A DNA stretch of 57,717 bases, taken from positions 1 through 57,717 of the forward strand of contig JBHJGR010000284.1 of NCBI GenBank assembly GCA_050331615.1, in the 5' to 3' direction. A program made the position numbers and the translations under genes. Positions 1 to 57,717 of the stretch are shown here, one piece after another (the first letter of the stretch is position 1; the number at the start of each line of letters is the position of its first letter). The DNA is from Elainellaceae cyanobacterium (GTDB taxonomy: Bacteria; Cyanobacteriota; Cyanobacteriia; CAKZMO01). Below the pieces are notes generated by a model. The model ran no database searches. It was not told the origin of the DNA and worked only from the letters and a program-made list of their open reading frames with translations.

Positions 1-67
1 ACTACAAAGTGAAAACCAGAAATGGGGTGCAGATAACAAATGGCTCGCTGATACGCTCGGCTGTCTA

Positions 68-128
68 TGTAAAGGGTGGTCGTTCCTCCCCATGTCTGAA
101 GCCAGCGGCTCCCCGACCACCCCTTACA
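68..128. repeat. Hairpin, possibly an IS200/IS605-family end
   Basis: Arms tgtaaagggtggtcg (68-82) and cgaccaccccttaca (114-128) have 1 mismatch. They enclose ttcctccccatgtctgaagccagcgg, which resembles IS200/IS605 subterminal hairpins. Confidence 0.35.
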
Positions 129-185
129 AACCCCGATTTTCAGTGGGATTGGCTGAATTTGGCTATAATCCCTTCGGACACGTGG

Positions 186-259
186 TAAGTAGTTAAACAA
201 AATTATTTCCTTGGGGGTGCGCCCCTGAGGGAATGTAATTAAAACTGCTCAAGCACTTA
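186..259. mobile_element. MITE-like element, family A (degenerate)
   Basis: Termini taagtagtt...aagcactta with a central ggggtgcgcccc core; the right end resembles copies at 10956 and 29938. Confidence 0.5.
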
Positions 260-271
260 TTGGACGAGAAC

Positions 272-1672
272 ATGGTAGCAGTCGCAATCTTAGCCGCCGG
301 GCGCGGCACCCGCATGAAGTCTCACCTGCCGAAGGTTTTGCATCCTTTGGGGGGGCGATCGCTGGTTGAGCGTGTGCTTGACAGTCTGGGGGACATTGCG
401 CCCACCCGTACCTTAGTCGTAGTAGGCTATCAGGCTGACCTCGTCCAGAATTCCCTTCAGGCCCGAGCAGATGCCTTGGCACAGACAAACCGCAGCCTGG
501 AATTTGTGGTGCAGGCGGAGCAGCTCGGTACCGGACATGCGGTGCAGCAGGTCATGCCCCACCTGCAGGATTTCCAGGGCGATCTGCTGGTGCTCAACGG
601 TGACGTGCCGCTGCTGCGGCCCCAAACCCTGAAGCGGCTACTGGAGATCCATCGGGCTGAGCAGAACGCCGCCACAATTCTTACCGCCTGCCTCTCTAAC
701 CCCAGAGGCTATGGCCGGGTCTTCTGCGACGGTCAAAATATCGTCAGCCAAATCGTCGAAGATCGGGACTGCACCGCTGCCCAGAAGCAAAATCGCCGCA
801 TCAATGCCGGAGTGTACTGCTTCAAATGGAGCGAACTGGCGCGGGTTTTGCCCAAGCTGCAAACCAACAATAATCAGAAAGAGTATTATCTGACCGATGC
901 GATCGCCCATATGGCTCCCGTCATGGCAGTAGACGTGGACGATCCGCAGGAAATTCTGGGTATCAACGACCGTAAACAGCTCGCCGCGGCCTACGAAATC
1001 CTCCAGGCCCGCATCAAGGAAGAATGGATGATGGCGGGGGTAACGCTGATCGATCCCGGCAGCAATACCATCGACGACACGGTACAGATTGAGCCGGACG
1101 TGATTATTGAGCCCCAGACCCACCTGCGAGGCACCACAACGATTTGCACGGGTAGCCGCATCGGGCCGGGTTGCCTGATTGAAAACAGCCAGATTGGCGA
1201 GCAGGTGTCGATTCTCTACTCCGTGGTGACTGACAGCGTCGTGGAGGCCCATAGCCGCATCGGTCCCTATGCTCACTTACGGGGACAGGCCCACGTCGGC
1301 GAACGCTGCCGGGTGGGGAATTTCGTAGAGCTGAAAAAGGCTACGCTGGGCGATTGCACCAATGCGGCCCATTTGTCCTACCTGGGCGATGCCTCCCTGG
1401 GCCAGCAGGTGAACGTGGGGGCAGGCACCATCACCGCCAACTACGACGGCGTGAACAAACACCCGACCCATATTGGCGATCGCAGCAAAACCGGCTCCAA
1501 CAGTGTCCTAGTAGCACCGCTCCACATTGGCGCTGACGTCACTATTGCCGCCGGGTCAACGATTACCGAAGACGTACCCGATGACTGTCTGGTGATTGCG
1601 CGATCGCGTCAGGTGGTTAAGCCAGGGTGGAAGCTCCAGCCCAAGCAAGATTCGGAAGATTCATCGCCCTGA
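272..1672 (+). CDS. glmU: Bifunctional UDP-GlcNAc pyrophosphorylase / glucosamine-1-P N-acetyltransferase
   Basis: [11 protein letters not shown] nucleotidyltransferase motif, QLGTGHA, C-terminal hexapeptide repeats, [18 protein letters not shown] at 272. Confidence 0.97.
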
Positions 1673-1767
1673 CTGGCTTTCTGAGGCTGTCAAAAGCAAT
1701 CCCAATGGTAAGCTATTGAGCACAATTGGTTTTGAACCCAGCTGTCCGCTGAATCGAGCAAGTTGCT

Positions 1768-3120
1768 GTGGCGCAGGTTGTTTTAGAAAACGTTTACAAA
1801 AGCTTTGCCAGTCGGTTTCCCAGGGACGTCCAGCCCGCCGCGGCAGAGGTGCCCCTCGCCGTGGACGCCGTCGCTCCTACCGTGACTGCGCCAGCTCAGA
1901 CCGCAGCGCCTCCAGGGACGGTCCTGCGTAACATTAACCTATCGGTACGGGATGGAGAGTTTATGGTGCTGGTGGGGCCGTCGGGCTGCGGCAAGAGTAC
2001 CCTGCTGCGATTAATTGCGGGACTGGAGCCCCTGACGGGAGGGAATATTTGGGTGGGCGATCGCCGGGTGAACGACCTACCGCCCAAGCAGCGGGACATT
2101 GCCATGGTGTTTCAAAACTACGCCCTCTACCCCCACCTGAGTGTCTACGACAATCTGGCCTTCGGGCTGCGACGCATGGTTCAGGGTGCCGATATTGATA
2201 GTGCCGATATTGACCTAGCTATCGGATCGGGCGTTTTGCCCTCCCATCCGTTCCGGCAATGGCGGGATGCGGCGCTGGTCAGGCTGACGCGGCCGCTGCC
2301 CCGGAGGCGGCGCTACCAGTCCCAGCGGGAGCAGGCCATCGACAAGCGGGTGCTGACCGTAGCCCAGATGCTGCAAATCGAAGGGCTGCTCGATCGCCTG
2401 CCCCGCCAGCTTTCGGGAGGGCAGAAGCAGCGGGTCGCCCTGGGGCGAGCTATGGCCCGGAATCCCCAGGTTTTTCTGATGGATGAGCCGCTGTCGAACC
2501 TGGACGCCAAGCTGCGCATTGAAACCCGCGCCCAGATCGTCAACCTGCAGCGGAAGTTGGGGACGACCACCCTGTACGTGACCCACGACCAGACGGAAGC
2601 GATGACCATGGGCGATCGCATCGCGGTCATGAACGGCGGCGTGCTCCAGCAGGTGGCCACCCCGCTCGACCTGTACCATTTCCCCGCCAATCGGTTCGTG
2701 GCGGAGTTCATTGGCACCCTGCCGATGAATTTCCTGACCGTGACGGTGACGGCACCGCTGCTGATTACCCATCCCGCCTTTCGCCTGACGCTGCCTGAGA
2801 AATGGGACGAGCAGCTCCGCCGCTATGATGGGCGATCGCTCCTATTGGGCATCCGACCCGAACACCTGAGTCTGGCGGTGCCTGCTCCCAAGAATCTGCC
2901 CGTCCGCGTTGATCGGGTAGAAACTCTGGGCAGTGATACCCACTTCATCGGGACGCTGATGGTTCCAGCGGGATCGGTGCCGAACCCAATCGCTCTACAG
3001 GCCCGAATTTCTCCCGACGATCGGGTGGTTCGATATGACGACCTGTGGCTGGCGATCGACTCCAGCAAAATTCACCTGTTTGACCCCGACACTGAGGCAG
3101 CGCTGATGCCGTTGGCGTAG
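1768..3120 (+). CDS. Sugar ABC transporter ATP-binding subunit (MalK/GgtA-like)
   Basis: Walker A GPSGCGKS, VFQNYALYPH, LSGGQKQRVALGRA, DEPLSNLDAKLR, C-terminal TOBE-like region (LGIRPEHL). Confidence 0.93.
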   Translation: MAQVVLENVYKSFASRFPRDVQPAAAEVPLAVDAVAPTVTAPAQTAAPPGTVLRNINLSVRDGEFMVLVGPSGCGKSTLLRLIAGLEPLTGGNIWVGDRRVNDLPPKQRDIAMVFQNYALYPHLSVYDNLAFGLRRMVQGADIDSADIDLAIGSGVLPSHPFRQWRDAALVRLTRPLPRRRRYQSQREQAIDKRVLTVAQMLQIEGLLDRLPRQLSGGQKQRVALGRAMARNPQVFLMDEPLSNLDAKLRIETRAQIVNLQRKLGTTTLYVTHDQTEAMTMGDRIAVMNGGVLQQVATPLDLYHFPANRFVAEFIGTLPMNFLTVTVTAPLLITHPAFRLTLPEKWDEQLRRYDGRSLLLGIRPEHLSLAVPAPKNLPVRVDRVETLGSDTHFIGTLMVPAGSVPNPIALQARISPDDRVVRYDDLWLAIDSSKIHLFDPDTEAALMPLA

Positions 3121-3151
3121 CCCTCGTTTAACTCCACTGAGCCACGTTTAC

Positions 3152-3697
3152 ATGGTTGCCAATCCCCAAATTCCTGCTCTTCAAGCTCTGGAGCCGATTC
3201 CCTACATTGACGCTCAGGGACACCTGCCCCAGCAGCTAGGGGGAGCCGTGGGCGTTTACGCAATTTTTTCCCAGGAGCAGACCCTGCAATACGTGGGCTA
3301 CTCGCGCAACGTGCTGCTGAGCCTCCAGCAGCATCTGATTCGGCGGCCCCAGCAGTGTCACTGGGTCAAAGTCCACACAATTGAGCGGCCCCAGCGGAGT
3401 TGGTTAGAAGCAATTCGAGACGCCTGGATCGCCGAGAATGGAGCCACTCCGGCTGGCAACGGGGCGGAGGAAGCAGACTGGACCCAGCCGATTGACGCCA
3501 CCCAGAAAATGACCGCTGAGGAGCGTGTCACCTATGAATCGGCGGCGACGGAGGGGGAGCAGGCAAAGGCGCTGAAGCAGGTAGCGCGGCGGGTGGAGGG
3601 GGCGATCGCCACCCAGCTCAAAGAGCGAGGTCTGACTGACCCTATCCGGTTCGACCCCAAGCTCAAGGAGCAGGGGTTGCTGAACGTTAAACCCTAA
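3152..3697 (+). CDS. GIY-YIG-like domain protein
   Basis: GVYAIF...QYVGYSRN motif. Confidence 0.7.
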   Translation: MVANPQIPALQALEPIPYIDAQGHLPQQLGGAVGVYAIFSQEQTLQYVGYSRNVLLSLQQHLIRRPQQCHWVKVHTIERPQRSWLEAIRDAWIAENGATPAGNGAEEADWTQPIDATQKMTAEERVTYESAATEGEQAKALKQVARRVEGAIATQLKERGLTDPIRFDPKLKEQGLLNVKP

Positions 3698-3700
3698 GGT

Positions 3701-4246
3701 TTAGTCTTGACAGACCACTGGCGATTGGGTGGCTACTGGCTCCCCCTGGGGACACCAGACCATCGGCTGGAGGGACTTTTCCAGGTAAAGGGGATGGGCG
3801 GGGTGGCCCGATTTTGTCAGGGCGAGGCAGTGGGGCTGGGTTAGTAGCGGCAAGACGAGGCGATCGCGCCCCAAGAAACTGCCGTGATTGCCCCAAGCCA
3901 TGATGACTCGATGTGCCCGCCGGTTAAGTATGCAAATCCAATCATCTGTCTCAGGCCCGACGGGGTTTTCAGCGGCTTTAAGGTCACGGGGATGGGTGGC
4001 GCGATAGGCAAACAGGTTCGCCACATAGACGCCGCCATAGCCCCAGGACCGGGCATAGCCAATGCAGCGACGGCAGGTGGGATCATTGCGGGTGCCGTCG
4101 GCAGTGGAGGGATTGAGGCCGAGAAATAGCACCCAGGGCTTTTGGGCATCCCAGACGCGCCAGAGGACATATCGATAGGTCTGGCAGGGGGAAAAAACTG
4201 CGCCAGATGGCGTCGCGTCAGAACCCAATGGCGTCGCGAGTGGCAT
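3701..4246 (-). CDS. DUF1643 family protein
   Basis: YRYVLWRVWD, FLGLNPSTAD, NLFAYRATHP, AWG and HPAHPLY motifs. Confidence 0.85.
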   Translation of the reverse strand: MPLATPLGSDATPSGAVFSPCQTYRYVLWRVWDAQKPWVLFLGLNPSTADGTRNDPTCRRCIGYARSWGYGGVYVANLFAYRATHPRDLKAAENPVGPETDDWICILNRRAHRVIMAWGNHGSFLGRDRLVLPLLTQPHCLALTKSGHPAHPLYLEKSLQPMVWCPQGEPVATQSPVVCQD

Positions 4247-4267
4247 CACGGTAGGCAACTGTGTGGT

Positions 4268-4285
4268 TATGTAACTGTTTGTAAT
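4268..4285 (-). promoter_or_regulatory. Candidate HLR1 (RpaB) site
   Basis: Minus strand reads ATTACAAA-CA-GTTACATA, matching (G/T)TTACA(T/A)(T/A)-N2 direct repeats with one mismatch; it lies in a divergent intergenic region. Confidence 0.45.
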
Positions 4286-4341
4286 TTTTCTTTAAACTGG
4301 AGAAGAGTCCATAGCGTACCCCGTATCTCCCCATCCCAACC

Positions 4342-4995
4342 ATGGTATTTGAACCCGCCCAGCGGCGCAAAATAGACGAATCCGACGATGCGCTGTTCTA
4401 CGACTTCCCCCGCTTCGTCACCCACGTCGATGAAGGCTTTATCCAGCAGCTCACGGATTTATATCGCGATCGCCTCCAGCCCCAGACCCGCATCTTCGAC
4501 ATGATGAGTAGCTGGGTGTCTCACCTGCCGGACGGCATGACCTTTGAGCATGTGGAGGGGCACGGTATGAACGAGGAGGAGCTGGCCCGCAATTCTCGCC
4601 TGGACCACTACTTTGTGCAGAATCTCAACCAGAATCCCCAGCTGCCGCTGCCGGATGAGTCCTTCGATGCTGTTTTGAATGCCGTCTCCGTGCAGTATTT
4701 GCAGTATCCGGACCAGGTGTTTGCTGAAATCAGCCGCATTCTTAAGCCGGGGGGAATCTGCATCGTCAGCTTCTCAAACCGGATGTTTTACCAGAAGGCC
4801 ATCCAGGCGTGGCGGGACGGTTCGGAGTCAAGCCGGGTAGAGCTGGTTAAGCGCTATTTCCAGTCCACCCCCGACTTTGAGCCGCCGGAGGTAATTTCCC
4901 GGCAGCCCTCCGTTCCCTCCTTCCTACAAATGCTGGGGATGCCGGGGGGCGATCCGTTCTATGCGGTGCTGGCAGTCAAGGCATCGAAATCGTAG
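4342..4995 (+). CDS. Class I SAM-dependent methyltransferase
   Basis: PRFVTHVD, DMMSSWVSHLP, FDAVLNAVSVQYL and SFSNRMF; conserved cyanobacterial/plant methyltransferase type. Confidence 0.85.
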   Translation: MVFEPAQRRKIDESDDALFYDFPRFVTHVDEGFIQQLTDLYRDRLQPQTRIFDMMSSWVSHLPDGMTFEHVEGHGMNEEELARNSRLDHYFVQNLNQNPQLPLPDESFDAVLNAVSVQYLQYPDQVFAEISRILKPGGICIVSFSNRMFYQKAIQAWRDGSESSRVELVKRYFQSTPDFEPPEVISRQPSVPSFLQMLGMPGGDPFYAVLAVKASKS

Positions 4996-5070
4996 GAAGC
5001 AATTGTAGGAATCTAAGGGGCGTCGCTCGTTTGGGGGCAGATGGTGTTTAGGGTAAATGGCCATTTGCCC

Positions 5071-5799
5071 CTACAGGGTGTGCGCCAGGACTCGCTCCAG
5101 GACCACCTGATAGGCGGCTTCCACGTTCCCCAGGTCGTGACGGAAACGGTCCTTATCCATCACCCGCTGGTTGGGGTCAGTTTCGGCCTGGTTCCAGAGG
5201 CGGCAGGTGTCGGGGCTAATCTCATCTGCTAACAGCAATCGCTGATCGACATCGAGCCCGAACTCTAGCTTGAAGTCCACCAGGGTAATGCCGCACTGCT
5301 GGAAAAAATTGGTCAGAATCTGGTTGACCTGGAGGGCGATCGCCTCCAGCTCATTCACCTGTGCCGGGGTAGCCAGATCCATAATATCGATGCGATCGCG
5401 CGTCAGTAGAGGATCACCCAGCTCATCGTTCTTGTAGTAAAACTCCACAATTGGGCGCTTCAGCACCGTTCCCGTTGCCAGCCCAGTTTGACGACACAGG
5501 CTGCCCGCCGCAATGTTGCGCACCACCACCTCTAGGGGCACGATGGTCACCGCCCGCACCCGCATGGTGTTGGGTGAGGGCTGGTCAATCCAGTGGGTGG
5601 CGATCCCCGCCTTCTCCAACTGCTGGAAAAGATGGCTGGAAATGGCGCAGTTCATCTCGCCTTTGCCGGTGATGCTGCCCCGCTTTTGGGCGTTAAACGC
5701 CGTGGCGTCGTCTTTGAAATGGCTGAGGACAACGGTCGGATCAGCCGTAGCGTAGAGAATTTTGGCCTTGCCTTCATAGAGTTTGGTTCCAGTTTCCAT
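5071..5799 (-). CDS. purC: SAICAR synthetase
   Basis: LYEGKAK, FKDDATAFNA, PLEVVVRN, VDFKLEFG, LADEISPDTCRLW, DKDRFR. Confidence 0.97.
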   Translation of the reverse strand: METGTKLYEGKAKILYATADPTVVLSHFKDDATAFNAQKRGSITGKGEMNCAISSHLFQQLEKAGIATHWIDQPSPNTMRVRAVTIVPLEVVVRNIAAGSLCRQTGLATGTVLKRPIVEFYYKNDELGDPLLTRDRIDIMDLATPAQVNELEAIALQVNQILTNFFQQCGITLVDFKLEFGLDVDQRLLLADEISPDTCRLWNQAETDPNQRVMDKDRFRHDLGNVEAAYQVVLERVLAHTL

Positions 5800-5828
5800 T
5801 GGATTTAATGGGATTGCAGCGATAGGGA

Positions 5829-6518
5829 TCAAGCGATGGGGCTGGTGACGTCCGGCTGGGGCGTCTGAGCCGGAGTTTCTGGCGTTGAAATCAGATCAGG
5901 CCGGACACAGAGATAGGCTACGGGTCCCAGCAGCGGTATCCAGCCGAGCAGCCACAGGGGATGGGTGCGGTCCAGCCCTCGCCGCGCCAGATCGTCTCCC
6001 AGCAGAGCCGGGAACAGCAGCGCCAGCAGACAAAAGTCCAGGCTCATGACGTGGATAAAGCGGCTGGTCTGCCACTGGGCCACAAAGTCGGACCAGTTTC
6101 CGTTCATCAGCCCATAGCCCAGGAGTGTTATAGTGCCGAGGGCGATCGCCCCCCCTAACCAGCGACTATCCAGAATGCGAATGAACCAGTGCTTCGGTCC
6201 TGGAAACTGGCCATTGGACTGACGTAGCGCCAGGTAGGGCAGCAGGGCGAAGGCTCCGACAGCGAAAGAGGCGATCGCAAAGGGCCAGACGGGTATTCGT
6301 TGCGATCGCCCATCGGCAAACAGAACACAGCTATAGATCAGCGGCCAGATCCCCATCAGGTTAAATAGGGCAACAACCAGGGGATTGATCCCGTCCCACT
6401 GCCCCGAGGACAGGTCGAGGATGAGCGGTAGCGTATCGGGTTGGTCCGGTGGTGCTAGCAGAAACGCATAGGTAACGAAACCTACCCATAGACTGAAGAA
6501 AGCGATGCGCTTAGCCAT
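5829..6518 (-). CDS. Conserved multi-pass membrane protein (DUF2834-like)
   Basis: Several hydrophobic segments; LFNLMGIWP and FIHVMSLDF motifs typical of a cyanobacterial/plant family. Confidence 0.65.
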   Translation of the reverse strand: MAKRIAFFSLWVGFVTYAFLLAPPDQPDTLPLILDLSSGQWDGINPLVVALFNLMGIWPLIYSCVLFADGRSQRIPVWPFAIASFAVGAFALLPYLALRQSNGQFPGPKHWFIRILDSRWLGGAIALGTITLLGYGLMNGNWSDFVAQWQTSRFIHVMSLDFCLLALLFPALLGDDLARRGLDRTHPLWLLGWIPLLGPVAYLCVRPDLISTPETPAQTPQPDVTSPIA

Positions 6519-6761
6519 GACTCTGGTAGAATTCACTCACCCTCTATAATGCGGGATAACGCAGCAATCCGCAGAAAACGCTGCTTTCGGGGGGTTTCAG
6601 GTCAGTTCCCGGTTGGAAAAGTTAACGTAGACCATTAACAATCGTCTCATTCGTTATCTTTTTTTACTAATAAGTCAAGTAGGCTTAAACTTTTCTCCAG
6701 ATTCTCGCCACCTGCCCTAACGTTGGAATGGGGAGAGTGTGAGTCGTTAGGAGCAGTATTG

Positions 6762-7724
6762 ATGAACAGAGAATTCCTACTAAGAGCTTATGAGGCGGGT
6801 CAGCGCGACTTTGCTGGCGTCGACTTCCAGGGAGCCAACCTTCAAGAGGTCACCCTCATCGGCGTTAACTTTACGGGGGCTAACTTCACCGGGGCCGATT
6901 TGAGTCGGGCTTTTCTGACTCGGTCAAATCTATCAGAAGCTTTTCTCAACTGGGCCAACCTTCGCTACACCAAGCTCAGCGATGGTTGCCTGGAGGATGC
7001 CGACCTGACCAAGTCTGATCTAAGCGGCGCTTTCCTGGTAAAGTCCGACTTGCTGCGGGCCAAGCTGAGCGGCGCTGATTTGACCCATGCCAACCTGCGA
7101 AATGCCATCCTGCAGCGGGCCAACCTTTGCGGCGCTAACCTTTCGGGCAGCAACCTCCGCAATGCCGATTTGACGCGGGCCAACCTCAACTGGGCCAACC
7201 TGGCTGAAGCGCGGCTCAGTGGCGCTAACCTGGCGGGGGCATTTCTGACTGACGTTAATCTCAAGGGGGCTTATCTCAACGGTCTAGACCTGCGGGGCAT
7301 CGACTTGACGGGCGTAAACCTGAGTCAGGCCAAGCTGAGCGGGGCAAATTTGGAAGGTGCCAACCTCACCTCGACCAATCTCACCGAAGCGAAGCTGCGG
7401 GGAGTGAAGCTGATGCGGGCTGACCTATCCGGCGCGGACCTATCGGCAGCGCAACTGGATCGGGCTAACCTTGACTGGAGCAACCTGAGTCAGGCAAATT
7501 TTACGGCGGCTGATCTCCAAGAGGCGAAGCTCTTAGGGGTCAAGATTGAAGGCACGGTGTTTGCCAGTGCCCTCTTACCTGAGTTGACGCGCCAGTACCT
7601 CAGCATGGTGGCGTCGGGAGGTCAGCTATTTGGAGCCGGTCAGATGCATCCGCTGTCCGATGGGCGCTTTGCACCACCTCATCCATACCCCCAAGCCGTG
7701 ACTCATTCCCTGGAGAAAACGTAG
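6762..7724 (+). CDS. Pentapeptide repeat protein
   Basis: Long run of A(D/N)Lxx repeats; AGGAG upstream of the ATG at 6762. Confidence 0.93.
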   Translation: MNREFLLRAYEAGQRDFAGVDFQGANLQEVTLIGVNFTGANFTGADLSRAFLTRSNLSEAFLNWANLRYTKLSDGCLEDADLTKSDLSGAFLVKSDLLRAKLSGADLTHANLRNAILQRANLCGANLSGSNLRNADLTRANLNWANLAEARLSGANLAGAFLTDVNLKGAYLNGLDLRGIDLTGVNLSQAKLSGANLEGANLTSTNLTEAKLRGVKLMRADLSGADLSAAQLDRANLDWSNLSQANFTAADLQEAKLLGVKIEGTVFASALLPELTRQYLSMVASGGQLFGAGQMHPLSDGRFAPPHPYPQAVTHSLEKT

Positions 7725-7726
7725 CC

Positions 7727-8065
7727 GTGGACCAGCAAGCTACCTATGGTGTGGTGCTAGTGACCGCCGCTTCCCGGGATGAAGCCGTGGCGATCGCCCA
7801 ATCCCTCATTCAAGAGGGCTTAGCGGCTTGCGTTGGAATGATTCCTATCCAATCAATTTACGTGTGGGAAGGCAAAACCCACCAAGATGATGAATGGCAG
7901 CTCATCATTAAGACTCGTCTAGACTGCTTTCGTGACCTAGAAGCCGCAGTACAGAAAATCCACTCCTATGACGTGCCAGAGATCATTGCTCTCCCCATCC
8001 TGGCTGGCTCTCAGCCCTATCTAGACTGGATGGCGACCCAAGTGAGCGATCGCCCCTCACAATAA
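7727..8065 (+). CDS. cutA: Divalent-cation tolerance protein CutA
   Basis: LAACV, SIYVWEG, HSYDVPEIIALPI, YLDW. Confidence 0.93.
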   Translation: MDQQATYGVVLVTAASRDEAVAIAQSLIQEGLAACVGMIPIQSIYVWEGKTHQDDEWQLIIKTRLDCFRDLEAAVQKIHSYDVPEIIALPILAGSQPYLDWMATQVSDRPSQ

Positions 8066-8800
8066 AGAAATTTGGTCAAAGCAATCCACTAGGGCATCAG
8101 CTTCCTTGAGATGCTCTGCTGTTCCCCATCCCCAAGTGACGCCTACGCAGCCCACGGCGTTTACTGCTTGGGCGATCGCAATATCGAGGGGCGAGTCGCC
8201 AATCACGAGAATCGATTCACAAGGCACCTCCAGTTGGGCACAGAGCTGTCGCAGCAACTCCGGATCGCGTTTCCCGACGTTACCATCAGAGCCCACCAGC
8301 GCTTGGAAGTAAGGCCCTAGCTGGTTAAATTCAACAAAATCTTTCACGTGAGCGGAAGTATCTGCTGAGAGCAGCGCCAGAGGGACTCTAGCATTAGCCA
8401 ACCGCTGTAAACAGGCCAGCGCTCCCTCAAACAGCGGCGTGTTTTCTGCCTTCCGCAGCAGGTAAGAATCGGCCTCAGCAAAGGCAGATGCAGCGATCTT
8501 CAGCGATTCAACCCAGCCCCGTCCCGTTTCTGCCACATAGGCCGCCGCCGCAATTTCGTTTTCCTGACGGGTACCGACTGCTAGCAGCCCAGATGGATTG
8601 ATCCCTCCCTCCTCTAGCCCGAACGCCAACTGCAGCGGTTCCTGTACGCCGGGCACTTGGGCATCAATTAAGCGCGATCGCCGCCGTCCCAGCATTTTCA
8701 AGAACTCGTTTGAATCGGCCAGGGTGCCGTCTTTGTCGAACACAACAGCCTGGACCTGCTCAAACACCACGTCGCAACAGCGAAGGCTAAACTCGACCAC
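8057..8800 (-). CDS. HAD-family hydrolase
   Basis: FDKDGTL motif I and IGDSPLD motif IV. Confidence 0.88.
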   Translation of the reverse strand: MVEFSLRCCDVVFEQVQAVVFDKDGTLADSNEFLKMLGRRRSRLIDAQVPGVQEPLQLAFGLEEGGINPSGLLAVGTRQENEIAAAAYVAETGRGWVESLKIAASAFAEADSYLLRKAENTPLFEGALACLQRLANARVPLALLSADTSAHVKDFVEFNQLGPYFQALVGSDGNVGKRDPELLRQLCAQLEVPCESILVIGDSPLDIAIAQAVNAVGCVGVTWGWGTAEHLKEADALVDCFDQISLL

Positions 8801-8831
8801 CGCTTTTCCCCATTTTTTCCGCTAATACGAA

Positions 8832-8858
8832 CCAATCCCCCGCAGTGCAGGGGATTGG
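8832..8858 (-). terminator. Probable terminator/stem-loop after rps1
   Basis: ccaatcccc...ggggattgg stem just past the rps1 stop, followed by ttcgtatt on the minus strand. Confidence 0.55.
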
Positions 8859-8874
8859 CTCACCATAAAGACGC

Positions 8875-9876
8875 CTACTCCTCGGAAGCAGAGGGAATGC
8901 CCCCGCTATCGTCAGAGGCATCGCCTGCGGACGCACCATTTTCCGATTCCGCGTATCCCTGTGGCTGCATTGTACGCTCCCGATACTTCGCAGCCATTTC
9001 CTCAGCCTTGTCGTAGACGAGGTCAGGATTTTTCACCATGTCGCCCGGCTCGGGCTCAAGCTGCTTAGTCGATAGGGAAATGCGCCCCCGCTCGGCGTCC
9101 AGATCAATGATCATCACTTTGACTTCGTCATTGACGTTGAAGACGCTATGGGGGGTGTCGATGTGGTCGTGGGAAATCTCGGAGATGTGGAGTAGGCCAC
9201 TCACGCCGCCGATATCGATAAACGCACCGTAGGGCTTGAGCCCACGAACGGTACCGATAACAACCTCGCCCACCTCAAGGCGATTCATCTTCCGCTCAAC
9301 CAGCGCTCGGCGATGGCTCAGCACCAGCCGGTTGCGATCTTCATCGACTTCTAGGAACTTGAGAGGCAGTTCTTCAGAAACCAGGTCTTCTTTTGGTTTA
9401 CGAGTGCTGATATGTGAGCCAGGAATAAAGCCTCGCAGCCCTTCAATGCGCACCAGTGCCCCACCCCGGTTGGTTGCGAACACGGCAGAGCGCACGGTGG
9501 CATCCTCTGCCTGAAGCTGCCTGACCCGCTCCCATGCTCGCATGTATTCGATGCGGCGAATTGAGAGGGTCAACTGACCGTCTTCATTTTCGTCCGTCAG
9601 GATGAAGAACTCTCTGGTTTCGTTCGACTGTAGTACCTCCCCTGGATCGTCGATTCGGTTGATCGACATCTCCTGAATGGGGATATAGGCCGCCGTCTTA
9701 GCACCAATGTCAATCAGTGCTCCCCTCGGCTCTATGCTAAACACCGTCCCTGCGACTACATCTCCAGGGCTGAAGTGATAGTCATACTTGTCAAGGAGAG
9801 CTGCAAAATCTTCGTGTGTGAAGCCAATATTTGATGTATCCTTATCTTTCTCGGTTTCCTTTTGCTGATTGACCAT
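8875..9876 (-). CDS. rps1: 30S ribosomal protein S1
   Basis: Three S1 domains; FAALLDKYDYHF, YGAFIDIGGVSGLLHISEIS. Confidence 0.96.
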   Translation of the reverse strand: MVNQQKETEKDKDTSNIGFTHEDFAALLDKYDYHFSPGDVVAGTVFSIEPRGALIDIGAKTAAYIPIQEMSINRIDDPGEVLQSNETREFFILTDENEDGQLTLSIRRIEYMRAWERVRQLQAEDATVRSAVFATNRGGALVRIEGLRGFIPGSHISTRKPKEDLVSEELPLKFLEVDEDRNRLVLSHRRALVERKMNRLEVGEVVIGTVRGLKPYGAFIDIGGVSGLLHISEISHDHIDTPHSVFNVNDEVKVMIIDLDAERGRISLSTKQLEPEPGDMVKNPDLVYDKAEEMAAKYRERTMQPQGYAESENGASAGDASDDSGGIPSASEE

Positions 9877-10219
9877 GCGAATGCTTCCTAGCGTGTATCT
9901 CCGTCGTGAAGTTTCTTGAGTGGGGTAAGTATTATCTCTATCTGAGGGTTAGCCGTGGAGTTCTTAGCCTCCTTCGCTTCACCTCTTGCTATCTCGTGAA
10001 AACGGCTGGCGGAATCGCCTAATCGCTGTTCAGTCAAAACCATTGTATGAGATCTATCGGCGAGCTGCTGCTCATATAAGCCCCAGATAGAAGATTGTAC
10101 CGCAAAGATACAGTTTCAGCAAAATCTGCTGCGGCACCCGAGCAAAACCGCTGGCGGACGTGGAGTTTTCCCATGGAGAAGGTTCCACGTCCTAAGACGG
10201 ACAAGGCTCAGATTTGGGC

Positions 10220-10765
10220 TTACGAGGTGTACTGATGCAACGGCGAGCCGCCATCTGGGATTGGGGAATCAGCCTCGCCATGTTGAGGCTCTGGGCGATC
10301 GCCCCGATTTGCCTCAGCCTGCTGCATCTGCTCCAGCGTGTCAACAAAATCGCGAATTCCTTGAAATTTTCGATAAACCGAAGCGAAGCGAATATAAGCG
10401 ACCTCGTTTAACTGCTGAAGATGATGCAGAACCAGCTCTCCAATTTCGTTACTGCTAACCTCTCGCACCGAACGCTGCTGGAGTTCGGCCTCAATCTCAT
10501 CGACCAAATTTTCCTGCTGGACCGAGGTAACGCCAGTTTTCTCGCAGGCGCGGGCAACGCCTCGGAGGAGCTTTGAGCGGTCAAATGACTCGCGATCGCC
10601 GTTGCGTTTAATCACGGTTACCGGGACAAACTCAATACGCTCGTAGGTTGTGAAGCGGCGCTTACACTCTAAGCACTCTCTACGCCTGCGTACGCTTTGC
10701 CCTGACTCGGCAGAGCGTGACTCAAGGACGCGATTATGTGGATATTGACAGAACGGACATCGCAT
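10220..10765 (-). CDS. nrdR: Transcriptional repressor NrdR
   Basis: [21 protein letters not shown] zinc ribbon, ATP-cone, [10 protein letters not shown]. Confidence 0.96.
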
Positions 10766-10955
10766 GACGGTGAACCCCTTCTCGGCAACAGCCACGATTG
10801 AAGCTGTAGCCAGCACAAATTAATTGGTTGCCTGTTGTCATCGGCGGCGACAGGTCTATGACAGACGACCCTAACATCTTGTCAGACTAATTTCAACTTA
10901 GCCGGCGACAAAAAAACTGAGCAGCACGTGCTCAGAAACATAGCTTACGAAAAAA

Positions 10956-11045
10956 TAAGTGCTCAAGCACAATTAGTTACATCGTGTAAGGTTATGCGCC
11001 CCTGGGCGGGGGGCGCACAACCACTAGCATTTATACCAAGGCTAG
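10956..11045. mobile_element. MITE-like element, family A
   Basis: Starts taagtgctcaagcacaat, identical to the reverse complement of 29921-29938; central tgcgcccc...ggggcgca hairpin. Right end approximate. Confidence 0.6.
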
Positions 11046-11050
11046 TTCCA

Positions 11051-11149
11051 TTAGTCCTTATTGATGCGGGGAGGTTCGCGAAAGGCGATCGCGAAAAACA
11101 GAACTCCAATCGCACCGGCTAGTACCAGAATGTATGCAACGCTTTCCAT
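11051..11149 (-). CDS. psbT: Photosystem II protein PsbT (absent from ORF track)
   Basis: Manual translation MESVAYILVLAGAIGVLFFAIAFREPPRINKD; FFAIAFREPPRI signature; downstream of psbB. Confidence 0.96.
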   Translation of the reverse strand: MESVAYILVLAGAIGVLFFAIAFREPPRINKD

Positions 11150-11211
11150 TTTGACAATTCCCCTCCTACTGACGTGTCTCTGACTATGACCAGTTTACTG
11201 ATAAACAGAAA

Positions 11212-11256
11212 GAATGGTCTAATGAGTTGCATTTCTATGGCTCATGTAGACCATTC
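11212..11256. terminator. Stem-loop between psbB and psbT
   Basis: gaatggtcta...tagaccattc perfect 10-bp arms plus inner atgag/ctcat pairing. Confidence 0.45.
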
Positions 11257-11355
11257 CTAAACTTCGGGTTCTTTTCGTTCTTGAGACTTTTCGCTCTTGA
11301 GAATAGGCGGCCTTGACTAGCCGCTTATGGCTACCAGCCTGTAGATAGCTGGCCG

Positions 11356-12888
11356 TTAAATCGGCTCCTCGCGGCGAGTCGTCTTGTCACCAACCTTCTG
11401 GAAGAAACCCCACTCAACCTGCTCCTCAGACAAATCGGGATCAATACCGGCAAATACATCTCGGAAGAGAGTACGGGAACCGTGCCAGATGTGTCCAAAG
11501 AAGAACAGTAGGGCGAAGACGGCATGACCAAAAGTAAACCAGCCCCGGGTGCTGGTACGGAATACCCCGTCAGAGCCTAGAGTTTCAGTATCAAAGTCGA
11601 AAGGTTGACCCAGCTGGGCTTTACGAGCGTATTTCTTCACCGTCGCAGCATCGGTAAACGTTTGGCCGTCCAGTTCACCACCGAAGAAGGTGGCCGTAAC
11701 GCCCATCTGCTCAAAGCTGTACTTAGACTCAGCTCGGCGGAAGGGAATGTCTGCCCGAACAATGCCGTCCTGGTCAGTGAGAACAACTGGGAAGGTTTCA
11801 AAAAAGTTGGGAAGACGGCGAACAGTCAAGAGACGTCCATCGGCGTCCCGGAATTCCGGATGACCTAGCCAATTTTGGGCGAGCCCGTCCCCATTATTCA
11901 TGGGACCAACGCGGAAAAGTCCTCCTTTAGCTGGGCTATTTCCCACGTAATCGTAGAAGGCAAGCTTCTCGGGAATGGTGCTCCAAGCTTCAGACTGGGA
12001 TAAACCGGAGGCCATCGCCGTCTGGACCCGCCGATCAATCTCCTGCTGGAAGTAGCCGCTATCCCACTGGTAGCGGGTAGGGCCATACAGCTCGATGGGG
12101 GTGGCAGCACTGCCATACCACATCGTTCCGGCGACCACAAAAGCTGCAAAGAACACTGCCGCGATGCTGCTGGAGAGCACCGTCTCAATGTTCCCCATTC
12201 GCAGAGCCTTGTATAGTCGCTCAGGGGGACGTACCGTCAGGTGAAACAACCCTGCAATAATACCGACAATTCCTGCCGCAATGTGGTGGGCCACAATCCC
12301 CCCCGGATTAAACGGGTCGAATCCTTCTGGACCCCAAGCAGGCGCAACGGGCTGAACGCTTCCCGTCAAGCCGTAGGGATCAGATACCCACATGCCGGGA
12401 CCAAACAGCCCGGTGAGGTGGAAGGCTCCGAAGCCAAAGCAAAGAAGCCCTGAAAGAAATAGATGAATACCGAACATCTTGGGCAAATCTAGAGCAGGCT
12501 CACCCGTGCGGGGATCTCTAAACAGCTCTAGATCCCAGTAAACCCAGTGCCAGCAGGCAGCCAGGAACAGCAAACCAGACAAAACAATGTGGGCAGCGGC
12601 AACACCTTCAAACGACCAAAAACCAGGATCGACGGCGGGTGCGCCGCTCAGGCTCCAGCCTCCCCAGGATTCAGTGACGCCAAGCCGCGCCATAAAAGGC
12701 ATGACAAACATACCCTGACGCCACATTGGATTTAGAACAGGGTCACTCGGATCGAAGATTGCCAGTTCGTATAGCGCCATCGAACCAGCCCATCCAGCAA
12801 CCAGAGCCGTGTGCATTAGATGTACAGAAATCAGTCGTCCGGGGTCATTCAGGACGACTGTGTGTACCCGATACCAAGGTAGTCCCAT
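11356..12888 (-). CDS. psbB: Photosystem II CP47 protein
   Basis: [19 protein letters not shown] start and full-length CP47 sequence. Confidence 0.99.
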
Positions 12889-13283
12889 CGACTACGCTCC
12901 TCCTACTAATGTTTCAACGCTTCCTCGACAACCTTTACTTATATTAAGATGCTGACGGCCAGAATTCTCAACCGAGATCGATTAAGTGAGGTCTCGATTA
13001 GAGCCTTAGCCAAGCAGCAATCCAGGCACAGCTGTCTCTCTAGCTCAAGCCAGACCGCCAAAAAAGCGCCTAGATATCGAAGATAGACAAGCTTAGACAG
13101 TTTGACAATTAGCTTGTAAAAATGAAAGTGTATTACAGAGTGTAACTAGTGTTGAACCCTATTGCAAGACTATAGATGCGGGTAGCCCAGCGGTAAAGAA
13201 TCGCTGCTTCTATAGCTCCAAAGGCGAAGAACCGATTAGAGTGGAGAATTGAGTGTAGCAACCAGGGCCAAAGGAATTATTTG

Positions 13284-13592
13284 ATGACTAACGTTAAGTT
13301 TGTTTCTGAAGAGAAAGACATCGTCGTGGCGAACGGCGCTAATTTGCGCCTGAAGGCACTCGAAAACGGCATTGACCTCTACACTTTTACAGGGAAACTG
13401 ATGAACTGCGGCGGCTACGGTCAATGCGGAACCTGTATTGTTGAAGTGGTTGAGGGGATGGAAAATCTCTCACCCCGCACGGAGGTAGAAAATCGGAAGC
13501 TGAAGAAGAAGCCGGAGACATACCGTCTTGCCTGCCAAACCACAGTTAATGGGCCAGTTGCCGTGCAGACGAAGCCTCAGGCGCGCAAGTAG
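13284..13592 (+). CDS. 2Fe-2S ferredoxin-like protein
   Basis: [11 protein letters not shown]...RLACQ; the usual neighbour of psbM. Confidence 0.92.
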
Positions 13593-13704
13593 CCTGACAA
13601 TGGGAAGTGGGTGGCCCAAGCAAAAGAAGCGATCGCCAGGTGTGCTTCCGGACGGGGTGCGTCCCTCGATCGCTTTATTCATGGCCAGACATTGGTAAAC
13701 CTGA

Positions 13705-13796
13705 TATAGCTCTACGCTTTCGCATTAGGCCATTCAAGAGGTGTGGAATCCCCAAGTCGGGGGTTCCGCACTCAAGCTTTAGCCCCTAGGGCTATG
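13705..13796. mobile_element. MITE-like element, family B
   Basis: Near match to the reverse complement of 18745-18838 (ctacgctttcgc.ttagg.cattcaagaggtgtggaa...gggttcc.cactcaa). Confidence 0.7.
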
Positions 13797-13939
13797 ACTA
13801 CGGTTTTTGCCGCTCTCACCGGCCGTGGGTAGCCGGAGAATTCAACTTCGGCTTTGCTCAAATGATATGATCTTAACTGTTTGGGCTGATGCCGATTTTA
13901 CTGGACTACATTCTGCTGAACGTTTAGAGGCTGGGTTTT

Positions 13940-14047
13940 ATGCAAGTTAATGATCTAGGATTTGTCGCAAGCATCCTGTTTGTTCTGGTTCCAACCGTAT
14001 TTCTCTTGATTCTTTACATTCAGACCGCTAGCCGCGAAGCAAAATAA
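13940..14047 (+). CDS. psbM: Photosystem II protein PsbM (absent from ORF track)
   Basis: Manual translation [35 protein letters not shown]. Confidence 0.96.
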
Positions 14048-14183
14048 AGCATTTGCTAAGAACCTATCTGAAAACTTCGATGGCGTAATGGCCACAAGTG
14101 CCGCAATAGGGGCGCTACCTACATAGGGCTACTTTTTATAGCCCTATGTAGTGGTTTGGCGCGGCTAATTTGATGGAATAGGC

Positions 14184-14204
14184 GTAGGGTGGGCATTGCC
14201 CACC
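14184..14204 (+). repeat. REP-like short palindromic repeat
   Basis: GTAG followed by the hairpin ggtgggca-t-tgcccacc. Confidence 0.5.
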
Positions 14205-14426
14205 GGTCAGAAGTTTGACGCGATCGCCTAGTTCACTATTTTAGACTTGTCTTACCAGTAGTGATGGCTACCTATTGAATTCGGGACTTGGGGAAACTTT
14301 AGGAAAGGATCGAAATACAGCAATTCGCTAGAATTACCTCCAGGGGCATTTCTAGCGTTTTTTATTGGATGACCTGGGAGCTCTTGAAATCCATTTACCT
14401 GCCTTTACTTCTCCCGCACTACTGTC

Positions 14427-14930
14427 ATGGCCTATACACGTGCAGATAATCCAGCCGATCGCAAGCTCGGCGAACCTTCAGCAATCTGGAAGATGGGTGC
14501 GATCGCCCTTCTGCTCACTGCCCTTCTGCTGCTCAGTAGCGGGTGTGCCGACCAGGTTGGCGCTCCTGAAACGACTGGTGCAACCAGTCCGGCTGAGACG
14601 GATTCCGTGGAGACTGAGGGTGAACCTTCTGAGGCGAGTGACCCCATGCAGGGTGGAGATTCTCAGGAACTACCAGCAGAGGTGCGATCGCAGGTATTGG
14701 CGATCGCCTCCCAAGATCTAGAAGCTAGCGCAGACGCTCTCCAGGTTGCCGAAGCCAGCCGCCAAACCTGGCCCGATGGCTGCCTTGGGCTACCCAGGGA
14801 AGGTGAACTCTGTACGATGGCGCTGATCGAGGGATGGCGCATCGAGGTGATTCACGATGGCGAAACCACAACCTACCGCACCGATTTAACCGGCGGGGTC
14901 ATTCGCCAGGTTAGCAGTAACGAGCCTTAG
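14427..14930 (+). CDS. Putative lipoprotein
   Basis: Hydrophobic signal with LSSGC lipobox, acidic linker, WPDGCLGL...CTMALIEGW motif. The start may be 14493. Confidence 0.7.
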   Translation: MAYTRADNPADRKLGEPSAIWKMGAIALLLTALLLLSSGCADQVGAPETTGATSPAETDSVETEGEPSEASDPMQGGDSQELPAEVRSQVLAIASQDLEASADALQVAEASRQTWPDGCLGLPREGELCTMALIEGWRIEVIHDGETTTYRTDLTGGVIRQVSSNEP

Positions 14931-14953
14931 ACTCAGTTCCTTCTAACCCGGTG

Positions 14954-15748
14954 CTATCGCGTTCCAGGAAAGTGAGTAATCTGGGCGTAGCCACTGAAGA
15001 CGACTTGCTTACCGCGGGTTTCCAAGCGGTTAATGCGGAGCATGACGCCATCCAGGTCGAAACGGTCCATATCGACCATGTCATTCAGGATCTGAGCAAA
15101 AGCATCTGAGAGCACTTTAGCTAGCCCCTGTACGTCTTCTGGAACGTCAGTCGGATCAAATTCGGGAGCACTGAATAAAACCCGGCGGCGTTTCTCAACT
15201 GCTAGCGTGGCCAACAGTTGAACGGGCACGTTACTGCGGTTAGGCAAATCTGCCATGGCCCTTATCTTCACCCGGTTTTCTGGCAGCAGGGAAAGGCTAA
15301 CCGACTCAAAGGAGACCGGCTCACCACCGGAGATGTTAAGTAGCGTCTCTGACTCAACGTTCTGCAACCGTTTCTTAACCAATTCGGCCTCAAACGCCTG
15401 ATTGACGGCGTCTTCCGACAAGAGCACCTGGGCAACCGCCTGGGTGGGCTGCTTCAGCTTTAGCTTACCGGCCAGAATGGCGGCCACATCGATGGCGACG
15501 GCATCCGTCTCAAACGACATTTCTTCGCAGCGAAAGTCGCGACGGATGACCAGTTCTTGTCCCTTCATCTTGAAGCTGTCGATGCTTCCCTGAAGCAATT
15601 TGCTGGAGGGATAGCAGCGAACTTCCACATCGACCGACCGACTAGAGGTAAACAGGTGGCGAATGGATTGGCTAGCAACCGTATTCAGCATTCGCTCGCC
15701 CAAGTCGGTATTTGATCGATTCGTCAGGTCGGTTAGACCACCAAGCAT
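14954..15748 (-). CDS. DUF2993 (LmeA-like) family protein
   Basis: KLLQGSIDSFKM, FETDAVAID, LKQPTQAVAQV pattern. Confidence 0.7.
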   Translation of the reverse strand: MLGGLTDLTNRSNTDLGERMLNTVASQSIRHLFTSSRSVDVEVRCYPSSKLLQGSIDSFKMKGQELVIRRDFRCEEMSFETDAVAIDVAAILAGKLKLKQPTQAVAQVLLSEDAVNQAFEAELVKKRLQNVESETLLNISGGEPVSFESVSLSLLPENRVKIRAMADLPNRSNVPVQLLATLAVEKRRRVLFSAPEFDPTDVPEDVQGLAKVLSDAFAQILNDMVDMDRFDLDGVMLRINRLETRGKQVVFSGYAQITHFPGTR

Positions 15749-16274
15749 AGGCGTCCTAGAATCTCGTCTTGCTTACTTGTAACAAACCATTAAGCGATTC
15801 GACAATGGATATAGGAACTCGGTATGCACTTAATAAGAAAACTATATTTGTGTAAAATAGGCTTGCTTTTGCTAGGATTGCCTGGTACCCACCTAAAGGC
15901 AAAGCTTCTAATTTACGGCTACCTCAGCAGATCAGTTGGGCAAATCGGTACTTCCTAACCCATGCCAGGCAAGGGGGATCAAGGCAAATACGGGCAGCGG
16001 CTTCCTTGACTGCAATCTTCAAGCCAGCGGGACTAGATTGGTTCCGCGGTTAGCAGCAGAAGACCAGGTCGTTGTGAAGACAAGGGTCGCCGCAGCCGGT
16101 GAGGGAGCGGAATCTGGCCGTTTACTCTAGTCAAATTCCCGTGCTAGCAGATTGATTAAAATTTCTTATACATAAGCTGCTATATTTAAACCAATGGCGA
16201 TCGCCCTAGCCGATAACTGGAGCGATCGCCCAAAGGTTTCGTTTTCTTGAGCGTGATCCGAGGGGGCGTTAAGC

Positions 16275-16523
16275 CTACACGTCGTATTCTCGGCACTCGG
16301 CGGCGTCTGGATGTTCGTCGCAGTAAACCTGAAAGTTGTTTTTGGGCCGTGAATACCGTCTGTGGGAAATCTCTGCCTGCATCTCTTCCACGATGTCCCA
16401 AGCGGTGGCGCATTCGGTGGAGCTGGCATCTTGCTCGCAGGCACGACGAGCCTGTGCGATCGCATCCTGCAGATCTTTTTCAAGCTCTTGGAAAGTTGCC
16501 TCGCTGTAGGTTGGCGTTGTCAT
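16275..16523 (-). CDS. cp12: Calvin cycle protein CP12
   Basis: Both Cys pairs present; AWDIVEE core; YCDEHPDAAECREYDV C-terminus. Confidence 0.92.
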   Translation of the reverse strand: MTTPTYSEATFQELEKDLQDAIAQARRACEQDASSTECATAWDIVEEMQAEISHRRYSRPKNNFQVYCDEHPDAAECREYDV

Positions 16524-16698
16524 AGGAAAGCCTCCATCCAGTTCTTCAAACCTCTGAAGCCGGGTCAACTGGGCCTGCGGCTCTGAGGCACACTTTTAGC
16601 CTAACGTCGTTGTCAGGAGGTGTTAAGTGTGGGAAACCCACATGCAGGGGGAGCGTTTGTCCTAAACTAAGACCAGGCATTTCTTGGGTTAAACTGCT

Positions 16699-16809
16699 AT
16701 GTCCAAGCCTCCAAAAAACGTCATCAACGTTGACCCAGCAACCGTTGTCTTGGTTGTGACGCTCCTGATTTTTCTGCCGCTAGTCATTGCTGGCTTTCTC
16801 TTTCAGTAA
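16699..16809 (+). CDS. Candidate 36-aa single-pass membrane protein (absent from ORF track)
   Basis: MSKPPKNVINVDPATVVLVVTLLIFLPLVIAGFLFQ: basic N-terminus plus one clean transmembrane helix. Confidence 0.55.
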   Translation: MSKPPKNVINVDPATVVLVVTLLIFLPLVIAGFLFQ

Positions 16810-17341
16810 GCTTTCGCGTTAGTTTCGGGGAGGCGGGGAGATATTTAACATAGACGCGATCGCACCGGGCTACACAAACGGGAGCATCGCTTGGCATGCA
16901 ATATCCATTCTGTTCGTATAACCGAACGGCCTCTTTGAGAACCGTAGCGGTTTCTAGCCACATCTGCTGGTATCCTCGCCGGGCGGCTGCTGTCTCCAGC
17001 GTTTGCAGCAGGTAGCGCCCCAACCCCTGACCCCGCGCCTCCGGCAGGAGAAACATCTTGCGCAGCTCAACGCCCTGCGTGCCCCGCTCGGTAGGATGGA
17101 AGCCGCCGCTGCCCACAACGATACCGTGGTGCTCAACGACCCAGAATTCTCCCCCAGTGTGCCAGTAAGCCTCCTCCACCTGGATTGCATCGCGATCGGT
17201 CTGGTCGGGTTCAAAGCCCAACCCATACTCCGTCAGTACGGTGCGCACCAGTTCCTCAACGGCAGAGCGATCGCGCGGTTCCCAGGGACGGATCACAAAA
17301 TCACGGTATCGAATCGCCCTAGGGGAGAGGTTACTCGCCAT
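16784..17341 (-). CDS. GNAT-family N-acetyltransferase
   Basis: ELRKMFLLPEARGQGLG acetyl-CoA motif, LETATVLKEAVRLYE. Confidence 0.9.
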   Translation of the reverse strand: MASNLSPRAIRYRDFVIRPWEPRDRSAVEELVRTVLTEYGLGFEPDQTDRDAIQVEEAYWHTGGEFWVVEHHGIVVGSGGFHPTERGTQGVELRKMFLLPEARGQGLGRYLLQTLETAAARRGYQQMWLETATVLKEAVRLYEQNGYCMPSDAPVCVARCDRVYVKYLPASPKLTRKLTERESQQ

Positions 17342-18647
17342 GCTGCGACTCCTTTGCTTCAACCCAGCTTGCCTGAATCATCTCAAGTACCGTGTTGACA
17401 TCTTCGCCACCCACATAGTCCACCATGCCCGACCAGAAGGTGCCCGTCCCCACTGCACCGGGCATCAGGTCAGAGCCGTCAAAGCGGATAATGGCTGCAC
17501 TCGCTAAAATCTCGGCCTGGAGTCGAATAAAGTCACTGCCATAGGCGTCCAGACTGACCTGCTGATGGGGAGACACATAATTTTCCAGGCCCACCCAAAT
17601 TTCATGAGGTTCGGGGGTAGCCAGATAAGCCATTACGGCCTGGGTAGCGGGATCGGGATTAAAGGCGGCAAACACTGTCCCGGCCACCAAAATGGGTACG
17701 CCAAACTCTGGGTTAATGGCAGGCAGCAGAAATATACTGACATCCTCGCCCACGGCTACATCCTCTGGAAAGAAGGAAGTAATGAAATTGGTCTGGCGAT
17801 GCAGATAGCACCCTGGCGGATCGCTGAACAGGGGTTGGGGCGCATCCCCAAACGGGGTGCTAATGACTCCCACCGGGCCGCCCAAGACGTAATCGGGATT
17901 TTTGGCGATCGCCCCAAACGCCTCAACCGCCGCCTTGACCTCGGGCGCATTGAAGGGAATTTCGTGGCTGACCCACTGATCATATAGATCTGGCCCTGAC
18001 TGCCGCAGCAGCATATCCTCTACCCAGTCGGTGCCCACCCATCCCGTTGCTGCGCCGCTCTCCATTCCTAGGCACCAGGGTATGCCGCCATCGGCCACAA
18101 TTTGGTCCGATAGGGCCATCAGGTCGTCCCAAGTAGCGGGAACTTCGTATCCTCGAGCCGCAAATACATCAGGGCGATACCACACTAGGCTTTTGATATC
18201 GGCCCGCGCCCAGAGGCCGTAGATGCTGCCATCAACGGTGGCTAGGTCTCGCCAGTCATTGGCATAGGCGGCTGATAGTTCCTTGGGATCGAGAAAAGTT
18301 TCTAGGGGAACCAGGTGCTGCTCACGGGCAAATTCGGCCATTAGACCGGGTTGGGGAAAGAGCGCAATATCAGGGGGATTGCCGCCGTCGACTCGCACGG
18401 GCAGTACAGTGGCGAACGCATCAGTCCCTTCGTAAACAATTTCGATCCCCGTTGCCTCGGTAAAGGGAGCAAAAACCTGCTCAATTTTGGCCTGCCCCTC
18501 ACCTGTGATTGACCCGAGGATAGTGACGACCTGATCCCCGGCCTCATTGGCGGCATTATTGGGGCGATCGCACGCCCCCAAAACCAGGCCCAATCCAATC
18601 AGCCCAAAATAAATTTGACGGCGCACAGCGGGAATCAAAATCGTCAC
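17331..18647 (-). CDS. Sugar ABC transporter substrate-binding lipoprotein (GgtB/AglE-like)
   Basis: LGAC lipobox, PPDIALFPQPG, KSLVWY, WCLGMESGAATGWVGTDWVED, RFDGSDLMPGAVG. Confidence 0.88.
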   Translation of the reverse strand: MTILIPAVRRQIYFGLIGLGLVLGACDRPNNAANEAGDQVVTILGSITGEGQAKIEQVFAPFTEATGIEIVYEGTDAFATVLPVRVDGGNPPDIALFPQPGLMAEFAREQHLVPLETFLDPKELSAAYANDWRDLATVDGSIYGLWARADIKSLVWYRPDVFAARGYEVPATWDDLMALSDQIVADGGIPWCLGMESGAATGWVGTDWVEDMLLRQSGPDLYDQWVSHEIPFNAPEVKAAVEAFGAIAKNPDYVLGGPVGVISTPFGDAPQPLFSDPPGCYLHRQTNFITSFFPEDVAVGEDVSIFLLPAINPEFGVPILVAGTVFAAFNPDPATQAVMAYLATPEPHEIWVGLENYVSPHQQVSLDAYGSDFIRLQAEILASAAIIRFDGSDLMPGAVGTGTFWSGMVDYVGGEDVNTVLEMIQASWVEAKESQHGE

Positions 18648-18744
18648 AGGCGGCAGCGTAGAAAATGAGTACTTAAACCAGTTGATCCTAAGCTACCAGG
18701 CCGAGATTTCTTTCGTCGAGGGCTCTAGAGGTTGGGCGATCGCC

Positions 18745-18838
18745 TATGGCCCTACGGGCTAAGGTTTGAGTGTGGAACCCCCGCGACGCGCGGGTTCCAC
18801 ACCTCTTGAATGTCCTAACGCGAAAGCGTAGCGCCATA
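18745..18838. mobile_element. MITE-like element, family B
   Basis: TATGGC...GCCATA termini and central gtgtggaaccc...gggttccacac hairpin. Confidence 0.7.
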
Positions 18839-18842
18839 CCAC

Positions 18843-18898
18843 AGAAGCTGCTCCCAAGAAGCTGCTCCCAAGAAGCTGCTCCTAAGGAACTGCTCCCA
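18843..18898 (+). repeat. Tandem repeat, 4 x 14 bp
   Basis: agaagctgctccca twice, then agaagctgctccta and aggaactgctccca. Confidence 0.9.
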
Positions 18899-19097
18899 CT
18901 GGGGGATGGTCCTGCCGCCGGAATGGGAATACTAGTCAAAGAGTCGGAGGGCTCATCCTAAGTCAGTAAAGAAGATTGTCCAAGCTAGTTGAGATCGCTA
19001 TGGCCAAGCAGAAATTGGGGAATTTCCTAAATTTTCAGCCCCCAGCGGTACAGCTAGCCCAAGAACGCCAGCCAACCTATCCTTACAATCCATTTCT

Positions 19098-19562
19098 ATG
19101 AATTCCAGCCTCGATACCGTAATTCACAACACCGACGGACAGTATCTCGCCGACCAAGACCTCCAAGGTTTTCAGGAGTTTGCCAAGAGCTATGCCCTGC
19201 GGCGGGATACTTACCTATCGCTGCAGGAACACGCTGACACTCTCGTGCTTAGCACCCTGCGCCGGATGATGCCTGCTCATCGAGCAACCATCCAATCCCA
19301 TGGCGATAAATGCAAACGAGATATGGGGTATGTCCTCCGCTACGCAGCACTCTGCCTGCTAAAAGACGACGAAGACGGCTTTGTTGAACAACTGGTGCTG
19401 TGGATGCAAACGGTAATCGCAGCCCTGCGAAAAGAGCAGCAGACCGCAGAGTCGTACCGTATCCTACGGACAGTCATTCACGAAACTTTACCGGCGGACA
19501 GGGCAGCGCTAATCAACCACTATCTCGATGTCTTTATTGAGGCCATGATGGTGGGTGCCTAA
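19098..19562 (+). CDS. Phycobiliprotein-like (globin-fold) protein
   Basis: DGQYL near the N-terminus and KCKRDMGYVLRY, resembling the CxRD..Y.LR bilin-binding helix. Confidence 0.7.
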   Translation: MNSSLDTVIHNTDGQYLADQDLQGFQEFAKSYALRRDTYLSLQEHADTLVLSTLRRMMPAHRATIQSHGDKCKRDMGYVLRYAALCLLKDDEDGFVEQLVLWMQTVIAALRKEQQTAESYRILRTVIHETLPADRAALINHYLDVFIEAMMVGA

Positions 19563-19598
19563 GCGCAGCAGGAGGGTTCTCTGGACAACCCGGGAGAA

Positions 19599-21164
19599 TC
19601 AAAGCTGCTCGTCGTCGGAACTGCTCTGAAATCCTCGCACGATACGCGAGAGCTCGCTACGCTCATTTACCGAAATGCGAGTGGGTGAACCGCTGATGAT
19701 CCGCTCGTAGTTGCGGAATGAATCCTTAATCTCTGGCCCCCGCTCGCTGATGTTGTATTCGCGAATACCCTTATCATGCCACGACCCCCGCATCTTGAAC
19801 ACGTTGATTGCCCGAGACATCTCGCCGCGAATCTCCACATATTGCAGCATTAGGATTGTGTCCGTAATCGTTGAGATGTGGGAATCGGTGATGGAGTTAG
19901 ACCCCATAAATTGGTCCGTGGTGTTGGTAAAGAATCCAGTAATTTCCTCCTGCTTGGCATAGCCCGTGACGCCGATCACAAACTGGCGGAAGGCATTATT
20001 GCTCACCCCGCGCGCCAGGGCAGACAGAGAGTCGATAGCGATGCGGGATGGCTTGAACTCAGCAATCTCAGACTTGATGATTTGCAGGTGATCCTCCAGG
20101 CCGGTGGATTCTGGATAGGCGCAGAGGATGCGGAGCAAGCCCTTCTGCTCCAGCTCCTCAAAATCAATCCCCCAGGAGTAGGCGTTGCGGGACAGTTGGG
20201 CCCGCGACTCTTCGTAGGCGAACAACAGAGCCCGTTCGCCATTGTTGCAGGCATCTTGGAGAAACTTACTGACCATCAAAGTTTTGCCAGTGCCCGTTGC
20301 TCCGGTAGCCAAGATAATTGAGTCTTTGAAGAAGCCGCCGCCGCACATTTCGTCCAGCGTCTTGACGCCAGAGGAGACCCGTACATTAGACGATCGCTGA
20401 GTCAGACGCATGGCTCCAAGCGGAAAGATATTGACCCCATTGTTAGTAATCGTAAACGGATATTCTCCCTTCATGTGGGTCGTGCCCCGCAGCTTGAGAA
20501 TTTCGATGGTGCGCCGCCGCCGCTCTCCCTCCAGCACGTTGCGGACGATGACGACGTTGTCCGATACAAACTCCTCCACCCCAAACCGCGCCACTGGACC
20601 ATATTCATCCACCCGCTCGGTAGTCATCACGGTAGTGACTCGCACCTGCTTGAGCCGGGCTACCAGACGAAAAATTTCCCGCCGCACGATGGAGGCAGCG
20701 TCATATTGTTGAAAGAGGGCGGTTACCGAGTCGATCGACACTCGCTTTGCCTTGTACTTCTGGATAGCGTACTGAATTCGCTCGATAATTGCCGATAAAT
20801 CAAAGTTGCCTACCACATCCTGCCCCTCGGGATCGGGGGACGCGTCTAGAATAAACAGCTTGCCTTCATCTACAAGATGCTGGAGATCCCAACCGAAGCT
20901 GTAGGCGTTTTTGATGATATCGCCAGGTGATTCCTCAAATGTGACGAAAATACCAGGCTCGTTAAACTCAATGATGCCGTTATACAAAAATTGGACGGCT
21001 AGGAGCGTCTTTCCGGTGCCTGATGTGCCGCTGACAAGAGTAGTTCGAGCGATGGGCAGTCCGCCGTGGCTGATATCGTCAAAGCCCTCGATCATCGTAC
21101 GGATTTTCTGAACCCCCTGGGCGGTTACTCCATTGCCTGAGGTATCAAAACGATTCTGCTGCAT
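19599..21164 (-). CDS. kaiC: Circadian clock protein KaiC
   Basis: Two RecA-like domains (GTSGTGKT, GATGTGKT); SHISTITD phosphosite region. Confidence 0.99.
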   Translation of the reverse strand: MQQNRFDTSGNGVTAQGVQKIRTMIEGFDDISHGGLPIARTTLVSGTSGTGKTLLAVQFLYNGIIEFNEPGIFVTFEESPGDIIKNAYSFGWDLQHLVDEGKLFILDASPDPEGQDVVGNFDLSAIIERIQYAIQKYKAKRVSIDSVTALFQQYDAASIVRREIFRLVARLKQVRVTTVMTTERVDEYGPVARFGVEEFVSDNVVIVRNVLEGERRRRTIEILKLRGTTHMKGEYPFTITNNGVNIFPLGAMRLTQRSSNVRVSSGVKTLDEMCGGGFFKDSIILATGATGTGKTLMVSKFLQDACNNGERALLFAYEESRAQLSRNAYSWGIDFEELEQKGLLRILCAYPESTGLEDHLQIIKSEIAEFKPSRIAIDSLSALARGVSNNAFRQFVIGVTGYAKQEEITGFFTNTTDQFMGSNSITDSHISTITDTILMLQYVEIRGEMSRAINVFKMRGSWHDKGIREYNISERGPEIKDSFRNYERIISGSPTRISVNERSELSRIVRGFQSSSDDEQL

Positions 21165-21383
21165 AGCTTGTCAGTCAAACCTTAGCGCTGAAGCTTTCAA
21201 ATATGACGAAGAAATGTAGAAGTTTGGGTTCTGAGTCGGCACGGGTGATGCCTGTCCAATCGGCTGCGGCTGACCGATGCTGCTGGCTTAGTCTCTGTAA
21301 TGCGGGCATGATCCTGCACCAGGTCCTTGACCATCATACGAGATGATGGGAGGTACTTTGGTATGTCGCACCGGTTAACAGGC

Positions 21384-21707
21384 TCAATCAGCTTCAAACC
21401 CTAAATCGTCATCCAGAAGCTCATCGTACAGTAGGTCTAGCCCAATCAGGACTTTTTCTCGATCCGATAGGTCGCCAATGATTTTGCGTACAGGAGGGGG
21501 CAAAATTTTTGAGAGAGTAGGCGTCGCCAAGATCTTATCTTCCTCAGCAAGCTGCGGGTTTTTGAGCACGTCGATCACCTTCAGGGCATAGACGCCCTGA
21601 AATTCCCGTTCCAAAATGCTGTTGAGCGTCTTCAATGCACGAATTGAGTTGGGCGTGTTGCCCGCAACGTAAAGCTTTAGTATATATGTCTTGCCCGAAG
21701 AACTCAT
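21384..21707 (-). CDS. kaiB: Circadian clock protein KaiB
   Basis: [33 protein letters not shown]. Confidence 0.99.
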
Positions 21708-21800
21708 AGTGAGGAATGATCCAGGATTGTTAGTTGCGAAGGATAGTGATCAAAAGCCTTGACGCCTATGGCAGTGAGGGTTGAGTTTTCAACAGTAGCC

Positions 21801-22730
21801 TTACGAATTTCGGGGAATCGAGCGGCGGTACATTTCGCAGAGGTTGGCCAGCGCATCAATTAGCGTCAATCGATAGTCGAGCAAAATTTCCTCACTGCGC
21901 CCTTCCAGCTTCAACTGCTTCGAGAATTCGTCCATGATCTCCATATGGACTTCAACAATGCGGGCAGTGGGAACATCGGCAAAAAAGGCAGTGTTGACAT
22001 AGGTTTCTATCTTCTGATTCAGGTATTGGTCATCCGAGAAGTAGTTGATAATAATGTCCTGGTAGTCTTGCTTTAACTGAGCCAGAAGCCGCTGCCGTTC
22101 ATCCGCGTTCATAGCGCGTAAAAACCGACGGGGATCTCGCTTGTAGTAAATGCCCAAATAGCCCAGCCGCTCCTTCAGCTTTTGCGCGAGCCGCCGCTGC
22201 TTGAGTACCAGGTTCGTCTCTTCATCCGCCGCTTCATCCAAAACTGAATACCTGGTCTGATCAGCTTCAGCCGACGAGTGCACCGCCAGCTTTAGAAATT
22301 GGTCAATAGCGGTTTCGATATAGGCTGTGATCTGATGGAGCCGCTCAGCGTTTAGACAGAGGATGGCGCTGTGGTAAGCCGATGCCGCCTCCGGAGAGCA
22401 GTCGTTTTCCGTTTGGGCGCGATCGCCATCGGCGCTAGAGGTATGCGGCGGCTGCAGCAAAACAGCAGGAAGCAGCACTGAGCGCGATCGCAACTGATTT
22501 AGCAGAGCCAGCCCATCTGGAGTTCCTTCCAAAACCAGACAGTCGATGTCCTGCCGGTTCTGGCTAACGGATGTGATGAATGGGCCACTCTGCCGAAACG
22601 ACTCCAGTGCGTAGCTGTCTTCCTGGAGGACTTCATCTAGTGACGACGAGAGGGATGGGGTTGGCAGAAAAGCGTAGATGGCTAACTCAGGTTGGACCGA
22701 TGATTCTAAGGGTAGGGCATTAGCGGCCAT
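21801..22730 (-). CDS. kaiA: Circadian clock protein KaiA (with N-terminal domain)
   Basis: KLKERLGYLGIYYKRDP, LLDYRLTLID, LCEMYRRSIP; first gene of kaiABC. Confidence 0.97.
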   Translation of the reverse strand: MAANALPLESSVQPELAIYAFLPTPSLSSSLDEVLQEDSYALESFRQSGPFITSVSQNRQDIDCLVLEGTPDGLALLNQLRSRSVLLPAVLLQPPHTSSADGDRAQTENDCSPEAASAYHSAILCLNAERLHQITAYIETAIDQFLKLAVHSSAEADQTRYSVLDEAADEETNLVLKQRRLAQKLKERLGYLGIYYKRDPRRFLRAMNADERQRLLAQLKQDYQDIIINYFSDDQYLNQKIETYVNTAFFADVPTARIVEVHMEIMDEFSKQLKLEGRSEEILLDYRLTLIDALANLCEMYRRSIPRNS

Positions 22731-23015
22731 GCGAGCCAATTTCTAACTGCATATTGAGTAATATCTCGCTATCTACAAGATTATTTAACATTTATTGTAG
22801 TTGCAACGCGGCCAACACTGGGACGAAAGCCGCCATAATTAACATAGAAGGCAGCCAAGCGTTTACCTGCTCAAGCAGCCTGGATCCCTTTATGCCCATT
22901 GCTGTCTGTGGTTAGTTGGGCGATCGCCTCAAGCGCTGATCTAAACGCTCGCCCGGCAGAGAGCCATATCCAGGTCTATTCACGACGAGGCATACCCATT
23001 ACCAGGCATCTCATA

Positions 23016-26000
23016 ATGAAGGCTACGTCTGTCGGCTCCTACGTTCTACCCGTACCCACCTGCTGCCTGAGCGAACGGGTGGGAGAGGTGATGGAGCGCT
23101 TTGACCCGGCGGCGGGCGATCGCCTCGTTGTTGTGAATACCAACCGCGAGCCCATGGGTCTGGTGTCCGCCACGGACCTGATGCCGCTAGTGTGGTCCAC
23201 TCGCCTCCAGGCATCGGTTGTGGTCAAATCATCCCTAGACGCCCTCTTACATGCCGCTGCAGCTAGGGAGCGATCGCTCCTCCGCCCCCTGATAAGGCTG
23301 CCTCACCACTGGTCACTCCGGCAGGTGCGCGCCCAGATTCAAGCTCAACTGACGCTGGCCCGCCGCCTCGCCAAAACCGAGACGGAAATCCCCACCGAGT
23401 GGGGCGTCGTCGATGCTCAGGGGCGCTACTTGGGGCTGCTCAACTGGCAAGCCCTTTGGCACCAGTGGGCTGTTCCCGCTACTGCTGCTCTTCCTCCCCC
23501 CTTTGGCAAGACCGACCTTCCCCCGCTAGAAACGGTCGGGTTGAGTGCCCTGCTGCAGGCCCTAGCTCAGATGCCGCTACCCCTAATGGTGCAGACTCGA
23601 TCAGGCGAGATCTTGCTACAGAATTCCCAGTGGCAGACGTTAATGGGCGAGCTGCAGCATCCCCAGCAGGCAGCCGAACAGGTCGCTGCTGCCTTCGCCA
23701 CTGCGGCCTCTAGCAGGCAGGCGCTGCCAGCTTCAGCGAGTCAGGTAGTGGGGAGCTATGGGGCTGTGCCGCCTACGCCCGTGGATTGGGACAACCTGGC
23801 TGGTCAGGCCGTCTTCTCTGATGTTTGTGTGTGTCGCTGCCCAACTACAACGAACCCCAAAAGAGTCTGCGAATTTACTAGAGTTTGGCTGGGGGACTGG
23901 TCGAAATGGCTGCAAAAGACCCGCGATACTCCTGAACCTGAAGCGATTAGCTCTGTGGCGATCGCCCCCGACCATGATCTGTTTCAGCTTGCTCCCTTGA
24001 CGCCGTCCACGCCTGCGCCCCCGTCTGCACTGCCAAATTCGGCTGTCTCTCCCCCGCGGCTAAATCAGCAAAGTCAAGCAGACGATTTGTGGCTCGTGCT
24101 GGCCCGCGACATGACTAAGCCTGAGCAAACTTCGAATCAGATTTCCAAAGAGCTGGCCGCTAAAAATGCTGATTTAACTCAGCTCAATCGTCTCAAAGAT
24201 GAATTCTTGGCCTGCATCAGTCATGAACTCAAGACTCCCCTGACCGCAGTGTTGGGGCTGTCTGAGCTGCTCAAAGATCGCTCCCTTGGGGCGCTAAACG
24301 AACGCCAGTCGCGCTACGCCCATCTCATTCACCAGAGCGGACGGCGGCTTGTTAGCGTCGTCAACGATATCTTAGACCTGACGCGCATCGAAACCGGCCA
24401 GCTTCGCCTTACCCCCAGATCCATCCCAATCCGCGCTATTTGTGAAAGTGCCTATCAGCACCTGCAAAACCTGCAAATCGACCCGGAGATGACGAACGAA
24501 CCGACAGCTGCCGCTGGGGTTGCCCAGCCAACGTTTCGTCTGACCATTCAGCCTAGCTTGGAGGCGATCGTAGCCGATGAACTGCGGCTCCGACAAATGC
24601 TGGTTCACCTGCTCTCGAATGCACTGAAATTTACCGATCCAGCGGGTGAGATTGGCATTCGGGTAGAGGGGTGGGAAAACTGGATTGCCTTCACGGTTTG
24701 GGATACGGGCATCGGCATTCCCCCAGATAAGCAGCACCTGATTTTTCAGAAGTTTCAGCAGCTTGAACAGCCGATGACCCGTCAATTTGAAGGAACGGGG
24801 CTGGGGCTGGTGCTAACCCAGCGGCTCGCCCAGCTCCATGGGGGGGATGTGACCTTTGTGTCCTCTGAAAACCAGGGCAGTGAGTTCACGCTACTGTTGC
24901 CACCCAGGCCGCCTCAGGCGGTGGTCGATCCAGATGACTGGCCCGATCCGCAAATGACGGTCCCCGTCCACCGGCTACCGCAAACATCGAATCGACTCAT
25001 TGTGGCAGTCGAAGCCGATCAGTCTGCCCTCAACCAGCTCACCCAAAGCCTGGCTGCCTTGAGCTATCGGGTGGCGATCGCCCGTTCAGGTATGGATGCT
25101 CTGGGTAAGATTCGGCGGCTCCAGCCCCGGGCCGTGGTGCTCAATCCGATGCTGCCGCTACTGTCGGGTTGGGACGTACTGACCTTGCTCAAAGCGGACG
25201 CCTGCACCCGCGAAATTCCGGTCATCATCACTGCAACGTCTCTTGAGGAGGAGACCGCACTTGAGAACCAGGCCGATGGATTTCTCAGTTTGCCGGTGAA
25301 CCTGGCCGATCTAAAGCGAATCCTCAACCGGCTCGTCGGATCAGGCAACGAAAAGCCAAAGCGCCGGTCTCCTATCACCGTTCTTTACCTCAATCCTTCC
25401 GTATTTCCAGTTGCGGGAGAATCCAGTTCGGCGGGTGACGCGTGGGCGGATACTCCCATCTCGATTAGCCCTCCCCCAGAGCAGCCCAATGCGCTTCACC
25501 GACTGGACCTCAATCGGTTTTTGCACCCCCATTTCTGCCGGGTGTTGGAGGTCAACGACCTAGACCAGGCTGAATTGCTCACCCGCGTCTGGAAACCTAA
25601 CCTGATCCTGCTCGGTAATGCTGTGTCTGACCCGGTTAGTTATCTGGAAGACCTGGGCCAGCGGTCCTGCCTCCGTTGCCTGCCCATCGTTACCCTAACG
25701 CCAGCGATTACTGAAGCGGCATATCAGGCTGGGCTATCTACATTTCCCTGTCTCATGGCTACGGCTGAACTGGAGCGGGGTCATGCGGCCTGTCCCGATA
25801 ACTCCTCTCTGCTGCAGGTGCTCCACATTGCTGCTGGCATTGGTGAGGCTCACCATGTGCTGATTGCTGACACGACCCTTGCCGATGGCTGGGGGGGCGA
25901 TCGCCTCCATGCCAATGCCTTGGGGATCCAACCGTCCAGCCACTTAATCGACTCGTCTACCCGCCACCTGCAGGTATCTGCCCAATACCTCCAGGCCGCT

Positions 26001-26321
26001 GGGCTCGACTGCTCCATTCCTCAAACCTGGTGGGATGTGCTGCGGCAAATGGAGCACCAAACTATTGATCTACTGCTGCTCCATCTCAACCTCCACCAGC
26101 ATCAGCTAACGCTGCACCAAATCATCCGTTCCCTAGCCCCTTGGCGCGCTCATGTGCCCATTGTCGTTTGGCCCGCTGGCTACCCGCTCCAGCACGATAA
26201 TCCAGAAGCTGATGCTCTCTTAAGGACGCTGCAGCCCGACTTGGAGGCGATCGCCATCCGCATTCTTCCCCCGTCTGCCTCACTAGATAATGTATTGACG
26301 GCTCTCCAGCAACTTCTGTAG
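23016..26321 (+). CDS. Hybrid sensor histidine kinase with CBS-like N-terminus and pseudo-receiver domains
   Basis: SHELKTPL H-box, LLSNALKFT, DTGIGI, GTGLGL. The receiver has VVLNPMLP (Asn at the phospho-Asp). Start uncertain (22899 or 23016). Confidence 0.88.
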   Translation: MKATSVGSYVLPVPTCCLSERVGEVMERFDPAAGDRLVVVNTNREPMGLVSATDLMPLVWSTRLQASVVVKSSLDALLHAAAARERSLLRPLIRLPHHWSLRQVRAQIQAQLTLARRLAKTETEIPTEWGVVDAQGRYLGLLNWQALWHQWAVPATAALPPPFGKTDLPPLETVGLSALLQALAQMPLPLMVQTRSGEILLQNSQWQTLMGELQHPQQAAEQVAAAFATAASSRQALPASASQVVGSYGAVPPTPVDWDNLAGQAVFSDVCVCRCPTTTNPKRVCEFTRVWLGDWSKWLQKTRDTPEPEAISSVAIAPDHDLFQLAPLTPSTPAPPSALPNSAVSPPRLNQQSQADDLWLVLARDMTKPEQTSNQISKELAAKNADLTQLNRLKDEFLACISHELKTPLTAVLGLSELLKDRSLGALNERQSRYAHLIHQSGRRLVSVVNDILDLTRIETGQLRLTPRSIPIRAICESAYQHLQNLQIDPEMTNEPTAAAGVAQPTFRLTIQPSLEAIVADELRLRQMLVHLLSNALKFTDPAGEIGIRVEGWENWIAFTVWDTGIGIPPDKQHLIFQKFQQLEQPMTRQFEGTGLGLVLTQRLAQLHGGDVTFVSSENQGSEFTLLLPPRPPQAVVDPDDWPDPQMTVPVHRLPQTSNRLIVAVEADQSALNQLTQSLAALSYRVAIARSGMDALGKIRRLQPRAVVLNPMLPLLSGWDVLTLLKADACTREIPVIITATSLEEETALENQADGFLSLPVNLADLKRILNRLVGSGNEKPKRRSPITVLYLNPSVFPVAGESSSAGDAWADTPISISPPPEQPNALHRLDLNRFLHPHFCRVLEVNDLDQAELLTRVWKPNLILLGNAVSDPVSYLEDLGQRSCLRCLPIVTLTPAITEAAYQAGLSTFPCLMATAELERGHAACPDNSSLLQVLHIAAGIGEAHHVLIADTTLADGWGGDRLHANALGIQPSSHLIDSSTRHLQVSAQYLQAAGLDCSIPQTWWDVLRQMEHQTIDLLLLHLNLHQHQLTLHQIIRSLAPWRAHVPIVVWPAGYPLQHDNPEADALLRTLQPDLEAIAIRILPPSASLDNVLTALQQLL

Positions 26322-26358
26322 TGATTGCCTAGCTCAAATCCTAGTTGCTGTCTTCCCG

Positions 26359-27069
26359 TTAATACTCAATTCCGGCTTGGGCCTTGACTCCCTGCTCCCG
26401 AAAGGGATGCTTCACCAGGGTCATCTCGGTCACCAAATCGGCCTGCTCGATCAGGGCGGCAGGGGCTCCCCGTCCGGTCAAAATGACGTGACTGTCGTTG
26501 GGTTTCTCCGCCAGTCCAGCCAGCACCTGCTCAACCGAGAGATACCCCAGTTTGAGGGCCACGTTGACTTCATCCAGTAGGGTGAGTTTGACTTCAGGAT
26601 GGCGGATGAAGGTCACCGCCTTGGCCCAGGCAGCTTGCGCCAGTTTAGTATCCCGGTCCCGATCCTGGGTTTCCCAGGTGAAGCCTTCCCCCATGGCATA
26701 GAACTCAAGCTGTTTTGCCCAGGCATCGAAAACTCGCTTTTCCGCAGGTTCCCAGGCTCCCTTGATAAACTGCACGATCGCCACTCGATGACCATGACCG
26801 AGCGATCGCAACACCATCCCCAGCGCTGCCGTCGTTTTGCCCTTGCCATTGCCGGTATGAACGATCACGAGCCCTTTTTCTACGGTGCGAGCCGCGAGCC
26901 GCTGCTGTTGAACCTCTTTGCGGCGCTGCATTTTCTGGCGATATTGTTCAGCCGAAAGGGAAGCGGTTCCCTCGCCGCTGATTTCGCCACCCGTTAATTC
27001 TGGCGGCTGCGTGTCGTACGGGTGGTCATTAGTGAGCCGGGTGGATGGAGTGAGGGACGAATCTTCCAT
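26359..27069 (-). CDS. cobO: Cob(I)yrinic acid a,c-diamide adenosyltransferase
   Basis: HTGNGKGKTTAALG, VQFIKG, MGEGFTW, LLDEVN, VILTGR, KHPF...GIEY. Confidence 0.95.
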   Translation of the reverse strand: MEDSSLTPSTRLTNDHPYDTQPPELTGGEISGEGTASLSAEQYRQKMQRRKEVQQQRLAARTVEKGLVIVHTGNGKGKTTAALGMVLRSLGHGHRVAIVQFIKGAWEPAEKRVFDAWAKQLEFYAMGEGFTWETQDRDRDTKLAQAAWAKAVTFIRHPEVKLTLLDEVNVALKLGYLSVEQVLAGLAEKPNDSHVILTGRGAPAALIEQADLVTEMTLVKHPFREQGVKAQAGIEY

Positions 27070-27113
27070 AAGATGGCAATGGCTTAACAGCAAGATGGCA
27101 ATGGTTTAACAGC
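27070..27113 (+). repeat. Tandem repeat, 2 x 22 bp
   Basis: aagatggcaatgg(c/t)ttaacagc twice. Confidence 0.85.
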
Positions 27114-27194
27114 AGCAGTGGCGATATCTGGCGGGAGTCAGGGTTGGCGGAGCAGGTCAGTGTAGCGGAGGCGATCGCCAGGCTCTCCCAGCAT

Positions 27195-27260
27195 CAGTGC
27201 TAAAGCACATTAACTACATTCTATGGGGTTGTGCGCTCCCGGGGGGGGCGCGCACCCTCG
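27195..27260. mobile_element. MITE-like element, family A (degenerate)
   Basis: cagtgctaaagcacattaactacatt aligns with the 10956 start; central gtgcgc...gcgcac hairpin. Confidence 0.45.
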
Positions 27261-27401
27261 CCAGAGGGGCACATCCTGACCGCTCGATTGACGGCTAGAA
27301 ACTTCATCAACGAATTGAACTCCCTGCAAAATTATGGTTTGCTAAACTTAACAAACCGTTACACATTGCCTTTGAGCTTGTTCACCAACCTGTCAAATCC
27401 T

Positions 27402-27884
27402 ATGTCCCTAGAGCTTCTGTATAATGGCGCAAATCTATTTGTGCTGCCCTTTTGGGTCCTGATGGTGTTCTTGCCAAAATGGGGCCTAACCCGCGCCGTG
27501 ATGACATCGTTTCTGCCGTTTGTGACCCTCGCGGCCCTCTATGTCTATCTGTTTGTGACCGGGATTACACCCGACTCGGCGGAAGCGTTTTCCAGCGCTA
27601 GTCTGGCCGATATTGCCCGCCTGTTTGCTGACGAGCATGTCGCAGCCACGGGCTGGGTGCATTTTCTAGTCATGGATCTGTTTGTGGGGCGCTGGATTTA
27701 CTGGGACGGCCAGCAGAATCAGGTTTTCACAGTGCACTCCCTACTGCTGGCCCTATTCGCTGGGCCAATGGGGCTGCTCTCCCACATCCTGACTCGATGG
27801 GTCACGCAGCGCGTCGCTAAAACCGCTGCGGGAGCAGCAGAGAAGACTTCAACCTCAGACGCTGCCGAGCCAAGCGCGTCATAG
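27402..27884 (+). CDS. ABA4-like (DUF4281) membrane protein
   Basis: VLPFWVLM..LPKW..T, GWVHFLVMDLFVGRWIY, HSL.L...GPMGLLSH. Confidence 0.88.
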   Translation: MSLELLYNGANLFVLPFWVLMVFLPKWGLTRAVMTSFLPFVTLAALYVYLFVTGITPDSAEAFSSASLADIARLFADEHVAATGWVHFLVMDLFVGRWIYWDGQQNQVFTVHSLLLALFAGPMGLLSHILTRWVTQRVAKTAAGAAEKTSTSDAAEPSAS

Positions 27885-27934
27885 CGTCAATATCGCTATA
27901 CTAAAGTCGAGGTCTCGCATATGGGAGATTGAGC

Positions 27935-28150
27935 ATGGACGAATTATCACCTTTGCTAAACGAGATCGGCACTCACCCAGTTGCGTTTCTGGGCGGCTTC
28001 TTCTCTGGAGTGCTGCGACTGAGCTTGAGCGATGATCCGGTCAAGAGCTGGCTTGACCAGCGCGCTGGCGATCGCTTGGATGCGACAACGTCTTCCCTGG
28101 GTTCAGCTAGCGGCAATGGCAGCGGTCCTCAGTCCATCACAATTGAGTAG
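27935..28150 (+). CDS. Conserved small protein (cyanobacteria/plastid)
   Basis: PVAFLGGFFSGVLRLSLSDDPVKSWL; GPQSITIE C-terminus. Confidence 0.7.
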   Translation: MDELSPLLNEIGTHPVAFLGGFFSGVLRLSLSDDPVKSWLDQRAGDRLDATTSSLGSASGNGSGPQSITIE

Positions 28151-28187
28151 TCCTACGGCAACGGTGCTGTGAAAAGGCTGATCAGGG

Positions 28188-28967
28188 CTAGCTGGCGAGG
28201 GGGTTGAGGAGGTCGCCAAGCCAGTTTTCAACCTGCTGCCGCAACCTGATGGAGCGAGCGTTGTTGGGTTCTTCGGCAGCCGGTAGATTGCTCATGGCTC
28301 GGTAGTAGTCAGCGATCGCGCAGTTCCAATCTCCCCGGAGATGGTAGGTGCGACCCCGCTCAGCGTAGACGTGACCTTCGAGGCGGCAAAAGTTGAGGGC
28401 GGCGTCGAAGCATTCTAGTGCCCGTTCGTGCATTTGCAGGTCGCGAAAAGTGATTCCCTGATTGATCCAGGCACGGACGTTGCGTGGGTTTAGATCAATA
28501 GCCGCATCATAGTCCAGAATCGCCTGGAGCAGTTGTCCTTGATGGGCGTAGTAGTTGGCCCGGTTGTTGTAGACGCTGTCTAAATTAGGGTTAAGCTCGA
28601 TCGCCCGGTTATAGTCGGCGATCGCCTGGTCAAGCTGGCGACACTGGAAGTAAACCAATCCCCGGTTGTTGTAGTCAGTTGCGCTCTGAGGATTGTGCTG
28701 CAGTAGCTGACTGAAGAGGGCGATCGCGTCAGCGTGGTTACCGTGCCGTGCTTCTGCCAGGGCCTGCCGCCGCAGGATGGCCTGAAGCTCTAGCCCGTGG
28801 CAGGCCGAGCGGGCTGCAGCCATGCAGTCACAATCTGCTGAAATTGTTGCAGATTGACAAGATTCTTCTGATGACGCCGCAGGCTGGTTTAGAATCGAGG
28901 CCTTGGGCTGGCCTCCAGAACGGGGGGCGGGGTGGTAGGGGTTGCTAGAGTGCTTATCCATCCTCAT
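28188..28967 (-). CDS. Tetratricopeptide repeat protein
   Basis: Repeated YNNRG...AIADYNRAIELNP units. Confidence 0.9.
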   Translation of the reverse strand: MRMDKHSSNPYHPAPRSGGQPKASILNQPAASSEESCQSATISADCDCMAAARSACHGLELQAILRRQALAEARHGNHADAIALFSQLLQHNPQSATDYNNRGLVYFQCRQLDQAIADYNRAIELNPNLDSVYNNRANYYAHQGQLLQAILDYDAAIDLNPRNVRAWINQGITFRDLQMHERALECFDAALNFCRLEGHVYAERGRTYHLRGDWNCAIADYYRAMSNLPAAEEPNNARSIRLRQQVENWLGDLLNPLAS

Positions 28968-29398
28968 CCTCTCAAACTATCGCTAAACGGAACTTGTGGA
29001 TTTTGACAGTGGGTCTGCGTAGCTGGAAGCCTTTATTTGCTAGCTCGATAAATGCACTCCTGAATTTATTTAATACGGGGTTTTCCGCTTCCAGTTCGAG
29101 GTTGAAACTACTGAAATAGGTTTAGGCTCGAAATCGGTCATTCTTTCCGGAAGGACGGTCGCCCTACTTTACATCGAGGTTTCAGGCCAATCCCTCCCCC
29201 TTACCAGCTTCAGTAGAAGCACGGATGACACGTAAAGTCTTGATAAGCGTTACAGTGGCTGAAAGGTAGTAGACTCGTGGATTTGTAACCAAATGTCAGT
29301 ATTTATGACAGGTTTGCAATGGCTCAGCGGCTCGTTCGGAGGCGATCGCCAGAACGCGCTAAGATTGGCGAGGATTAGTCCATTCGGGAATTCACATC

Positions 29399-29860
29399 AT
29401 GACCCATGCCAGCGTCATCGCCGCCACCGATCTGTCTACCGACGACTACCTCGTGGTGGGAGTCGCCCACTGTTTCCTCAAGGAAGACGGTGAAATCCAC
29501 GAAGTGCAGGTGATGGAGCCGATCCCCTCAGCCACCCTGGAAACCCTGCTGCAGGGTACTGCCACCTCCTATCGCCTGGCCTACGCCACTACTATTGGTA
29601 TGGTACTGGTCGATGGCGGGGTGCAAATTCCTGAGACGTTTCCCGACTCCACCCAGGTCTGCGACAATTTTGAGGAACGGGCGATCGCCGCTGCCCGCAC
29701 CTACCGCGCCAAGCCCAACGTCCAAACCTCCCTACCCCAGGGCACTCTCCATCGGGACTTCAACTTTTCGCTGGAGCGTAAACGCATCCTCAACTCAGAG
29801 CGTATCGTCAAGACTGAAGACAACGTCCGGCAGCACGAATACACCCACAAAACCCTGTAA
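29399..29860 (+). CDS. Conserved hypothetical protein
   Basis: YLVVGVAHCF, EPIPSA, AAARTY, DNVRQHEYTHK; well-formed ORF. Confidence 0.75.
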   Translation: MTHASVIAATDLSTDDYLVVGVAHCFLKEDGEIHEVQVMEPIPSATLETLLQGTATSYRLAYATTIGMVLVDGGVQIPETFPDSTQVCDNFEERAIAAARTYRAKPNVQTSLPQGTLHRDFNFSLERKRILNSERIVKTEDNVRQHEYTHKTL

Positions 29861-29938
29861 CAAACGAAACGATGGGGTGTGCGCCCTACCGGGGTCGCAC
29901 ACCCCCACAAGATGTTATTGATTGTGCTTGAGCACTTA
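29861..29938. mobile_element. MITE-like element, family A
   Basis: Ends attgtgcttgagcactta; central ggggtgtgcg...cgcacacccc hairpin. Left end approximate. Confidence 0.6.
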
Positions 29939-29979
29939 GCTCAAATACCCAACTTCAATTAATCGCAGAGGAAACGGCC

Positions 29980-30543
29980 ATGCTAAAGCTCTATGGTGCC
30001 CAACGAAGTCGTGCCACTCTGGTGCAGTGGTATCTCCAGGAGCTGGGAGTGCCCTACGAGGACGTCATTCTCGATCTGCAGACGGGAGAGCAGCGGCAGC
30101 CCTCCTTCCTGGCCGTCAACCCCTTCGGCAAGGTGCCTGCTCTGGAGGATGGCGACCTGAAGCTATGGGAGTCGGGGGCCATCCTGCTCTACCTTGCTGA
30201 TGTCTATGGTCAACCCGACAGCACAGCCCACCAGCGGGCCGTCTGGTCCCAGTGGGTGCTCTTTGCCAACGCTACCCTCGGCCCCGGATTGTCTGTAGAA
30301 GCCAATCGCGAGCGGGAAGCCCCCCGCCTGCTGGGAGCCCTCAATTCCCTGTTAGAATCCCAAGCGTTTATGGCCGGAGATGACTTTAGCGTGGCGGACG
30401 TGGCTGTCGGCTCTTACCTGGCCTATGCCACCATGATGGTAAAGCAGGAGTATACGGAGTATCCGGCGATCGCCAGCTACCTGAGCCGGATCACCCAGCG
30501 CCCCGCCTTCCAAAAAACAATGGGCGCACGGGCAGCCTCTTAG
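29980..30543 (+). CDS. Glutathione S-transferase family protein
   Basis: NPFGKVPAL, LWESGAILLYL, FSVADV. Confidence 0.93.
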   Translation: MLKLYGAQRSRATLVQWYLQELGVPYEDVILDLQTGEQRQPSFLAVNPFGKVPALEDGDLKLWESGAILLYLADVYGQPDSTAHQRAVWSQWVLFANATLGPGLSVEANREREAPRLLGALNSLLESQAFMAGDDFSVADVAVGSYLAYATMMVKQEYTEYPAIASYLSRITQRPAFQKTMGARAAS

Positions 30544-30965
30544 GCGGGGCGGAAGAATTGCTTGAGAATTTCCTTGGGAGGCCGGTCCCAGGTATCAACG
30601 TGCTCGTAGATGAGGCCATCGTCGTTGAGTCGGTAGTTCGACTGGCCGTTGAAGAAAACTTTAGCTCGCCAGGGTACTCGCAGCGTCCCCCGCACGGTCC
30701 AGTCAGCCAGGATTAGATGGGTATCAGCCTGTCGCACATCGTGCAGGTCAAAGAATAATTCAGTAAAGAACAGTCGTCCATGAAACCGCAGCGTCCAGAA
30801 GATGATGCGGTAATTAAACTTGTACTTGAAGGTGTTGACGGGATCCTTGAAGAAAATGTCCGATGTATAGATATTGTAGGAAATGTCCTGCTCAAATAGG
30901 GTCGGCAGATCCTGCCATAGGGTTTGAATGTTGCGCTCAACCTGGGCCTGATAAGGTGGACTCAT
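30540..30965 (-). CDS. DUF2358 / NTF2-like protein
   Basis: IYTSDIFFKDPVNTF, WTVRG.LRVPW, G.S.Y...DGLIYEHVDTW. Confidence 0.82.
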   Translation of the reverse strand: MSPPYQAQVERNIQTLWQDLPTLFEQDISYNIYTSDIFFKDPVNTFKYKFNYRIIFWTLRFHGRLFFTELFFDLHDVRQADTHLILADWTVRGTLRVPWRAKVFFNGQSNYRLNDDGLIYEHVDTWDRPPKEILKQFFRPA

Positions 30966-31040
30966 GGATATAAAACTCTTTGTCGGGCAAATTTACCGGC
31001 AATAAGCGCCAGTAAGTAGCTAAAAACTGAAGCAAAGACA

Positions 31041-32384
31041 ATGGTAGCGTCAATTCCAATCTATCTCGTAACCCCTGATGCCGTAAAACAGCTTCCTGAA
31101 ACTGATCAGCTCTGGCTACAGGTGGCGCGCTTTAAGGGCGAGGCCGGACAGTCCTGTCCTGTACCGGGTGCCGATGGTGGACTGGCCAAAGTGCTGGTCG
31201 GTCGTTCCGATGTCCTGGATACCTGGCTGCTGGGCGGTCTTCCCCAAACCCTGCCTCCCCATCGCTATTACCTGGCTGATGACCTTTCGGCGGAAGCGGC
31301 TACCCGACTATGCCTGGGCTGGCGATTAGGGCAGTATCAGTTCAAGAAATACAAGAATGCGAAGAACGCGCCTCAGCCTGAGCTCAATTTTCCTGAATCC
31401 GCCGACCGGGCTTATGTAGAAGCCGCCACCGCTGCTACTTATCTGGCTCGCGATTTGGTGAACACCCCCGCTGGCGATATGGGGCCTGCCCAGTTAGAAA
31501 ATGCAGCTCGGGCGATCGCCCAGCAGCATCAGGCCTCGTTCCGGGCGATCGTAGGGGAAGAGCTACTGGCCCAAAACTACCCCATGATCCACGCCGTAGG
31601 GCGGGCAAATATCCAGCCGCCTCGATTGATTGACCTGCGCTGGGGAAATCCCGACCAGCCCAAGGTCACTCTGGTGGGTAAAGGAGTTTGCTTCGACACT
31701 GGCGGGCTGGATATTAAATCAGCCAATAGTATGAAACTGATGAAGAAGGACATGGGTGGTGCTGCCCAGGTGCTGGGGCTGGCCTCAATGATTATGGCAA
31801 TGCAGCTCCCCGTTTGCCTGCGGGTGCTGGTACCCGCTGTGGAGAACAGCATTTCTGACAACGCGATGCACCCCTACGACGTACTGCCCTCCCGCAAAGG
31901 CATTACTGTGGAAGTGGGCAATACGGATGCGGAAGGTCGCTTGGTGCTGGCCGATGCCCTCTGGGAAGCGGCTAGCGAACAGCCCGATTTGCTGGTGGAC
32001 TGTGCGACCCTCACCGGAGCCGCCCGCATCGCCTTAGGGACGGAGCTGCCCGCGTTTTTTTGTAACCAGCCAGAGGTGGCGATCGCCCTCAAGCAGTCCG
32101 GCCTGGCGGTGGACGACCCCCTGTGGGAACTGCCGCTCCACGCCCCCTATCGGGAAATGCTCGATAGCAAGGTAGCCGATATCTGCAACATCTCCAGTGG
32201 TTCTTACGGCGGGGCCATCACGGCAGCTCTGTTTTTACAAGAGTTTATCCAGCCAGACATCCCCTGGATTCACCTTGACCTGATGGCCTGGAACCTGCGA
32301 AACCTATCCGGTCGCCCAGAAGGCGGCGAAGCAATGGGAATGCGGGCTTTGTTTGAATTAATTCGCTCTCGTTTCCCAAAATAG
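31041..32384 (+). CDS. Leucyl aminopeptidase (M17)
   Basis: GKGVCFDTGG, MKKDMGGAA, NTDAEGRL, ATLTGA. Confidence 0.95.
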   Translation: MVASIPIYLVTPDAVKQLPETDQLWLQVARFKGEAGQSCPVPGADGGLAKVLVGRSDVLDTWLLGGLPQTLPPHRYYLADDLSAEAATRLCLGWRLGQYQFKKYKNAKNAPQPELNFPESADRAYVEAATAATYLARDLVNTPAGDMGPAQLENAARAIAQQHQASFRAIVGEELLAQNYPMIHAVGRANIQPPRLIDLRWGNPDQPKVTLVGKGVCFDTGGLDIKSANSMKLMKKDMGGAAQVLGLASMIMAMQLPVCLRVLVPAVENSISDNAMHPYDVLPSRKGITVEVGNTDAEGRLVLADALWEAASEQPDLLVDCATLTGAARIALGTELPAFFCNQPEVAIALKQSGLAVDDPLWELPLHAPYREMLDSKVADICNISSGSYGGAITAALFLQEFIQPDIPWIHLDLMAWNLRNLSGRPEGGEAMGMRALFELIRSRFPK

Positions 32385-32518
32385 GGCGTTTTCTAGGAAA
32401 AAACTTATCCTGGTTGGACGATCGGCAGTGGCGAATGGCGATTCTTTGCTGCGTCATTGGGTCAAATCATTTCCAAAATGCTCCAAGGAGCGAGGCACTA
32501 CAGCCTTAGCATCCCTCT

Positions 32519-33958
32519 TTAACCACGGCCATCGTGCGGGTTGCTGTACCCTTTTGAGGTGGCGAGCGTTCCACGCTGCTCATCAAACTCAGGAAAGTAT
32601 CCTGCCCGGCGTTGAATTGACATAAAATGCCTGTTTCGCTTTCGAAAATGGTGTTCCTGCCACCGCATGCCTAGTATCACGGCAACATACAGCATGTATC
32701 CAGGTTCTTCCATTTGGGTGAATACCAAGCCAAACACAAGTACTGTAAGAACCAAAAATTTTGATAAATTATCAAAGCAAAGTCGACGCCAGACAACAAA
32801 CCAGATATACAGAAATGAACCCAACCCCAACCAACCAAGATCGCCCCAAATTCCAGCCCAGCCAAACAGCGGTGAAAACATGCTGGATTGATCTCCCAAC
32901 CAGCTCGCCCCAACAGCTTGCCAAACCTCGCTACTTGCGGGATGTGTAGTCGAACCAAGAGGACCAAGCAAACTGCTGTACTCCCGCAACATCCACCCCC
33001 CCAGACGACCTACTGTGTGTCCAGGACCTAGACCAAATAATGGATCCAGAGGCGAATCCCAGTGTCGTGGGACTATCCGAAAAGCGGCTGACTTTAAGAG
33101 AGTTGCTTCACCATCAGGACCATAAATCTCTGGCCTTGCCCAAGTATTAAACGCATCTAGTGCCGGAATATTCTGAGTCGCCCAGTAGAAGGTAAGCCCG
33201 AGCAGCAGTACAATAATAGTATACTTAATCGCTTCCCCAATATTTCGCAACTTAGTTACTAATAGAAATATTCCTGCAATAAAAAACACTAACAGAACCT
33301 GCTTAGCATCTGCTAAATTCATGTGCCAAAACGTTATGAGCAGAACAGCCGCCCTTACCCAAATTGGCAGATTCTTAGCATCAACAAAGTAGTACAAACC
33401 AAAAGTTAAAGCGACTGAGGCACCTATTACGTGCCCTGCACCGCCACCAATAAAAACCCCCTTGATATTATCTTCGAGCCCTCGACGTAAATGCAGGTTG
33501 AGAACATAGCGCTGGACGTAAGCAAATAACGTATTCGTAAAGGACGCGAATACAACGTAGGAGCGAAACCGATCCAGTTTTTGACTCGTCATTGGTAAGC
33601 TAATGACGGTCAGTAGTAGAAGGAAATGCTCGCAGAACAGCAGGAAGTTCATAGCTGCATTGATCATGCCAGCATCACTCCAAAGTGCACTGGCAAGGTT
33701 AGCTCCAAAGAAAATAAGAAGCGCAGCCGAAAGTTCCCAAATAATCGTAACTTGTAAAGGGTCTCTTACACGTGTCTTACAGACAGTAAGAACGCAAATT
33801 ATCGGCACTAGCCCTAGATGGACTAGATTGATAATAGATGGAAACTTAAGTAGCGTCAGTACACGTGGAAAAAAGGCTGAGTAGAAAGCGAATATGGCAA
33901 GGGAAGAGAGCTGGATATATCCTTTTTTCCTCTTGGGGGTTAAGGTTTGCACTGTCAT
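32519..33958 (-). CDS. Polytopic membrane protein, putative Wzy/O-antigen-ligase-like
   Basis: About 10-12 hydrophobic segments with a large loop containing PLFGLGPG; last gene of the glycan cluster. Confidence 0.55.
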   Translation of the reverse strand: MTVQTLTPKRKKGYIQLSSLAIFAFYSAFFPRVLTLLKFPSIINLVHLGLVPIICVLTVCKTRVRDPLQVTIIWELSAALLIFFGANLASALWSDAGMINAAMNFLLFCEHFLLLLTVISLPMTSQKLDRFRSYVVFASFTNTLFAYVQRYVLNLHLRRGLEDNIKGVFIGGGAGHVIGASVALTFGLYYFVDAKNLPIWVRAAVLLITFWHMNLADAKQVLLVFFIAGIFLLVTKLRNIGEAIKYTIIVLLLGLTFYWATQNIPALDAFNTWARPEIYGPDGEATLLKSAAFRIVPRHWDSPLDPLFGLGPGHTVGRLGGWMLREYSSLLGPLGSTTHPASSEVWQAVGASWLGDQSSMFSPLFGWAGIWGDLGWLGLGSFLYIWFVVWRRLCFDNLSKFLVLTVLVFGLVFTQMEEPGYMLYVAVILGMRWQEHHFRKRNRHFMSIQRRAGYFPEFDEQRGTLATSKGYSNPHDGRG

Positions 33959-34003
33959 GATCCTCTCTTTGACACTGACCCTTCACGAAACCTCATCTCT
34001 AGA

Positions 34004-34326
34004 TAAGTAGAGCTGCGTTGAAAAACGAAGATTAGAAAACCGGGGGAGCGCCCCGCCGGGGCGCTCCCCCGGTTTTCTAACATGAATTTAATTGTGCCGA
34101 CCTACTTAAGTAGTAGTCATAAGTATATAAAGCTATGATGCGGTGCGCCCTCGGGCGGGGGACGCACCGCACTACCTTTATTTATGGCCACATACTTAGA
34201 TATATTCTACGCATTGTTCTGTTGGATAGCAGTGAGTATCTGGCCGCAAATCAACGAAGCTATTGTCGGAGGTTGTCCCCCAGCGGGAGGCGTACCCCGG
34301 CAACTTTATTTGTGGCCAGATACTCA
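34004..34326. mobile_element. Three adjacent family-A MITE-like elements
   Basis: 34004-34108 (taagtag...ctactta), 34107-34198 (shares the TA) and 34233-34326 (tgagtatctggcc(g/a)caaat terminal repeats); each has a central GC hairpin. Confidence 0.75.
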
Positions 34327-34343
34327 ATCCGCCGAAGTGAGGC

Positions 34344-35603
34344 CTAGGTGAGAACAGGTTGAGATTGGGTAGGAGCAGTTGTCAGTTCCTCAAAGAGTTT
34401 GAGATATTGCCGCGCTTGAAGGTCGAGAGGAAATGACCTCTCAGCCTTCTCCCGCGCTTGAGCACTGAGTCGAAGCAGGCGGATAGAATCCTTTAGAACC
34501 CAGGCAATTCCTTGTGATAAATCTTGAACATCGTAGGGCTGGGCCAAGTAGCCGTTAATTTGATGATCAACGATGTCTTTGGGGCCGGTGGAGTTGAATG
34601 CGACCACTGGAGTTCCGCAGGCTAGGGCCTCTGAAACCGTCTGCCCGAAAGACTCTTGCAGCGAGGGGACTATCATTACGTCCGCTGCAGAATAGATTAG
34701 GGCAAGGCTCAAATCGTCTTGGAAAGACCCTAGATAGTGAGCTCTGAAGCCTAAATCAATGGGCGTATCTGGAGCGGACGCACCAAAAACTGCTAGCTCG
34801 ACGCGATCGCTCCATTCTGATTGAGCGAGGGCTTGCAGAGCAGGAACCAGCAGATGAAATCCTTTTCGTCGATCAGCAGTTGCAGCTAGAGCACCAAACA
34901 ACACAATCTGCTTATCTTGGGGCAATCCCAATGCATCACGGGCAAACTGAGGATTGAGAGGACGATAAGTTTGTGTATCCAAGCAGAAAGGAATCACCTC
35001 AACCCGGCGATCGCCCAACAGAGAACTGGCTTTGACGCAATCTGCCATCCATTGACTGGGGGTAACAATGGTCAGGTCAACGTCCTGCCAGGCTTTCTGT
35101 TTGCGCTGCCAGATCTGGCGAGAGAGGTCTGCCTCGCGATCGCTCCCCAGTTGTGGGCATTGGCCACAGCTCTTTTGATAGCGATCGCAGTCTTCGCTAT
35201 AGTGGCATCCTCCCGTCATGGGCCACATGTCTTGAAGTGTCCAGACCAGTGGTTTTTTGAGCTGAGCCAGGGTTTCAATTCTCAGATACCCGTTGCAAAC
35301 CCAGTGCATATTTACCACGTCGGGATTGATCTGTGCCACTCGCCTAGCGATTGCATCAGGAAACCATTGTGCAGAAATCATTCGGTTGCGCTTTGGATAA
35401 CGACGTAACGCCAGTCCGCTCATTTGTGGACCCAGCTTAGTCAGCAAGGACTTTTCGGCAATCACTGAGCGATCGCGGCTGAAGCGCCCCCGAACCAGCA
35501 TCTGCGAAGGCATCCCAATCTGCTTGAACCCCTGGTGTAAGCGATAGGCAGCTCGGGCAGCGCCCCCTTCGATATCCGTGGTACTGAGAATAAGTGGTTT
35601 CAT
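34344..35603 (-). CDS. GT4 glycosyltransferase (WcaC-like)
   Basis: GGAARAAYRLH, WTLQDMWPMTGGCHY, PSQWM, RKGFHLL, ESFGQTVSEALACGTPVV. Confidence 0.92.
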   Translation of the reverse strand: MKPLILSTTDIEGGAARAAYRLHQGFKQIGMPSQMLVRGRFSRDRSVIAEKSLLTKLGPQMSGLALRRYPKRNRMISAQWFPDAIARRVAQINPDVVNMHWVCNGYLRIETLAQLKKPLVWTLQDMWPMTGGCHYSEDCDRYQKSCGQCPQLGSDREADLSRQIWQRKQKAWQDVDLTIVTPSQWMADCVKASSLLGDRRVEVIPFCLDTQTYRPLNPQFARDALGLPQDKQIVLFGALAATADRRKGFHLLVPALQALAQSEWSDRVELAVFGASAPDTPIDLGFRAHYLGSFQDDLSLALIYSAADVMIVPSLQESFGQTVSEALACGTPVVAFNSTGPKDIVDHQINGYLAQPYDVQDLSQGIAWVLKDSIRLLRLSAQAREKAERSFPLDLQARQYLKLFEELTTAPTQSQPVLT

Positions 35604-35614
35604 AGAAAATTATT

Positions 35615-35767
35615 TTAGAAACTTTTAGCCTGTTTACGTGAATTTAGATTGAATCGCAGTTTCATGAAGGGAAGCTCAACCATAAAGTAAGTGAAGGTTG
35701 AAAATTCCAGCGTCAATAGAAATATAACCAATAATCTAAGCGAGTCAGAAAAGATGCCACGAGCCAT
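35615..35767 (-). pseudogene. 3' remnant of an acyltransferase-3 (OafA-like) gene
   Basis: 50-aa ORF MARGIFSDSLRLLVIFLLTLEFSTFTYFMVELPFMKLR...; last transmembrane helix plus the S..TY..VE.P AT3 C-terminal signature. Confidence 0.55.
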
Positions 35768-35775
35768 GAGAATTT

Positions 35776-37053
35776 CTATGCAGCTTGATATTTATCAGTT
35801 GTGTCGAGAATTGTGGTAAACATACGACCCAGTTTTTCCAGGGAATGGCTTATTCGCAATCCTCCAAAATCAAACGCCAGTCTGGTCGCAATGGCGGGAT
35901 CATCCGATAAAAGATGATCGAGCGCTTCCATGCAATGGGTAACGCTTCCTTCGGGAATGGTAAGCCCAACCTGAAAATGCTCGACTCGTTTGCCCATGCA
36001 AAATCCCTGGCTGGCAACAACAGGCTTCTGGAACACGGCTGCTTTAGTGAGGATGTTGCTGCTGTAGGGGAAATTTTCGTAGGCAGCGAACACGACATCG
36101 CAGGCTTGGATCAGCGCATTAAATTGACTCTCACCGGGAATGCGATCGAGGTGAAAGAAGCAGTTGTCGGGGGAAGACTCGGCAACTGATTTCACCCAGG
36201 CGTATTCTTCAGGGAACCGTTGCCCATACTCCTGGTGGAATTGATGCTCCGAGAGCGCGCCAACAATGACGAAGAGCCAATTCTTCTCGGCTGCCTGCTG
36301 CGCTACTTTTAAGAGCGTCACCACACCCTTGCGCTTGCTAAGGGCACCAGTCAACCCAATAATCTTACGACCTCGGGCTTTCTCACGAATCTGGTTCACC
36401 AGTTCATAGTTGGGATCGGGAGCAGTCTCATCGGTAAAGTCGGGAAAAGGAATCACGGGGGCTGTCAAATCCCGTTGGAGTTTGTCCACAACCCATTCAT
36501 CGACAACGCCGACTGCACGACAATTGCGGGAACGAGCCAGGGAATAATGCGCTAAGCGAGCTTTCAATAGGGGGAGCGATCGCTTTTCATAGCGCAAGTA
36601 TCCTGGTCGGAAATACAGCCCAGCCCAGTTGTAGGGAAAGACGAGATCAATAAAGTGATGAGTTAAGTAATGACTGAAATAGCCATCTAACCAGTTAAAG
36701 AAGACTAAATCTGGCTCATGTCCAATTTGTTGCGCAGCTGTTCGAACAACTGTTGCAGCTTGCTTCCAGCGGCTCAAGGTGCCACTCAGTTGCGGAACAG
36801 GGCCAATACCAGGCAGAGTGCGAACTCGTCCTAACAGTGGCAGAGGTTTGGGCTGCATGGGATGCATTTCAAAGGCATAAAGGTAATCGCTCCGGTTAGG
36901 ACGATTCGCCGCCATCGCCTCCAGTAACAGATTCGGCTCCTGGGAGAACGTCATCACCCGACACCCAAGATCCAACAGTGTCTCAGTAAAAAGCCGCAAG
37001 TAAGTGAAATGGTGTCCGCCTTGGTAGGGTTCAATCAGTGCAACAGTTTTCAT
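35776..37053 (-). CDS. GT-B glycosyltransferase
   Basis: GGHH N-terminus, GALSKRKG, SSNILTKAAVFQKPVV. Confidence 0.75.
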   Translation of the reverse strand: MKTVALIEPYQGGHHFTYLRLFTETLLDLGCRVMTFSQEPNLLLEAMAANRPNRSDYLYAFEMHPMQPKPLPLLGRVRTLPGIGPVPQLSGTLSRWKQAATVVRTAAQQIGHEPDLVFFNWLDGYFSHYLTHHFIDLVFPYNWAGLYFRPGYLRYEKRSLPLLKARLAHYSLARSRNCRAVGVVDEWVVDKLQRDLTAPVIPFPDFTDETAPDPNYELVNQIREKARGRKIIGLTGALSKRKGVVTLLKVAQQAAEKNWLFVIVGALSEHQFHQEYGQRFPEEYAWVKSVAESSPDNCFFHLDRIPGESQFNALIQACDVVFAAYENFPYSSNILTKAAVFQKPVVASQGFCMGKRVEHFQVGLTIPEGSVTHCMEALDHLLSDDPAIATRLAFDFGGLRISHSLEKLGRMFTTILDTTDKYQAA

Positions 37054-37068
37054 AGGATTATAGAAACG

Positions 37069-38487
37069 TCAGCAACGGAGCCGCTCGTGCAGGTCTCCCA
37101 AATTTTTTGTCCTGGAGTGATTGTTGTCCTGATCGCTAATGAGGTCGGGTTTGAATAAATGGTGCAAAATCTCATTGGTCGCTCGGTCAGTTGATTTTCC
37201 ATCTAGGCAATGAGTTAATTCCTTGACAATCGTGCTCTGATGGTCACTTGAACCTTCTTGGACTGACTGGCTCATGACCTGATCGATGACTGTTTCTAAA
37301 TCAGGTTTAGCATCTTGATAAACAGTGGTGAAGTCACCGTACTCTTCCAGATGCTTATAATTTTTGGAGGGTCCTTCCGGCATCAGGTCAAACGCTACCA
37401 CCCGTCGCCCCATAATCAGCGCTTCTTCGGCAACAGTAGAGGCGCGGGTAATCAGTAACTCTGAGATGGAAAGCAAAGAGTAAACATCCAGTTCTGTCAC
37501 GCTCGGTTCAATCACCACCACAGAAGACTCGATCTGAGCATTCGGAATCTCATCCCGATAAATATTGGGCGACAGGCTATCGAGCGGGTGCATTTTAACC
37601 AGCAATATGTATTTAGAGAAGTCCAGGTTGCTGTAAATTTGCTGCATGTATTGCCGATAAAGGGCTTGCTCATCTGACCAGGCAGCGTACTCCGCTTGCA
37701 GGGTAGTTGCCAGAAGAATAATGCGCTTTTGCGGCAATTGGGATTGGAGTGTGGGATAGCGATCTGTTAGTTTTTTAAGCGCTTCATCGGGATTAATTTG
37801 AGCCAGGCGATCATGTAGGGGGTTGCCAACGATGCGGAACCGTTGGGGATCTCCACCATACTTCTCCACGATCTCTCGATAAACTCGTTTGCCCCACACC
37901 AGCACAATATCCGAAGCAGCGGAGGCTAAATCTTCAACGCTATCCGCACGAGTGCCGCCATGCTGAATCGACAGGGTTCTGACCCCAAATCGCTTCAGCG
38001 TGTCCACCGTCTCAACGCCCCAGAAATGGTAAACGTAGGGTCTGCGGTGATCCAGACAAAGAACAACCAGCTTTTGTTCAGGTTGGTGGCAGGCGCGGAT
38101 CAGGCTAAAGTAATCTGTCTGCACCGGGCATCCCAGTGCCTGGAGCTTTTCCAAATTGCTGGGCGAGAGCTTGAGGCGATGAATGCCAAAGAGAACAATC
38201 AAGTTAACTTGAATCCCTTTCTCTTTAACTTCGGGTCGCTTCAACAAATCAAGAATAATGGGAACCAGCAACCGTTCGCAGGCTTTGGAATAGAGGAGAA
38301 ACGTGATTTCCGGTTGAAAAGTGTTGGATCGCGATCGCAGTCGCAGTTGAATGTCCTGCCAGATCACGTTGAATTTGTCCGGGTAATTGAGGCTCTGTTG
38401 CAGCAAAAAATAGTCGTTTCCCAGCACTGCGGCTTCCAGCGGGTCAGTTGCTTTGCGAATAGTATCTTTGAGTAACTTCAGAGCCAT
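37069..38487 (-). CDS. GT-B protein, putative CMP-ulosonate glycosyltransferase
   Basis: IQHGG, VWG, VGNP, VKMHP (HP motif), STVAEEALIMGRRVV; directly downstream of kdsB. Confidence 0.6.
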   Translation of the reverse strand: MALKLLKDTIRKATDPLEAAVLGNDYFLLQQSLNYPDKFNVIWQDIQLRLRSRSNTFQPEITFLLYSKACERLLVPIILDLLKRPEVKEKGIQVNLIVLFGIHRLKLSPSNLEKLQALGCPVQTDYFSLIRACHQPEQKLVVLCLDHRRPYVYHFWGVETVDTLKRFGVRTLSIQHGGTRADSVEDLASAASDIVLVWGKRVYREIVEKYGGDPQRFRIVGNPLHDRLAQINPDEALKKLTDRYPTLQSQLPQKRIILLATTLQAEYAAWSDEQALYRQYMQQIYSNLDFSKYILLVKMHPLDSLSPNIYRDEIPNAQIESSVVVIEPSVTELDVYSLLSISELLITRASTVAEEALIMGRRVVAFDLMPEGPSKNYKHLEEYGDFTTVYQDAKPDLETVIDQVMSQSVQEGSSDHQSTIVKELTHCLDGKSTDRATNEILHHLFKPDLISDQDNNHSRTKNLGDLHERLRC

Positions 38488-38566
38488 ATTTCCCTCGCGA
38501 TCGCACTATTGAACTGATGGTTTGGAGAATTCAACTTTCGTCAGGGGGCAGAGAATCGGAGCACCT

Positions 38567-39304
38567 TTATGGGGTAGCGCCTCCTACCAACTGCAATCGT
38601 GCCCGATCCAGATCTTCTGGCGTGTTCACTTCCATCACAGGTGCGTCAATCTGACAGACCCGAATCGAATACCCATTCTCCAGCACTCGCAATTGCTCCA
38701 GTCCCTCGCACAACTCCAGAGGCGTTGCCGTCAATTGAGCATAATCCGCCAGGAAATCTCTGCGGAAGGCATACAGCCCCAGATGATGATAGACCGGAGC
38801 CGTACCCGGATTGCGAAAATGAGGAATGGGCGATCGCGAAAAGTAGATCGCGTACTGTTGGCGATTTAACAAAACCTTGACAATATTTGGGTCTGGATAA
38901 CCCGTCTCCAAATTCAATGGGCAGGCAAGGGTTGTCATATCCGGCGACTCGCCCTCCAGGTAAGGCGAAATCAGTTGAGTCAACACCTGCGGGGTGACAA
39001 AGGGCAAGTCTCCCTGCACATTGGCAACCACATCAAACGCCTCGTAACGGGCTGCCACCTCAGCAACGCGGTCAGTGCCGCTGAGGTGGTCACTCCGAGT
39101 CATCTCCACCCTGCCCCCAAAGCCGCGAACACAGGCTGCCACGTCTTCACTTTCAGTGGCAACAATGACCTCATCGAAGACGGTGCAACGTCTGGCGGCC
39201 TGGTAAACCCATTGCACCATAGGGCGATTGTCAATGATTGCTAAAGGTTTACCAGGCAACCGTTGGGCTGCATATCGAGCCGGGATCACCGCCAGAATTT
39301 TCAT
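38567..39304 (-). CDS. kdsB: CMP-Kdo synthetase-like cytidylyltransferase (copy 1)
   Basis: IPARYAAQRLPGKPL, SGTDR, NVQGDLP, YFSRSPIP, HLGLYAFR, EGLEQLRVLENG. Confidence 0.9.
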   Translation of the reverse strand: MKILAVIPARYAAQRLPGKPLAIIDNRPMVQWVYQAARRCTVFDEVIVATESEDVAACVRGFGGRVEMTRSDHLSGTDRVAEVAARYEAFDVVANVQGDLPFVTPQVLTQLISPYLEGESPDMTTLACPLNLETGYPDPNIVKVLLNRQQYAIYFSRSPIPHFRNPGTAPVYHHLGLYAFRRDFLADYAQLTATPLELCEGLEQLRVLENGYSIRVCQIDAPVMEVNTPEDLDRARLQLVGGATP

Positions 39305-39962
39305 GAATTAGCTCCGTAAAGTTCGCAATGGTTCGATCGGCATGGGCGAGGTCTGCACTGGAGAACGAAGTCAACACGCCTACACAAAACATGCCCGCTG
39401 CCTTTGCCGCCCTTACCCCCGACTGACTATCTTCAAACACCACACATTCAGAAGGAGAAACCCCCAGTGTGGATGCAACTTTCAGATAGACCTCCGGGTG
39501 AGGCTTGAGCTGCTGTACATCGTCGCGAGTGGCGATCGCATTGAAGGCGATCGCCAGTCCCAGACTCTTCAGCACCGTCAGCGCCTCCTGGCGACTCGAG
39601 CTGGTTGCTACACCCCGTCGCTTTTGGCTCGATTCCAGGTAATGAACAAATTCAACAACACCCGGTACGGGGGAAATTTGTCCCTTCTCCAGAAACGAGT
39701 GATAAGCAGCCCGTTTTGCCTGAATCAGTTGTTCCGGTTCCCCGGTCAACTGAAACTTGTTAAACCAGTAAGCAATTACGGACTGCTCCTTCATGCCTCG
39801 CCAAGCCACATCCTCAGCAGGTAGCTCAACGCCATAAGCCTCGCGAAATACAGCCTGATAGGCTGCAAACTTAAGAGGTTCAGTGTCAGCAATCACGCCA
39901 TCCAGGTCGAAAATAACTGCCTGACAATTGCTGAGGATGAGACTTAGAGAATCCTGGCTCAC
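39249..39962 (-). CDS. HAD-IA phosphatase (beta-PGM/CbbY-like)
   Basis: FDLDGVIADTE, ATSS, KPHPEVY, FEDSQSG; 4-nt GTGA overlap with the upstream synthase. Confidence 0.88.
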   Translation of the reverse strand: MSQDSLSLILSNCQAVIFDLDGVIADTEPLKFAAYQAVFREAYGVELPAEDVAWRGMKEQSVIAYWFNKFQLTGEPEQLIQAKRAAYHSFLEKGQISPVPGVVEFVHYLESSQKRRGVATSSSRQEALTVLKSLGLAIAFNAIATRDDVQQLKPHPEVYLKVASTLGVSPSECVVFEDSQSGVRAAKAAGMFCVGVLTSFSSADLAHADRTIANFTELIHENSGGDPGSICSPTVAW

Positions 39963-40981
39963 GCAACCAACCTCCGACCCACCGCAGTACAGATCTTATC
40001 CAGCACCTGCACCATCTGACTAAACTCATCAAAGGACAGTGCCTGCTCTTTATCACTCTTCGCATTGGCAGGGTCGGGATGCGTTTCAACCAGCAACCCA
40101 TCAATACCCAGAGCCGCCGCAGATTGTGCAACCAGAGGCACTTGCGCCGCAATTCCCATCGCGTGGGACGGATCAAGCACAATAGGCAGGTGGCTCAGCT
40201 CCTTCATCAGTGAGGCAGCGCAAACATCCAGACAAAAGCGAGTTTGTGGTTCAAAGGTGCGGATGCCCCGCTCACAGAGAATCACTTTGGGGTTGCCATT
40301 GCAGAGAATGAAGTCAGCCGCCTGCAAGAATTCCTTAATCGTGGTCATGAAACCGCGCTTCAGAACGATTGGCTGCTTCAACTGTCCACACATTGCCAGC
40401 AGCGAGAAGTTATACATGGACTTGGTGCCAATCTGAATAATATCAGCCACTTCCGCCACTTCTGCCAGATGGGTGGTGTCCTTGACTTCGGTAATAATTT
40501 TCATTCCGAATTCATCCCGCACTTTTGCCAGCAGCCTCAGACCTTCATGCGCCAGGCCCTGGAAAGAGTACGGAGAAGTGCGGGGTTTGAATGCACCAGC
40601 ACGGAACACTTTGATATCAAACTTGCTCCGCAAAAATTCAGCCGTCCGCATCACCTGGTCTTCCGACTCAACTGCGCAGGGTCCCGCCATCATAACGGTT
40701 AAGCCCCGACCAAACACAACGTCATTACCCAGGTCAATTACCGTATCCTGGCTCTGAAACTTGCGGGTGCAGAGTTGATACTCGGTTGACATTTCAATAA
40801 CCGACTCAACCCCATCTACGCTCTTGAGATAGTCAACATCTCCCTTCCATTTAGCAGAAGTTACCAGCAGGGTCTGCTCTCCCCAGGTCACTTCACGAGC
40901 CTCAACATCTTGTTGAGAAAACCATTGCTTCAACTGAGTGAGAGTTGCTTCAGTGGATGCCTGACTGAGTTTGATAATCAT
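39959..40981 (-). CDS. Class I-beta DAH7P-synthase-like aldolase with N-terminal ACT/ferredoxin-like domain
   Basis: AGPCAVES, FKPRTSPYSFQG, LKRG, CERGIRTFE, DPSH, ETHPDP..A.SD. Confidence 0.9.
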   Translation of the reverse strand: MIIKLSQASTEATLTQLKQWFSQQDVEAREVTWGEQTLLVTSAKWKGDVDYLKSVDGVESVIEMSTEYQLCTRKFQSQDTVIDLGNDVVFGRGLTVMMAGPCAVESEDQVMRTAEFLRSKFDIKVFRAGAFKPRTSPYSFQGLAHEGLRLLAKVRDEFGMKIITEVKDTTHLAEVAEVADIIQIGTKSMYNFSLLAMCGQLKQPIVLKRGFMTTIKEFLQAADFILCNGNPKVILCERGIRTFEPQTRFCLDVCAASLMKELSHLPIVLDPSHAMGIAAQVPLVAQSAAALGIDGLLVETHPDPANAKSDKEQALSFDEFSQMVQVLDKICTAVGRRLVA

Positions 40982-41030
40982 AATTTACCTATCAATAGAG
41001 TGGCTCAAAGGTGACAAAATTAGATCCGAT

Positions 41031-42065
41031 CTACAGCGCATGGCTGGAAATGATATCCCGTAACCAGACCAATCCAACACATTGTTCGGATACGTCTACA
41101 ACCGGGATTACATCAAACCCTGCATGGCGCTTGTCGAGTTCTCGTAACAGATGCAGCAGCCGCGTTTCTGGGGTGGCTACGAAGGGACGAGACGCCATCA
41201 AATCCTTGGCTTTCAGATCAGACAAATCAGGCTGAACAATCAGTCTTCTGCGAACATCTCCATCCGTAACCAGACCCAGAAGATGATTCTCGTGGTCAAC
41301 CACACAAGTACATCCAACTTGCTTGGTGTTCATCTCCAGAACCGTTTGACAGATATCTGTATCAGGAGTGACGCGGGGTACCTGATCACGTACTCGCATG
41401 ATGTCCGAGACGCGAAGATACAGATTCTTACCAAAGAGTTTGACCAGTTGCACCAGGTAATCTTCGTTCTTGAGAATGTAAGAACCGGAGATCAGGACAT
41501 CAACTTCCAACTCTCGCAGCAAAGCAGCGGATAGATGATTAACACCGCCATCAACGTGAACCTTAACCTTAGGGAAGGCCCTGCGAAACGCTTTGATCTT
41601 ATTGACAACTTGGTCATTAAACTGTCCACCGGAAACCCCAGGCGTGGCAGACATAAACAAGGCATAATCCAGAATCTGCGCTTTATCAAACAGCTCACTG
41701 ACTGGGGTCTCGGTATTGATTGCCAGTCCGAAATTACAGCCTACCTTGTGTCTGACTTCTTCGAGCTGAGACCAACTCAAATTATTCTCAACGTGAATAC
41801 AGAAGTAATCTTCTGGCTGCAGTTTGACGTCCTGCAGATGAGGTAAAGGATCCTCTACACTCAAATGAACATCAAAAGGTAGACAGGTATTGCGGCGTAA
41901 CTGTTCAATATCTTTCAAATGCAGCGTCTTAGCGTTGTCGCTAACATCATAATGAATAATATCAACACCTACAATGTCCAACTTCTTGAGTACATCGGGT
42001 AAAGCAACTGCACCATCAACAGCAGCTAATAAAGAACAGGAAATTTTAGGAATTTTGTTGAGCAT
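41031..42065 (-). CDS. Fusion of a ribulose-phosphate 3-epimerase-like domain and a KdsD-type CBS pair
   Basis: IHYD, DVHL, PGVSGGQF, VDGGVN, ISGS, followed by VSDIM...CVVD...GLVTDGDVRR...IPVVD. Confidence 0.8.
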   Translation of the reverse strand: MLNKIPKISCSLLAAVDGAVALPDVLKKLDIVGVDIIHYDVSDNAKTLHLKDIEQLRRNTCLPFDVHLSVEDPLPHLQDVKLQPEDYFCIHVENNLSWSQLEEVRHKVGCNFGLAINTETPVSELFDKAQILDYALFMSATPGVSGGQFNDQVVNKIKAFRRAFPKVKVHVDGGVNHLSAALLRELEVDVLISGSYILKNEDYLVQLVKLFGKNLYLRVSDIMRVRDQVPRVTPDTDICQTVLEMNTKQVGCTCVVDHENHLLGLVTDGDVRRRLIVQPDLSDLKAKDLMASRPFVATPETRLLHLLRELDKRHAGFDVIPVVDVSEQCVGLVWLRDIISSHAL

Positions 42066-42112
42066 GATAATGCCTCTCAAATTAGTAGTAATTCGTAAGA
42101 CTTAAAGAGTCG

Positions 42113-42841
42113 CTATACTCCTAGGAGTTGTTTGACCTTTTCAAGATCCTCTGGAGTATCGACCCCGATAGAATCGTAATTAACTAAACAGCATTGAATT
42201 TTATAGCCATTCTCCAGTATTCGAAGCTGCTCAAGCGACTCTGCAAGCTCTAGGGGAGTCTGTAGCATGCTCACATACTTTTCTAGGAAATCTTTCCGAT
42301 AACAGTACAAACCAATGTGCCGATAGTACTTCTTCTCATTCAGAGCACTCCGATAGAAGGGAATTGGATATCGGGAGAAATACAGAGCCTCGAGGTTATG
42401 GTTAAGTGCCACTTTGACCGTATGAGGAGATCTAAGTTCTTCAAGATCACAAGATTCAACTACCGGCGTAGAACAAACGGCTTCTGGCGCGTCTAGCAAA
42501 GCTTGAATACAAGCATCAATTACAGTTGGATCAATTAGGGGTTCATCACCCTGAATATTCACGACTATGTCACAAACATCACGCTTGACTGCTTCGTAGC
42601 AGCGATCGCTTCCAGTCGCGATGTGCGTACCAGTCATCACCGCTCTGCCACCGAAAGATATAACATTGTCATAAATCCGCTGGTCATCTGTTGCAACCAG
42701 AACTTGATCCAGTAATTTGCTCTTTAAGCACTTCTCGTAAACCATCTGGATCATCGTCTTACCGCCAATGGTTGCCAGCGGCTTGCCCTCGAAGCGAGTT
42801 GATTTATAGCGGGCTGGGATAACGCCAATTACACTTGTCAT
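42113..42841 (-). CDS. kdsB: CMP-Kdo synthetase-like cytidylyltransferase (copy 2)
   Basis: IPARYKSTRFEGKPL, TGSDR, NIQGDEP, YFSRYPIP, HIGLY, ESLEQLRILENG, GVDTPED. Confidence 0.92.
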   Translation of the reverse strand: MTSVIGVIPARYKSTRFEGKPLATIGGKTMIQMVYEKCLKSKLLDQVLVATDDQRIYDNVISFGGRAVMTGTHIATGSDRCYEAVKRDVCDIVVNIQGDEPLIDPTVIDACIQALLDAPEAVCSTPVVESCDLEELRSPHTVKVALNHNLEALYFSRYPIPFYRSALNEKKYYRHIGLYCYRKDFLEKYVSMLQTPLELAESLEQLRILENGYKIQCCLVNYDSIGVDTPEDLEKVKQLLGV

Positions 42842-43649
42842 ATTATGTTAACCATTAGTAACTCAAGCGTGCGTTAGAGACTCTAGATATCCTACTTTTA
42901 GCTTATCAATTCAACCTTCTTAGGATGGCGGGTCTTATGCGATCGATGAAGTCAATAATAAGAAGTATACTTACCTGAAAACAAATTGGCCAGATAAAGC
43001 AGCATCTCCTTGTCAAAAGATAATGATCAGTGAGTAGAAACACTCCGGTTGAACACTGAGTTTAGCCGTCCTAAATAGGAATTTAAGTCGTTCTCAAACA
43101 GATTTCTAGAGCTGAAGAGATGTCTTCACTAAAAAAATATAGTACCCCCTATCTTATCTATCTACAAATAGACTCTCAGAGCCAAGCAAATCAAGGATTT
43201 CCAGAAGGTTCAGAAAGAGTTATAGGTTGGACTTCTTTAAAGATCACATAAACAAAGGGCTTAGCAAATTTGTTGACCTAAAGCTATATCTCACCAAAAT
43301 TTAATCATTTCTACCTGAAATCTTTATCCTCAAGTATCTCAGCTAATAAAAATTAGACTTTATGCTACTAGCTTCGTAAGCATCATAGAATCTAAGACAT
43401 TAGACCTAGTTTCACCACCTAACAGTTAGAGGAAAAACTTAGGCAATAATTTAGGATCACTGCAGCAGATCTCAGTGAGTTCTGCAGCCAATCGTTGTAG
43501 AAAGCGCAGGCCAGAGAGCTGTAAGTAGACAAATGCTGCATATCTACAACAGGCAAACGGTTATCAAGCAGACTGGTATCGATTCTCATCTATGCTGGCT
43601 CTGTTGCAGCGAATTATACGAATGAACTTATCTACTCTTACCTCGTAGA

Positions 43650-43743
43650 TAAGTGTCTAGCTATAAGCAAAGCCATCGGGATGCGCCCCCTACCAGGAGG
43701 CGCATCCCAATAATAGCTCCGTTTACTTGTGACCACCTACTTA
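43650..43743. mobile_element. MITE-like element, family A
   Basis: taagtg...cctactta termini; gggatgcgcc...ggcgcatccc hairpin. Confidence 0.65.
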
Positions 43744-43747
43744 GTAT

Positions 43748-45280
43748 TTATTCAGATACTTCCCAAAGGTCTTCCATCATCTCAACCTGACCAGGGCAAG
43801 TTGGTTTTTGCGTGCGCTGAACAATTTTAACAGCAACCTGCTCAGTAGAAATAGCGCCTTGACGACCAATAGGGGTATTGGTCTGATCCGTCAAAAGTTT
43901 GGGGGGCCTAACTAGTAGAAAACAAGCTTGCGGATATTCTGCTGCCGCTACTTTGGTCAGTCCCTCGATCGCATATTTAGCGCTGGTGTAGTGGGGCCAG
44001 TCACTTGGTGAGGACTGAGAGACCACAACTGATGAAATGATAACAACAGAACCTGAATTCTCAGATAGCAGGTTGAGAAAAGCTGACATTGGCACGCTCA
44101 TCAGCGCGAGGCTTTTACTCACATAATCATTGACTCGTGCGATCGCCGTTGGTTCAACCCAGAGGGGTAAAATTGCAGGACAGGCATTGCAGATCAAGAA
44201 GTCCAATTTGCCATACTTTTCAAGAATCTCCTGCTGAGCCGCAAGACACCAGGAGAGTTCCGAGGCATCTCCCTGCATCAGCACGATCTCGCCTGATGCA
44301 TCTGCTAGCGCAGTTTGCAGTTGCTCTGCCTCAGAACGACTGCGAAGAAAGTTGACCAGAACGGTGCATCCCTGCAAAGCTAGAGATTGGGCGATCGCCG
44401 CTCCCAACCCCCGACTGGCTCCTGTTACCAGAGCAACCTTACCCTTGAGAGCATCGGATCGGGGCATCAAGGCTTCAATTGAGGTTGTGGTACTGGTCGG
44501 AGCAGCCGGACGAATAAAGGATTGAATCTCTCCGCGTGCCAGAGGCATTCCATCGGCAGCTAGCTCGACTCTGGTTCGCAGCAGATTGTAGCGATCGTCA
44601 AGCTGAATTAAAGATGCTTTATAAGAAAATGCTTCAGTGAGATCAGGAATAGACTCTTCCAGATTCAAAGAGAACTTAGAGAACAGAGCTTGAGTTCCCG
44701 GCAACTCCATTCCCACAAAGTAGCTTGCCCACAGAAGGATAGCGACTTCAACTTCCCCAATTCCCTTTTGAGACAAACTCAAATTATTGATTAATTTCCT
44801 TAACGCCTCGATTTCAGGACAGTAAGTTTCTTCAATCTGAAGTCCCTCAGTTAAATCGGATGTGGACAATATTGCCGCTTCAGTACGAGCTGCGTAAGGG
44901 GCAGCGGCTTTGATTCGAGAAGGTTTTCCGGGAGAGAAGTGAGCCGTCACCTTTGACATTAACCGTCTACCATCAAAAATCCGGATGACTGCCTTTTCTG
45001 AGGTAGTTTCATTTATCTCAAAAGAGTACGGAAGATCGACAAATAGAGGGGCTGGAAACTCCAAAACAATTTTGCTCAATCGCATCTCCGGGCGATCCTG
45101 TAAGTGGCTTAAGCCAAACAGTCCGCCAAGAATTCCGAATACCACACGATTGGCAAAGGGAGTTTTGCGAGCGTAATCATCGGAAAGATGGAGTGGATTG
45201 CGATCGTGGCTTGCCTGACTGAACAGTTCCAGATCATCAATGGAAAAGCGAACTAGAGTTTTAGCCTGTGAAGATTCCAT
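43748..45280 (-). CDS. MaoC (hotdog) dehydratase - SDR reductase fusion
   Basis: SHDRNPLH hydratase motif, second hotdog-like VGMELPG, SDR TGASRGLG and YTSAK. Confidence 0.82.
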   Translation of the reverse strand: MESSQAKTLVRFSIDDLELFSQASHDRNPLHLSDDYARKTPFANRVVFGILGGLFGLSHLQDRPEMRLSKIVLEFPAPLFVDLPYSFEINETTSEKAVIRIFDGRRLMSKVTAHFSPGKPSRIKAAAPYAARTEAAILSTSDLTEGLQIEETYCPEIEALRKLINNLSLSQKGIGEVEVAILLWASYFVGMELPGTQALFSKFSLNLEESIPDLTEAFSYKASLIQLDDRYNLLRTRVELAADGMPLARGEIQSFIRPAAPTSTTTSIEALMPRSDALKGKVALVTGASRGLGAAIAQSLALQGCTVLVNFLRSRSEAEQLQTALADASGEIVLMQGDASELSWCLAAQQEILEKYGKLDFLICNACPAILPLWVEPTAIARVNDYVSKSLALMSVPMSAFLNLLSENSGSVVIISSVVVSQSSPSDWPHYTSAKYAIEGLTKVAAAEYPQACFLLVRPPKLLTDQTNTPIGRQGAISTEQVAVKIVQRTQKPTCPGQVEMMEDLWEVSE

Positions 45281-45438
45281 AATTTCTTTCAACCTGATAG
45301 TTCGCAACCAATGTTTGTGTTAACTACACACCAGTACTTACCCAGCCTTCATCAAAAATTTGGGATGGGGGGGGTAGAAACTCCAAGAGCGCCCCCGTAC
45401 TCTACTTAAACATTAAACAGAAAAATCAGCGAGTTTGT

Positions 45439-46545
45439 TTACTCTGACTGAGAATGAACTGTTCTTAAATCAAGGCTATCAAGCCATTCAATAACTTCGG
45501 GATTTTCCGCAGCCCACTGCTGGCACTGCGCTCTAACCTGCTGTAAATGCTCATCGACATTTTCTGACGTGACATAGACTCCAAAGTCGTCAGGTACGGT
45601 GTCGACCTGATGATTGAACATTCGGTTGAGAAGCAGGTTGCCAGTCGTATAAGTGTAATGAGATGGGTCTTCGTAATACTCCATCACCTCTTTAATAGGC
45701 TCAGTCGTAATGCTGTTACACCCTGAAAAGTCCCACACTGGGTGAATACTGATCACTTCACGAACCCACTGTGCATAAGTAGGCCAGTAATTTTCTATTC
45801 TTGAAGAATAGAAGTGGGTTACGTGACTAGGCGATAAAAAAAACTTAACGTCAATCCCCTCAGTACGGGAGGTTTCTACTTTGGCACGGAAACTATCAAT
45901 GGCTTCCTCTGACAATTCATAGTCCCAGTACATCTGGGCGGGTTCGGAAAAGTCTGTTTGAAGTTGCGTCTCAAACTGACGAATTCTGGTCAACCCAATT
46001 TCATGTTTGTAAGTTCCATCTTCATCAAAATATACTCCCCGCTCCTCAGGATTGAGAATCAGATTGAGAGAATCTAGGGACAAGTACAATCCAAAAAGAT
46101 CATTTAGAATTGGATGAGGCAAATCTAATCTTTCGCTTGAGAAACCAGTTTCCACAGTATTATTTTGATTGAACGCAAAGAAATTCAGCTCGACGATAAC
46201 CCGCTCGAGATCTTCTACATGTCGATTTGTGTACTGAAAAAACCGTTTTAATTCGTAGGCATTGGCAGCTAGGATCGAGAGGTTATAGACCGGAGCGTAG
46301 GATAAGGATATTGCAGAAACATAATCAGGATCCAGTCCTCTGGCAACACCAGATGCACCAATCAGAACAGTCTTGGGTTCAGCCTGAAGAACTTTATAAG
46401 CTTTGACGAGTCGATCATTGTTAACTCGTCCGCCCCCTTTACGGATACCGTAGGGATCTACTAAGAGATTAGTCGTAAATATACTGAGAAGGTAGACTGC
46501 GGCACAACTGCAGAAAGCTTTGATGAACTTACTGTACTGAGACAT
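45439..46545 (-). CDS. Membrane-anchored SGNH-like (DltD/AlgJ-like) MBOAT partner
   Basis: N-terminal transmembrane helix ending NLLVDPYG; IGAS, YNLS, C-terminal DPSH (DxxH). Confidence 0.6.
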   Translation of the reverse strand: MSQYSKFIKAFCSCAAVYLLSIFTTNLLVDPYGIRKGGGRVNNDRLVKAYKVLQAEPKTVLIGASGVARGLDPDYVSAISLSYAPVYNLSILAANAYELKRFFQYTNRHVEDLERVIVELNFFAFNQNNTVETGFSSERLDLPHPILNDLFGLYLSLDSLNLILNPEERGVYFDEDGTYKHEIGLTRIRQFETQLQTDFSEPAQMYWDYELSEEAIDSFRAKVETSRTEGIDVKFFLSPSHVTHFYSSRIENYWPTYAQWVREVISIHPVWDFSGCNSITTEPIKEVMEYYEDPSHYTYTTGNLLLNRMFNHQVDTVPDDFGVYVTSENVDEHLQQVRAQCQQWAAENPEVIEWLDSLDLRTVHSQSE

Positions 46546-46679
46546 ATCACATCTTTGGGGAAAATACGACAGGGATTTCTACTTCCTTGAAGACTAAACT
46601 CTCTGGAAGAAACGGTAGAAGCGAGACCTTGACAGGGGCTTTTGACAAACAACCTGAGTTGCGTCTAGAGTTCTTTCAG

Positions 46680-46721
46680 GGTTTGATTTTTTAATAGCGA
46701 TCGCTATTAAAAAATCAAACC
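46680..46721. repeat. Perfect 42-bp palindrome centred on HIP1
   Basis: ggtttgattttttaatagcga|tcgctattaaaaaatcaaacc, with no spacer. Confidence 0.95.
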
Positions 46722-46733
46722 TCGAAGAAAATC

Positions 46734-48338
46734 TTAGAACTGGAAGTAAATAAATTCGCTAACTTGGCTAAGACCGAGAAATGCAATAACGGCGATCGCA
46801 CTAGTCAACCCTGCCCACAGCACAGTAGGACGCCACTCAGAATTTTTCCACACGATTGTCAACCAGCGGGGATGATGTTGCAGTTCATGGACGGGGTTGA
46901 AGTTCAGACCTGGTTCAAATCGTGCCATCCACTGTTGAGTATTGGGAAAGTAGAAAACAATCACCATCAATACTGCCAATCCCAATACACCAGCCTTGTT
47001 ATCCGGGAAGAGCTGGTTCGGGAAAATGGCTCCATCTGTCAGGGCGAACCCATTGGTACCCAGCATAGATGCAATGACCGTCATGGCATTGTCAACACTG
47101 GGTGCCCGGAAAAAGATCATGGCAACAACAACGGCTAGGAAAGTAATTCCCTGTCCAATCCGTTGCCCCAACCAATTCACTTTCTTTAAGTTGTAGCCTC
47201 TAGACTTTAAGATCATATGCCAGCCGTGGTTGACAGTAAGATAAAATCCATGCAAAAAACCAAATGCAATGTATTGCCAACCAGCGCCATGCCAGAGACC
47301 AGCAAGAAACATTGTAATAATCGTTGGAGTAGCGATCAGCTCGATGAAGGCTCCGAAACTGCCAACTCCACGCTTGATTAGACTCTTACCCTGTCTCATA
47401 CGACGGCGGGAGAAGTTTAGGGCGATCGGGTTATAGAGGTAGCGGGTTAAAAAGCGGGTCAGAGTCATGTGCCAGCGTCCCCAAAAGTCAATAATATTGA
47501 TTGCTTTATAGGGGGAATTAAAGTTAAGCGGGAGCTTGATGCCAAATAATCGAGCTGCACCAATCGCCATATCCGAATAACCGGAGAAGTCGAAGTAAAT
47601 CTGCATCGTATACGCCAGCGCTCCCATCCAGGCTTCTGGCATGCTCAGCGGCACGCCCTGACTGGCAGCATTGAAAACAGGAGTGGAGTAAAGGGCAATC
47701 TGGTCAGCCAGGATTACCTTCTTAAACAGCCCTATCGAGAAAATCGATAGACCGACCGCTACATCATCTTGATTCAACCCAAATTTCGATTGCTTTGAAA
47801 ACTGGGGCATCATCTCGTCATGATTAACAATGGGACCGGCGATCAGTTGGGGGAAGAAGGTCACGAAAAGGCAATAATCAAGGAATCGATAATGCCGGGT
47901 TTCCCCTTCCATGCTGTCCATCAAGTAAGAGATTTGCTGAAATGTATAAAATGAAATGCCTAGCGGTAAAATAATCTGGGCTATACTAAACGATGTTCCG
48001 ACAAGGGCGTTGACGTTATCAATAAAGAAGTTGAAATATTTATAGTAGCCAATTAGCCCTAAATTAAATACGACACCCAATACCAATAGGAATTTTCCCC
48101 GGTTTTCGTTCTCAGTAAGATGCGCCTGATTGAGTACCTGCCCTAGAGCGTAGTTCACCCCAATTGAGAGAAACAGCAGCAGCAAATAGGGCGGATTCCA
48201 CCAACCGTAGAAGAAAAAAGAAACCGTAATGAGCCAGAAGATTGGCGATCGCCGACTTCCCAGACGGCTGGTTAAATAAAATCCCAGCAGCGTAATCGGG
48301 AGGAAAAGTAATATGAATTCGTATGAGTTGAAAAGCAT
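46734..48338 (-). CDS. MBOAT O-acyltransferase (AlgI/DltB-like)
   Basis: MLFNS start, LPLGISFYTFQ, FPQLIAGPI, YFDFSGYSDMAIG, FWGRWHMTL, GLWHGA, C-terminal EFIYFQF. Confidence 0.95.
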   Translation of the reverse strand: MLFNSYEFILLFLPITLLGFYLTSRLGSRRSPIFWLITVSFFFYGWWNPPYLLLLFLSIGVNYALGQVLNQAHLTENENRGKFLLVLGVVFNLGLIGYYKYFNFFIDNVNALVGTSFSIAQIILPLGISFYTFQQISYLMDSMEGETRHYRFLDYCLFVTFFPQLIAGPIVNHDEMMPQFSKQSKFGLNQDDVAVGLSIFSIGLFKKVILADQIALYSTPVFNAASQGVPLSMPEAWMGALAYTMQIYFDFSGYSDMAIGAARLFGIKLPLNFNSPYKAINIIDFWGRWHMTLTRFLTRYLYNPIALNFSRRRMRQGKSLIKRGVGSFGAFIELIATPTIITMFLAGLWHGAGWQYIAFGFLHGFYLTVNHGWHMILKSRGYNLKKVNWLGQRIGQGITFLAVVVAMIFFRAPSVDNAMTVIASMLGTNGFALTDGAIFPNQLFPDNKAGVLGLAVLMVIVFYFPNTQQWMARFEPGLNFNPVHELQHHPRWLTIVWKNSEWRPTVLWAGLTSAIAVIAFLGLSQVSEFIYFQF

Positions 48339-48725
48339 TTTAGGATGAGGGGTTGGAGTATAACTGCAAACTTCTCTAGAATCACAGATAAATAGAATCT
48401 GAAATGTTACTTTGAAAATGGGCAAAGAGCAGCTTCGAAAGCAAACTCTAAAAAAATCTGCAATCCTGTCTCAGACTCAGGCAGACCCTCGGATTACAGA
48501 TAAATCAAAATCAGACTTCTACTGTCAGAAATGCGGCTTTACTAAATCTTCCAAAAGTTAGTTAGTCTGCGTTTCCTATCACGTTCGCGACCCTGAGGTT
48601 AATTGAACTTACTTCCGGTATGGTAAAGGGCAGCGAGCAATTTAGTACCTGAGAGGGCGGAGCACAATTTAAGTTGTAGAAAGAACTGTCGCAAGAAGAT
48701 TTTGAGTACCCCGCCTCCTCCAACG

Positions 48726-48980
48726 CTAAACGGTTAGCTTAGTTAGCTTAGTTTGAATCAAGTCAACGAATTCACCAACATTACTAAGCTGAGCGACCTC
48801 AGACGTTTTGAACTTGATACCGAATTCCTGCTCAACTCCCAATACTAAATTGATATGAGCCATTGAGTCCCAGCCACTGACATCTTTCGCAGAAGTATTG
48901 TCTTCCACCGTGATGTCGTCATCATCGAATACATCCTGAAAGATCGTATTGAGTTGCTCGTAAATTTCTTCGCGGTTCAT
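48726..48980 (-). CDS. Acyl carrier protein
   Basis: WDSMAH phosphopantetheine site, VEQEFGIKF, NVGEFVDLI. Confidence 0.92.
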   Translation of the reverse strand: MNREEIYEQLNTIFQDVFDDDDITVEDNTSAKDVSGWDSMAHINLVLGVEQEFGIKFKTSEVAQLSNVGEFVDLIQTKLTKLTV

Positions 48981-48990
48981 CGGATATCTC

Positions 48991-50913
48991 CTATACTGAA
49001 ACGGTTGTTTTGATGAAAGTGTTAAACCCTTTGAATTGATCCAGATCAAGCTTCCACAGACTTCGGAACGCCTCCCCGTCTTCCTGCTTCTCGTGGATCA
49101 ACTCAAAGCCAAGTTTTGCATAGTGGTCCTTCACCATGCCATTTTTAGCTGTCTGAATATATTCTCCATACAATACGCGATACCTCCGGTAGCGTGCCTG
49201 ATTGACCAGCACATTGAGAACTTCCTGCTCGACCTGTCGTCCCAATACCCGGCAACTCATTAACCAAGTATCTATATGCAGCGCCTTCTCAGATTCAAAG
49301 ATAATGGGCTTGGCGATCGCCACACTGATCAAACCGTTATCCCCAAAGTCATCTTTCAGACGAACTTGAAGACACAGAACATCAGGGTCTTCACTCATCT
49401 GCTTGACCTGCGCTTCGGTATAACGATGAGTCGTCAGGTTGAATTGATTACTCTTGTTAATCAACTGAGTAGCACGAGGCAGGGAAACAGAATCGACTGA
49501 GGCAACGCTCATCTCCATGTGGAGGCTTTCCAAAAAGCCCTCCAGACTATGCGCCTTTTCCTTCAGTTCATTTCTGCGACTGTTCGCCAGATATTGTTCT
49601 GCCCGCTTCATGTCATCGCCGGAGAAGGAAACCGCCTCAAAGTATCCAGCGTCAGACAAACAACGGACGTAGAGCGCTGGATCTTCCGGCACTTCGGGTA
49701 CTGCAACAGCGGGAGCAAACTGGCGTACCACTGCTCGCTCAACCGGATTGTCGTCAAAGAAAACCAGAGAATCCAAACCAATGTTCAGAGTGGTTGCAAT
49801 CCGCTTAAGATTAGTCGCCTTATCTTCCCAGTTGGCGACAAATACAGCAATGTCATCTTGACGCAAGATCATCTCTGGGTGCTTTTCAAACGGCTCCAGA
49901 GCATTCGCTTCTTCATTCTTGGAGCAAACTGCCAGGATAATGCCTCGCTCCTTCAACGCTTTTGCGTAAGCCTGAAAGGCGTAAAAGGCTTCACCAACAG
50001 CGTTGCCTTGCCCTAGAAGGATTCCCGACAGCCCATCGTCGCCAATCACTCCACCCCACACAGTGTTGTCTAGATCGAGTACCAGGCACTTGTAGGATAG
50101 TCCCCGAACGGCAGCTAGCATCCGCGCCAAGTGATCCCCATAGAGGGGCGAATAAACTGGAGAGATGTCTTGTTTTGCGTGGTGCCAGAGGGCAGCGTCA
50201 CACCAGAGATGCTTACCGATATAGGCTGCAATCTCATCTGTGTTAAGCAGCAACACCTTGTGTTCAGAAGCTCTTGAGCGTAAAACCTCATTTACCTGAT
50301 TTAGAATGCTTGCCGGTGAAGCAGGTAGCACTGCATCGTAATGCCCAAACAAGTGCTCAGGCGGAATGACCATCATCTGCTGGATGGCGATCGCCTTCAA
50401 CTGAGTATTGATTGTTTCCCAGAGATGCACCCATTCATCGACCCGCTGCTCTACAGCAGCTTTGACATCTTGAACGGGAGAAGCCCAGGGTAGCTTCACC
50501 CCAACATCATTGCCATTGAGTGCCAGGAGTACAACATCGGGTTGGAATTCGTACAGACCAGAGGCAGGGTTCAAAACTTCTTGACGGTACTGACCGTAGG
50601 GCGCAACATAGCATTCTGCAATCAAGCCTCGACGCAGCGCAGCGACCCGAATTGCAGGAAGCAGATGCTCGATTGTAGAGGATGCCAACACTGCAAGCCG
50701 AATCGTCTGTAAGCCACTTGCCTCACCAGGATGGGCAGCCAGAACTTCCTGGAGGCGACGATCAACTCGTGAAGTTTGTGTGAAATCAAGGTTATGCTTC
50801 GCGATTTCACGTAAGCAACGAATCTGCTCCTTGGATTCGCTAATCTGCTTACAAATTGCAATTGCCTCTCGAAAATCAGAGTGCTTAGGTAGCCAGTGTA
50901 GAAATTCTCTCAT
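48991..50913 (-). CDS. FkbH-like HAD-IIIC glyceryl-ACP synthase
   Basis: LVLDLDNTVWGG, CSKN, FFDDNPVE, NKSNQFN, LMSCRV; ~260-aa N-terminal extension. Confidence 0.92.
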   Translation of the reverse strand: MREFLHWLPKHSDFREAIAICKQISESKEQIRCLREIAKHNLDFTQTSRVDRRLQEVLAAHPGEASGLQTIRLAVLASSTIEHLLPAIRVAALRRGLIAECYVAPYGQYRQEVLNPASGLYEFQPDVVLLALNGNDVGVKLPWASPVQDVKAAVEQRVDEWVHLWETINTQLKAIAIQQMMVIPPEHLFGHYDAVLPASPASILNQVNEVLRSRASEHKVLLLNTDEIAAYIGKHLWCDAALWHHAKQDISPVYSPLYGDHLARMLAAVRGLSYKCLVLDLDNTVWGGVIGDDGLSGILLGQGNAVGEAFYAFQAYAKALKERGIILAVCSKNEEANALEPFEKHPEMILRQDDIAVFVANWEDKATNLKRIATTLNIGLDSLVFFDDNPVERAVVRQFAPAVAVPEVPEDPALYVRCLSDAGYFEAVSFSGDDMKRAEQYLANSRRNELKEKAHSLEGFLESLHMEMSVASVDSVSLPRATQLINKSNQFNLTTHRYTEAQVKQMSEDPDVLCLQVRLKDDFGDNGLISVAIAKPIIFESEKALHIDTWLMSCRVLGRQVEQEVLNVLVNQARYRRYRVLYGEYIQTAKNGMVKDHYAKLGFELIHEKQEDGEAFRSLWKLDLDQFKGFNTFIKTTVSV

Positions 50914-51194
50914 TGTCTTAAGGAGAACTGCTCTCCAGAGTAGGTTTGCTGGCCTAACTGAAAACTTTACCGAACTTATTGACTCAGGTTACGATTCAGA
51001 CACAATACAAGCAAGCATATTTCGGCAGGCTTTAAAGAAATAATATAATTATGTAAAGTTTCACTGAAGCCGATTCCTCTTAGAATTTAGGTTTTGTCGA
51101 GCAATCAAAAAAAGCAAATCGCGTCGTGTTTAGTATAAGATACTGTACACAACACGTGTGGGATTTTTTCCTGCTTTGTCGGGTAAAGCTTTAA

Positions 51195-52358
51195 CTAATC
51201 AGCCTTCAATTCCTGAACCATCTCTACTATTGCAGGATTTTGTGCTACCCAACGTTCACGATCGCTACGAATTTGCTCCAGATGAGTAGCGATATTGTCG
51301 GGAGTTACCCAAACTCCAAATGCTTCGGGAATATTTTGCCCTTGAGGTTGCGGAGAACAAATCTCCTCGCCCTGGGATTGTAGAATACAGTTAAGAATTA
51401 AATTCCCCACCTCTTCCCGGTAGTGAGCACCGTCCCGGAAGTAATGCATGTCATCAGAAATTGTTTCCGCTGTAACAAAGTTGTAAACCGAAAAATCCCA
51501 AATAGGGATAATTTCAGCAACCTGCCGCTTCCAATCTTCAAAAACAGACCAGAGATTTGCAGCTTGAATTGCTTCCAGGTGACTTGCATGAAAAGGTGAA
51601 ATAAATACTTTGAGTTCGATATCGTGCTTTTCGCATAAATCAACAATTGCTTTCAAACTATCTAGCATCTCTGGTGAAAGAGAGAACTGCCCGTATAACT
51701 CTGACCGATGTAAGTATGTTTTGAGATATTCCTGAAAAATATCAATCGTCGGTTTATTAGAGTTAAAATACTCCTCATTCCTCGTCCCGTTAGAGTAGTA
51801 GGGAAATCCAGTGCCCTCATCTGTGTTTTCGGTAACTGTTTCAATACTGGCTTCCAGTGCATCTATGGAAAGTATTACTTTTAGAAGATCACTAACTACC
51901 ACATGATCTTGTCCCAACCTATCTTCGTAAAAATCCACTTCAGTAACGTTCTTGTGATTATACGAAACAAAATCCAACCCCAATACAACCACCTCTAAAT
52001 CAGGTTGATTGGCGATTGCGTGTTCCAGATATCTAAGCTGCTCATAGGCATTAGAATCGGGCAGCCCCAAATTGTAAACGGGTTGATAGTTTGCCAGAGA
52101 TGGATGATCAGGATTGAGTCCGTACTCAACTCCAGAAGTTCCTATAAATACTGCTTTGGGCTTGATCCGAACCACATCAACTGCTTTAAACAAGCGAACG
52201 TGGCTTGCTTCCTTTGGCTTCTCCTGATTCAAGCCTGCGATCGCGGGACTACCAAGAATCCCAAAAGGATCAATTATCAGATTGAATAACCCTATACCGA
52301 GGACTCCGATCAGAGTTGCGCAAATGACGATCTGATTGTACTTGGAATACGCTTTCAT
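51195..52358 (-). CDS. Membrane-anchored SGNH-like (DltD/AlgJ-like) protein, paralog of 45439-46545
   Basis: Transmembrane helix ending NLIIDPFG; IGTS, YNLG, FISPFH, WDFS, DGAH, FGVWVT. Confidence 0.6.
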   Translation of the reverse strand: MKAYSKYNQIVICATLIGVLGIGLFNLIIDPFGILGSPAIAGLNQEKPKEASHVRLFKAVDVVRIKPKAVFIGTSGVEYGLNPDHPSLANYQPVYNLGLPDSNAYEQLRYLEHAIANQPDLEVVVLGLDFVSYNHKNVTEVDFYEDRLGQDHVVVSDLLKVILSIDALEASIETVTENTDEGTGFPYYSNGTRNEEYFNSNKPTIDIFQEYLKTYLHRSELYGQFSLSPEMLDSLKAIVDLCEKHDIELKVFISPFHASHLEAIQAANLWSVFEDWKRQVAEIIPIWDFSVYNFVTAETISDDMHYFRDGAHYREEVGNLILNCILQSQGEEICSPQPQGQNIPEAFGVWVTPDNIATHLEQIRSDRERWVAQNPAIVEMVQELKAD

Positions 52359-52362
52359 CTTG

Positions 52363-52430
52363 AAATTGGAAGTAAAGAAACGTAGGAACTTAATCAACCA
52401 ACAAAAAAACAAACATAAAGCGGCAGCATA
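52363..52430 (-). pseudogene. Possible 3' remnant of a second MBOAT gene
   Basis: Minus strand encodes VPTFLYFQF, then CAA (TAA would be the stop), immediately before the ATG at 52358. A hydrophobic stretch lies upstream in a shifted frame. Confidence 0.4.
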
Positions 52431-52460
52431 CCTGAGAGTATTAGACTCGCAGGGGGAAGA

Positions 52461-54266
52461 TTACATCGATGGAGTGTAACTACGATTCAAAACAACTTCT
52501 TCGTAAGTTCCTGATTTCACAACCTGCCCCTTTTCCATCACGTAAATGCGATCGCAGTGTTCAACGGTTGTGAGTCGGTGAGCAATGATGATCATGGTCT
52601 TGCTTCCATTCAGAGACTGAATGGCTTCTGTAACAAGTTGCTCTGTTTCGTTGTCCAGAGCTGAAGTTGCCTCATCCAGCACTAGCAACTCACGTTCATG
52701 ATAAAGCGCACGCGCAATGCCAATCCGCTGACGCTGGCCACCCGATAAACAGACTCCGCGTTCTCCAATGCGAGTCTTCAAACCGTCAGGTAAGTTCTTT
52801 ACGAGTTCAGAGAGTTGAGCTGCTTCAAGAGATTCATAAAGTCGAGCGTAATCAATCTGCTCATCTAGGACTCCAAAAGCCACGTTGCGCTCAAGCGTGT
52901 CATCAATCAAGAAGATGGATTGGGGAATGTAGCCAATCATGTTTTGCCAGCTCCGCAAATCCCCATAAACAGATTGACCATCAACTTTAATATCGCCGGA
53001 CTGAGGTTGCAAAAGTCCCAGGATCAGGTCAACTAGGGTCGTCTTCCCAGCCCCCGACTTACCGATGAGGGCGATCGACTCACCCTTACGCAGAGCTAGA
53101 TTGACTCGGCGCAGGGCAGGCTCCTTAGCCCCTTCGTATTGGAAGACCACATCTTGCAGATCAATTTGCCGATTGAAAGTCAATGAACCTGAGCTGTTTG
53201 GAGCGATCGCGTGCCCATTCAGTTGAGCTGCTGGAAGGGATTTGCCAGTGAGTTGCTCAATCTGCTTCAAATCAAAATAAAGTTTGTCCACTACATAGGA
53301 GGAGCTTCGGAGCTTGGTCATGCCAGATGTCAGTTGAGCCGCGACAGGCATAAGCCGAATTGCAACCACACCAAACACACCCAGTGTGGCAATCAGGTTA
53401 TCAGTATCTCGACCCAGCAGCAATGAAATTGAGGTGAGACCCAGCACAAAAGTAATGATCAACGCCTCAATCACAATGCGGGGCATCATCCCGAAGCTCA
53501 TTAATGAACTACAGGATTCTGCATAGTGCCGCGCCTGCTCCTTCAACTGCTGCTCAAAGAAAGGTTCACATCCGATCACTCGGGTTTCCTTCAAGCCACC
53601 CAGACTATGATTGATAATTCGGATCATTTCCGCTTTCGTAGAAGAAGCGGTTTTCCCCCAACGCGAGATCCGCTTTCGAAACTGAACGACGAGAGCAAAC
53701 GCGAAGAGCAGTATTAAAGAAATGATGAGCGTTGAGATGGCATCTGTTATTAGCAGCAGCACAATAAAAGCTGTCATCATTACCAGACTCACCGTGGAGT
53801 TGAGCATCTCCAGCAACGTGCTGTTGCAGAAAATCTCCGTTTCATTGACAATATTCTGAATTAGAAATGCGGTGTTGTTCTTCAGGTGAAACTCATAGGG
53901 CAATCTAAGGTAGGAATTGAGCAATCTTGAGCGCAATTCCCCTTGATGAGAAAGACCAAATAAGAATATGTATTCACGAACCTTAAAGGTCATGAAAGAC
54001 TTGATATAAAAAATAACTAGAATGGCGATCGCAGCCGCAACAATAAACTGGTTTGTTGAGTTGAAATTAAAAGTTTCATAAATCCAATTCAACCCAGCAT
54101 TCCTATTGATGACACTTGGGCTACTCGCGAGAGCAATAAAAGGACCAATTAAGCCAATACCAACGGCTTCTAGCACAGAGGTTGACAGAATAAATAAGAG
54201 CAGTAAAGGAAGTTGCCTTTTCCGCTCATAGAGAATGTATAGAAACTTACGAAGGTATTGATTCAT
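52461..54266 (-). CDS. ABC exporter, fused TMD-NBD (HepA/PglK-like)
   Basis: N-terminal transmembrane domain; GKSGAGKT, IGYIPQ, LSGGQRQRIGIARA, LDEATSALD, IAHRL. Confidence 0.9.
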   Translation of the reverse strand: MNQYLRKFLYILYERKRQLPLLLLFILSTSVLEAVGIGLIGPFIALASSPSVINRNAGLNWIYETFNFNSTNQFIVAAAIAILVIFYIKSFMTFKVREYIFLFGLSHQGELRSRLLNSYLRLPYEFHLKNNTAFLIQNIVNETEIFCNSTLLEMLNSTVSLVMMTAFIVLLLITDAISTLIISLILLFAFALVVQFRKRISRWGKTASSTKAEMIRIINHSLGGLKETRVIGCEPFFEQQLKEQARHYAESCSSLMSFGMMPRIVIEALIITFVLGLTSISLLLGRDTDNLIATLGVFGVVAIRLMPVAAQLTSGMTKLRSSSYVVDKLYFDLKQIEQLTGKSLPAAQLNGHAIAPNSSGSLTFNRQIDLQDVVFQYEGAKEPALRRVNLALRKGESIALIGKSGAGKTTLVDLILGLLQPQSGDIKVDGQSVYGDLRSWQNMIGYIPQSIFLIDDTLERNVAFGVLDEQIDYARLYESLEAAQLSELVKNLPDGLKTRIGERGVCLSGGQRQRIGIARALYHERELLVLDEATSALDNETEQLVTEAIQSLNGSKTMIIIAHRLTTVEHCDRIYVMEKGQVVKSGTYEEVVLNRSYTPSM

Positions 54267-54918
54267 GCTTGATTAGCCGTATTTCAAAAAATTGCTCTGT
54301 GTTACTAGTCCCTGAATCCTATGTATAGAAGTACAAGCGTTGAAAATCAGATTAGCAATTCTAATTCCAAGCTATATCGCTATATCTGTATGCCAGCTCC
54401 GTCAGGGACATATAATTTCAATTTCAAAAATAACCCCCATTTTGTAGAACTACTTAAAACTCGACGTGAAATATTGGTAAAGATTTCCAGGGATTAAATC
54501 GCATAAACAGGGCCATTTAGCACTGCTTGGCGATCTCGATATCCGAGATTCGGCTGATGACGACGTGGTGAGTGTGTTGTTCTATCAGAGGGTTATTCTC
54601 CAGTTACGGCAGTAGTGGGGAATGAGCTTGGCCGTTTCGGGGTCTTCATGGATGTGATACTCGTTCATCTATGACAACCGGTTAACCAGAGCCAGATTTG
54701 GGGATTCGTCGGCCCGGCATTATCTCTTTGTTGAGAAAAACCGTGTCGGGATGCAATTTCACCTAGCTGTAAAAAGTGGCGATCGCCTTCTCCACCGCCA
54801 AGAACTTCGCGCTAGAGTAGAGTCGCACCTAAGATATGGGCGCACAACGTACGCACAATTACAGCTCTCAGCTGGCAGAAATCCTCTCCAGCCAGGCATA
54901 GGACCCAGTGCTAGTATC

Positions 54919-55353
54919 GTGAACCATCGAAACCCCGCCCCTACCGTTGATCTGATCATTGAACTCATCGATCGCCCCCATCAGCCCATCGTGCTAATCG
55001 AGCGGAAAAATCCGCCCTACGGTTGGGCATTGCCAGGCGGTTTCGTCGATTACGGCGAGTCAGTGGAAACGGCTGCCCGGCGGGAGGCTCTGGAAGAAAC
55101 TGGGTTAGAGGTAACGCTGCTAGAGCAGATGCTGGTCTACTCCAATCCGTCCCGTGATCCGCGTCAGCACACCCTATCCGTTGTCTTCTTAGCAACTGCA
55201 ACCGGCGAACCCGCCGCCAGCGACGATGCCAAGAATTTAGCTATTTTTGAAATGTGGCGCTGTCCTCAAAAGCTGTGCTTTGACCACGATCGCATCCTGC
55301 AGGACTATTGGCGATACCGTCAACACGGCATTCGTCCGCGCCTGGCACCCTAA
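54919..55353 (+). CDS. Nudix hydrolase
   Basis: [25 protein letters not shown] Nudix box, RDPR, FDH. GTG start at 54919 preferred. Confidence 0.92.
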
Positions 55354-55370
55354 GTTAGCCGACCACTACC

Positions 55371-55955
55371 TCAGCCACTTTTAGCCTGCTCAATCAGTAC
55401 CGCTGCAGCCTGTTTTGCTTGGGCAGCGGATTCCGAACACCGCCGCATCATGGCAACGACGATCGCCCCCTCGATTAGAATCACTAGCTGCTGGGCGATG
55501 GATTCCGACTCAGGCAGGTCGGCTGCCTTCACCAGGCTGAGAATATAGTCAGACACGGCCTGCTGGTGTTCCATTGCAATTTGGCAGCCAGGATGGTCGC
55601 AATTTACCAGCTCGACGGTGGAGTTGATGAAGGCACAGCCTCGAAAGTCGGTCTGTTCAAACCATTCTTTCAAGGCGTCGAATACCGCCAGCAGGCGATC
55701 GCCCGGATTCTCCGCCAGCCGCTCCACCGTTGACTGAAACCACCTGCGCCAGTGCTCATCCCGCTGCTGGAGCCAAGCCGCAATTAGGGCGTCCTTAGAT
55801 TTGAAGTGGTTATATAAAGACATCTTGGCGACACCAGACTCGGCGATAATGCGATCGACGCCTACGTTCTGTACCCCCTCCTGATAAAAGAGGTCGGCAG
55901 CGGTGGCCAGGATGCGATCGCGGGCAGAGGAGCGGGATGATTTCGAGCGAGGCAT
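55371..55955 (-). CDS. TetR/AcrR family regulator
   Basis: RILATAADLFY..G...VGVDRIIAESGVAKMSLYNHFKSKD helix-turn-helix; FRGCAFIN. Confidence 0.95.
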   Translation of the reverse strand: MPRSKSSRSSARDRILATAADLFYQEGVQNVGVDRIIAESGVAKMSLYNHFKSKDALIAAWLQQRDEHWRRWFQSTVERLAENPGDRLLAVFDALKEWFEQTDFRGCAFINSTVELVNCDHPGCQIAMEHQQAVSDYILSLVKAADLPESESIAQQLVILIEGAIVVAMMRRCSESAAQAKQAAAVLIEQAKSG

Positions 55956-55990
55956 AAGCAGCTTTTAAACTGATGAAGCGCACAGCATAT

Positions 55991-56010
55991 TATACAGACA
56001 AGTCTATATA
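55991..56010. promoter_or_regulatory. Candidate TetR operator
   Basis: tatacagac-aa-gtctatata inverted repeat (1 mismatch), ~35 bp upstream of the tetR start. Confidence 0.55.
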
Positions 56011-56894
56011 AAGGCTAACACAGTGCTTCTGCTGGCAACCACTGCCCCATAACTCGTCAAAGATAAAACTCAGTATGGCATTACGCCTTCGCGTTAGGAC
56101 ATTCATGACCAGTCTAGAAGTAGCGCTTCCAGATGGGTGAGCGATCGCAATGGACTGGGATCAGTAGGATCAGTCATTATGATGGTCGACGATTCGGTCG
56201 GCAGCAGTCGGCAGGAGGCCGAAAAACATTGCCACATAAGCACCAAAATCAGCCGTTAATATACTGCAAAGGCCGACTGAAAAGTTTTACTTATATCCCA
56301 GATTTAATAATTCATTTCGAATTCGTCGAATCTGCTGATCATTTTCAGGGTTTCAGCGATAGACTTGGTTACATGGAAGAGTCAATCTCGATAGAGTTAA
56401 ATCGATGATAAAGGCCAATACTTTTTTAAGGTATTGCGATCGCTCTTCCCCTCACACTCAGCTAACCAACAGCAACGTAAAAGTACCTTAAAGTTCCAGT
56501 CGGGGGTGCGATTGGAATTGCATCCCCTTCCATCACCTCGACATAGGTGCATTTAAACACCGCTTAACTATTCGTTAACAGGATCAGGGGTAGCCTCGTC
56601 CATGTTTGGGTCTATCTAAGGGAGGTACTGTGTATATGAAGTACACGCGGAGCTATATCGAACCGCTTGACGGCACCCGGTTCGAACTGCAGCTGTAGGT
56701 TGGCATTGAGCCAAACGAAACCGACCAGAGGGGGAGAGACGGGGTTTCACCCGATTCAAGCCAATCTACCGATCTAGGTTTGTGGGGGAAGGACGCCTTA
56801 GCCAACTGATGGCAGAGATTGACTGCCTTGGTTGAGATGAGTTGCATAGCGTTTTTCTAAGGATGGTCCTTTCCCTTTTCCTCATCGCCATCCA

Positions 56895-57171
56895 TATGGC
56901 CCCATGGGCTGAGGTTTGAGTATGGACCTCCCCGCGGGGGGGCCGCACCGCCTGAGCATGCTAACGCGAAAGCCTAGTACCAATTTTGCATAAAGACGCA
57001 TAGGAAAAGTCCGGGCAGACAAGGGGCTTAAGCCCCTTGTTGTGCGCAGCTTCATAGAAAACGGTATAACGCTATACATTTTGTAATGGGTGTGCGCCCC
57101 GCCGAGGCGCACACCCCGTGAGAATTGGGATATCCTAACGCGGTAGGGAGGTGACGATGCCACGTCCCTGC
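56895..57171. repeat. Nest of small dispersed repeats
   Basis: Family-B copy (56895-~56977), 22-bp palindrome acaaggggcttaagccccttgt (57019-57040), GC hairpin (57088-57117) and GTAG-type REP-like hairpin (57143-57171). Confidence 0.7.
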
Positions 57172-57194
57172 GCCAACGCTTAGGTAAATTGCCG

Positions 57195-57617
57195 ATGGCC
57201 CCACTTTCCCCTGACTTAGACCTGCTGCGCGTCTTTGTTTACGGCACTCTGAAACCGGGTGAGTGCAATTATGCCCACTACTGCGCGAGAAAAGTTATCC
57301 ACCAGCAGGAAGCGATCGCCCAGGGAACCCTTTACGATCTGCCGCTGGGCTATCCGGCTATGGTTGAGGGCAGCGGAGAAGTGAGGGGATGCTTACTCTG
57401 CTTTGGCGATCGCACATTCCTTCGCTACTTGGACGACCTGGAAGACTACGAGCCAGGCCGTCCTCTTCAAGAAAACGAGTACATACGGCGACGGATGCCC
57501 GTCTTCGATCTGAACCGCCAACCCCTGGGTGACGCCTGGGTGTACCTGATGGCTCCCGAGCGGATCAGGCTACTAAACGGAGTACTTGTGCGAGACGGGT
57601 GCTGGACAGGTAAGTAG
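57195..57617 (+). CDS. Gamma-glutamylcyclotransferase (AIG2-like) family protein
   Basis: VFVYGTLKPG, GYPAM, LDDLEDY, Y.R, AWVY. Confidence 0.9.
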   Translation: MAPLSPDLDLLRVFVYGTLKPGECNYAHYCARKVIHQQEAIAQGTLYDLPLGYPAMVEGSGEVRGCLLCFGDRTFLRYLDDLEDYEPGRPLQENEYIRRRMPVFDLNRQPLGDAWVYLMAPERIRLLNGVLVRDGCWTGK

Positions 57618-57715
57618 GTCGGCACAATTGAATTTATGTTAGAAAACCGGGGGAGCGGCCCCCCCGGGCCCGCCCCCGGTTTTGTAAACATAGATTTTAA
57701 ACGCAATTCTACATA
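57611..57715. mobile_element. MITE-like element, family A
   Basis: Close match to the reverse complement of 34004-34108 (taagtaggtcggcacaatt.aatt.atgttagaaaaccgggggagcg). Confidence 0.8.
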
Positions 57716-57717
57716 AT

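Follow-up and report, generated by a model that had tools for sequence, protein, structure and literature searches.

The bacterial CMP-Kdo pathway runs in four steps, executed by KdsD (or KpsF), KdsA, KdsC and KdsB. The loop of such synthases, KANRS or KPRS, sets substrate chain length, and some type I-β DAHP synthases accept five-carbon sugars. Among epimerases, AlsE and Rpe are promiscuous and cross-active, and the β8 phosphate loop of AlsE reportedly sets substrate chain length. For the ulosonic acid Dha, neither the enzymes nor the activated form has been identified, according to PMC12168206 (a 2025 review) and PMC3355719.

The locus

The window (the whole stretch of DNA that was analysed, 57,717 nt of contig JBHJGR010000284.1 from an Elainellaceae cyanobacterium, to which all coordinates refer) contains a minus-strand run of six genes. 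A preliminary description had singled out these open reading frames, and all six are present: kdsB1 (42113-42841), the CMP-ulosonate synthetase of the new cassette; Rpe-CBS (41031-42065; ATG start, 344 residues), which joins an Rpe-like barrel to a KdsD-type CBS pair (PF00834 and PF00571); the synthase (39959-40981), a divergent type I-β DAHP-synthase-like PEP aldolase; HAD (39249-39962), a capped, β-PGM-like HAD-IA protein (PF13419, TIGR01509); kdsB2 (38567-39304), the resident cyanobacterial KdsB; and GT (37069-38487), a GT-B glycosyltransferase that is probably a ulosonate transferase. The claim that a non-canonical family fills each upstream step also stands, with an Rpe barrel for SIS, a KPRT synthase for KANRS and HAD-IA for KdsC. 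Downstream, the conserved flank is a GT4-like glycosyltransferase gene (35776-37053, minus strand; PF00534); upstream lie genes for FkbH, an acyl carrier protein, an MBOAT acyltransferase, a 368-aa protein and a MaoC-SDR fusion (43748-50913, minus strand).

The synthase and HAD genes overlap by GTGA (39959-39962), as had been described. The 56-nt overlap of HAD with kdsB2 is likewise there in the sequence but is not conserved: in two other carriers of the cassette (G417 and G418) the two genes are separated by an intergenic gap. The overlap is therefore the product of a local deletion that took out the HAD stop codon, the last ~18 codons of HAD being read-through into kdsB2, and a conserved translational coupling of the two genes is rejected.

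Exchange with the canonical Kdo cassette

The downstream GT occurs in 14 cyanobacterial genomes, always behind one cassette or the other. Canonical Kdo genes lie upstream in nine (two cut by contig ends) and the new cassette in five (G000, G417, G418, G420 and G691, the loci mapped here), with the same flanks. (G883, for example, has the window's flanking genes on both sides and kpsF-kdsB-kdsA in the middle, the FkbH, MBOAT, 368-aa protein and MaoC-SDR genes preceding the canonical genes in an order identical to the window's.) The downstream run GT-GT4-epimerase-unknown-GT4 is common to G346 and G740, which have the Kdo cassette, and to G691, which has the new one; the GT4-like gene follows GT next to both cassette types, the upstream MaoC-SDR gene also flanks the canonical cassette, and HAD holds the same position in 5/5 full loci. 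The GT tree does not sort by cassette type, and the GT of G420, next to the new cassette, is sister to that of G014, next to the Kdo cassette (support 99/99). It is the gene maps of carriers set against those of Kdo-cassette genomes that show the swap: kdsB1, Rpe-CBS, the synthase and HAD constitute a mobile four-gene cassette. Very probably this cassette fully substitutes for kpsF-kdsB-kdsA-kdsC and feeds the downstream GT a 3-deoxy-ulosonate that is activated with CMP and has the ring configuration of Kdo; its product is probably a Kdo look-alike shorter by one carbon, or Kdo itself made by an apparently undescribed route.

Searching the rest of the window's genome finds no kdsA, no kpsF and, by tblastn, no KdsC homologue. 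G691, a single contig that is 100% complete, is also without kdsA and kpsF. Besides an ordinary rpe, the window's genome does have three further DAHP synthases (two type I-β, one type I-α), so the cassette synthase is not its sole one.

That the gene set is conserved together elsewhere, on which the preliminary description had made its proposal depend, is confirmed by its recurrence in other genomes, and a chance cluster is thereby excluded. The synthase and Rpe-CBS are on contigs of equal size in 23/54 cases (control 0/49), and outside the cyanobacteria their linkage rests on such equal sizes; their identity matrices are correlated (rho 0.85; 0/2000 permutations), and the synthase family is linked to Rpe-CBS wherever linkage can be checked. 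These two core genes apparently travel together across phyla. Halomicronema hongdechloris C2206 (ASC70435.1, ASC70436.1) is a named cultured carrier, and the labels 'rpe' and 'DAHP synthase' cover cassette proteins in over a thousand protein clusters. In G419 a contig of 3.4 kb holds three of the cassette genes, with 76-84% identity to the cyanobacterial proteins; it may be mis-binned and is therefore left out as a cross-phylum case. Random genome samples yielded no further carriers (phylum, 0/400; family, 0/16; relatives of G420, 0/100; phylum of G419, 0/130). No Rpe-CBS fusion was among the 80 loci kept from a metagenome scan that used the Rpe-CBS alignment as query and was swamped by KdsD CBS domains, no family member was found in viral, phage and plasmid collections, and a literature search, mostly of papers free of subscription, listed none on this gene set.

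The database names of the two core proteins, DAHP synthase and ribulose-phosphate 3-epimerase, would make them housekeeping paralogues (of shikimate and pentose-phosphate metabolism) sitting by chance in a glycan locus. Synteny largely refutes this reading, which the other copies in the genome, the cassette swap, the co-inheritance and the family-specific active-site changes combine to make exceedingly improbable, and it is rejected.

KdsB copies, HAD and GT

Both KdsB copies pass the family test (TIGR00466; 205 bits for kdsB1, cut-off 155), and the active-site residues R10, K19, Q98, D100, R157, R164, H181, Y185 and E210 (E. coli numbering) are invariant. kdsB1 shares ~40% identity with both kdsB2 and E. 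coli KdsB and falls in a separate clade made up of six cassette copies (support 100/99). kdsB2 is 55-70% identical to the KdsB of kpsF-kdsB-kdsA-kdsC cassettes and nests among them (support 97/95). Both genes had been assigned to the new pathway; this is abandoned on the strength of the tree, which places the origin of kdsB2 among canonical cyanobacterial KdsB. Kept in G000, G417 and G418 and absent from G691 and G420, kdsB2 appears to be what is left of the canonical Kdo cassette after its displacement.

HAD does not match KdsC, a cap-less HAD-IIIA (TIGR01670), and only HAD-IA matches are among the 25 listed for it. It is proposed to be the ulosonate-phosphate phosphatase. A precedent for a capped HAD removing the phosphate of a ulosonate phosphate is Arabidopsis GPP2, the plant KDO8P phosphatase (10.64898/2026.05.02.722439).

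GT gives weak Glyphos_transf and Epimerase_2 matches and has invariant QHGG and K-HP motifs. Its fold search returns the general GT-B fold, with no Kdo transferase among the Foldseek matches listed and no PDB sequence match. A CMP-ulosonate transferase (KpsC/KpsS-like) would be expected to have a GT-B fold with Q-H and HP motifs and to match a characterised Kdo transferase; GT is a candidate, probably fed by either cassette.

The synthase and Rpe-CBS

The synthase passes NF006421 (384 against 335 bits) and TIGR01361, and lies far under the KDO8P-synthase cut-off (TIGR01362, 134 against 314 bits). It has KPRT and GTKSMY, not the KANR(S/T) loop and PAFLxR motif of KdsA, and its loop is two alignment columns shorter than that of KdsA. 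Its metal and PEP ligands align with those of Thermotoga maritima 1RZM, and the DAHP-synthase ligands C102, H273, E299, D310, R127, K132, R134, K208 and R238 are kept. Among the nearest 120 homologues KPRT is found in 118 and KANR in none, while K187 and a basic residue (K/R) at 167 are each present in all 120. Where DAHP synthases have the GARNxQ motif (G-A/S-R-N-x-Q), these have G[TA]K[SA]M[YF] (GxKxMY), with its Lys in 120/120; the genome's other copies, C22 and C162, keep the Arg. In the tree the synthase branches separately from the other DAHP synthases of the genome (SH-aLRT 90). Residue 167 is basic where KdsA has His, and a DAHP-synthase Arg is lost where KdsA has Phe.

In Rpe-CBS, PF00834 spans residues 12-202 and is followed by the CBS pair, which among solved structures is matched best by that of KdsD, 3K2V (E 1.4e-12; also 3FNA and 4O9K). 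The model (pLDDT 91.7) has Rpe structures and KdsD CBS pairs as its top Foldseek matches. The test for a SIS catalytic domain fails (TIGR00393 covers only residues 148-267, the CBS part), and the Rpe family cut-off is missed (TIGR01163, 104 against 212 bits). The His/Asp/His/Asp tetrad is kept in 253, 253, 254 and 254 of 254 fusions. Lost are the three-methionine cushion of Rpe and its β2 capping loop (DxHLM, 0/254; HxDxMD, 2/254; FVPN, 0/254). The three methionines are said to prevent isomerisation (PMC9978339, PMC8756792); two of them are lost in the fusions. The β8 phosphate loop is short, of Rpe length, in 252/254, and the long AlsE-type loop (an extra residue, GTSG) in 0/254, a gap standing against E. 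coli AlsE. No new conserved acid or base appears among 29 positions profiled. The catalytic tetrad is kept and the pocket remodelled. Rpe-CBS is proposed to be a C2 epimerase of an aldose phosphate, catalyzing the first step, and its CBS pair is probably a feedback sensor of the CMP-sugar.

What the cassette may make

The slightly favoured product, at something short of an even chance, is CMP-3-deoxy-D-lyxo-heptulosonate. The Rpe-like domain, with two Asp and a metal, would epimerise C2 of D-erythrose 4-phosphate (which is ribulose 5-phosphate minus C1) to give D-threose 4-phosphate; the synthase, its GARN position retuned to the inverted C2, would condense this with PEP to 3-deoxy-D-lyxo-heptulosonate 7-phosphate; HAD would strip off the phosphate, KdsB1 would attach CMP, and the CBS pair would sense the CMP-sugar. 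The product would be Kdo minus C8. By stereochemical reasoning D-lyxo has the C4-C6 configuration of Kdo, which would fit a KdsB with conserved active site and a GT common to Kdo cassettes. This route was put forward in the preliminary description, and its preference rests on the chain-length loops of Rpe-CBS and the synthase, both short and pointing to a four-carbon aldose; its lead over Kdo is slight, Kdo being nearly as likely. Such loop rulers are not absolute, which counts against the heptulosonate. The proposed link to Dha itself is unsupported because no C7 oxidase is seen in any of the five mapped loci; Dha would result only if a separate oxidase acted later.

Quite possibly the cassette makes ordinary Kdo by non-orthologous enzymes, with Rpe-CBS supplying arabinose 5-phosphate (by isomerising ribulose 5-phosphate, or by C2-epimerising ribose 5-phosphate in AlsE-minus-C1 chemistry), the KPRT enzyme acting as KDO8P synthase, and HAD and KdsB1 finishing CMP-Kdo. 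Plain Kdo is the simplest explanation of a GT that does not sort by cassette, and this counts against the heptulosonate; the one-for-one swap feeding sister GTs, the lost methionine cushion, the KdsD-type CBS pair and the KdsA-like changes (basic 167 at its His, loss of Arg at its Phe) also favour Kdo. In G420 the cluster that holds the new cassette also has a kdsA-kdsC fusion, which is intact, with no sign of decay (13 versus 10 lineage-specific changes; dN/dS ~0.10 against G014) and no kpsF found, whereas kdsA and kpsF co-occur in 59/59 kdsA-bearing genomes of a sample of 121; this suggests that Rpe-CBS may supply arabinose 5-phosphate. G420 is, however, one draft genome of unreported completeness, and its kdsA-kdsC may have lost its role only recently, much as three other carriers seem to retain kdsB2 as a relic; practically every family member has short loops at both places, and no new conserved base for C1 chemistry appears among the positions profiled. 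An unlikely compromise, a promiscuous Rpe-CBS that takes tetrose and pentose phosphates and gives Kdo together with the homologous seven-carbon sugar, in a mixture set by the synthase and KdsB present, would account for the short loops, the G420 fusion and the retained kdsB2, and is consistent with Rpe/AlsE cross-activity; G691 has neither relic, so the relics are not needed. Still less probable is a synthase working on plain erythrose 4-phosphate towards CMP-3-deoxy-D-arabino-heptulosonate, with Rpe-CBS serving pentose-phosphate flux or another role. KPRT and the full set of DAHP-synthase ligands are in keeping with it, but the epimerase partner would then be pointless, yet the two genes travel together; the GxKxMY change is invariant, the Rpe pocket is remodelled in 254/254 fusions, the window's genome has an ordinary rpe, and the C5 hydroxyl, inverted relative to Kdo, would be a poor fit for a GT common to Kdo cassettes.

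Either of the two leading products would be new enzymology. Kdo would mean a second route beside the KdsD/KdsA pathway treated as universal, masked by its database labels; the seven-carbon homologue would add a new nucleotide sugar and open, for the first time, an enzymatic way to the Dha skeleton. A tentative proposal is a widespread, mis-annotated route via D-threose 4-phosphate, with a new epimerase and synthase subfamily, that can displace the Kdo pathway outright; a seven-carbon sugar would then stand in for the assumed Kdo in many bacteria, perhaps in lipopolysaccharide-making Bacteroidota as well. Natural swap pairs (the same GT, two cassettes) and a cultured carrier put the product question within direct reach of work on four soluble enzymes.

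Comparison with known systems

The synthase resembles the type I-β DAHP synthase of T. maritima (1RZM), its best solved sequence match, in its N-terminal ferredoxin-like domain and barrel, Cys/His/Glu/Asp metal site and KPRT loop. It differs in the motif at GARNxQ, in K/R at 167, in its separate branch and Rpe-CBS linkage, and in not keeping the regulatory-domain segment HISKGQERT, which has a role in Tyr/Phe binding. Rpe-CBS shares with Rpe the barrel fold, the His-Asp-His-Asp tetrad, Ser10, DGG, the β6 Met and the length of the β8 loop, which is without the extra residue of AlsE; unlike Rpe, it has a fused CBS pair, an M-D-G-x-F-V-P-N loop shorter by 4-6 residues, no β2 and β3 Met, and PGxSG for PGFGG. 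The favoured product has the seven-carbon D-lyxo skeleton of Dha, without the C7 carboxyl that Dha needs. Set against the CMP-Kdo pathway, the cassette has an Rpe barrel in place of SIS, KPRT/GxKxMY in place of KANRS/PAFLxR, a capped HAD-IA in place of KdsC, and chain-length loops that are both short; what it has in common with that pathway is the four-step logic, the genomic slot in cyanobacterial glycan loci, a KdsB-family activator and a first enzyme that carries a CBS pair of the KdsD type.

Gene organization

Six minus-strand open reading frames exist as the preliminary description had them: kdsB1 (42113-42841), Rpe-CBS (41031-42065), a type I-beta DAHP-synthase-like gene (the synthase; 39959-40981), a HAD-IA hydrolase gene (HAD; 39249-39962), kdsB2 (38567-39304) and a glycosyltransferase gene (GT; 37069-38487). 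The sequence also shows the GTGA overlap and the 56 nt shared by HAD and kdsB2. In two other genomes, G417 and G418, HAD ends upstream of kdsB2, so the 56-nt overlap is local, a deletion having taken the HAD stop codon in the genome of the window (G000). The surrounding glycan locus contains ABC exporter, FkbH, MBOAT and GT4 genes, and psbB, kaiA and kaiC indicate a cyanobacterial origin of the window. (The arrangement at 19599-26321 is ordinary: a short ORF, probably kaiB, separates kaiC from kaiA, and the gene of a large hybrid histidine kinase lies in divergent orientation to them.)

A 906-nt AT-rich intergenic stretch (42842-43747) precedes kdsB1; the matching spot in G691 holds what we take to be transposase fragments (L136:5683-6800). 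With GC3 values of 0.44-0.46, kdsB1 and Rpe-CBS lie below housekeeping genes (0.56-0.70). The block at 43748-52412 encodes FkbH, an acyl carrier protein, a DltB/AlgI-like MBOAT, a MaoC-SDR fusion and a pair of unknown proteins related to each other (368 and 405 aa); its products probably decorate the glycan with an acyl or glyceryl-type group. A block of this type stands ahead of either cassette type (G417, G691, G883).

Cassette replacement

A mobile four-gene cassette, kdsB1-Rpe-CBS-synthase-HAD, displaces the genes of CMP-Kdo synthesis in place, and comprises two distinct enzyme subfamilies that carry misleading labels. Homologues of GT turned up in 10 genomes when 301 of the class were searched, and in 6 when 173 of one order were; these, with G420 added and duplicates removed, make a set of 14. 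Upstream of GT stand the four new genes in five (G000, G417, G418, G691, G420) and the canonical kpsF, kdsB and kdsA in seven (G014, G053, G566, G346, G740, G678, G883), accompanied by kdsC in all of the seven except G883; in G882 and G1011, kdsA or kdsC lies upstream of GT at a contig end. In G883 the Kdo genes occupy the middle of a locus with both flanks as in the window (FkbH-MBOAT-unknown-MaoC/SDR on one side, GT-GT4 on the other), and G691, with the new cassette, shares its downstream run with G346 and G740, which have the Kdo cassette. Neither kdsA nor kpsF was found in G691, a single contig that is 100% complete.

The GT of G420, next to the new cassette, and that of G014, next to the Kdo cassette, are sisters on short branches (support 99/99, 11-row tree), apart from those of G000, G417, G418 and G691, which group together (92/98). 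This suggests that at least two swaps may have occurred, and that GT would accept the product of either cassette. GT has a GT-B fold with invariant QHGG and HP motifs; a PDB sequence search and the fold matches listed gave no characterised transferase, and its role is for this reason assigned by genomic context. (In another cyanobacterium a polysialyltransferase-like gene, PF07388, directly follows kdsA-kdsC (G011:C36, L121:7994-9220), and is a candidate for a second type of Kdo transferase.)

Both kdsB genes that had been assigned to the new pathway are present, but kdsB2, 55-70% identical to canonical cyanobacterial KdsBs, nests among them (97/95), and kdsB1 forms a clade of its own (100/99). 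Judged by this placement, kdsB2 is a left-over of the displaced cassette, by origin outside the new pathway. G420 retains kdsA-kdsC rather than kdsB2.

The preliminary description had asked whether the synthase might be the sole shikimate enzyme of its genome, and whether kdsA, kdsD or a housekeeping aroF lies elsewhere. In G000 (100% complete, 432 contigs) no kdsA, kpsF/kdsD or kdsC was found; besides the synthase it carries an ordinary rpe gene (C248), a KPRTT protein of the I-alpha type (C372) and two I-beta enzymes (C22, C162) that keep the usual DAHP-synthase motif G-A/S-R-N-M-Q, so that the refuting case of a sole shikimate enzyme does not apply. A separate nonulosonate-type cluster (C431:2650-9340) encodes, judging from translations, an aminotransferase, a NeuB-like synthase and a cytidylyltransferase.

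Distribution

Few cyanobacteria carry the cassette: no further copy was found in 400 genomes of a phylum sample or 16 of the family. Matches to the Rpe-CBS family profile (E <= 1e-60) nevertheless number at least 1110 clusters at 90% identity, and organism names among the matches listed include Bacteroidota, Gammaproteobacteria, Bacillota and Chloroflexota. Outside cyanobacteria, equal size of the longest contig served as a proxy for linkage between the 54 best Rpe-CBS entries and 58 synthase entries (the 57 best plus P0202, added once its match was known). By this measure 23 of the 54 pair with a synthase entry, as against 0 of 49 lower-ranked controls, and pairwise identities across the 23 pairs correlate (rho 0.85; 0 of 2000 permutations); related entries are not independent, so that the proxy shows joint inheritance only. 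In Halomicronema hongdechloris C2206, Rpe-CBS and synthase have adjacent accessions.

A 3.4-kb contig (G419:C638, L003) of a genome labelled Oligoflexales, which also carries kdsA and kpsF, encodes kdsB1, Rpe-CBS and synthase 76-84% identical to the cyanobacterial proteins, and reflects either mis-binning or recent transfer. A 364-aa cluster, mostly from Bacteroidota, fuses a transaldolase/fructose-6-phosphate aldolase domain to a CBS pair; because such aldolases can make aldose phosphates, ulosonate pathways may have in it a first-step enzyme of a third kind.

Enzymes and product

The cassette may produce CMP-3-deoxy-D-lyxo-heptulosonate by way of threose 4-P; we favour this tentatively, at slightly under an even chance, on the strength of residue and loop comparisons. 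That it makes Kdo, by way of arabinose 5-P, is a somewhat less probable but serious contender. Production of both is improbable, and other products take up the remainder. The predicted structure of Rpe-CBS (pLDDT 91.7) matches Rpe barrels and KdsD CBS pairs. Among 254 full-length fusions profiled (out of 527 proteins; the 72 barrel-only comparison proteins include some truncated members of the fusion family), H37, D39, H66 and D171 (numbered from the second residue) are retained in 253-254; none has the FVPN loop or the DxHLM methionine, and 251 show PGxSG in place of PGFGG. In 252 the beta-8 phosphate loop is as long as in Rpe, and in none is it as long as in AlsE, hexulose-6-phosphate 3-epimerase. 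A 2008 study by Chan is said to have traced the preference of AlsE for six-carbon substrates to one added residue in this loop. Ribulose 5-P minus C1 is erythrose 4-P, and allulose 6-P minus C1 is ribose 5-P; by the loop-length rule the short loop thus fits conversion of erythrose 4-P to threose 4-P and not of ribose 5-P to arabinose 5-P. The synthase aligns with T. maritima DAHP synthase at all metal and PEP ligands and forms a separate branch (SH-aLRT 90; quick tree, 26 of 34 rows). Its nearest 120 homologues (of 714 matches) have KPRT in 118 and KANR in none, and all 120 have Lys for the Arg of GARNxQ, and Lys or Arg at position 167 (Leu or Met in the other DAHP synthases of G000, His in KdsA). 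These are positions at which DAHP and KDO8P synthases differ, and we read the changes as fitting the enzyme to an aldose whose C2 is inverted. Threose 4-P and arabinose 5-P both have that configuration. A four-carbon substrate is favoured by the short KPRT loop, and some DAHP synthases can act on threose 4-P or on five-carbon sugars. (Campylobacter volucris and C. lari (P0189, P0376, P0377) have synthases of the same GxKxMY subfamily.)

Other observations point towards Kdo. Three methionines prevent isomerisation in Rpe, according to two reviews (PMC9978339, PMC8756792), and Rpe-CBS has lost two of them, which leaves room for a KdsD-like isomerase activity; against this, the 29 positions profiled show no new conserved acid or base. 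Of 121 genomes sampled, the same 59 carry kdsA and kpsF (51 from one family), but in G420 an in-frame KdsA-KdsC fusion (C15, L099:1450-2862; 470 aa) with an intact KANRT motif and no sign of decay lies inside the cassette cluster, and searches of that genome brought up neither kpsF nor another matching SIS protein. This is as expected if Rpe-CBS supplies arabinose 5-P, although G420 is a single draft genome of unreported completeness.

As to the last steps, a capped HAD has a precedent as KDO8P phosphatase in Arabidopsis GPP2 (10.64898/2026.05.02.722439). KdsB1 retains residues invariant with E. coli KdsB, which are assigned to Kdo binding.

The literature searched (main texts outside subscription papers) yielded no published account of this gene set. 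The earlier link to Dha survives as a lead only, no oxidase gene being present in any of the five cassettes. Two papers (PMC12168206, 2025; PMC3355719) give Dha's enzymes and its activated form as unknown, and the seven-carbon product that we favour has the same skeleton as Dha.

Follow-up and report, generated by a model that had tools for sequence, protein, structure and literature searches.

The sequence studied, referred to here as the window, was a 57,717-nt stretch (positions 1-57,717, forward strand) of contig JBHJGR010000284.1 (assembly GCA_050331615.1) of an Elainellaceae cyanobacterium. The first-pass annotation had described six genes at 43748-52358, and all six were present at these coordinates on the minus strand. 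The operon also included an upstream gene outside this range, an ABC exporter with fused membrane and ATPase domains (52461..54266, minus strand), which opened the co-oriented unit and lay 102 bp from the next gene. The exporter matched ABC_tran (110.5 bits) and ABC_membrane (39.1 bits), and its best NCBIfam matches were PglK, HepA, and MsbA, each under the equivalog cut-off. It was followed on the same strand by the DUF1574-like protein a (51195..52358), FkbH (48991..50913), a stand-alone acyl carrier protein (ACP) of 84 aa (48726..48980), an AlgI/PatA-type MBOAT (46734..48338), the DUF1574-like protein b (45439..46545), and MaoC-SDR (43748..45307), in which a MaoC-type hot-dog dehydratase was fused to an SDR reductase. 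Directly 3' of the MaoC-SDR stop codon, a consensus scan placed a terminator-like hairpin on the minus strand (43673..43713; 19-pair stem, 10 G-C pairs), and such sites were no more numerous in the region than in shuffles. A domain search of the contig found no AMP-binding, ketosynthase, or condensation domains, which bore out the claim that PKS/NRPS and adenylation enzymes were absent there; these domains did occur on other contigs of the genome.

The identities first proposed for FkbH and the ACP held, as both proteins exceeded the curated or Pfam cut-offs. FkbH, composed of FkbH_N, a HAD-IIIC phosphatase, and a C-terminal Cys-bearing domain, scored 294.8 bits with the FkbH model TIGR01686 (cut-off 146.65) and 32.7 bits with FkbH_N (cut-off 27), and its residues 63-431 were matched by the PDB structure 3slr (BF1531) with an E-value of 6.6e-73. 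FkbH retained the DxD motif of its HAD domain as well as two cysteines, with D280, D282, C276, and C554 invariant across 16 relatives. Only one FkbH was detected in the genome. The ACP started 10 bp past the fkbH stop codon, contained the WDSM serine motif, and matched PP-binding with 28.4 bits (cut-off 20.8); the E-value was 4.5e-10 with ACP models and 4.3e-4 with the DltC model. The available passages on OzmB describe a mechanism from phosphoglyceryl-S-enzyme to glyceryl-ACP, and those on the tetronate and methoxymalonyl pathways describe FkbH and a stand-alone ACP giving glyceryl-ACP. From its sequence, the FkbH of this locus is predicted to be a glyceryl-ACP synthase.

The neighborhoods of 80 FkbH relatives from other species in several phyla were surveyed. 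The ACP was beside FkbH in 78 of the 80 loci. An MBOAT was present in 57, sharing the strand in 54 and lying no farther than 300 bp away in 41. Its recurrence in 57 of these 80 loci put the arrangement far beyond chance, and the survey of fkbH-acp-MBOAT synteny suggested by the first-pass annotation was strongly positive. No MBOAT was found in the flanks of 23 FkbH loci, 19 of which were flanked by over 6 kb of sequence on each side, and some of these loci carried WcbI-type or other enzymes; therefore, FkbH-ACP was not tied to MBOATs alone. The view of the cassette as especially cyanobacterial was contradicted, because it was rare there, turning up in 4 of the 401 genomes from cyanobacteria, the Elainellaceae genome included, yet was widespread in other phyla, with many Pseudomonadota, Acidobacteriota, and others, as well as pSymB of Sinorhizobium meliloti. 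No published description of an FkbH-ACP-MBOAT cassette was found in the literature. Because the same gene set recurs across many bacterial phyla, the cassette is probably an undescribed way to esterify surface polysaccharides.

The MBOAT scored 86.4 bits with PF03062 (cut-off 27) and 175.3 bits with the DltB equivalog, below the cut-off of 375. The protein ended in SEFIYFQF, and the FIYFQF hexapeptide with the stop codon (46734..46754, minus strand) corresponded to the FXYXXF acyl-shuttle motif. Among 24 MBOAT orthologues, H290 was invariant and Y531 nearly so, and FxYxxF formed the C-terminal end in 51 of 55 orthologues. Within the operon, FxYxxF followed by a stop occurred only at the end of the MBOAT, and no small ORF resembling DltX turned up. 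The Tyr-shuttle mechanism of FXYXXF is described for DltX and PatA in the available passages of PMC12148441, and the relay through a Tyr-containing C-terminal hexapeptide proposed earlier agrees with it. The motif was present as expected but failed as a discriminating feature: the three ACP-less MBOATs of the Elainellaceae genome also carried it at the C-terminus, so the tail was uninformative on the choice of donor. In a quick tree, 56 FkbH-adjacent MBOATs and one other formed one clade (SH-aLRT 100), and 10 further MBOATs encoded by the same six genomes, the three Elainellaceae paralogues among them, fell outside, a result that was partly circular because the FkbH-adjacent sequences were selected at E < 1e-90 to the Elainellaceae MBOAT. 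One clade member from Granulicella (L179/L181) had neither FkbH nor an ACP within roughly 10 kb.

The two DUF1574-like proteins, which shared 35% identity and each had a hydrophobic N-terminus, were putative acyl-transfer partners of the SGNH/DltD type. The ORF of protein a started with ATG at 52358, and its longest form reached TTG at 52412. Protein a matched DUF1574 with an E-value of 6.8e-4 and 19.5 bits, under the cut-off of 29.1, and protein b had no Pfam or NCBIfam match. The family-invariant residues Ser75, Asn96, Asp309, and His312 were kept in protein a. In the family alignment of protein b (A2), S65 (in G-x-S), N88, and H296 were invariant, and D/E293 was found in 34 of 35 sequences. 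The partner family retained the Ser / Asn / Asp-x-x-His pattern. The top PDB match of the partner-family profile was DltD (6o93) with a weak, sub-threshold E-value of 0.081, and the ESM Atlas leads of protein b were SGNH/GDSL (0.97), DUF1574 (0.91), and DltD (0.90). The earlier description of these proteins as “SGNH-like” was backed by the conserved motif pattern and by sub-threshold matches, with no family match above threshold. In 39 of the 80 loci, partner-like ORFs of about 330-460 aa were located no more than 3.5 kb from the cassette, and some of them were connected by hhalign with a probability of 95-96%.

Our analysis of these sequences suggested that the unit at 43748-54266 is a carrier-protein-dependent MBOAT relay that would place a glycerate-derived C3 acyl ester onto an extracytoplasmic glycan, and we estimate the probability of this reading at roughly 0.6. 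Given its family membership and the OzmB and tetronate chemistry in the published passages, FkbH would convert 1,3-bisphosphoglycerate to a thioester on an enzyme Cys, the HAD domain would strip the 3-phosphate, and the glyceryl group would be transferred to the ACP. MaoC-SDR may then dehydrate glyceryl-ACP to the enol of pyruvoyl-ACP and reduce it to lactyl-ACP, and in loci without MaoC-SDR the group would remain glyceryl. By analogy with DltB/DltX and PatA, the ACP would hand its acyl group to the MBOAT on the cytoplasmic side of the membrane, and the MBOAT would pass it via His290 to its own Tyr531 in FIYFQF. One or both of the N-terminally anchored DUF1574-like proteins would accept the acyl group on the conserved Ser and esterify the glycan, and the ABC exporter might, more speculatively, move the glycan, lipid-linked or nascent, to the outer side of the membrane. 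If this is true, a loader of a glycolysis-derived three-carbon acid feeds the type of membrane acyltransferase that decorates surface sugars.

The nature of the acyl group depends on MaoC-SDR. It scored 94.9 bits with adh_short and 25.5 bits with MaoC, just under the Pfam cut-off of 27. Its N-terminal 285 aa matched 3-hydroxyacyl-thioester dehydratase 2 (3ir3) with an E-value of 6.6e-8 and also the (R)-enoyl-CoA hydratases 5cpg and 1iq6. In trans-AT PKSs, loading modules of the FkbH-DH-KR type provide a lactyl starter unit, and one software table gives D-lactate-ACP for FkbH loading. The lactyl step is predicted by analogy with this precedent. Because MaoC-SDR resembles a 3-hydroxyacyl-thioester dehydratase plus a reductase, lactyl was favored over glyceryl at this locus, whereas the first-pass annotation had named either. 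It is possible, but rather unlikely, that the same relay transfers the unmodified glyceryl group and that MaoC-SDR acts on another thioester or on a sugar. Full-length MaoC-SDR adjoined FkbH-ACP in only 11 of the 80 loci and was missing from 69, including most of the MBOAT-bearing ones, and glyceryl-ACP was the sole FkbH product documented in the literature passages. However, MaoC-SDR was co-oriented within the operon, often lay between the acp and MBOAT genes elsewhere (L025, L030, L034, and L051), and had FkbH as a neighbor in 5 of 11 full-length metagenome matches. Its dehydratase and reductase residues (D35, N37, P38, H40, S426, Y440, and K444) were invariant among 12 fusions, with the SDR triad intact.

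An improbable explanation is that the MBOAT and its partners form an acetyl-CoA-dependent O-acetylation pair of the AlgI/AlgJ or PatA/PatB type and that FkbH-ACP-MaoC-SDR, merely co-located, serves a cytoplasmic acceptor. The available passages of PMC12148441 hold that, apart from Dlt, MBOAT/SGNH pathways draw on acyl-CoA, the length and fused motif of the MBOAT were as in acetyl-type enzymes, and FkbH-ACP was also found with WcbI-type putative acetyltransferases without an MBOAT. Against this, the MBOAT adjoined fkbH-acp across phyla at the frequency given above, the FkbH-linked MBOATs were a clade apart from other MBOATs of the same genomes, and domain searches found no alternative acyl-acceptor enzyme in the operon.

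Downstream of the cassette, co-oriented Kdo-type and other sugar genes (34344..42841, minus strand) were candidate suppliers of the acceptor glycan. They encoded KdsB (42113-42841), an Rpe-CBS fusion (41031-42080), a KdsA-like protein (39959-40981), a HAD phosphatase (39249-39962), a second CMP-sugar cytidylyltransferase (38567-39304), a Glyphos_transf-like protein (37069-38487), and two GT4 glycosyltransferases within the same range. The cassette had been placed “inside a glycan cluster”, and the adjacency was clear, but these genes were parted from it by a 906-bp gap and the hairpin with its 19-bp stem. This hairpin and the leading position of the ABC exporter, together with aeruginosin-type clusters, where an MBOAT is the proposed acylating enzyme of a glycosylated peptide, would fit a membrane lipid, a periplasmic glucan, or an exported small molecule as the acceptor, with the ABC protein exporting the product, but this is very doubtful because the contig had no PKS, NRPS, or adenylation gene, the neighbors in other species were mostly glycosyltransferases, sugar epimerases, sulfotransferases, and capsule genes (rkp), and ABC matches accompanied only 12 of the 80 loci.

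The predicted relay to a glycan shares parts with several known systems. FkbH-type genes among glycan-modification genes were seen in a Niveispirillum plasmid (L076), where FkbH-ACP adjoins WcbI-family putative acetyltransferases and a MaoC-SDR fusion is likewise present, and in the flagellar glycosylation locus of Campylobacter jejuni (cj1302, an fkbH-domain gene). In both, the presumed transferase is soluble and there is no MBOAT; no characterization of either system was found in the literature passages. As in the published passages on FkbH/OzmB methoxymalonyl-ACP and tetronate modules, FkbH was above its cut-off and a stand-alone ACP was immediately downstream. The full-length architecture was common to a Streptomyces-cluster FkbH-like protein beside an ACP and a KAS-III gene, which aligned over 96% of the FkbH length. 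Unlike those modules, the operon had no FkbI/K/G-type oxidases, methyltransferase, FabH-like, or PKS/NRPS partner, and the predicted consumer of the glyceryl group is the MBOAT. In FkbH-DH-KR modules of trans-AT PKSs, FkbH is also followed by a dehydratase and a ketoreductase on ACP-bound glycerate; here, however, a discrete MaoC/hydratase-2-type hot-dog was fused to a classical SDR in place of PKS DH/KR, and the product would reach a glycan instead of a polyketide.

The long MBOAT with its own C-terminal FxYxxF and an adjacent extracytoplasmic partner of about 350-400 aa resembled PatA/PatB and AlgI/AlgJ/AlgX. Those systems are described as carrier-protein-less in the passages available, whereas the cassette came with an ACP and a loader of its own, and the MBOAT belonged to the separate FkbH-linked clade. 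The Elainellaceae genome also contained three further MBOAT-partner pairs with an acetyl-CoA type layout. With the Dlt system (DltA, DltC, DltB, DltX, DltD), as far as the published passages describe it, the relay would share a carrier-protein thioester donor, an MBOAT crossing the membrane, and passage of the acyl group via the Tyr of the FXYXXF hexapeptide, and also an N-terminally anchored final transferase, DltD being the weak best PDB match of the partner family. It differed in that the MBOAT missed the DltB equivalog cut-off (175 vs 375 bits), the shuttle motif was fused to the MBOAT instead of being carried by a DltX-like ORF, and the host was a cyanobacterium, with most other cassette hosts Gram-negative. 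The loader was FkbH, a HAD/thioester enzyme, in place of the adenylating DltA, which had no counterpart on the contig, and the predicted acyl group is a C3 hydroxy acid in place of D-alanine.

The operon lay on the minus strand of the window, which was one complete contig (C284) in a 5.99-Mb genome of 432 contigs, and was composed of seven co-oriented genes. The first encoded an ABC exporter (52461-54266), followed by DUF1574-like protein a (51195-52358), FkbH (48991-50913), an ACP (48726-48980), an MBOAT (46734-48338), DUF1574-like protein b (45439-46545), and a fusion of a hot-dog dehydratase-like domain with an SDR (MaoC-SDR, 43748-45307). From the ABC exporter to MaoC-SDR, the intergenic gaps were 102, 281, 10, 387, 188, and 131 bp. 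The six co-oriented cassette genes named in the first-pass annotation were confirmed at this site, and the arrangement was conserved and non-random in the best 80 loci with FkbH relatives in other species. The absence of an adenylation enzyme and of PKS/NRPS genes was borne out as well, as no AMP-binding, ketosynthase, or condensation domain was found on the contig; PKS genes were present in the genome on other contigs.

FkbH matched the curated family TIGR01686 with 294.8 bits (cut-off 146.65) over residues 274-605, the FkbH_N domain was also matched, and residues 63-431 aligned with the structural-genomics protein BF1531 (PDB 3slr) at an E value of 6.6e-73. The residues D280 and D282 of HAD motif I (DxDxT), together with C276 and C554, were invariant in 16 relatives of 48-100% identity, and the conservation makes both cysteines candidates for the residue carrying the acyl-S-enzyme intermediate. 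In the reaction outlined for OzmB, 1,3-bisphosphoglycerate is converted to a phosphoglyceryl-S-enzyme, which is dephosphorylated, and the glyceryl group is then loaded onto an ACP; the same loading by FkbH and a stand-alone ACP is outlined for the tetronate and methoxymalonyl pathways. The ACP of the operon matched the PP-binding family PF00550 with 28.4 bits (cut-off 20.8) and contained the DS(L/M)-type serine as WDSM in the translation. The window FkbH was the sole FkbH match in this genome, and its nearest relatives belonged to Elainellaceae, Halomicronema, Sphaerothrix, and Romeria. FkbH was scarce in cyanobacteria, being detected at E <= 1e-100 in 4 of 401 sampled genomes, including that of the window. 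Two relatives were longer, P0013 (821 aa) and P0033 (1101 aa). In P0033 the FkbH part was joined to a condensation domain (PF00668), a hint that such a loader is put to other uses as well.

The MBOAT matched PF03062 with 86.4 bits (gathering score 27). Its catalytic histidine H290 was invariant and Y531 nearly invariant in 24 orthologues. The extreme C-terminus read FIYFQF directly before the stop codon, conforming to the FXYXXF pattern of the fused acyl shuttle of the PatA/AlgI type, and an FxYxxF ending was found in 51 of 55 full-length orthologues. The protein scored below the cut-off of the DltB equivalog TIGR04091 (175.3 bits against 375), and no small ORF in the operon ended in FxYxxF as a DltX-like microprotein would. 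Three further MBOATs of the same genome (on contigs C211, C153, and C373; loci L166-L168) also had FxYxxF-type tails, FIYFQF twice and YIYFDF once, and neither ACP nor FkbH was detected near them; the C-terminal motif is thus generic. An ORF of about 400 aa followed the MBOAT on C153 and C373, while the C211 contig was just 3 kb long.

A survey of fkbH-acp-MBOAT synteny, as suggested with the first-pass annotation, was carried out by a pattern scan with one genome per species. It returned at least 580 stretches encoding FkbH relatives, and the survey was based on the 80 best of these loci, with identities of 46-78%; these spanned Pseudomonadota, Acidobacteriota, Elusimicrobiota, Myxococcota, Actinomycetota, Cyanobacteriota, and a candidate division. 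Among these best 80 of at least 580, the ACP adjoined FkbH in 78 loci and an MBOAT was present in 57, lying less than 300 bp from fkbH-acp in 41 and less than 2.5 kb away in another 14; in 54 loci it shared the strand of fkbH-acp. The remaining 23 loci contained no MBOAT, and 4 of them had less than 3.2 kb of downstream sequence. The possibility that the FkbH-ACP pair serves a PKS in trans was rejected: although the genome has PKS genes elsewhere, the recurrent MBOAT neighbour accounts better for the presence of the pair.

A quick maximum-likelihood tree was built from 67 MBOATs, comprising the FkbH-adjacent proteins, one other, and 10 from the same six genomes. All 56 FkbH-adjacent MBOATs and the one other formed a single clade (SH-aLRT 100) with the remaining 10 outside, a test that was partly circular because the FkbH-adjacent proteins had been preselected at E < 1e-90 to the window MBOAT. 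The window MBOAT was nearer to proteobacterial FkbH-linked MBOATs (E values down to about 1e-150) than to the paralogues of its own genome (1e-50 to 1e-68). The additional clade member came from Granulicella sp. S156 (G405:C23, locus L181), where neither FkbH nor an ACP was encoded closer than about 10 kb; the FkbH locus of this genome (L069) contained neither an ACP nor an MBOAT, so the parts of the module seem to lie at separate chromosomal sites.

Cassettes of this kind were also found on plasmids, where Sinorhizobium meliloti pSymB accounted for 40 of 60 matches, with strains 1021/2011 among the carriers. The order on pSymB was MBOAT, a 410-aa partner, ACP, and FkbH (8621-13818 of locus L182; 815-5849 of locus L184), a few kb from the rkp capsule-export genes. 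The 410-aa protein matched the profile of alignment A2, which contains the DUF1574-like proteins of the window, at an E value of 2.3e-10; one S. meliloti record names it a "TonB-dependent receptor", an apparent annotation error. The cassette was also present in several Stutzerimonas stutzeri strains, and a Rhodobacteraceae plasmid carried ACP-FkbH-MBOAT-hypothetical amid sulfotransferase and epimerase genes. Two loci combined FkbH-ACP with a WcbI-family gene and had no MBOAT: a Niveispirillum plasmid with the order FkbH-ACP-WcbI-MaoC-SDR (locus L183, 8986-13466), and locus L076 (12635-14152), in which the pair stood beside a WcbI-family putative polysaccharide acetyltransferase. Given these WcbI-family neighbours, the FkbH-ACP donor module may supply transferases of more than one type. 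On a Streptomyces plasmid, a full-length FkbH-like gene was accompanied by genes for an ACP and a KAS-III enzyme, a setting in the style of tetronate clusters.

The two DUF1574-like proteins, the putative acyl-transfer partners, were paralogues with 35% identity, and both had hydrophobic N-termini. In the alignment of 35 family members, S65 (in an early G-x-S), N88, and H296 were invariant, and D/E293 of a late D-x-x-H was present in 34; both window paralogues retained the Ser, Asn, and D-x-x-H residues, which can be read as SGNH blocks. The first-pass description of these partners as SGNH-like has a weak basis, consisting of this residue pattern and of family matches that were sub-threshold or weak. 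Protein a scored 19.5 bits against DUF1574 (cut-off 29.1) and protein b gave no match, weak DUF1574 matches occurred in 15 of the 35 members (best E value 2.3e-5), and the top match of the family profile against the PDB was DltD (6o93) at a weak E value of 0.081. The nearest ESM Atlas clusters, which served as leads only, were SGNH/GDSL, DUF1574, and DltD. Relatives of partner a were detected by jackhmmer in only 6 of the 80 loci; partner ORFs of about 330-460 aa, falling into five sequence groups, accompanied the cassette at a distance of up to 3.5 kb in 39 of the 80. The group of the window was tied by hhalign to group gD (probability 95.5%) and gD to gA (96.3%), whereas the probabilities for gB and gC (27.8% and 62.5%) gave no secure tie to the window family.

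In the MaoC-SDR fusion, the Pfam MaoC match (25.5 bits) was slightly below the cut-off of 27, and the N-terminal 285 residues aligned with human 3-hydroxyacyl-thioester dehydratase 2 (PDB 3ir3, E value 6.6e-8) and with (R)-specific enoyl-CoA hydratases (for example 5cpg, 9.1e-6). The C-terminal half matched adh_short with 94.9 bits and FabG-like SDRs. The hydratase residues D35 and H40 of the D-x-N-P-x-H motif were invariant in 12 fusions from five phyla, as were the SDR residues G296, S298, R299, G300, L301, and G302 and the triad S426, Y440, and K444. A full-length fusion was found at 11 of the 80 FkbH loci, in four of them between the acp and MBOAT genes. A metagenome search returned 80 loci, of which 69 were left out because only the SDR half matched; FkbH adjoined 5 of the 11 near-full-length matches, and of the 6 without a visible FkbH, 5 had less than 1.4 kb of upstream sequence.

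The resemblance of MaoC-SDR to a 3-hydroxyacyl-thioester dehydratase plus a reductase favors a route in the window locus by which glyceryl-ACP would be converted to pyruvoyl-ACP and then to lactyl-ACP. Where the fusion is missing, glyceryl itself would be the transferred group. An FkbH-DH-KR loading module described by He et al. in 2014 is reportedly a precedent for lactyl formation, and a software table gives D-lactate-ACP as the product of FkbH loading. In the literature searched, no occurrence of "lactyl-ACP" or of an FkbH-dehydratase-ketoreductase lactyl route was found.

The placement of the cassette inside a glycan cluster, as first annotated, held in that sugar genes adjoined it, but a gap of 906 bp (42842-43747, GC about 0.42) with a terminator-like hairpin of 19 pairs (43713-43673) separated it from kdsB, and a common transcription unit was not demonstrable. 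This gap contained no ORF of at least 70 aa on either strand, no Rfam match, and nothing else besides the strong hairpin. No Rfam family was found in the whole window, and scans for promoters and terminators showed no excess over shuffled sequence, the hairpin being the only notable site. Beyond the gap lay genes for KdsB, an Rpe-CBS fusion, a KdsA-like synthase, a HAD phosphatase, a second cytidylyltransferase, a Glyphos_transf-like protein, and two GT4 glycosyltransferases. The minus-strand stretch 38567-42841 held a Kdo-type sugar-nucleotide set of unusual make-up, with the KdsA-like synthase, the HAD phosphatase, two CMP-sugar cytidylyltransferases, and, in the place expected for arabinose-5-phosphate isomerase (KdsD), a ribulose-phosphate 3-epimerase domain fused to CBS domains; given this make-up, the product is possibly a variant of Kdo. 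The GC content across 32-54 kb was about 0.45-0.50, compared with about 0.55 for the remainder of the contig, which together with the rarity of FkbH in cyanobacteria suggests that 32000-54000 is a glycan island that was gained by horizontal transfer or is evolving fast. The genes kaiC, kaiA, and psbB were on the same contig (19599-22739 and 11356-12888), placing the glycan region in an ordinary cyanobacterial chromosome context.

The evidence fits best with the relay first proposed from the sequence, in which an FkbH-fed ACP and an MBOAT would put glyceryl or lactyl on a surface glycan. We give roughly even odds (about 0.5) to the broader view that this is a second widespread carrier-protein MBOAT pathway besides Dlt, in which an AlgI-like MBOAT clade would take glyceryl or lactyl from FkbH-loaded ACP and, with DltD-like partners, decorate surface polysaccharides with esters of C3 hydroxy acids. 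The pathway would then extend to hundreds of species among Gram-negative bacteria, acidobacteria, and cyanobacteria, S. meliloti with pSymB being one of them. If so, a glycolytic intermediate would be drawn straight into envelope decoration without ATP-dependent activation, and a glyceryl or lactyl glycan ester is predicted; to our knowledge, such esters have no assigned biosynthetic genes. A probable role would follow for the numerous genes labelled "HAD-IIIC family phosphatase" that lie outside PKS clusters, for the unannotated partner family, and for the recurrent MaoC-SDR fusion. The prediction is directly testable, as the cassette occurs in culturable, genetically tractable bacteria. No description of the cassette was found in the literature searched; FkbH appeared with an MBOAT only in aeruginosin/suomilide NRPS clusters, in unrelated roles, and searches for FkbH with polysaccharide returned nothing on the cassette.

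Compared with the methoxymalonyl and tetronate operons, the FkbI/FkbK dehydrogenases, the FkbG methyltransferase, and the FabH-like tetronate synthase were unmatched in the seven operon proteins. The proposed FkbH and MaoC-SDR lactyl route would mirror the logic of FkbH-DH-KR loading modules. In the Dlt pathway, DltB passes D-Ala from DltC to the tyrosine of the DltX FXYXXF motif and on to DltD, whereas PatA carries an FXYXXF motif as its own C-terminal end and auto-acylates it, and PatB finishes the transfer (PMC12148441). In that account of MBOAT-SGNH acylation, a carrier-protein donor is reserved for Dlt and all other pathways are assigned acyl-CoA (PMC12148441), a picture that an MBOAT clade tied to FkbH-ACP across phyla would revise. 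The cassette resembles Dlt in its predicted carrier-protein donor but differs in having no DltX-like ORF and no AMP-binding (DltA-type) domain on the contig, and its MBOAT carries the shuttle motif at its own C-terminus as in the PatA/AlgI type. FkbH would thus stand in place of DltA, joining the donor logic of Dlt to the architecture of PatA/AlgI.
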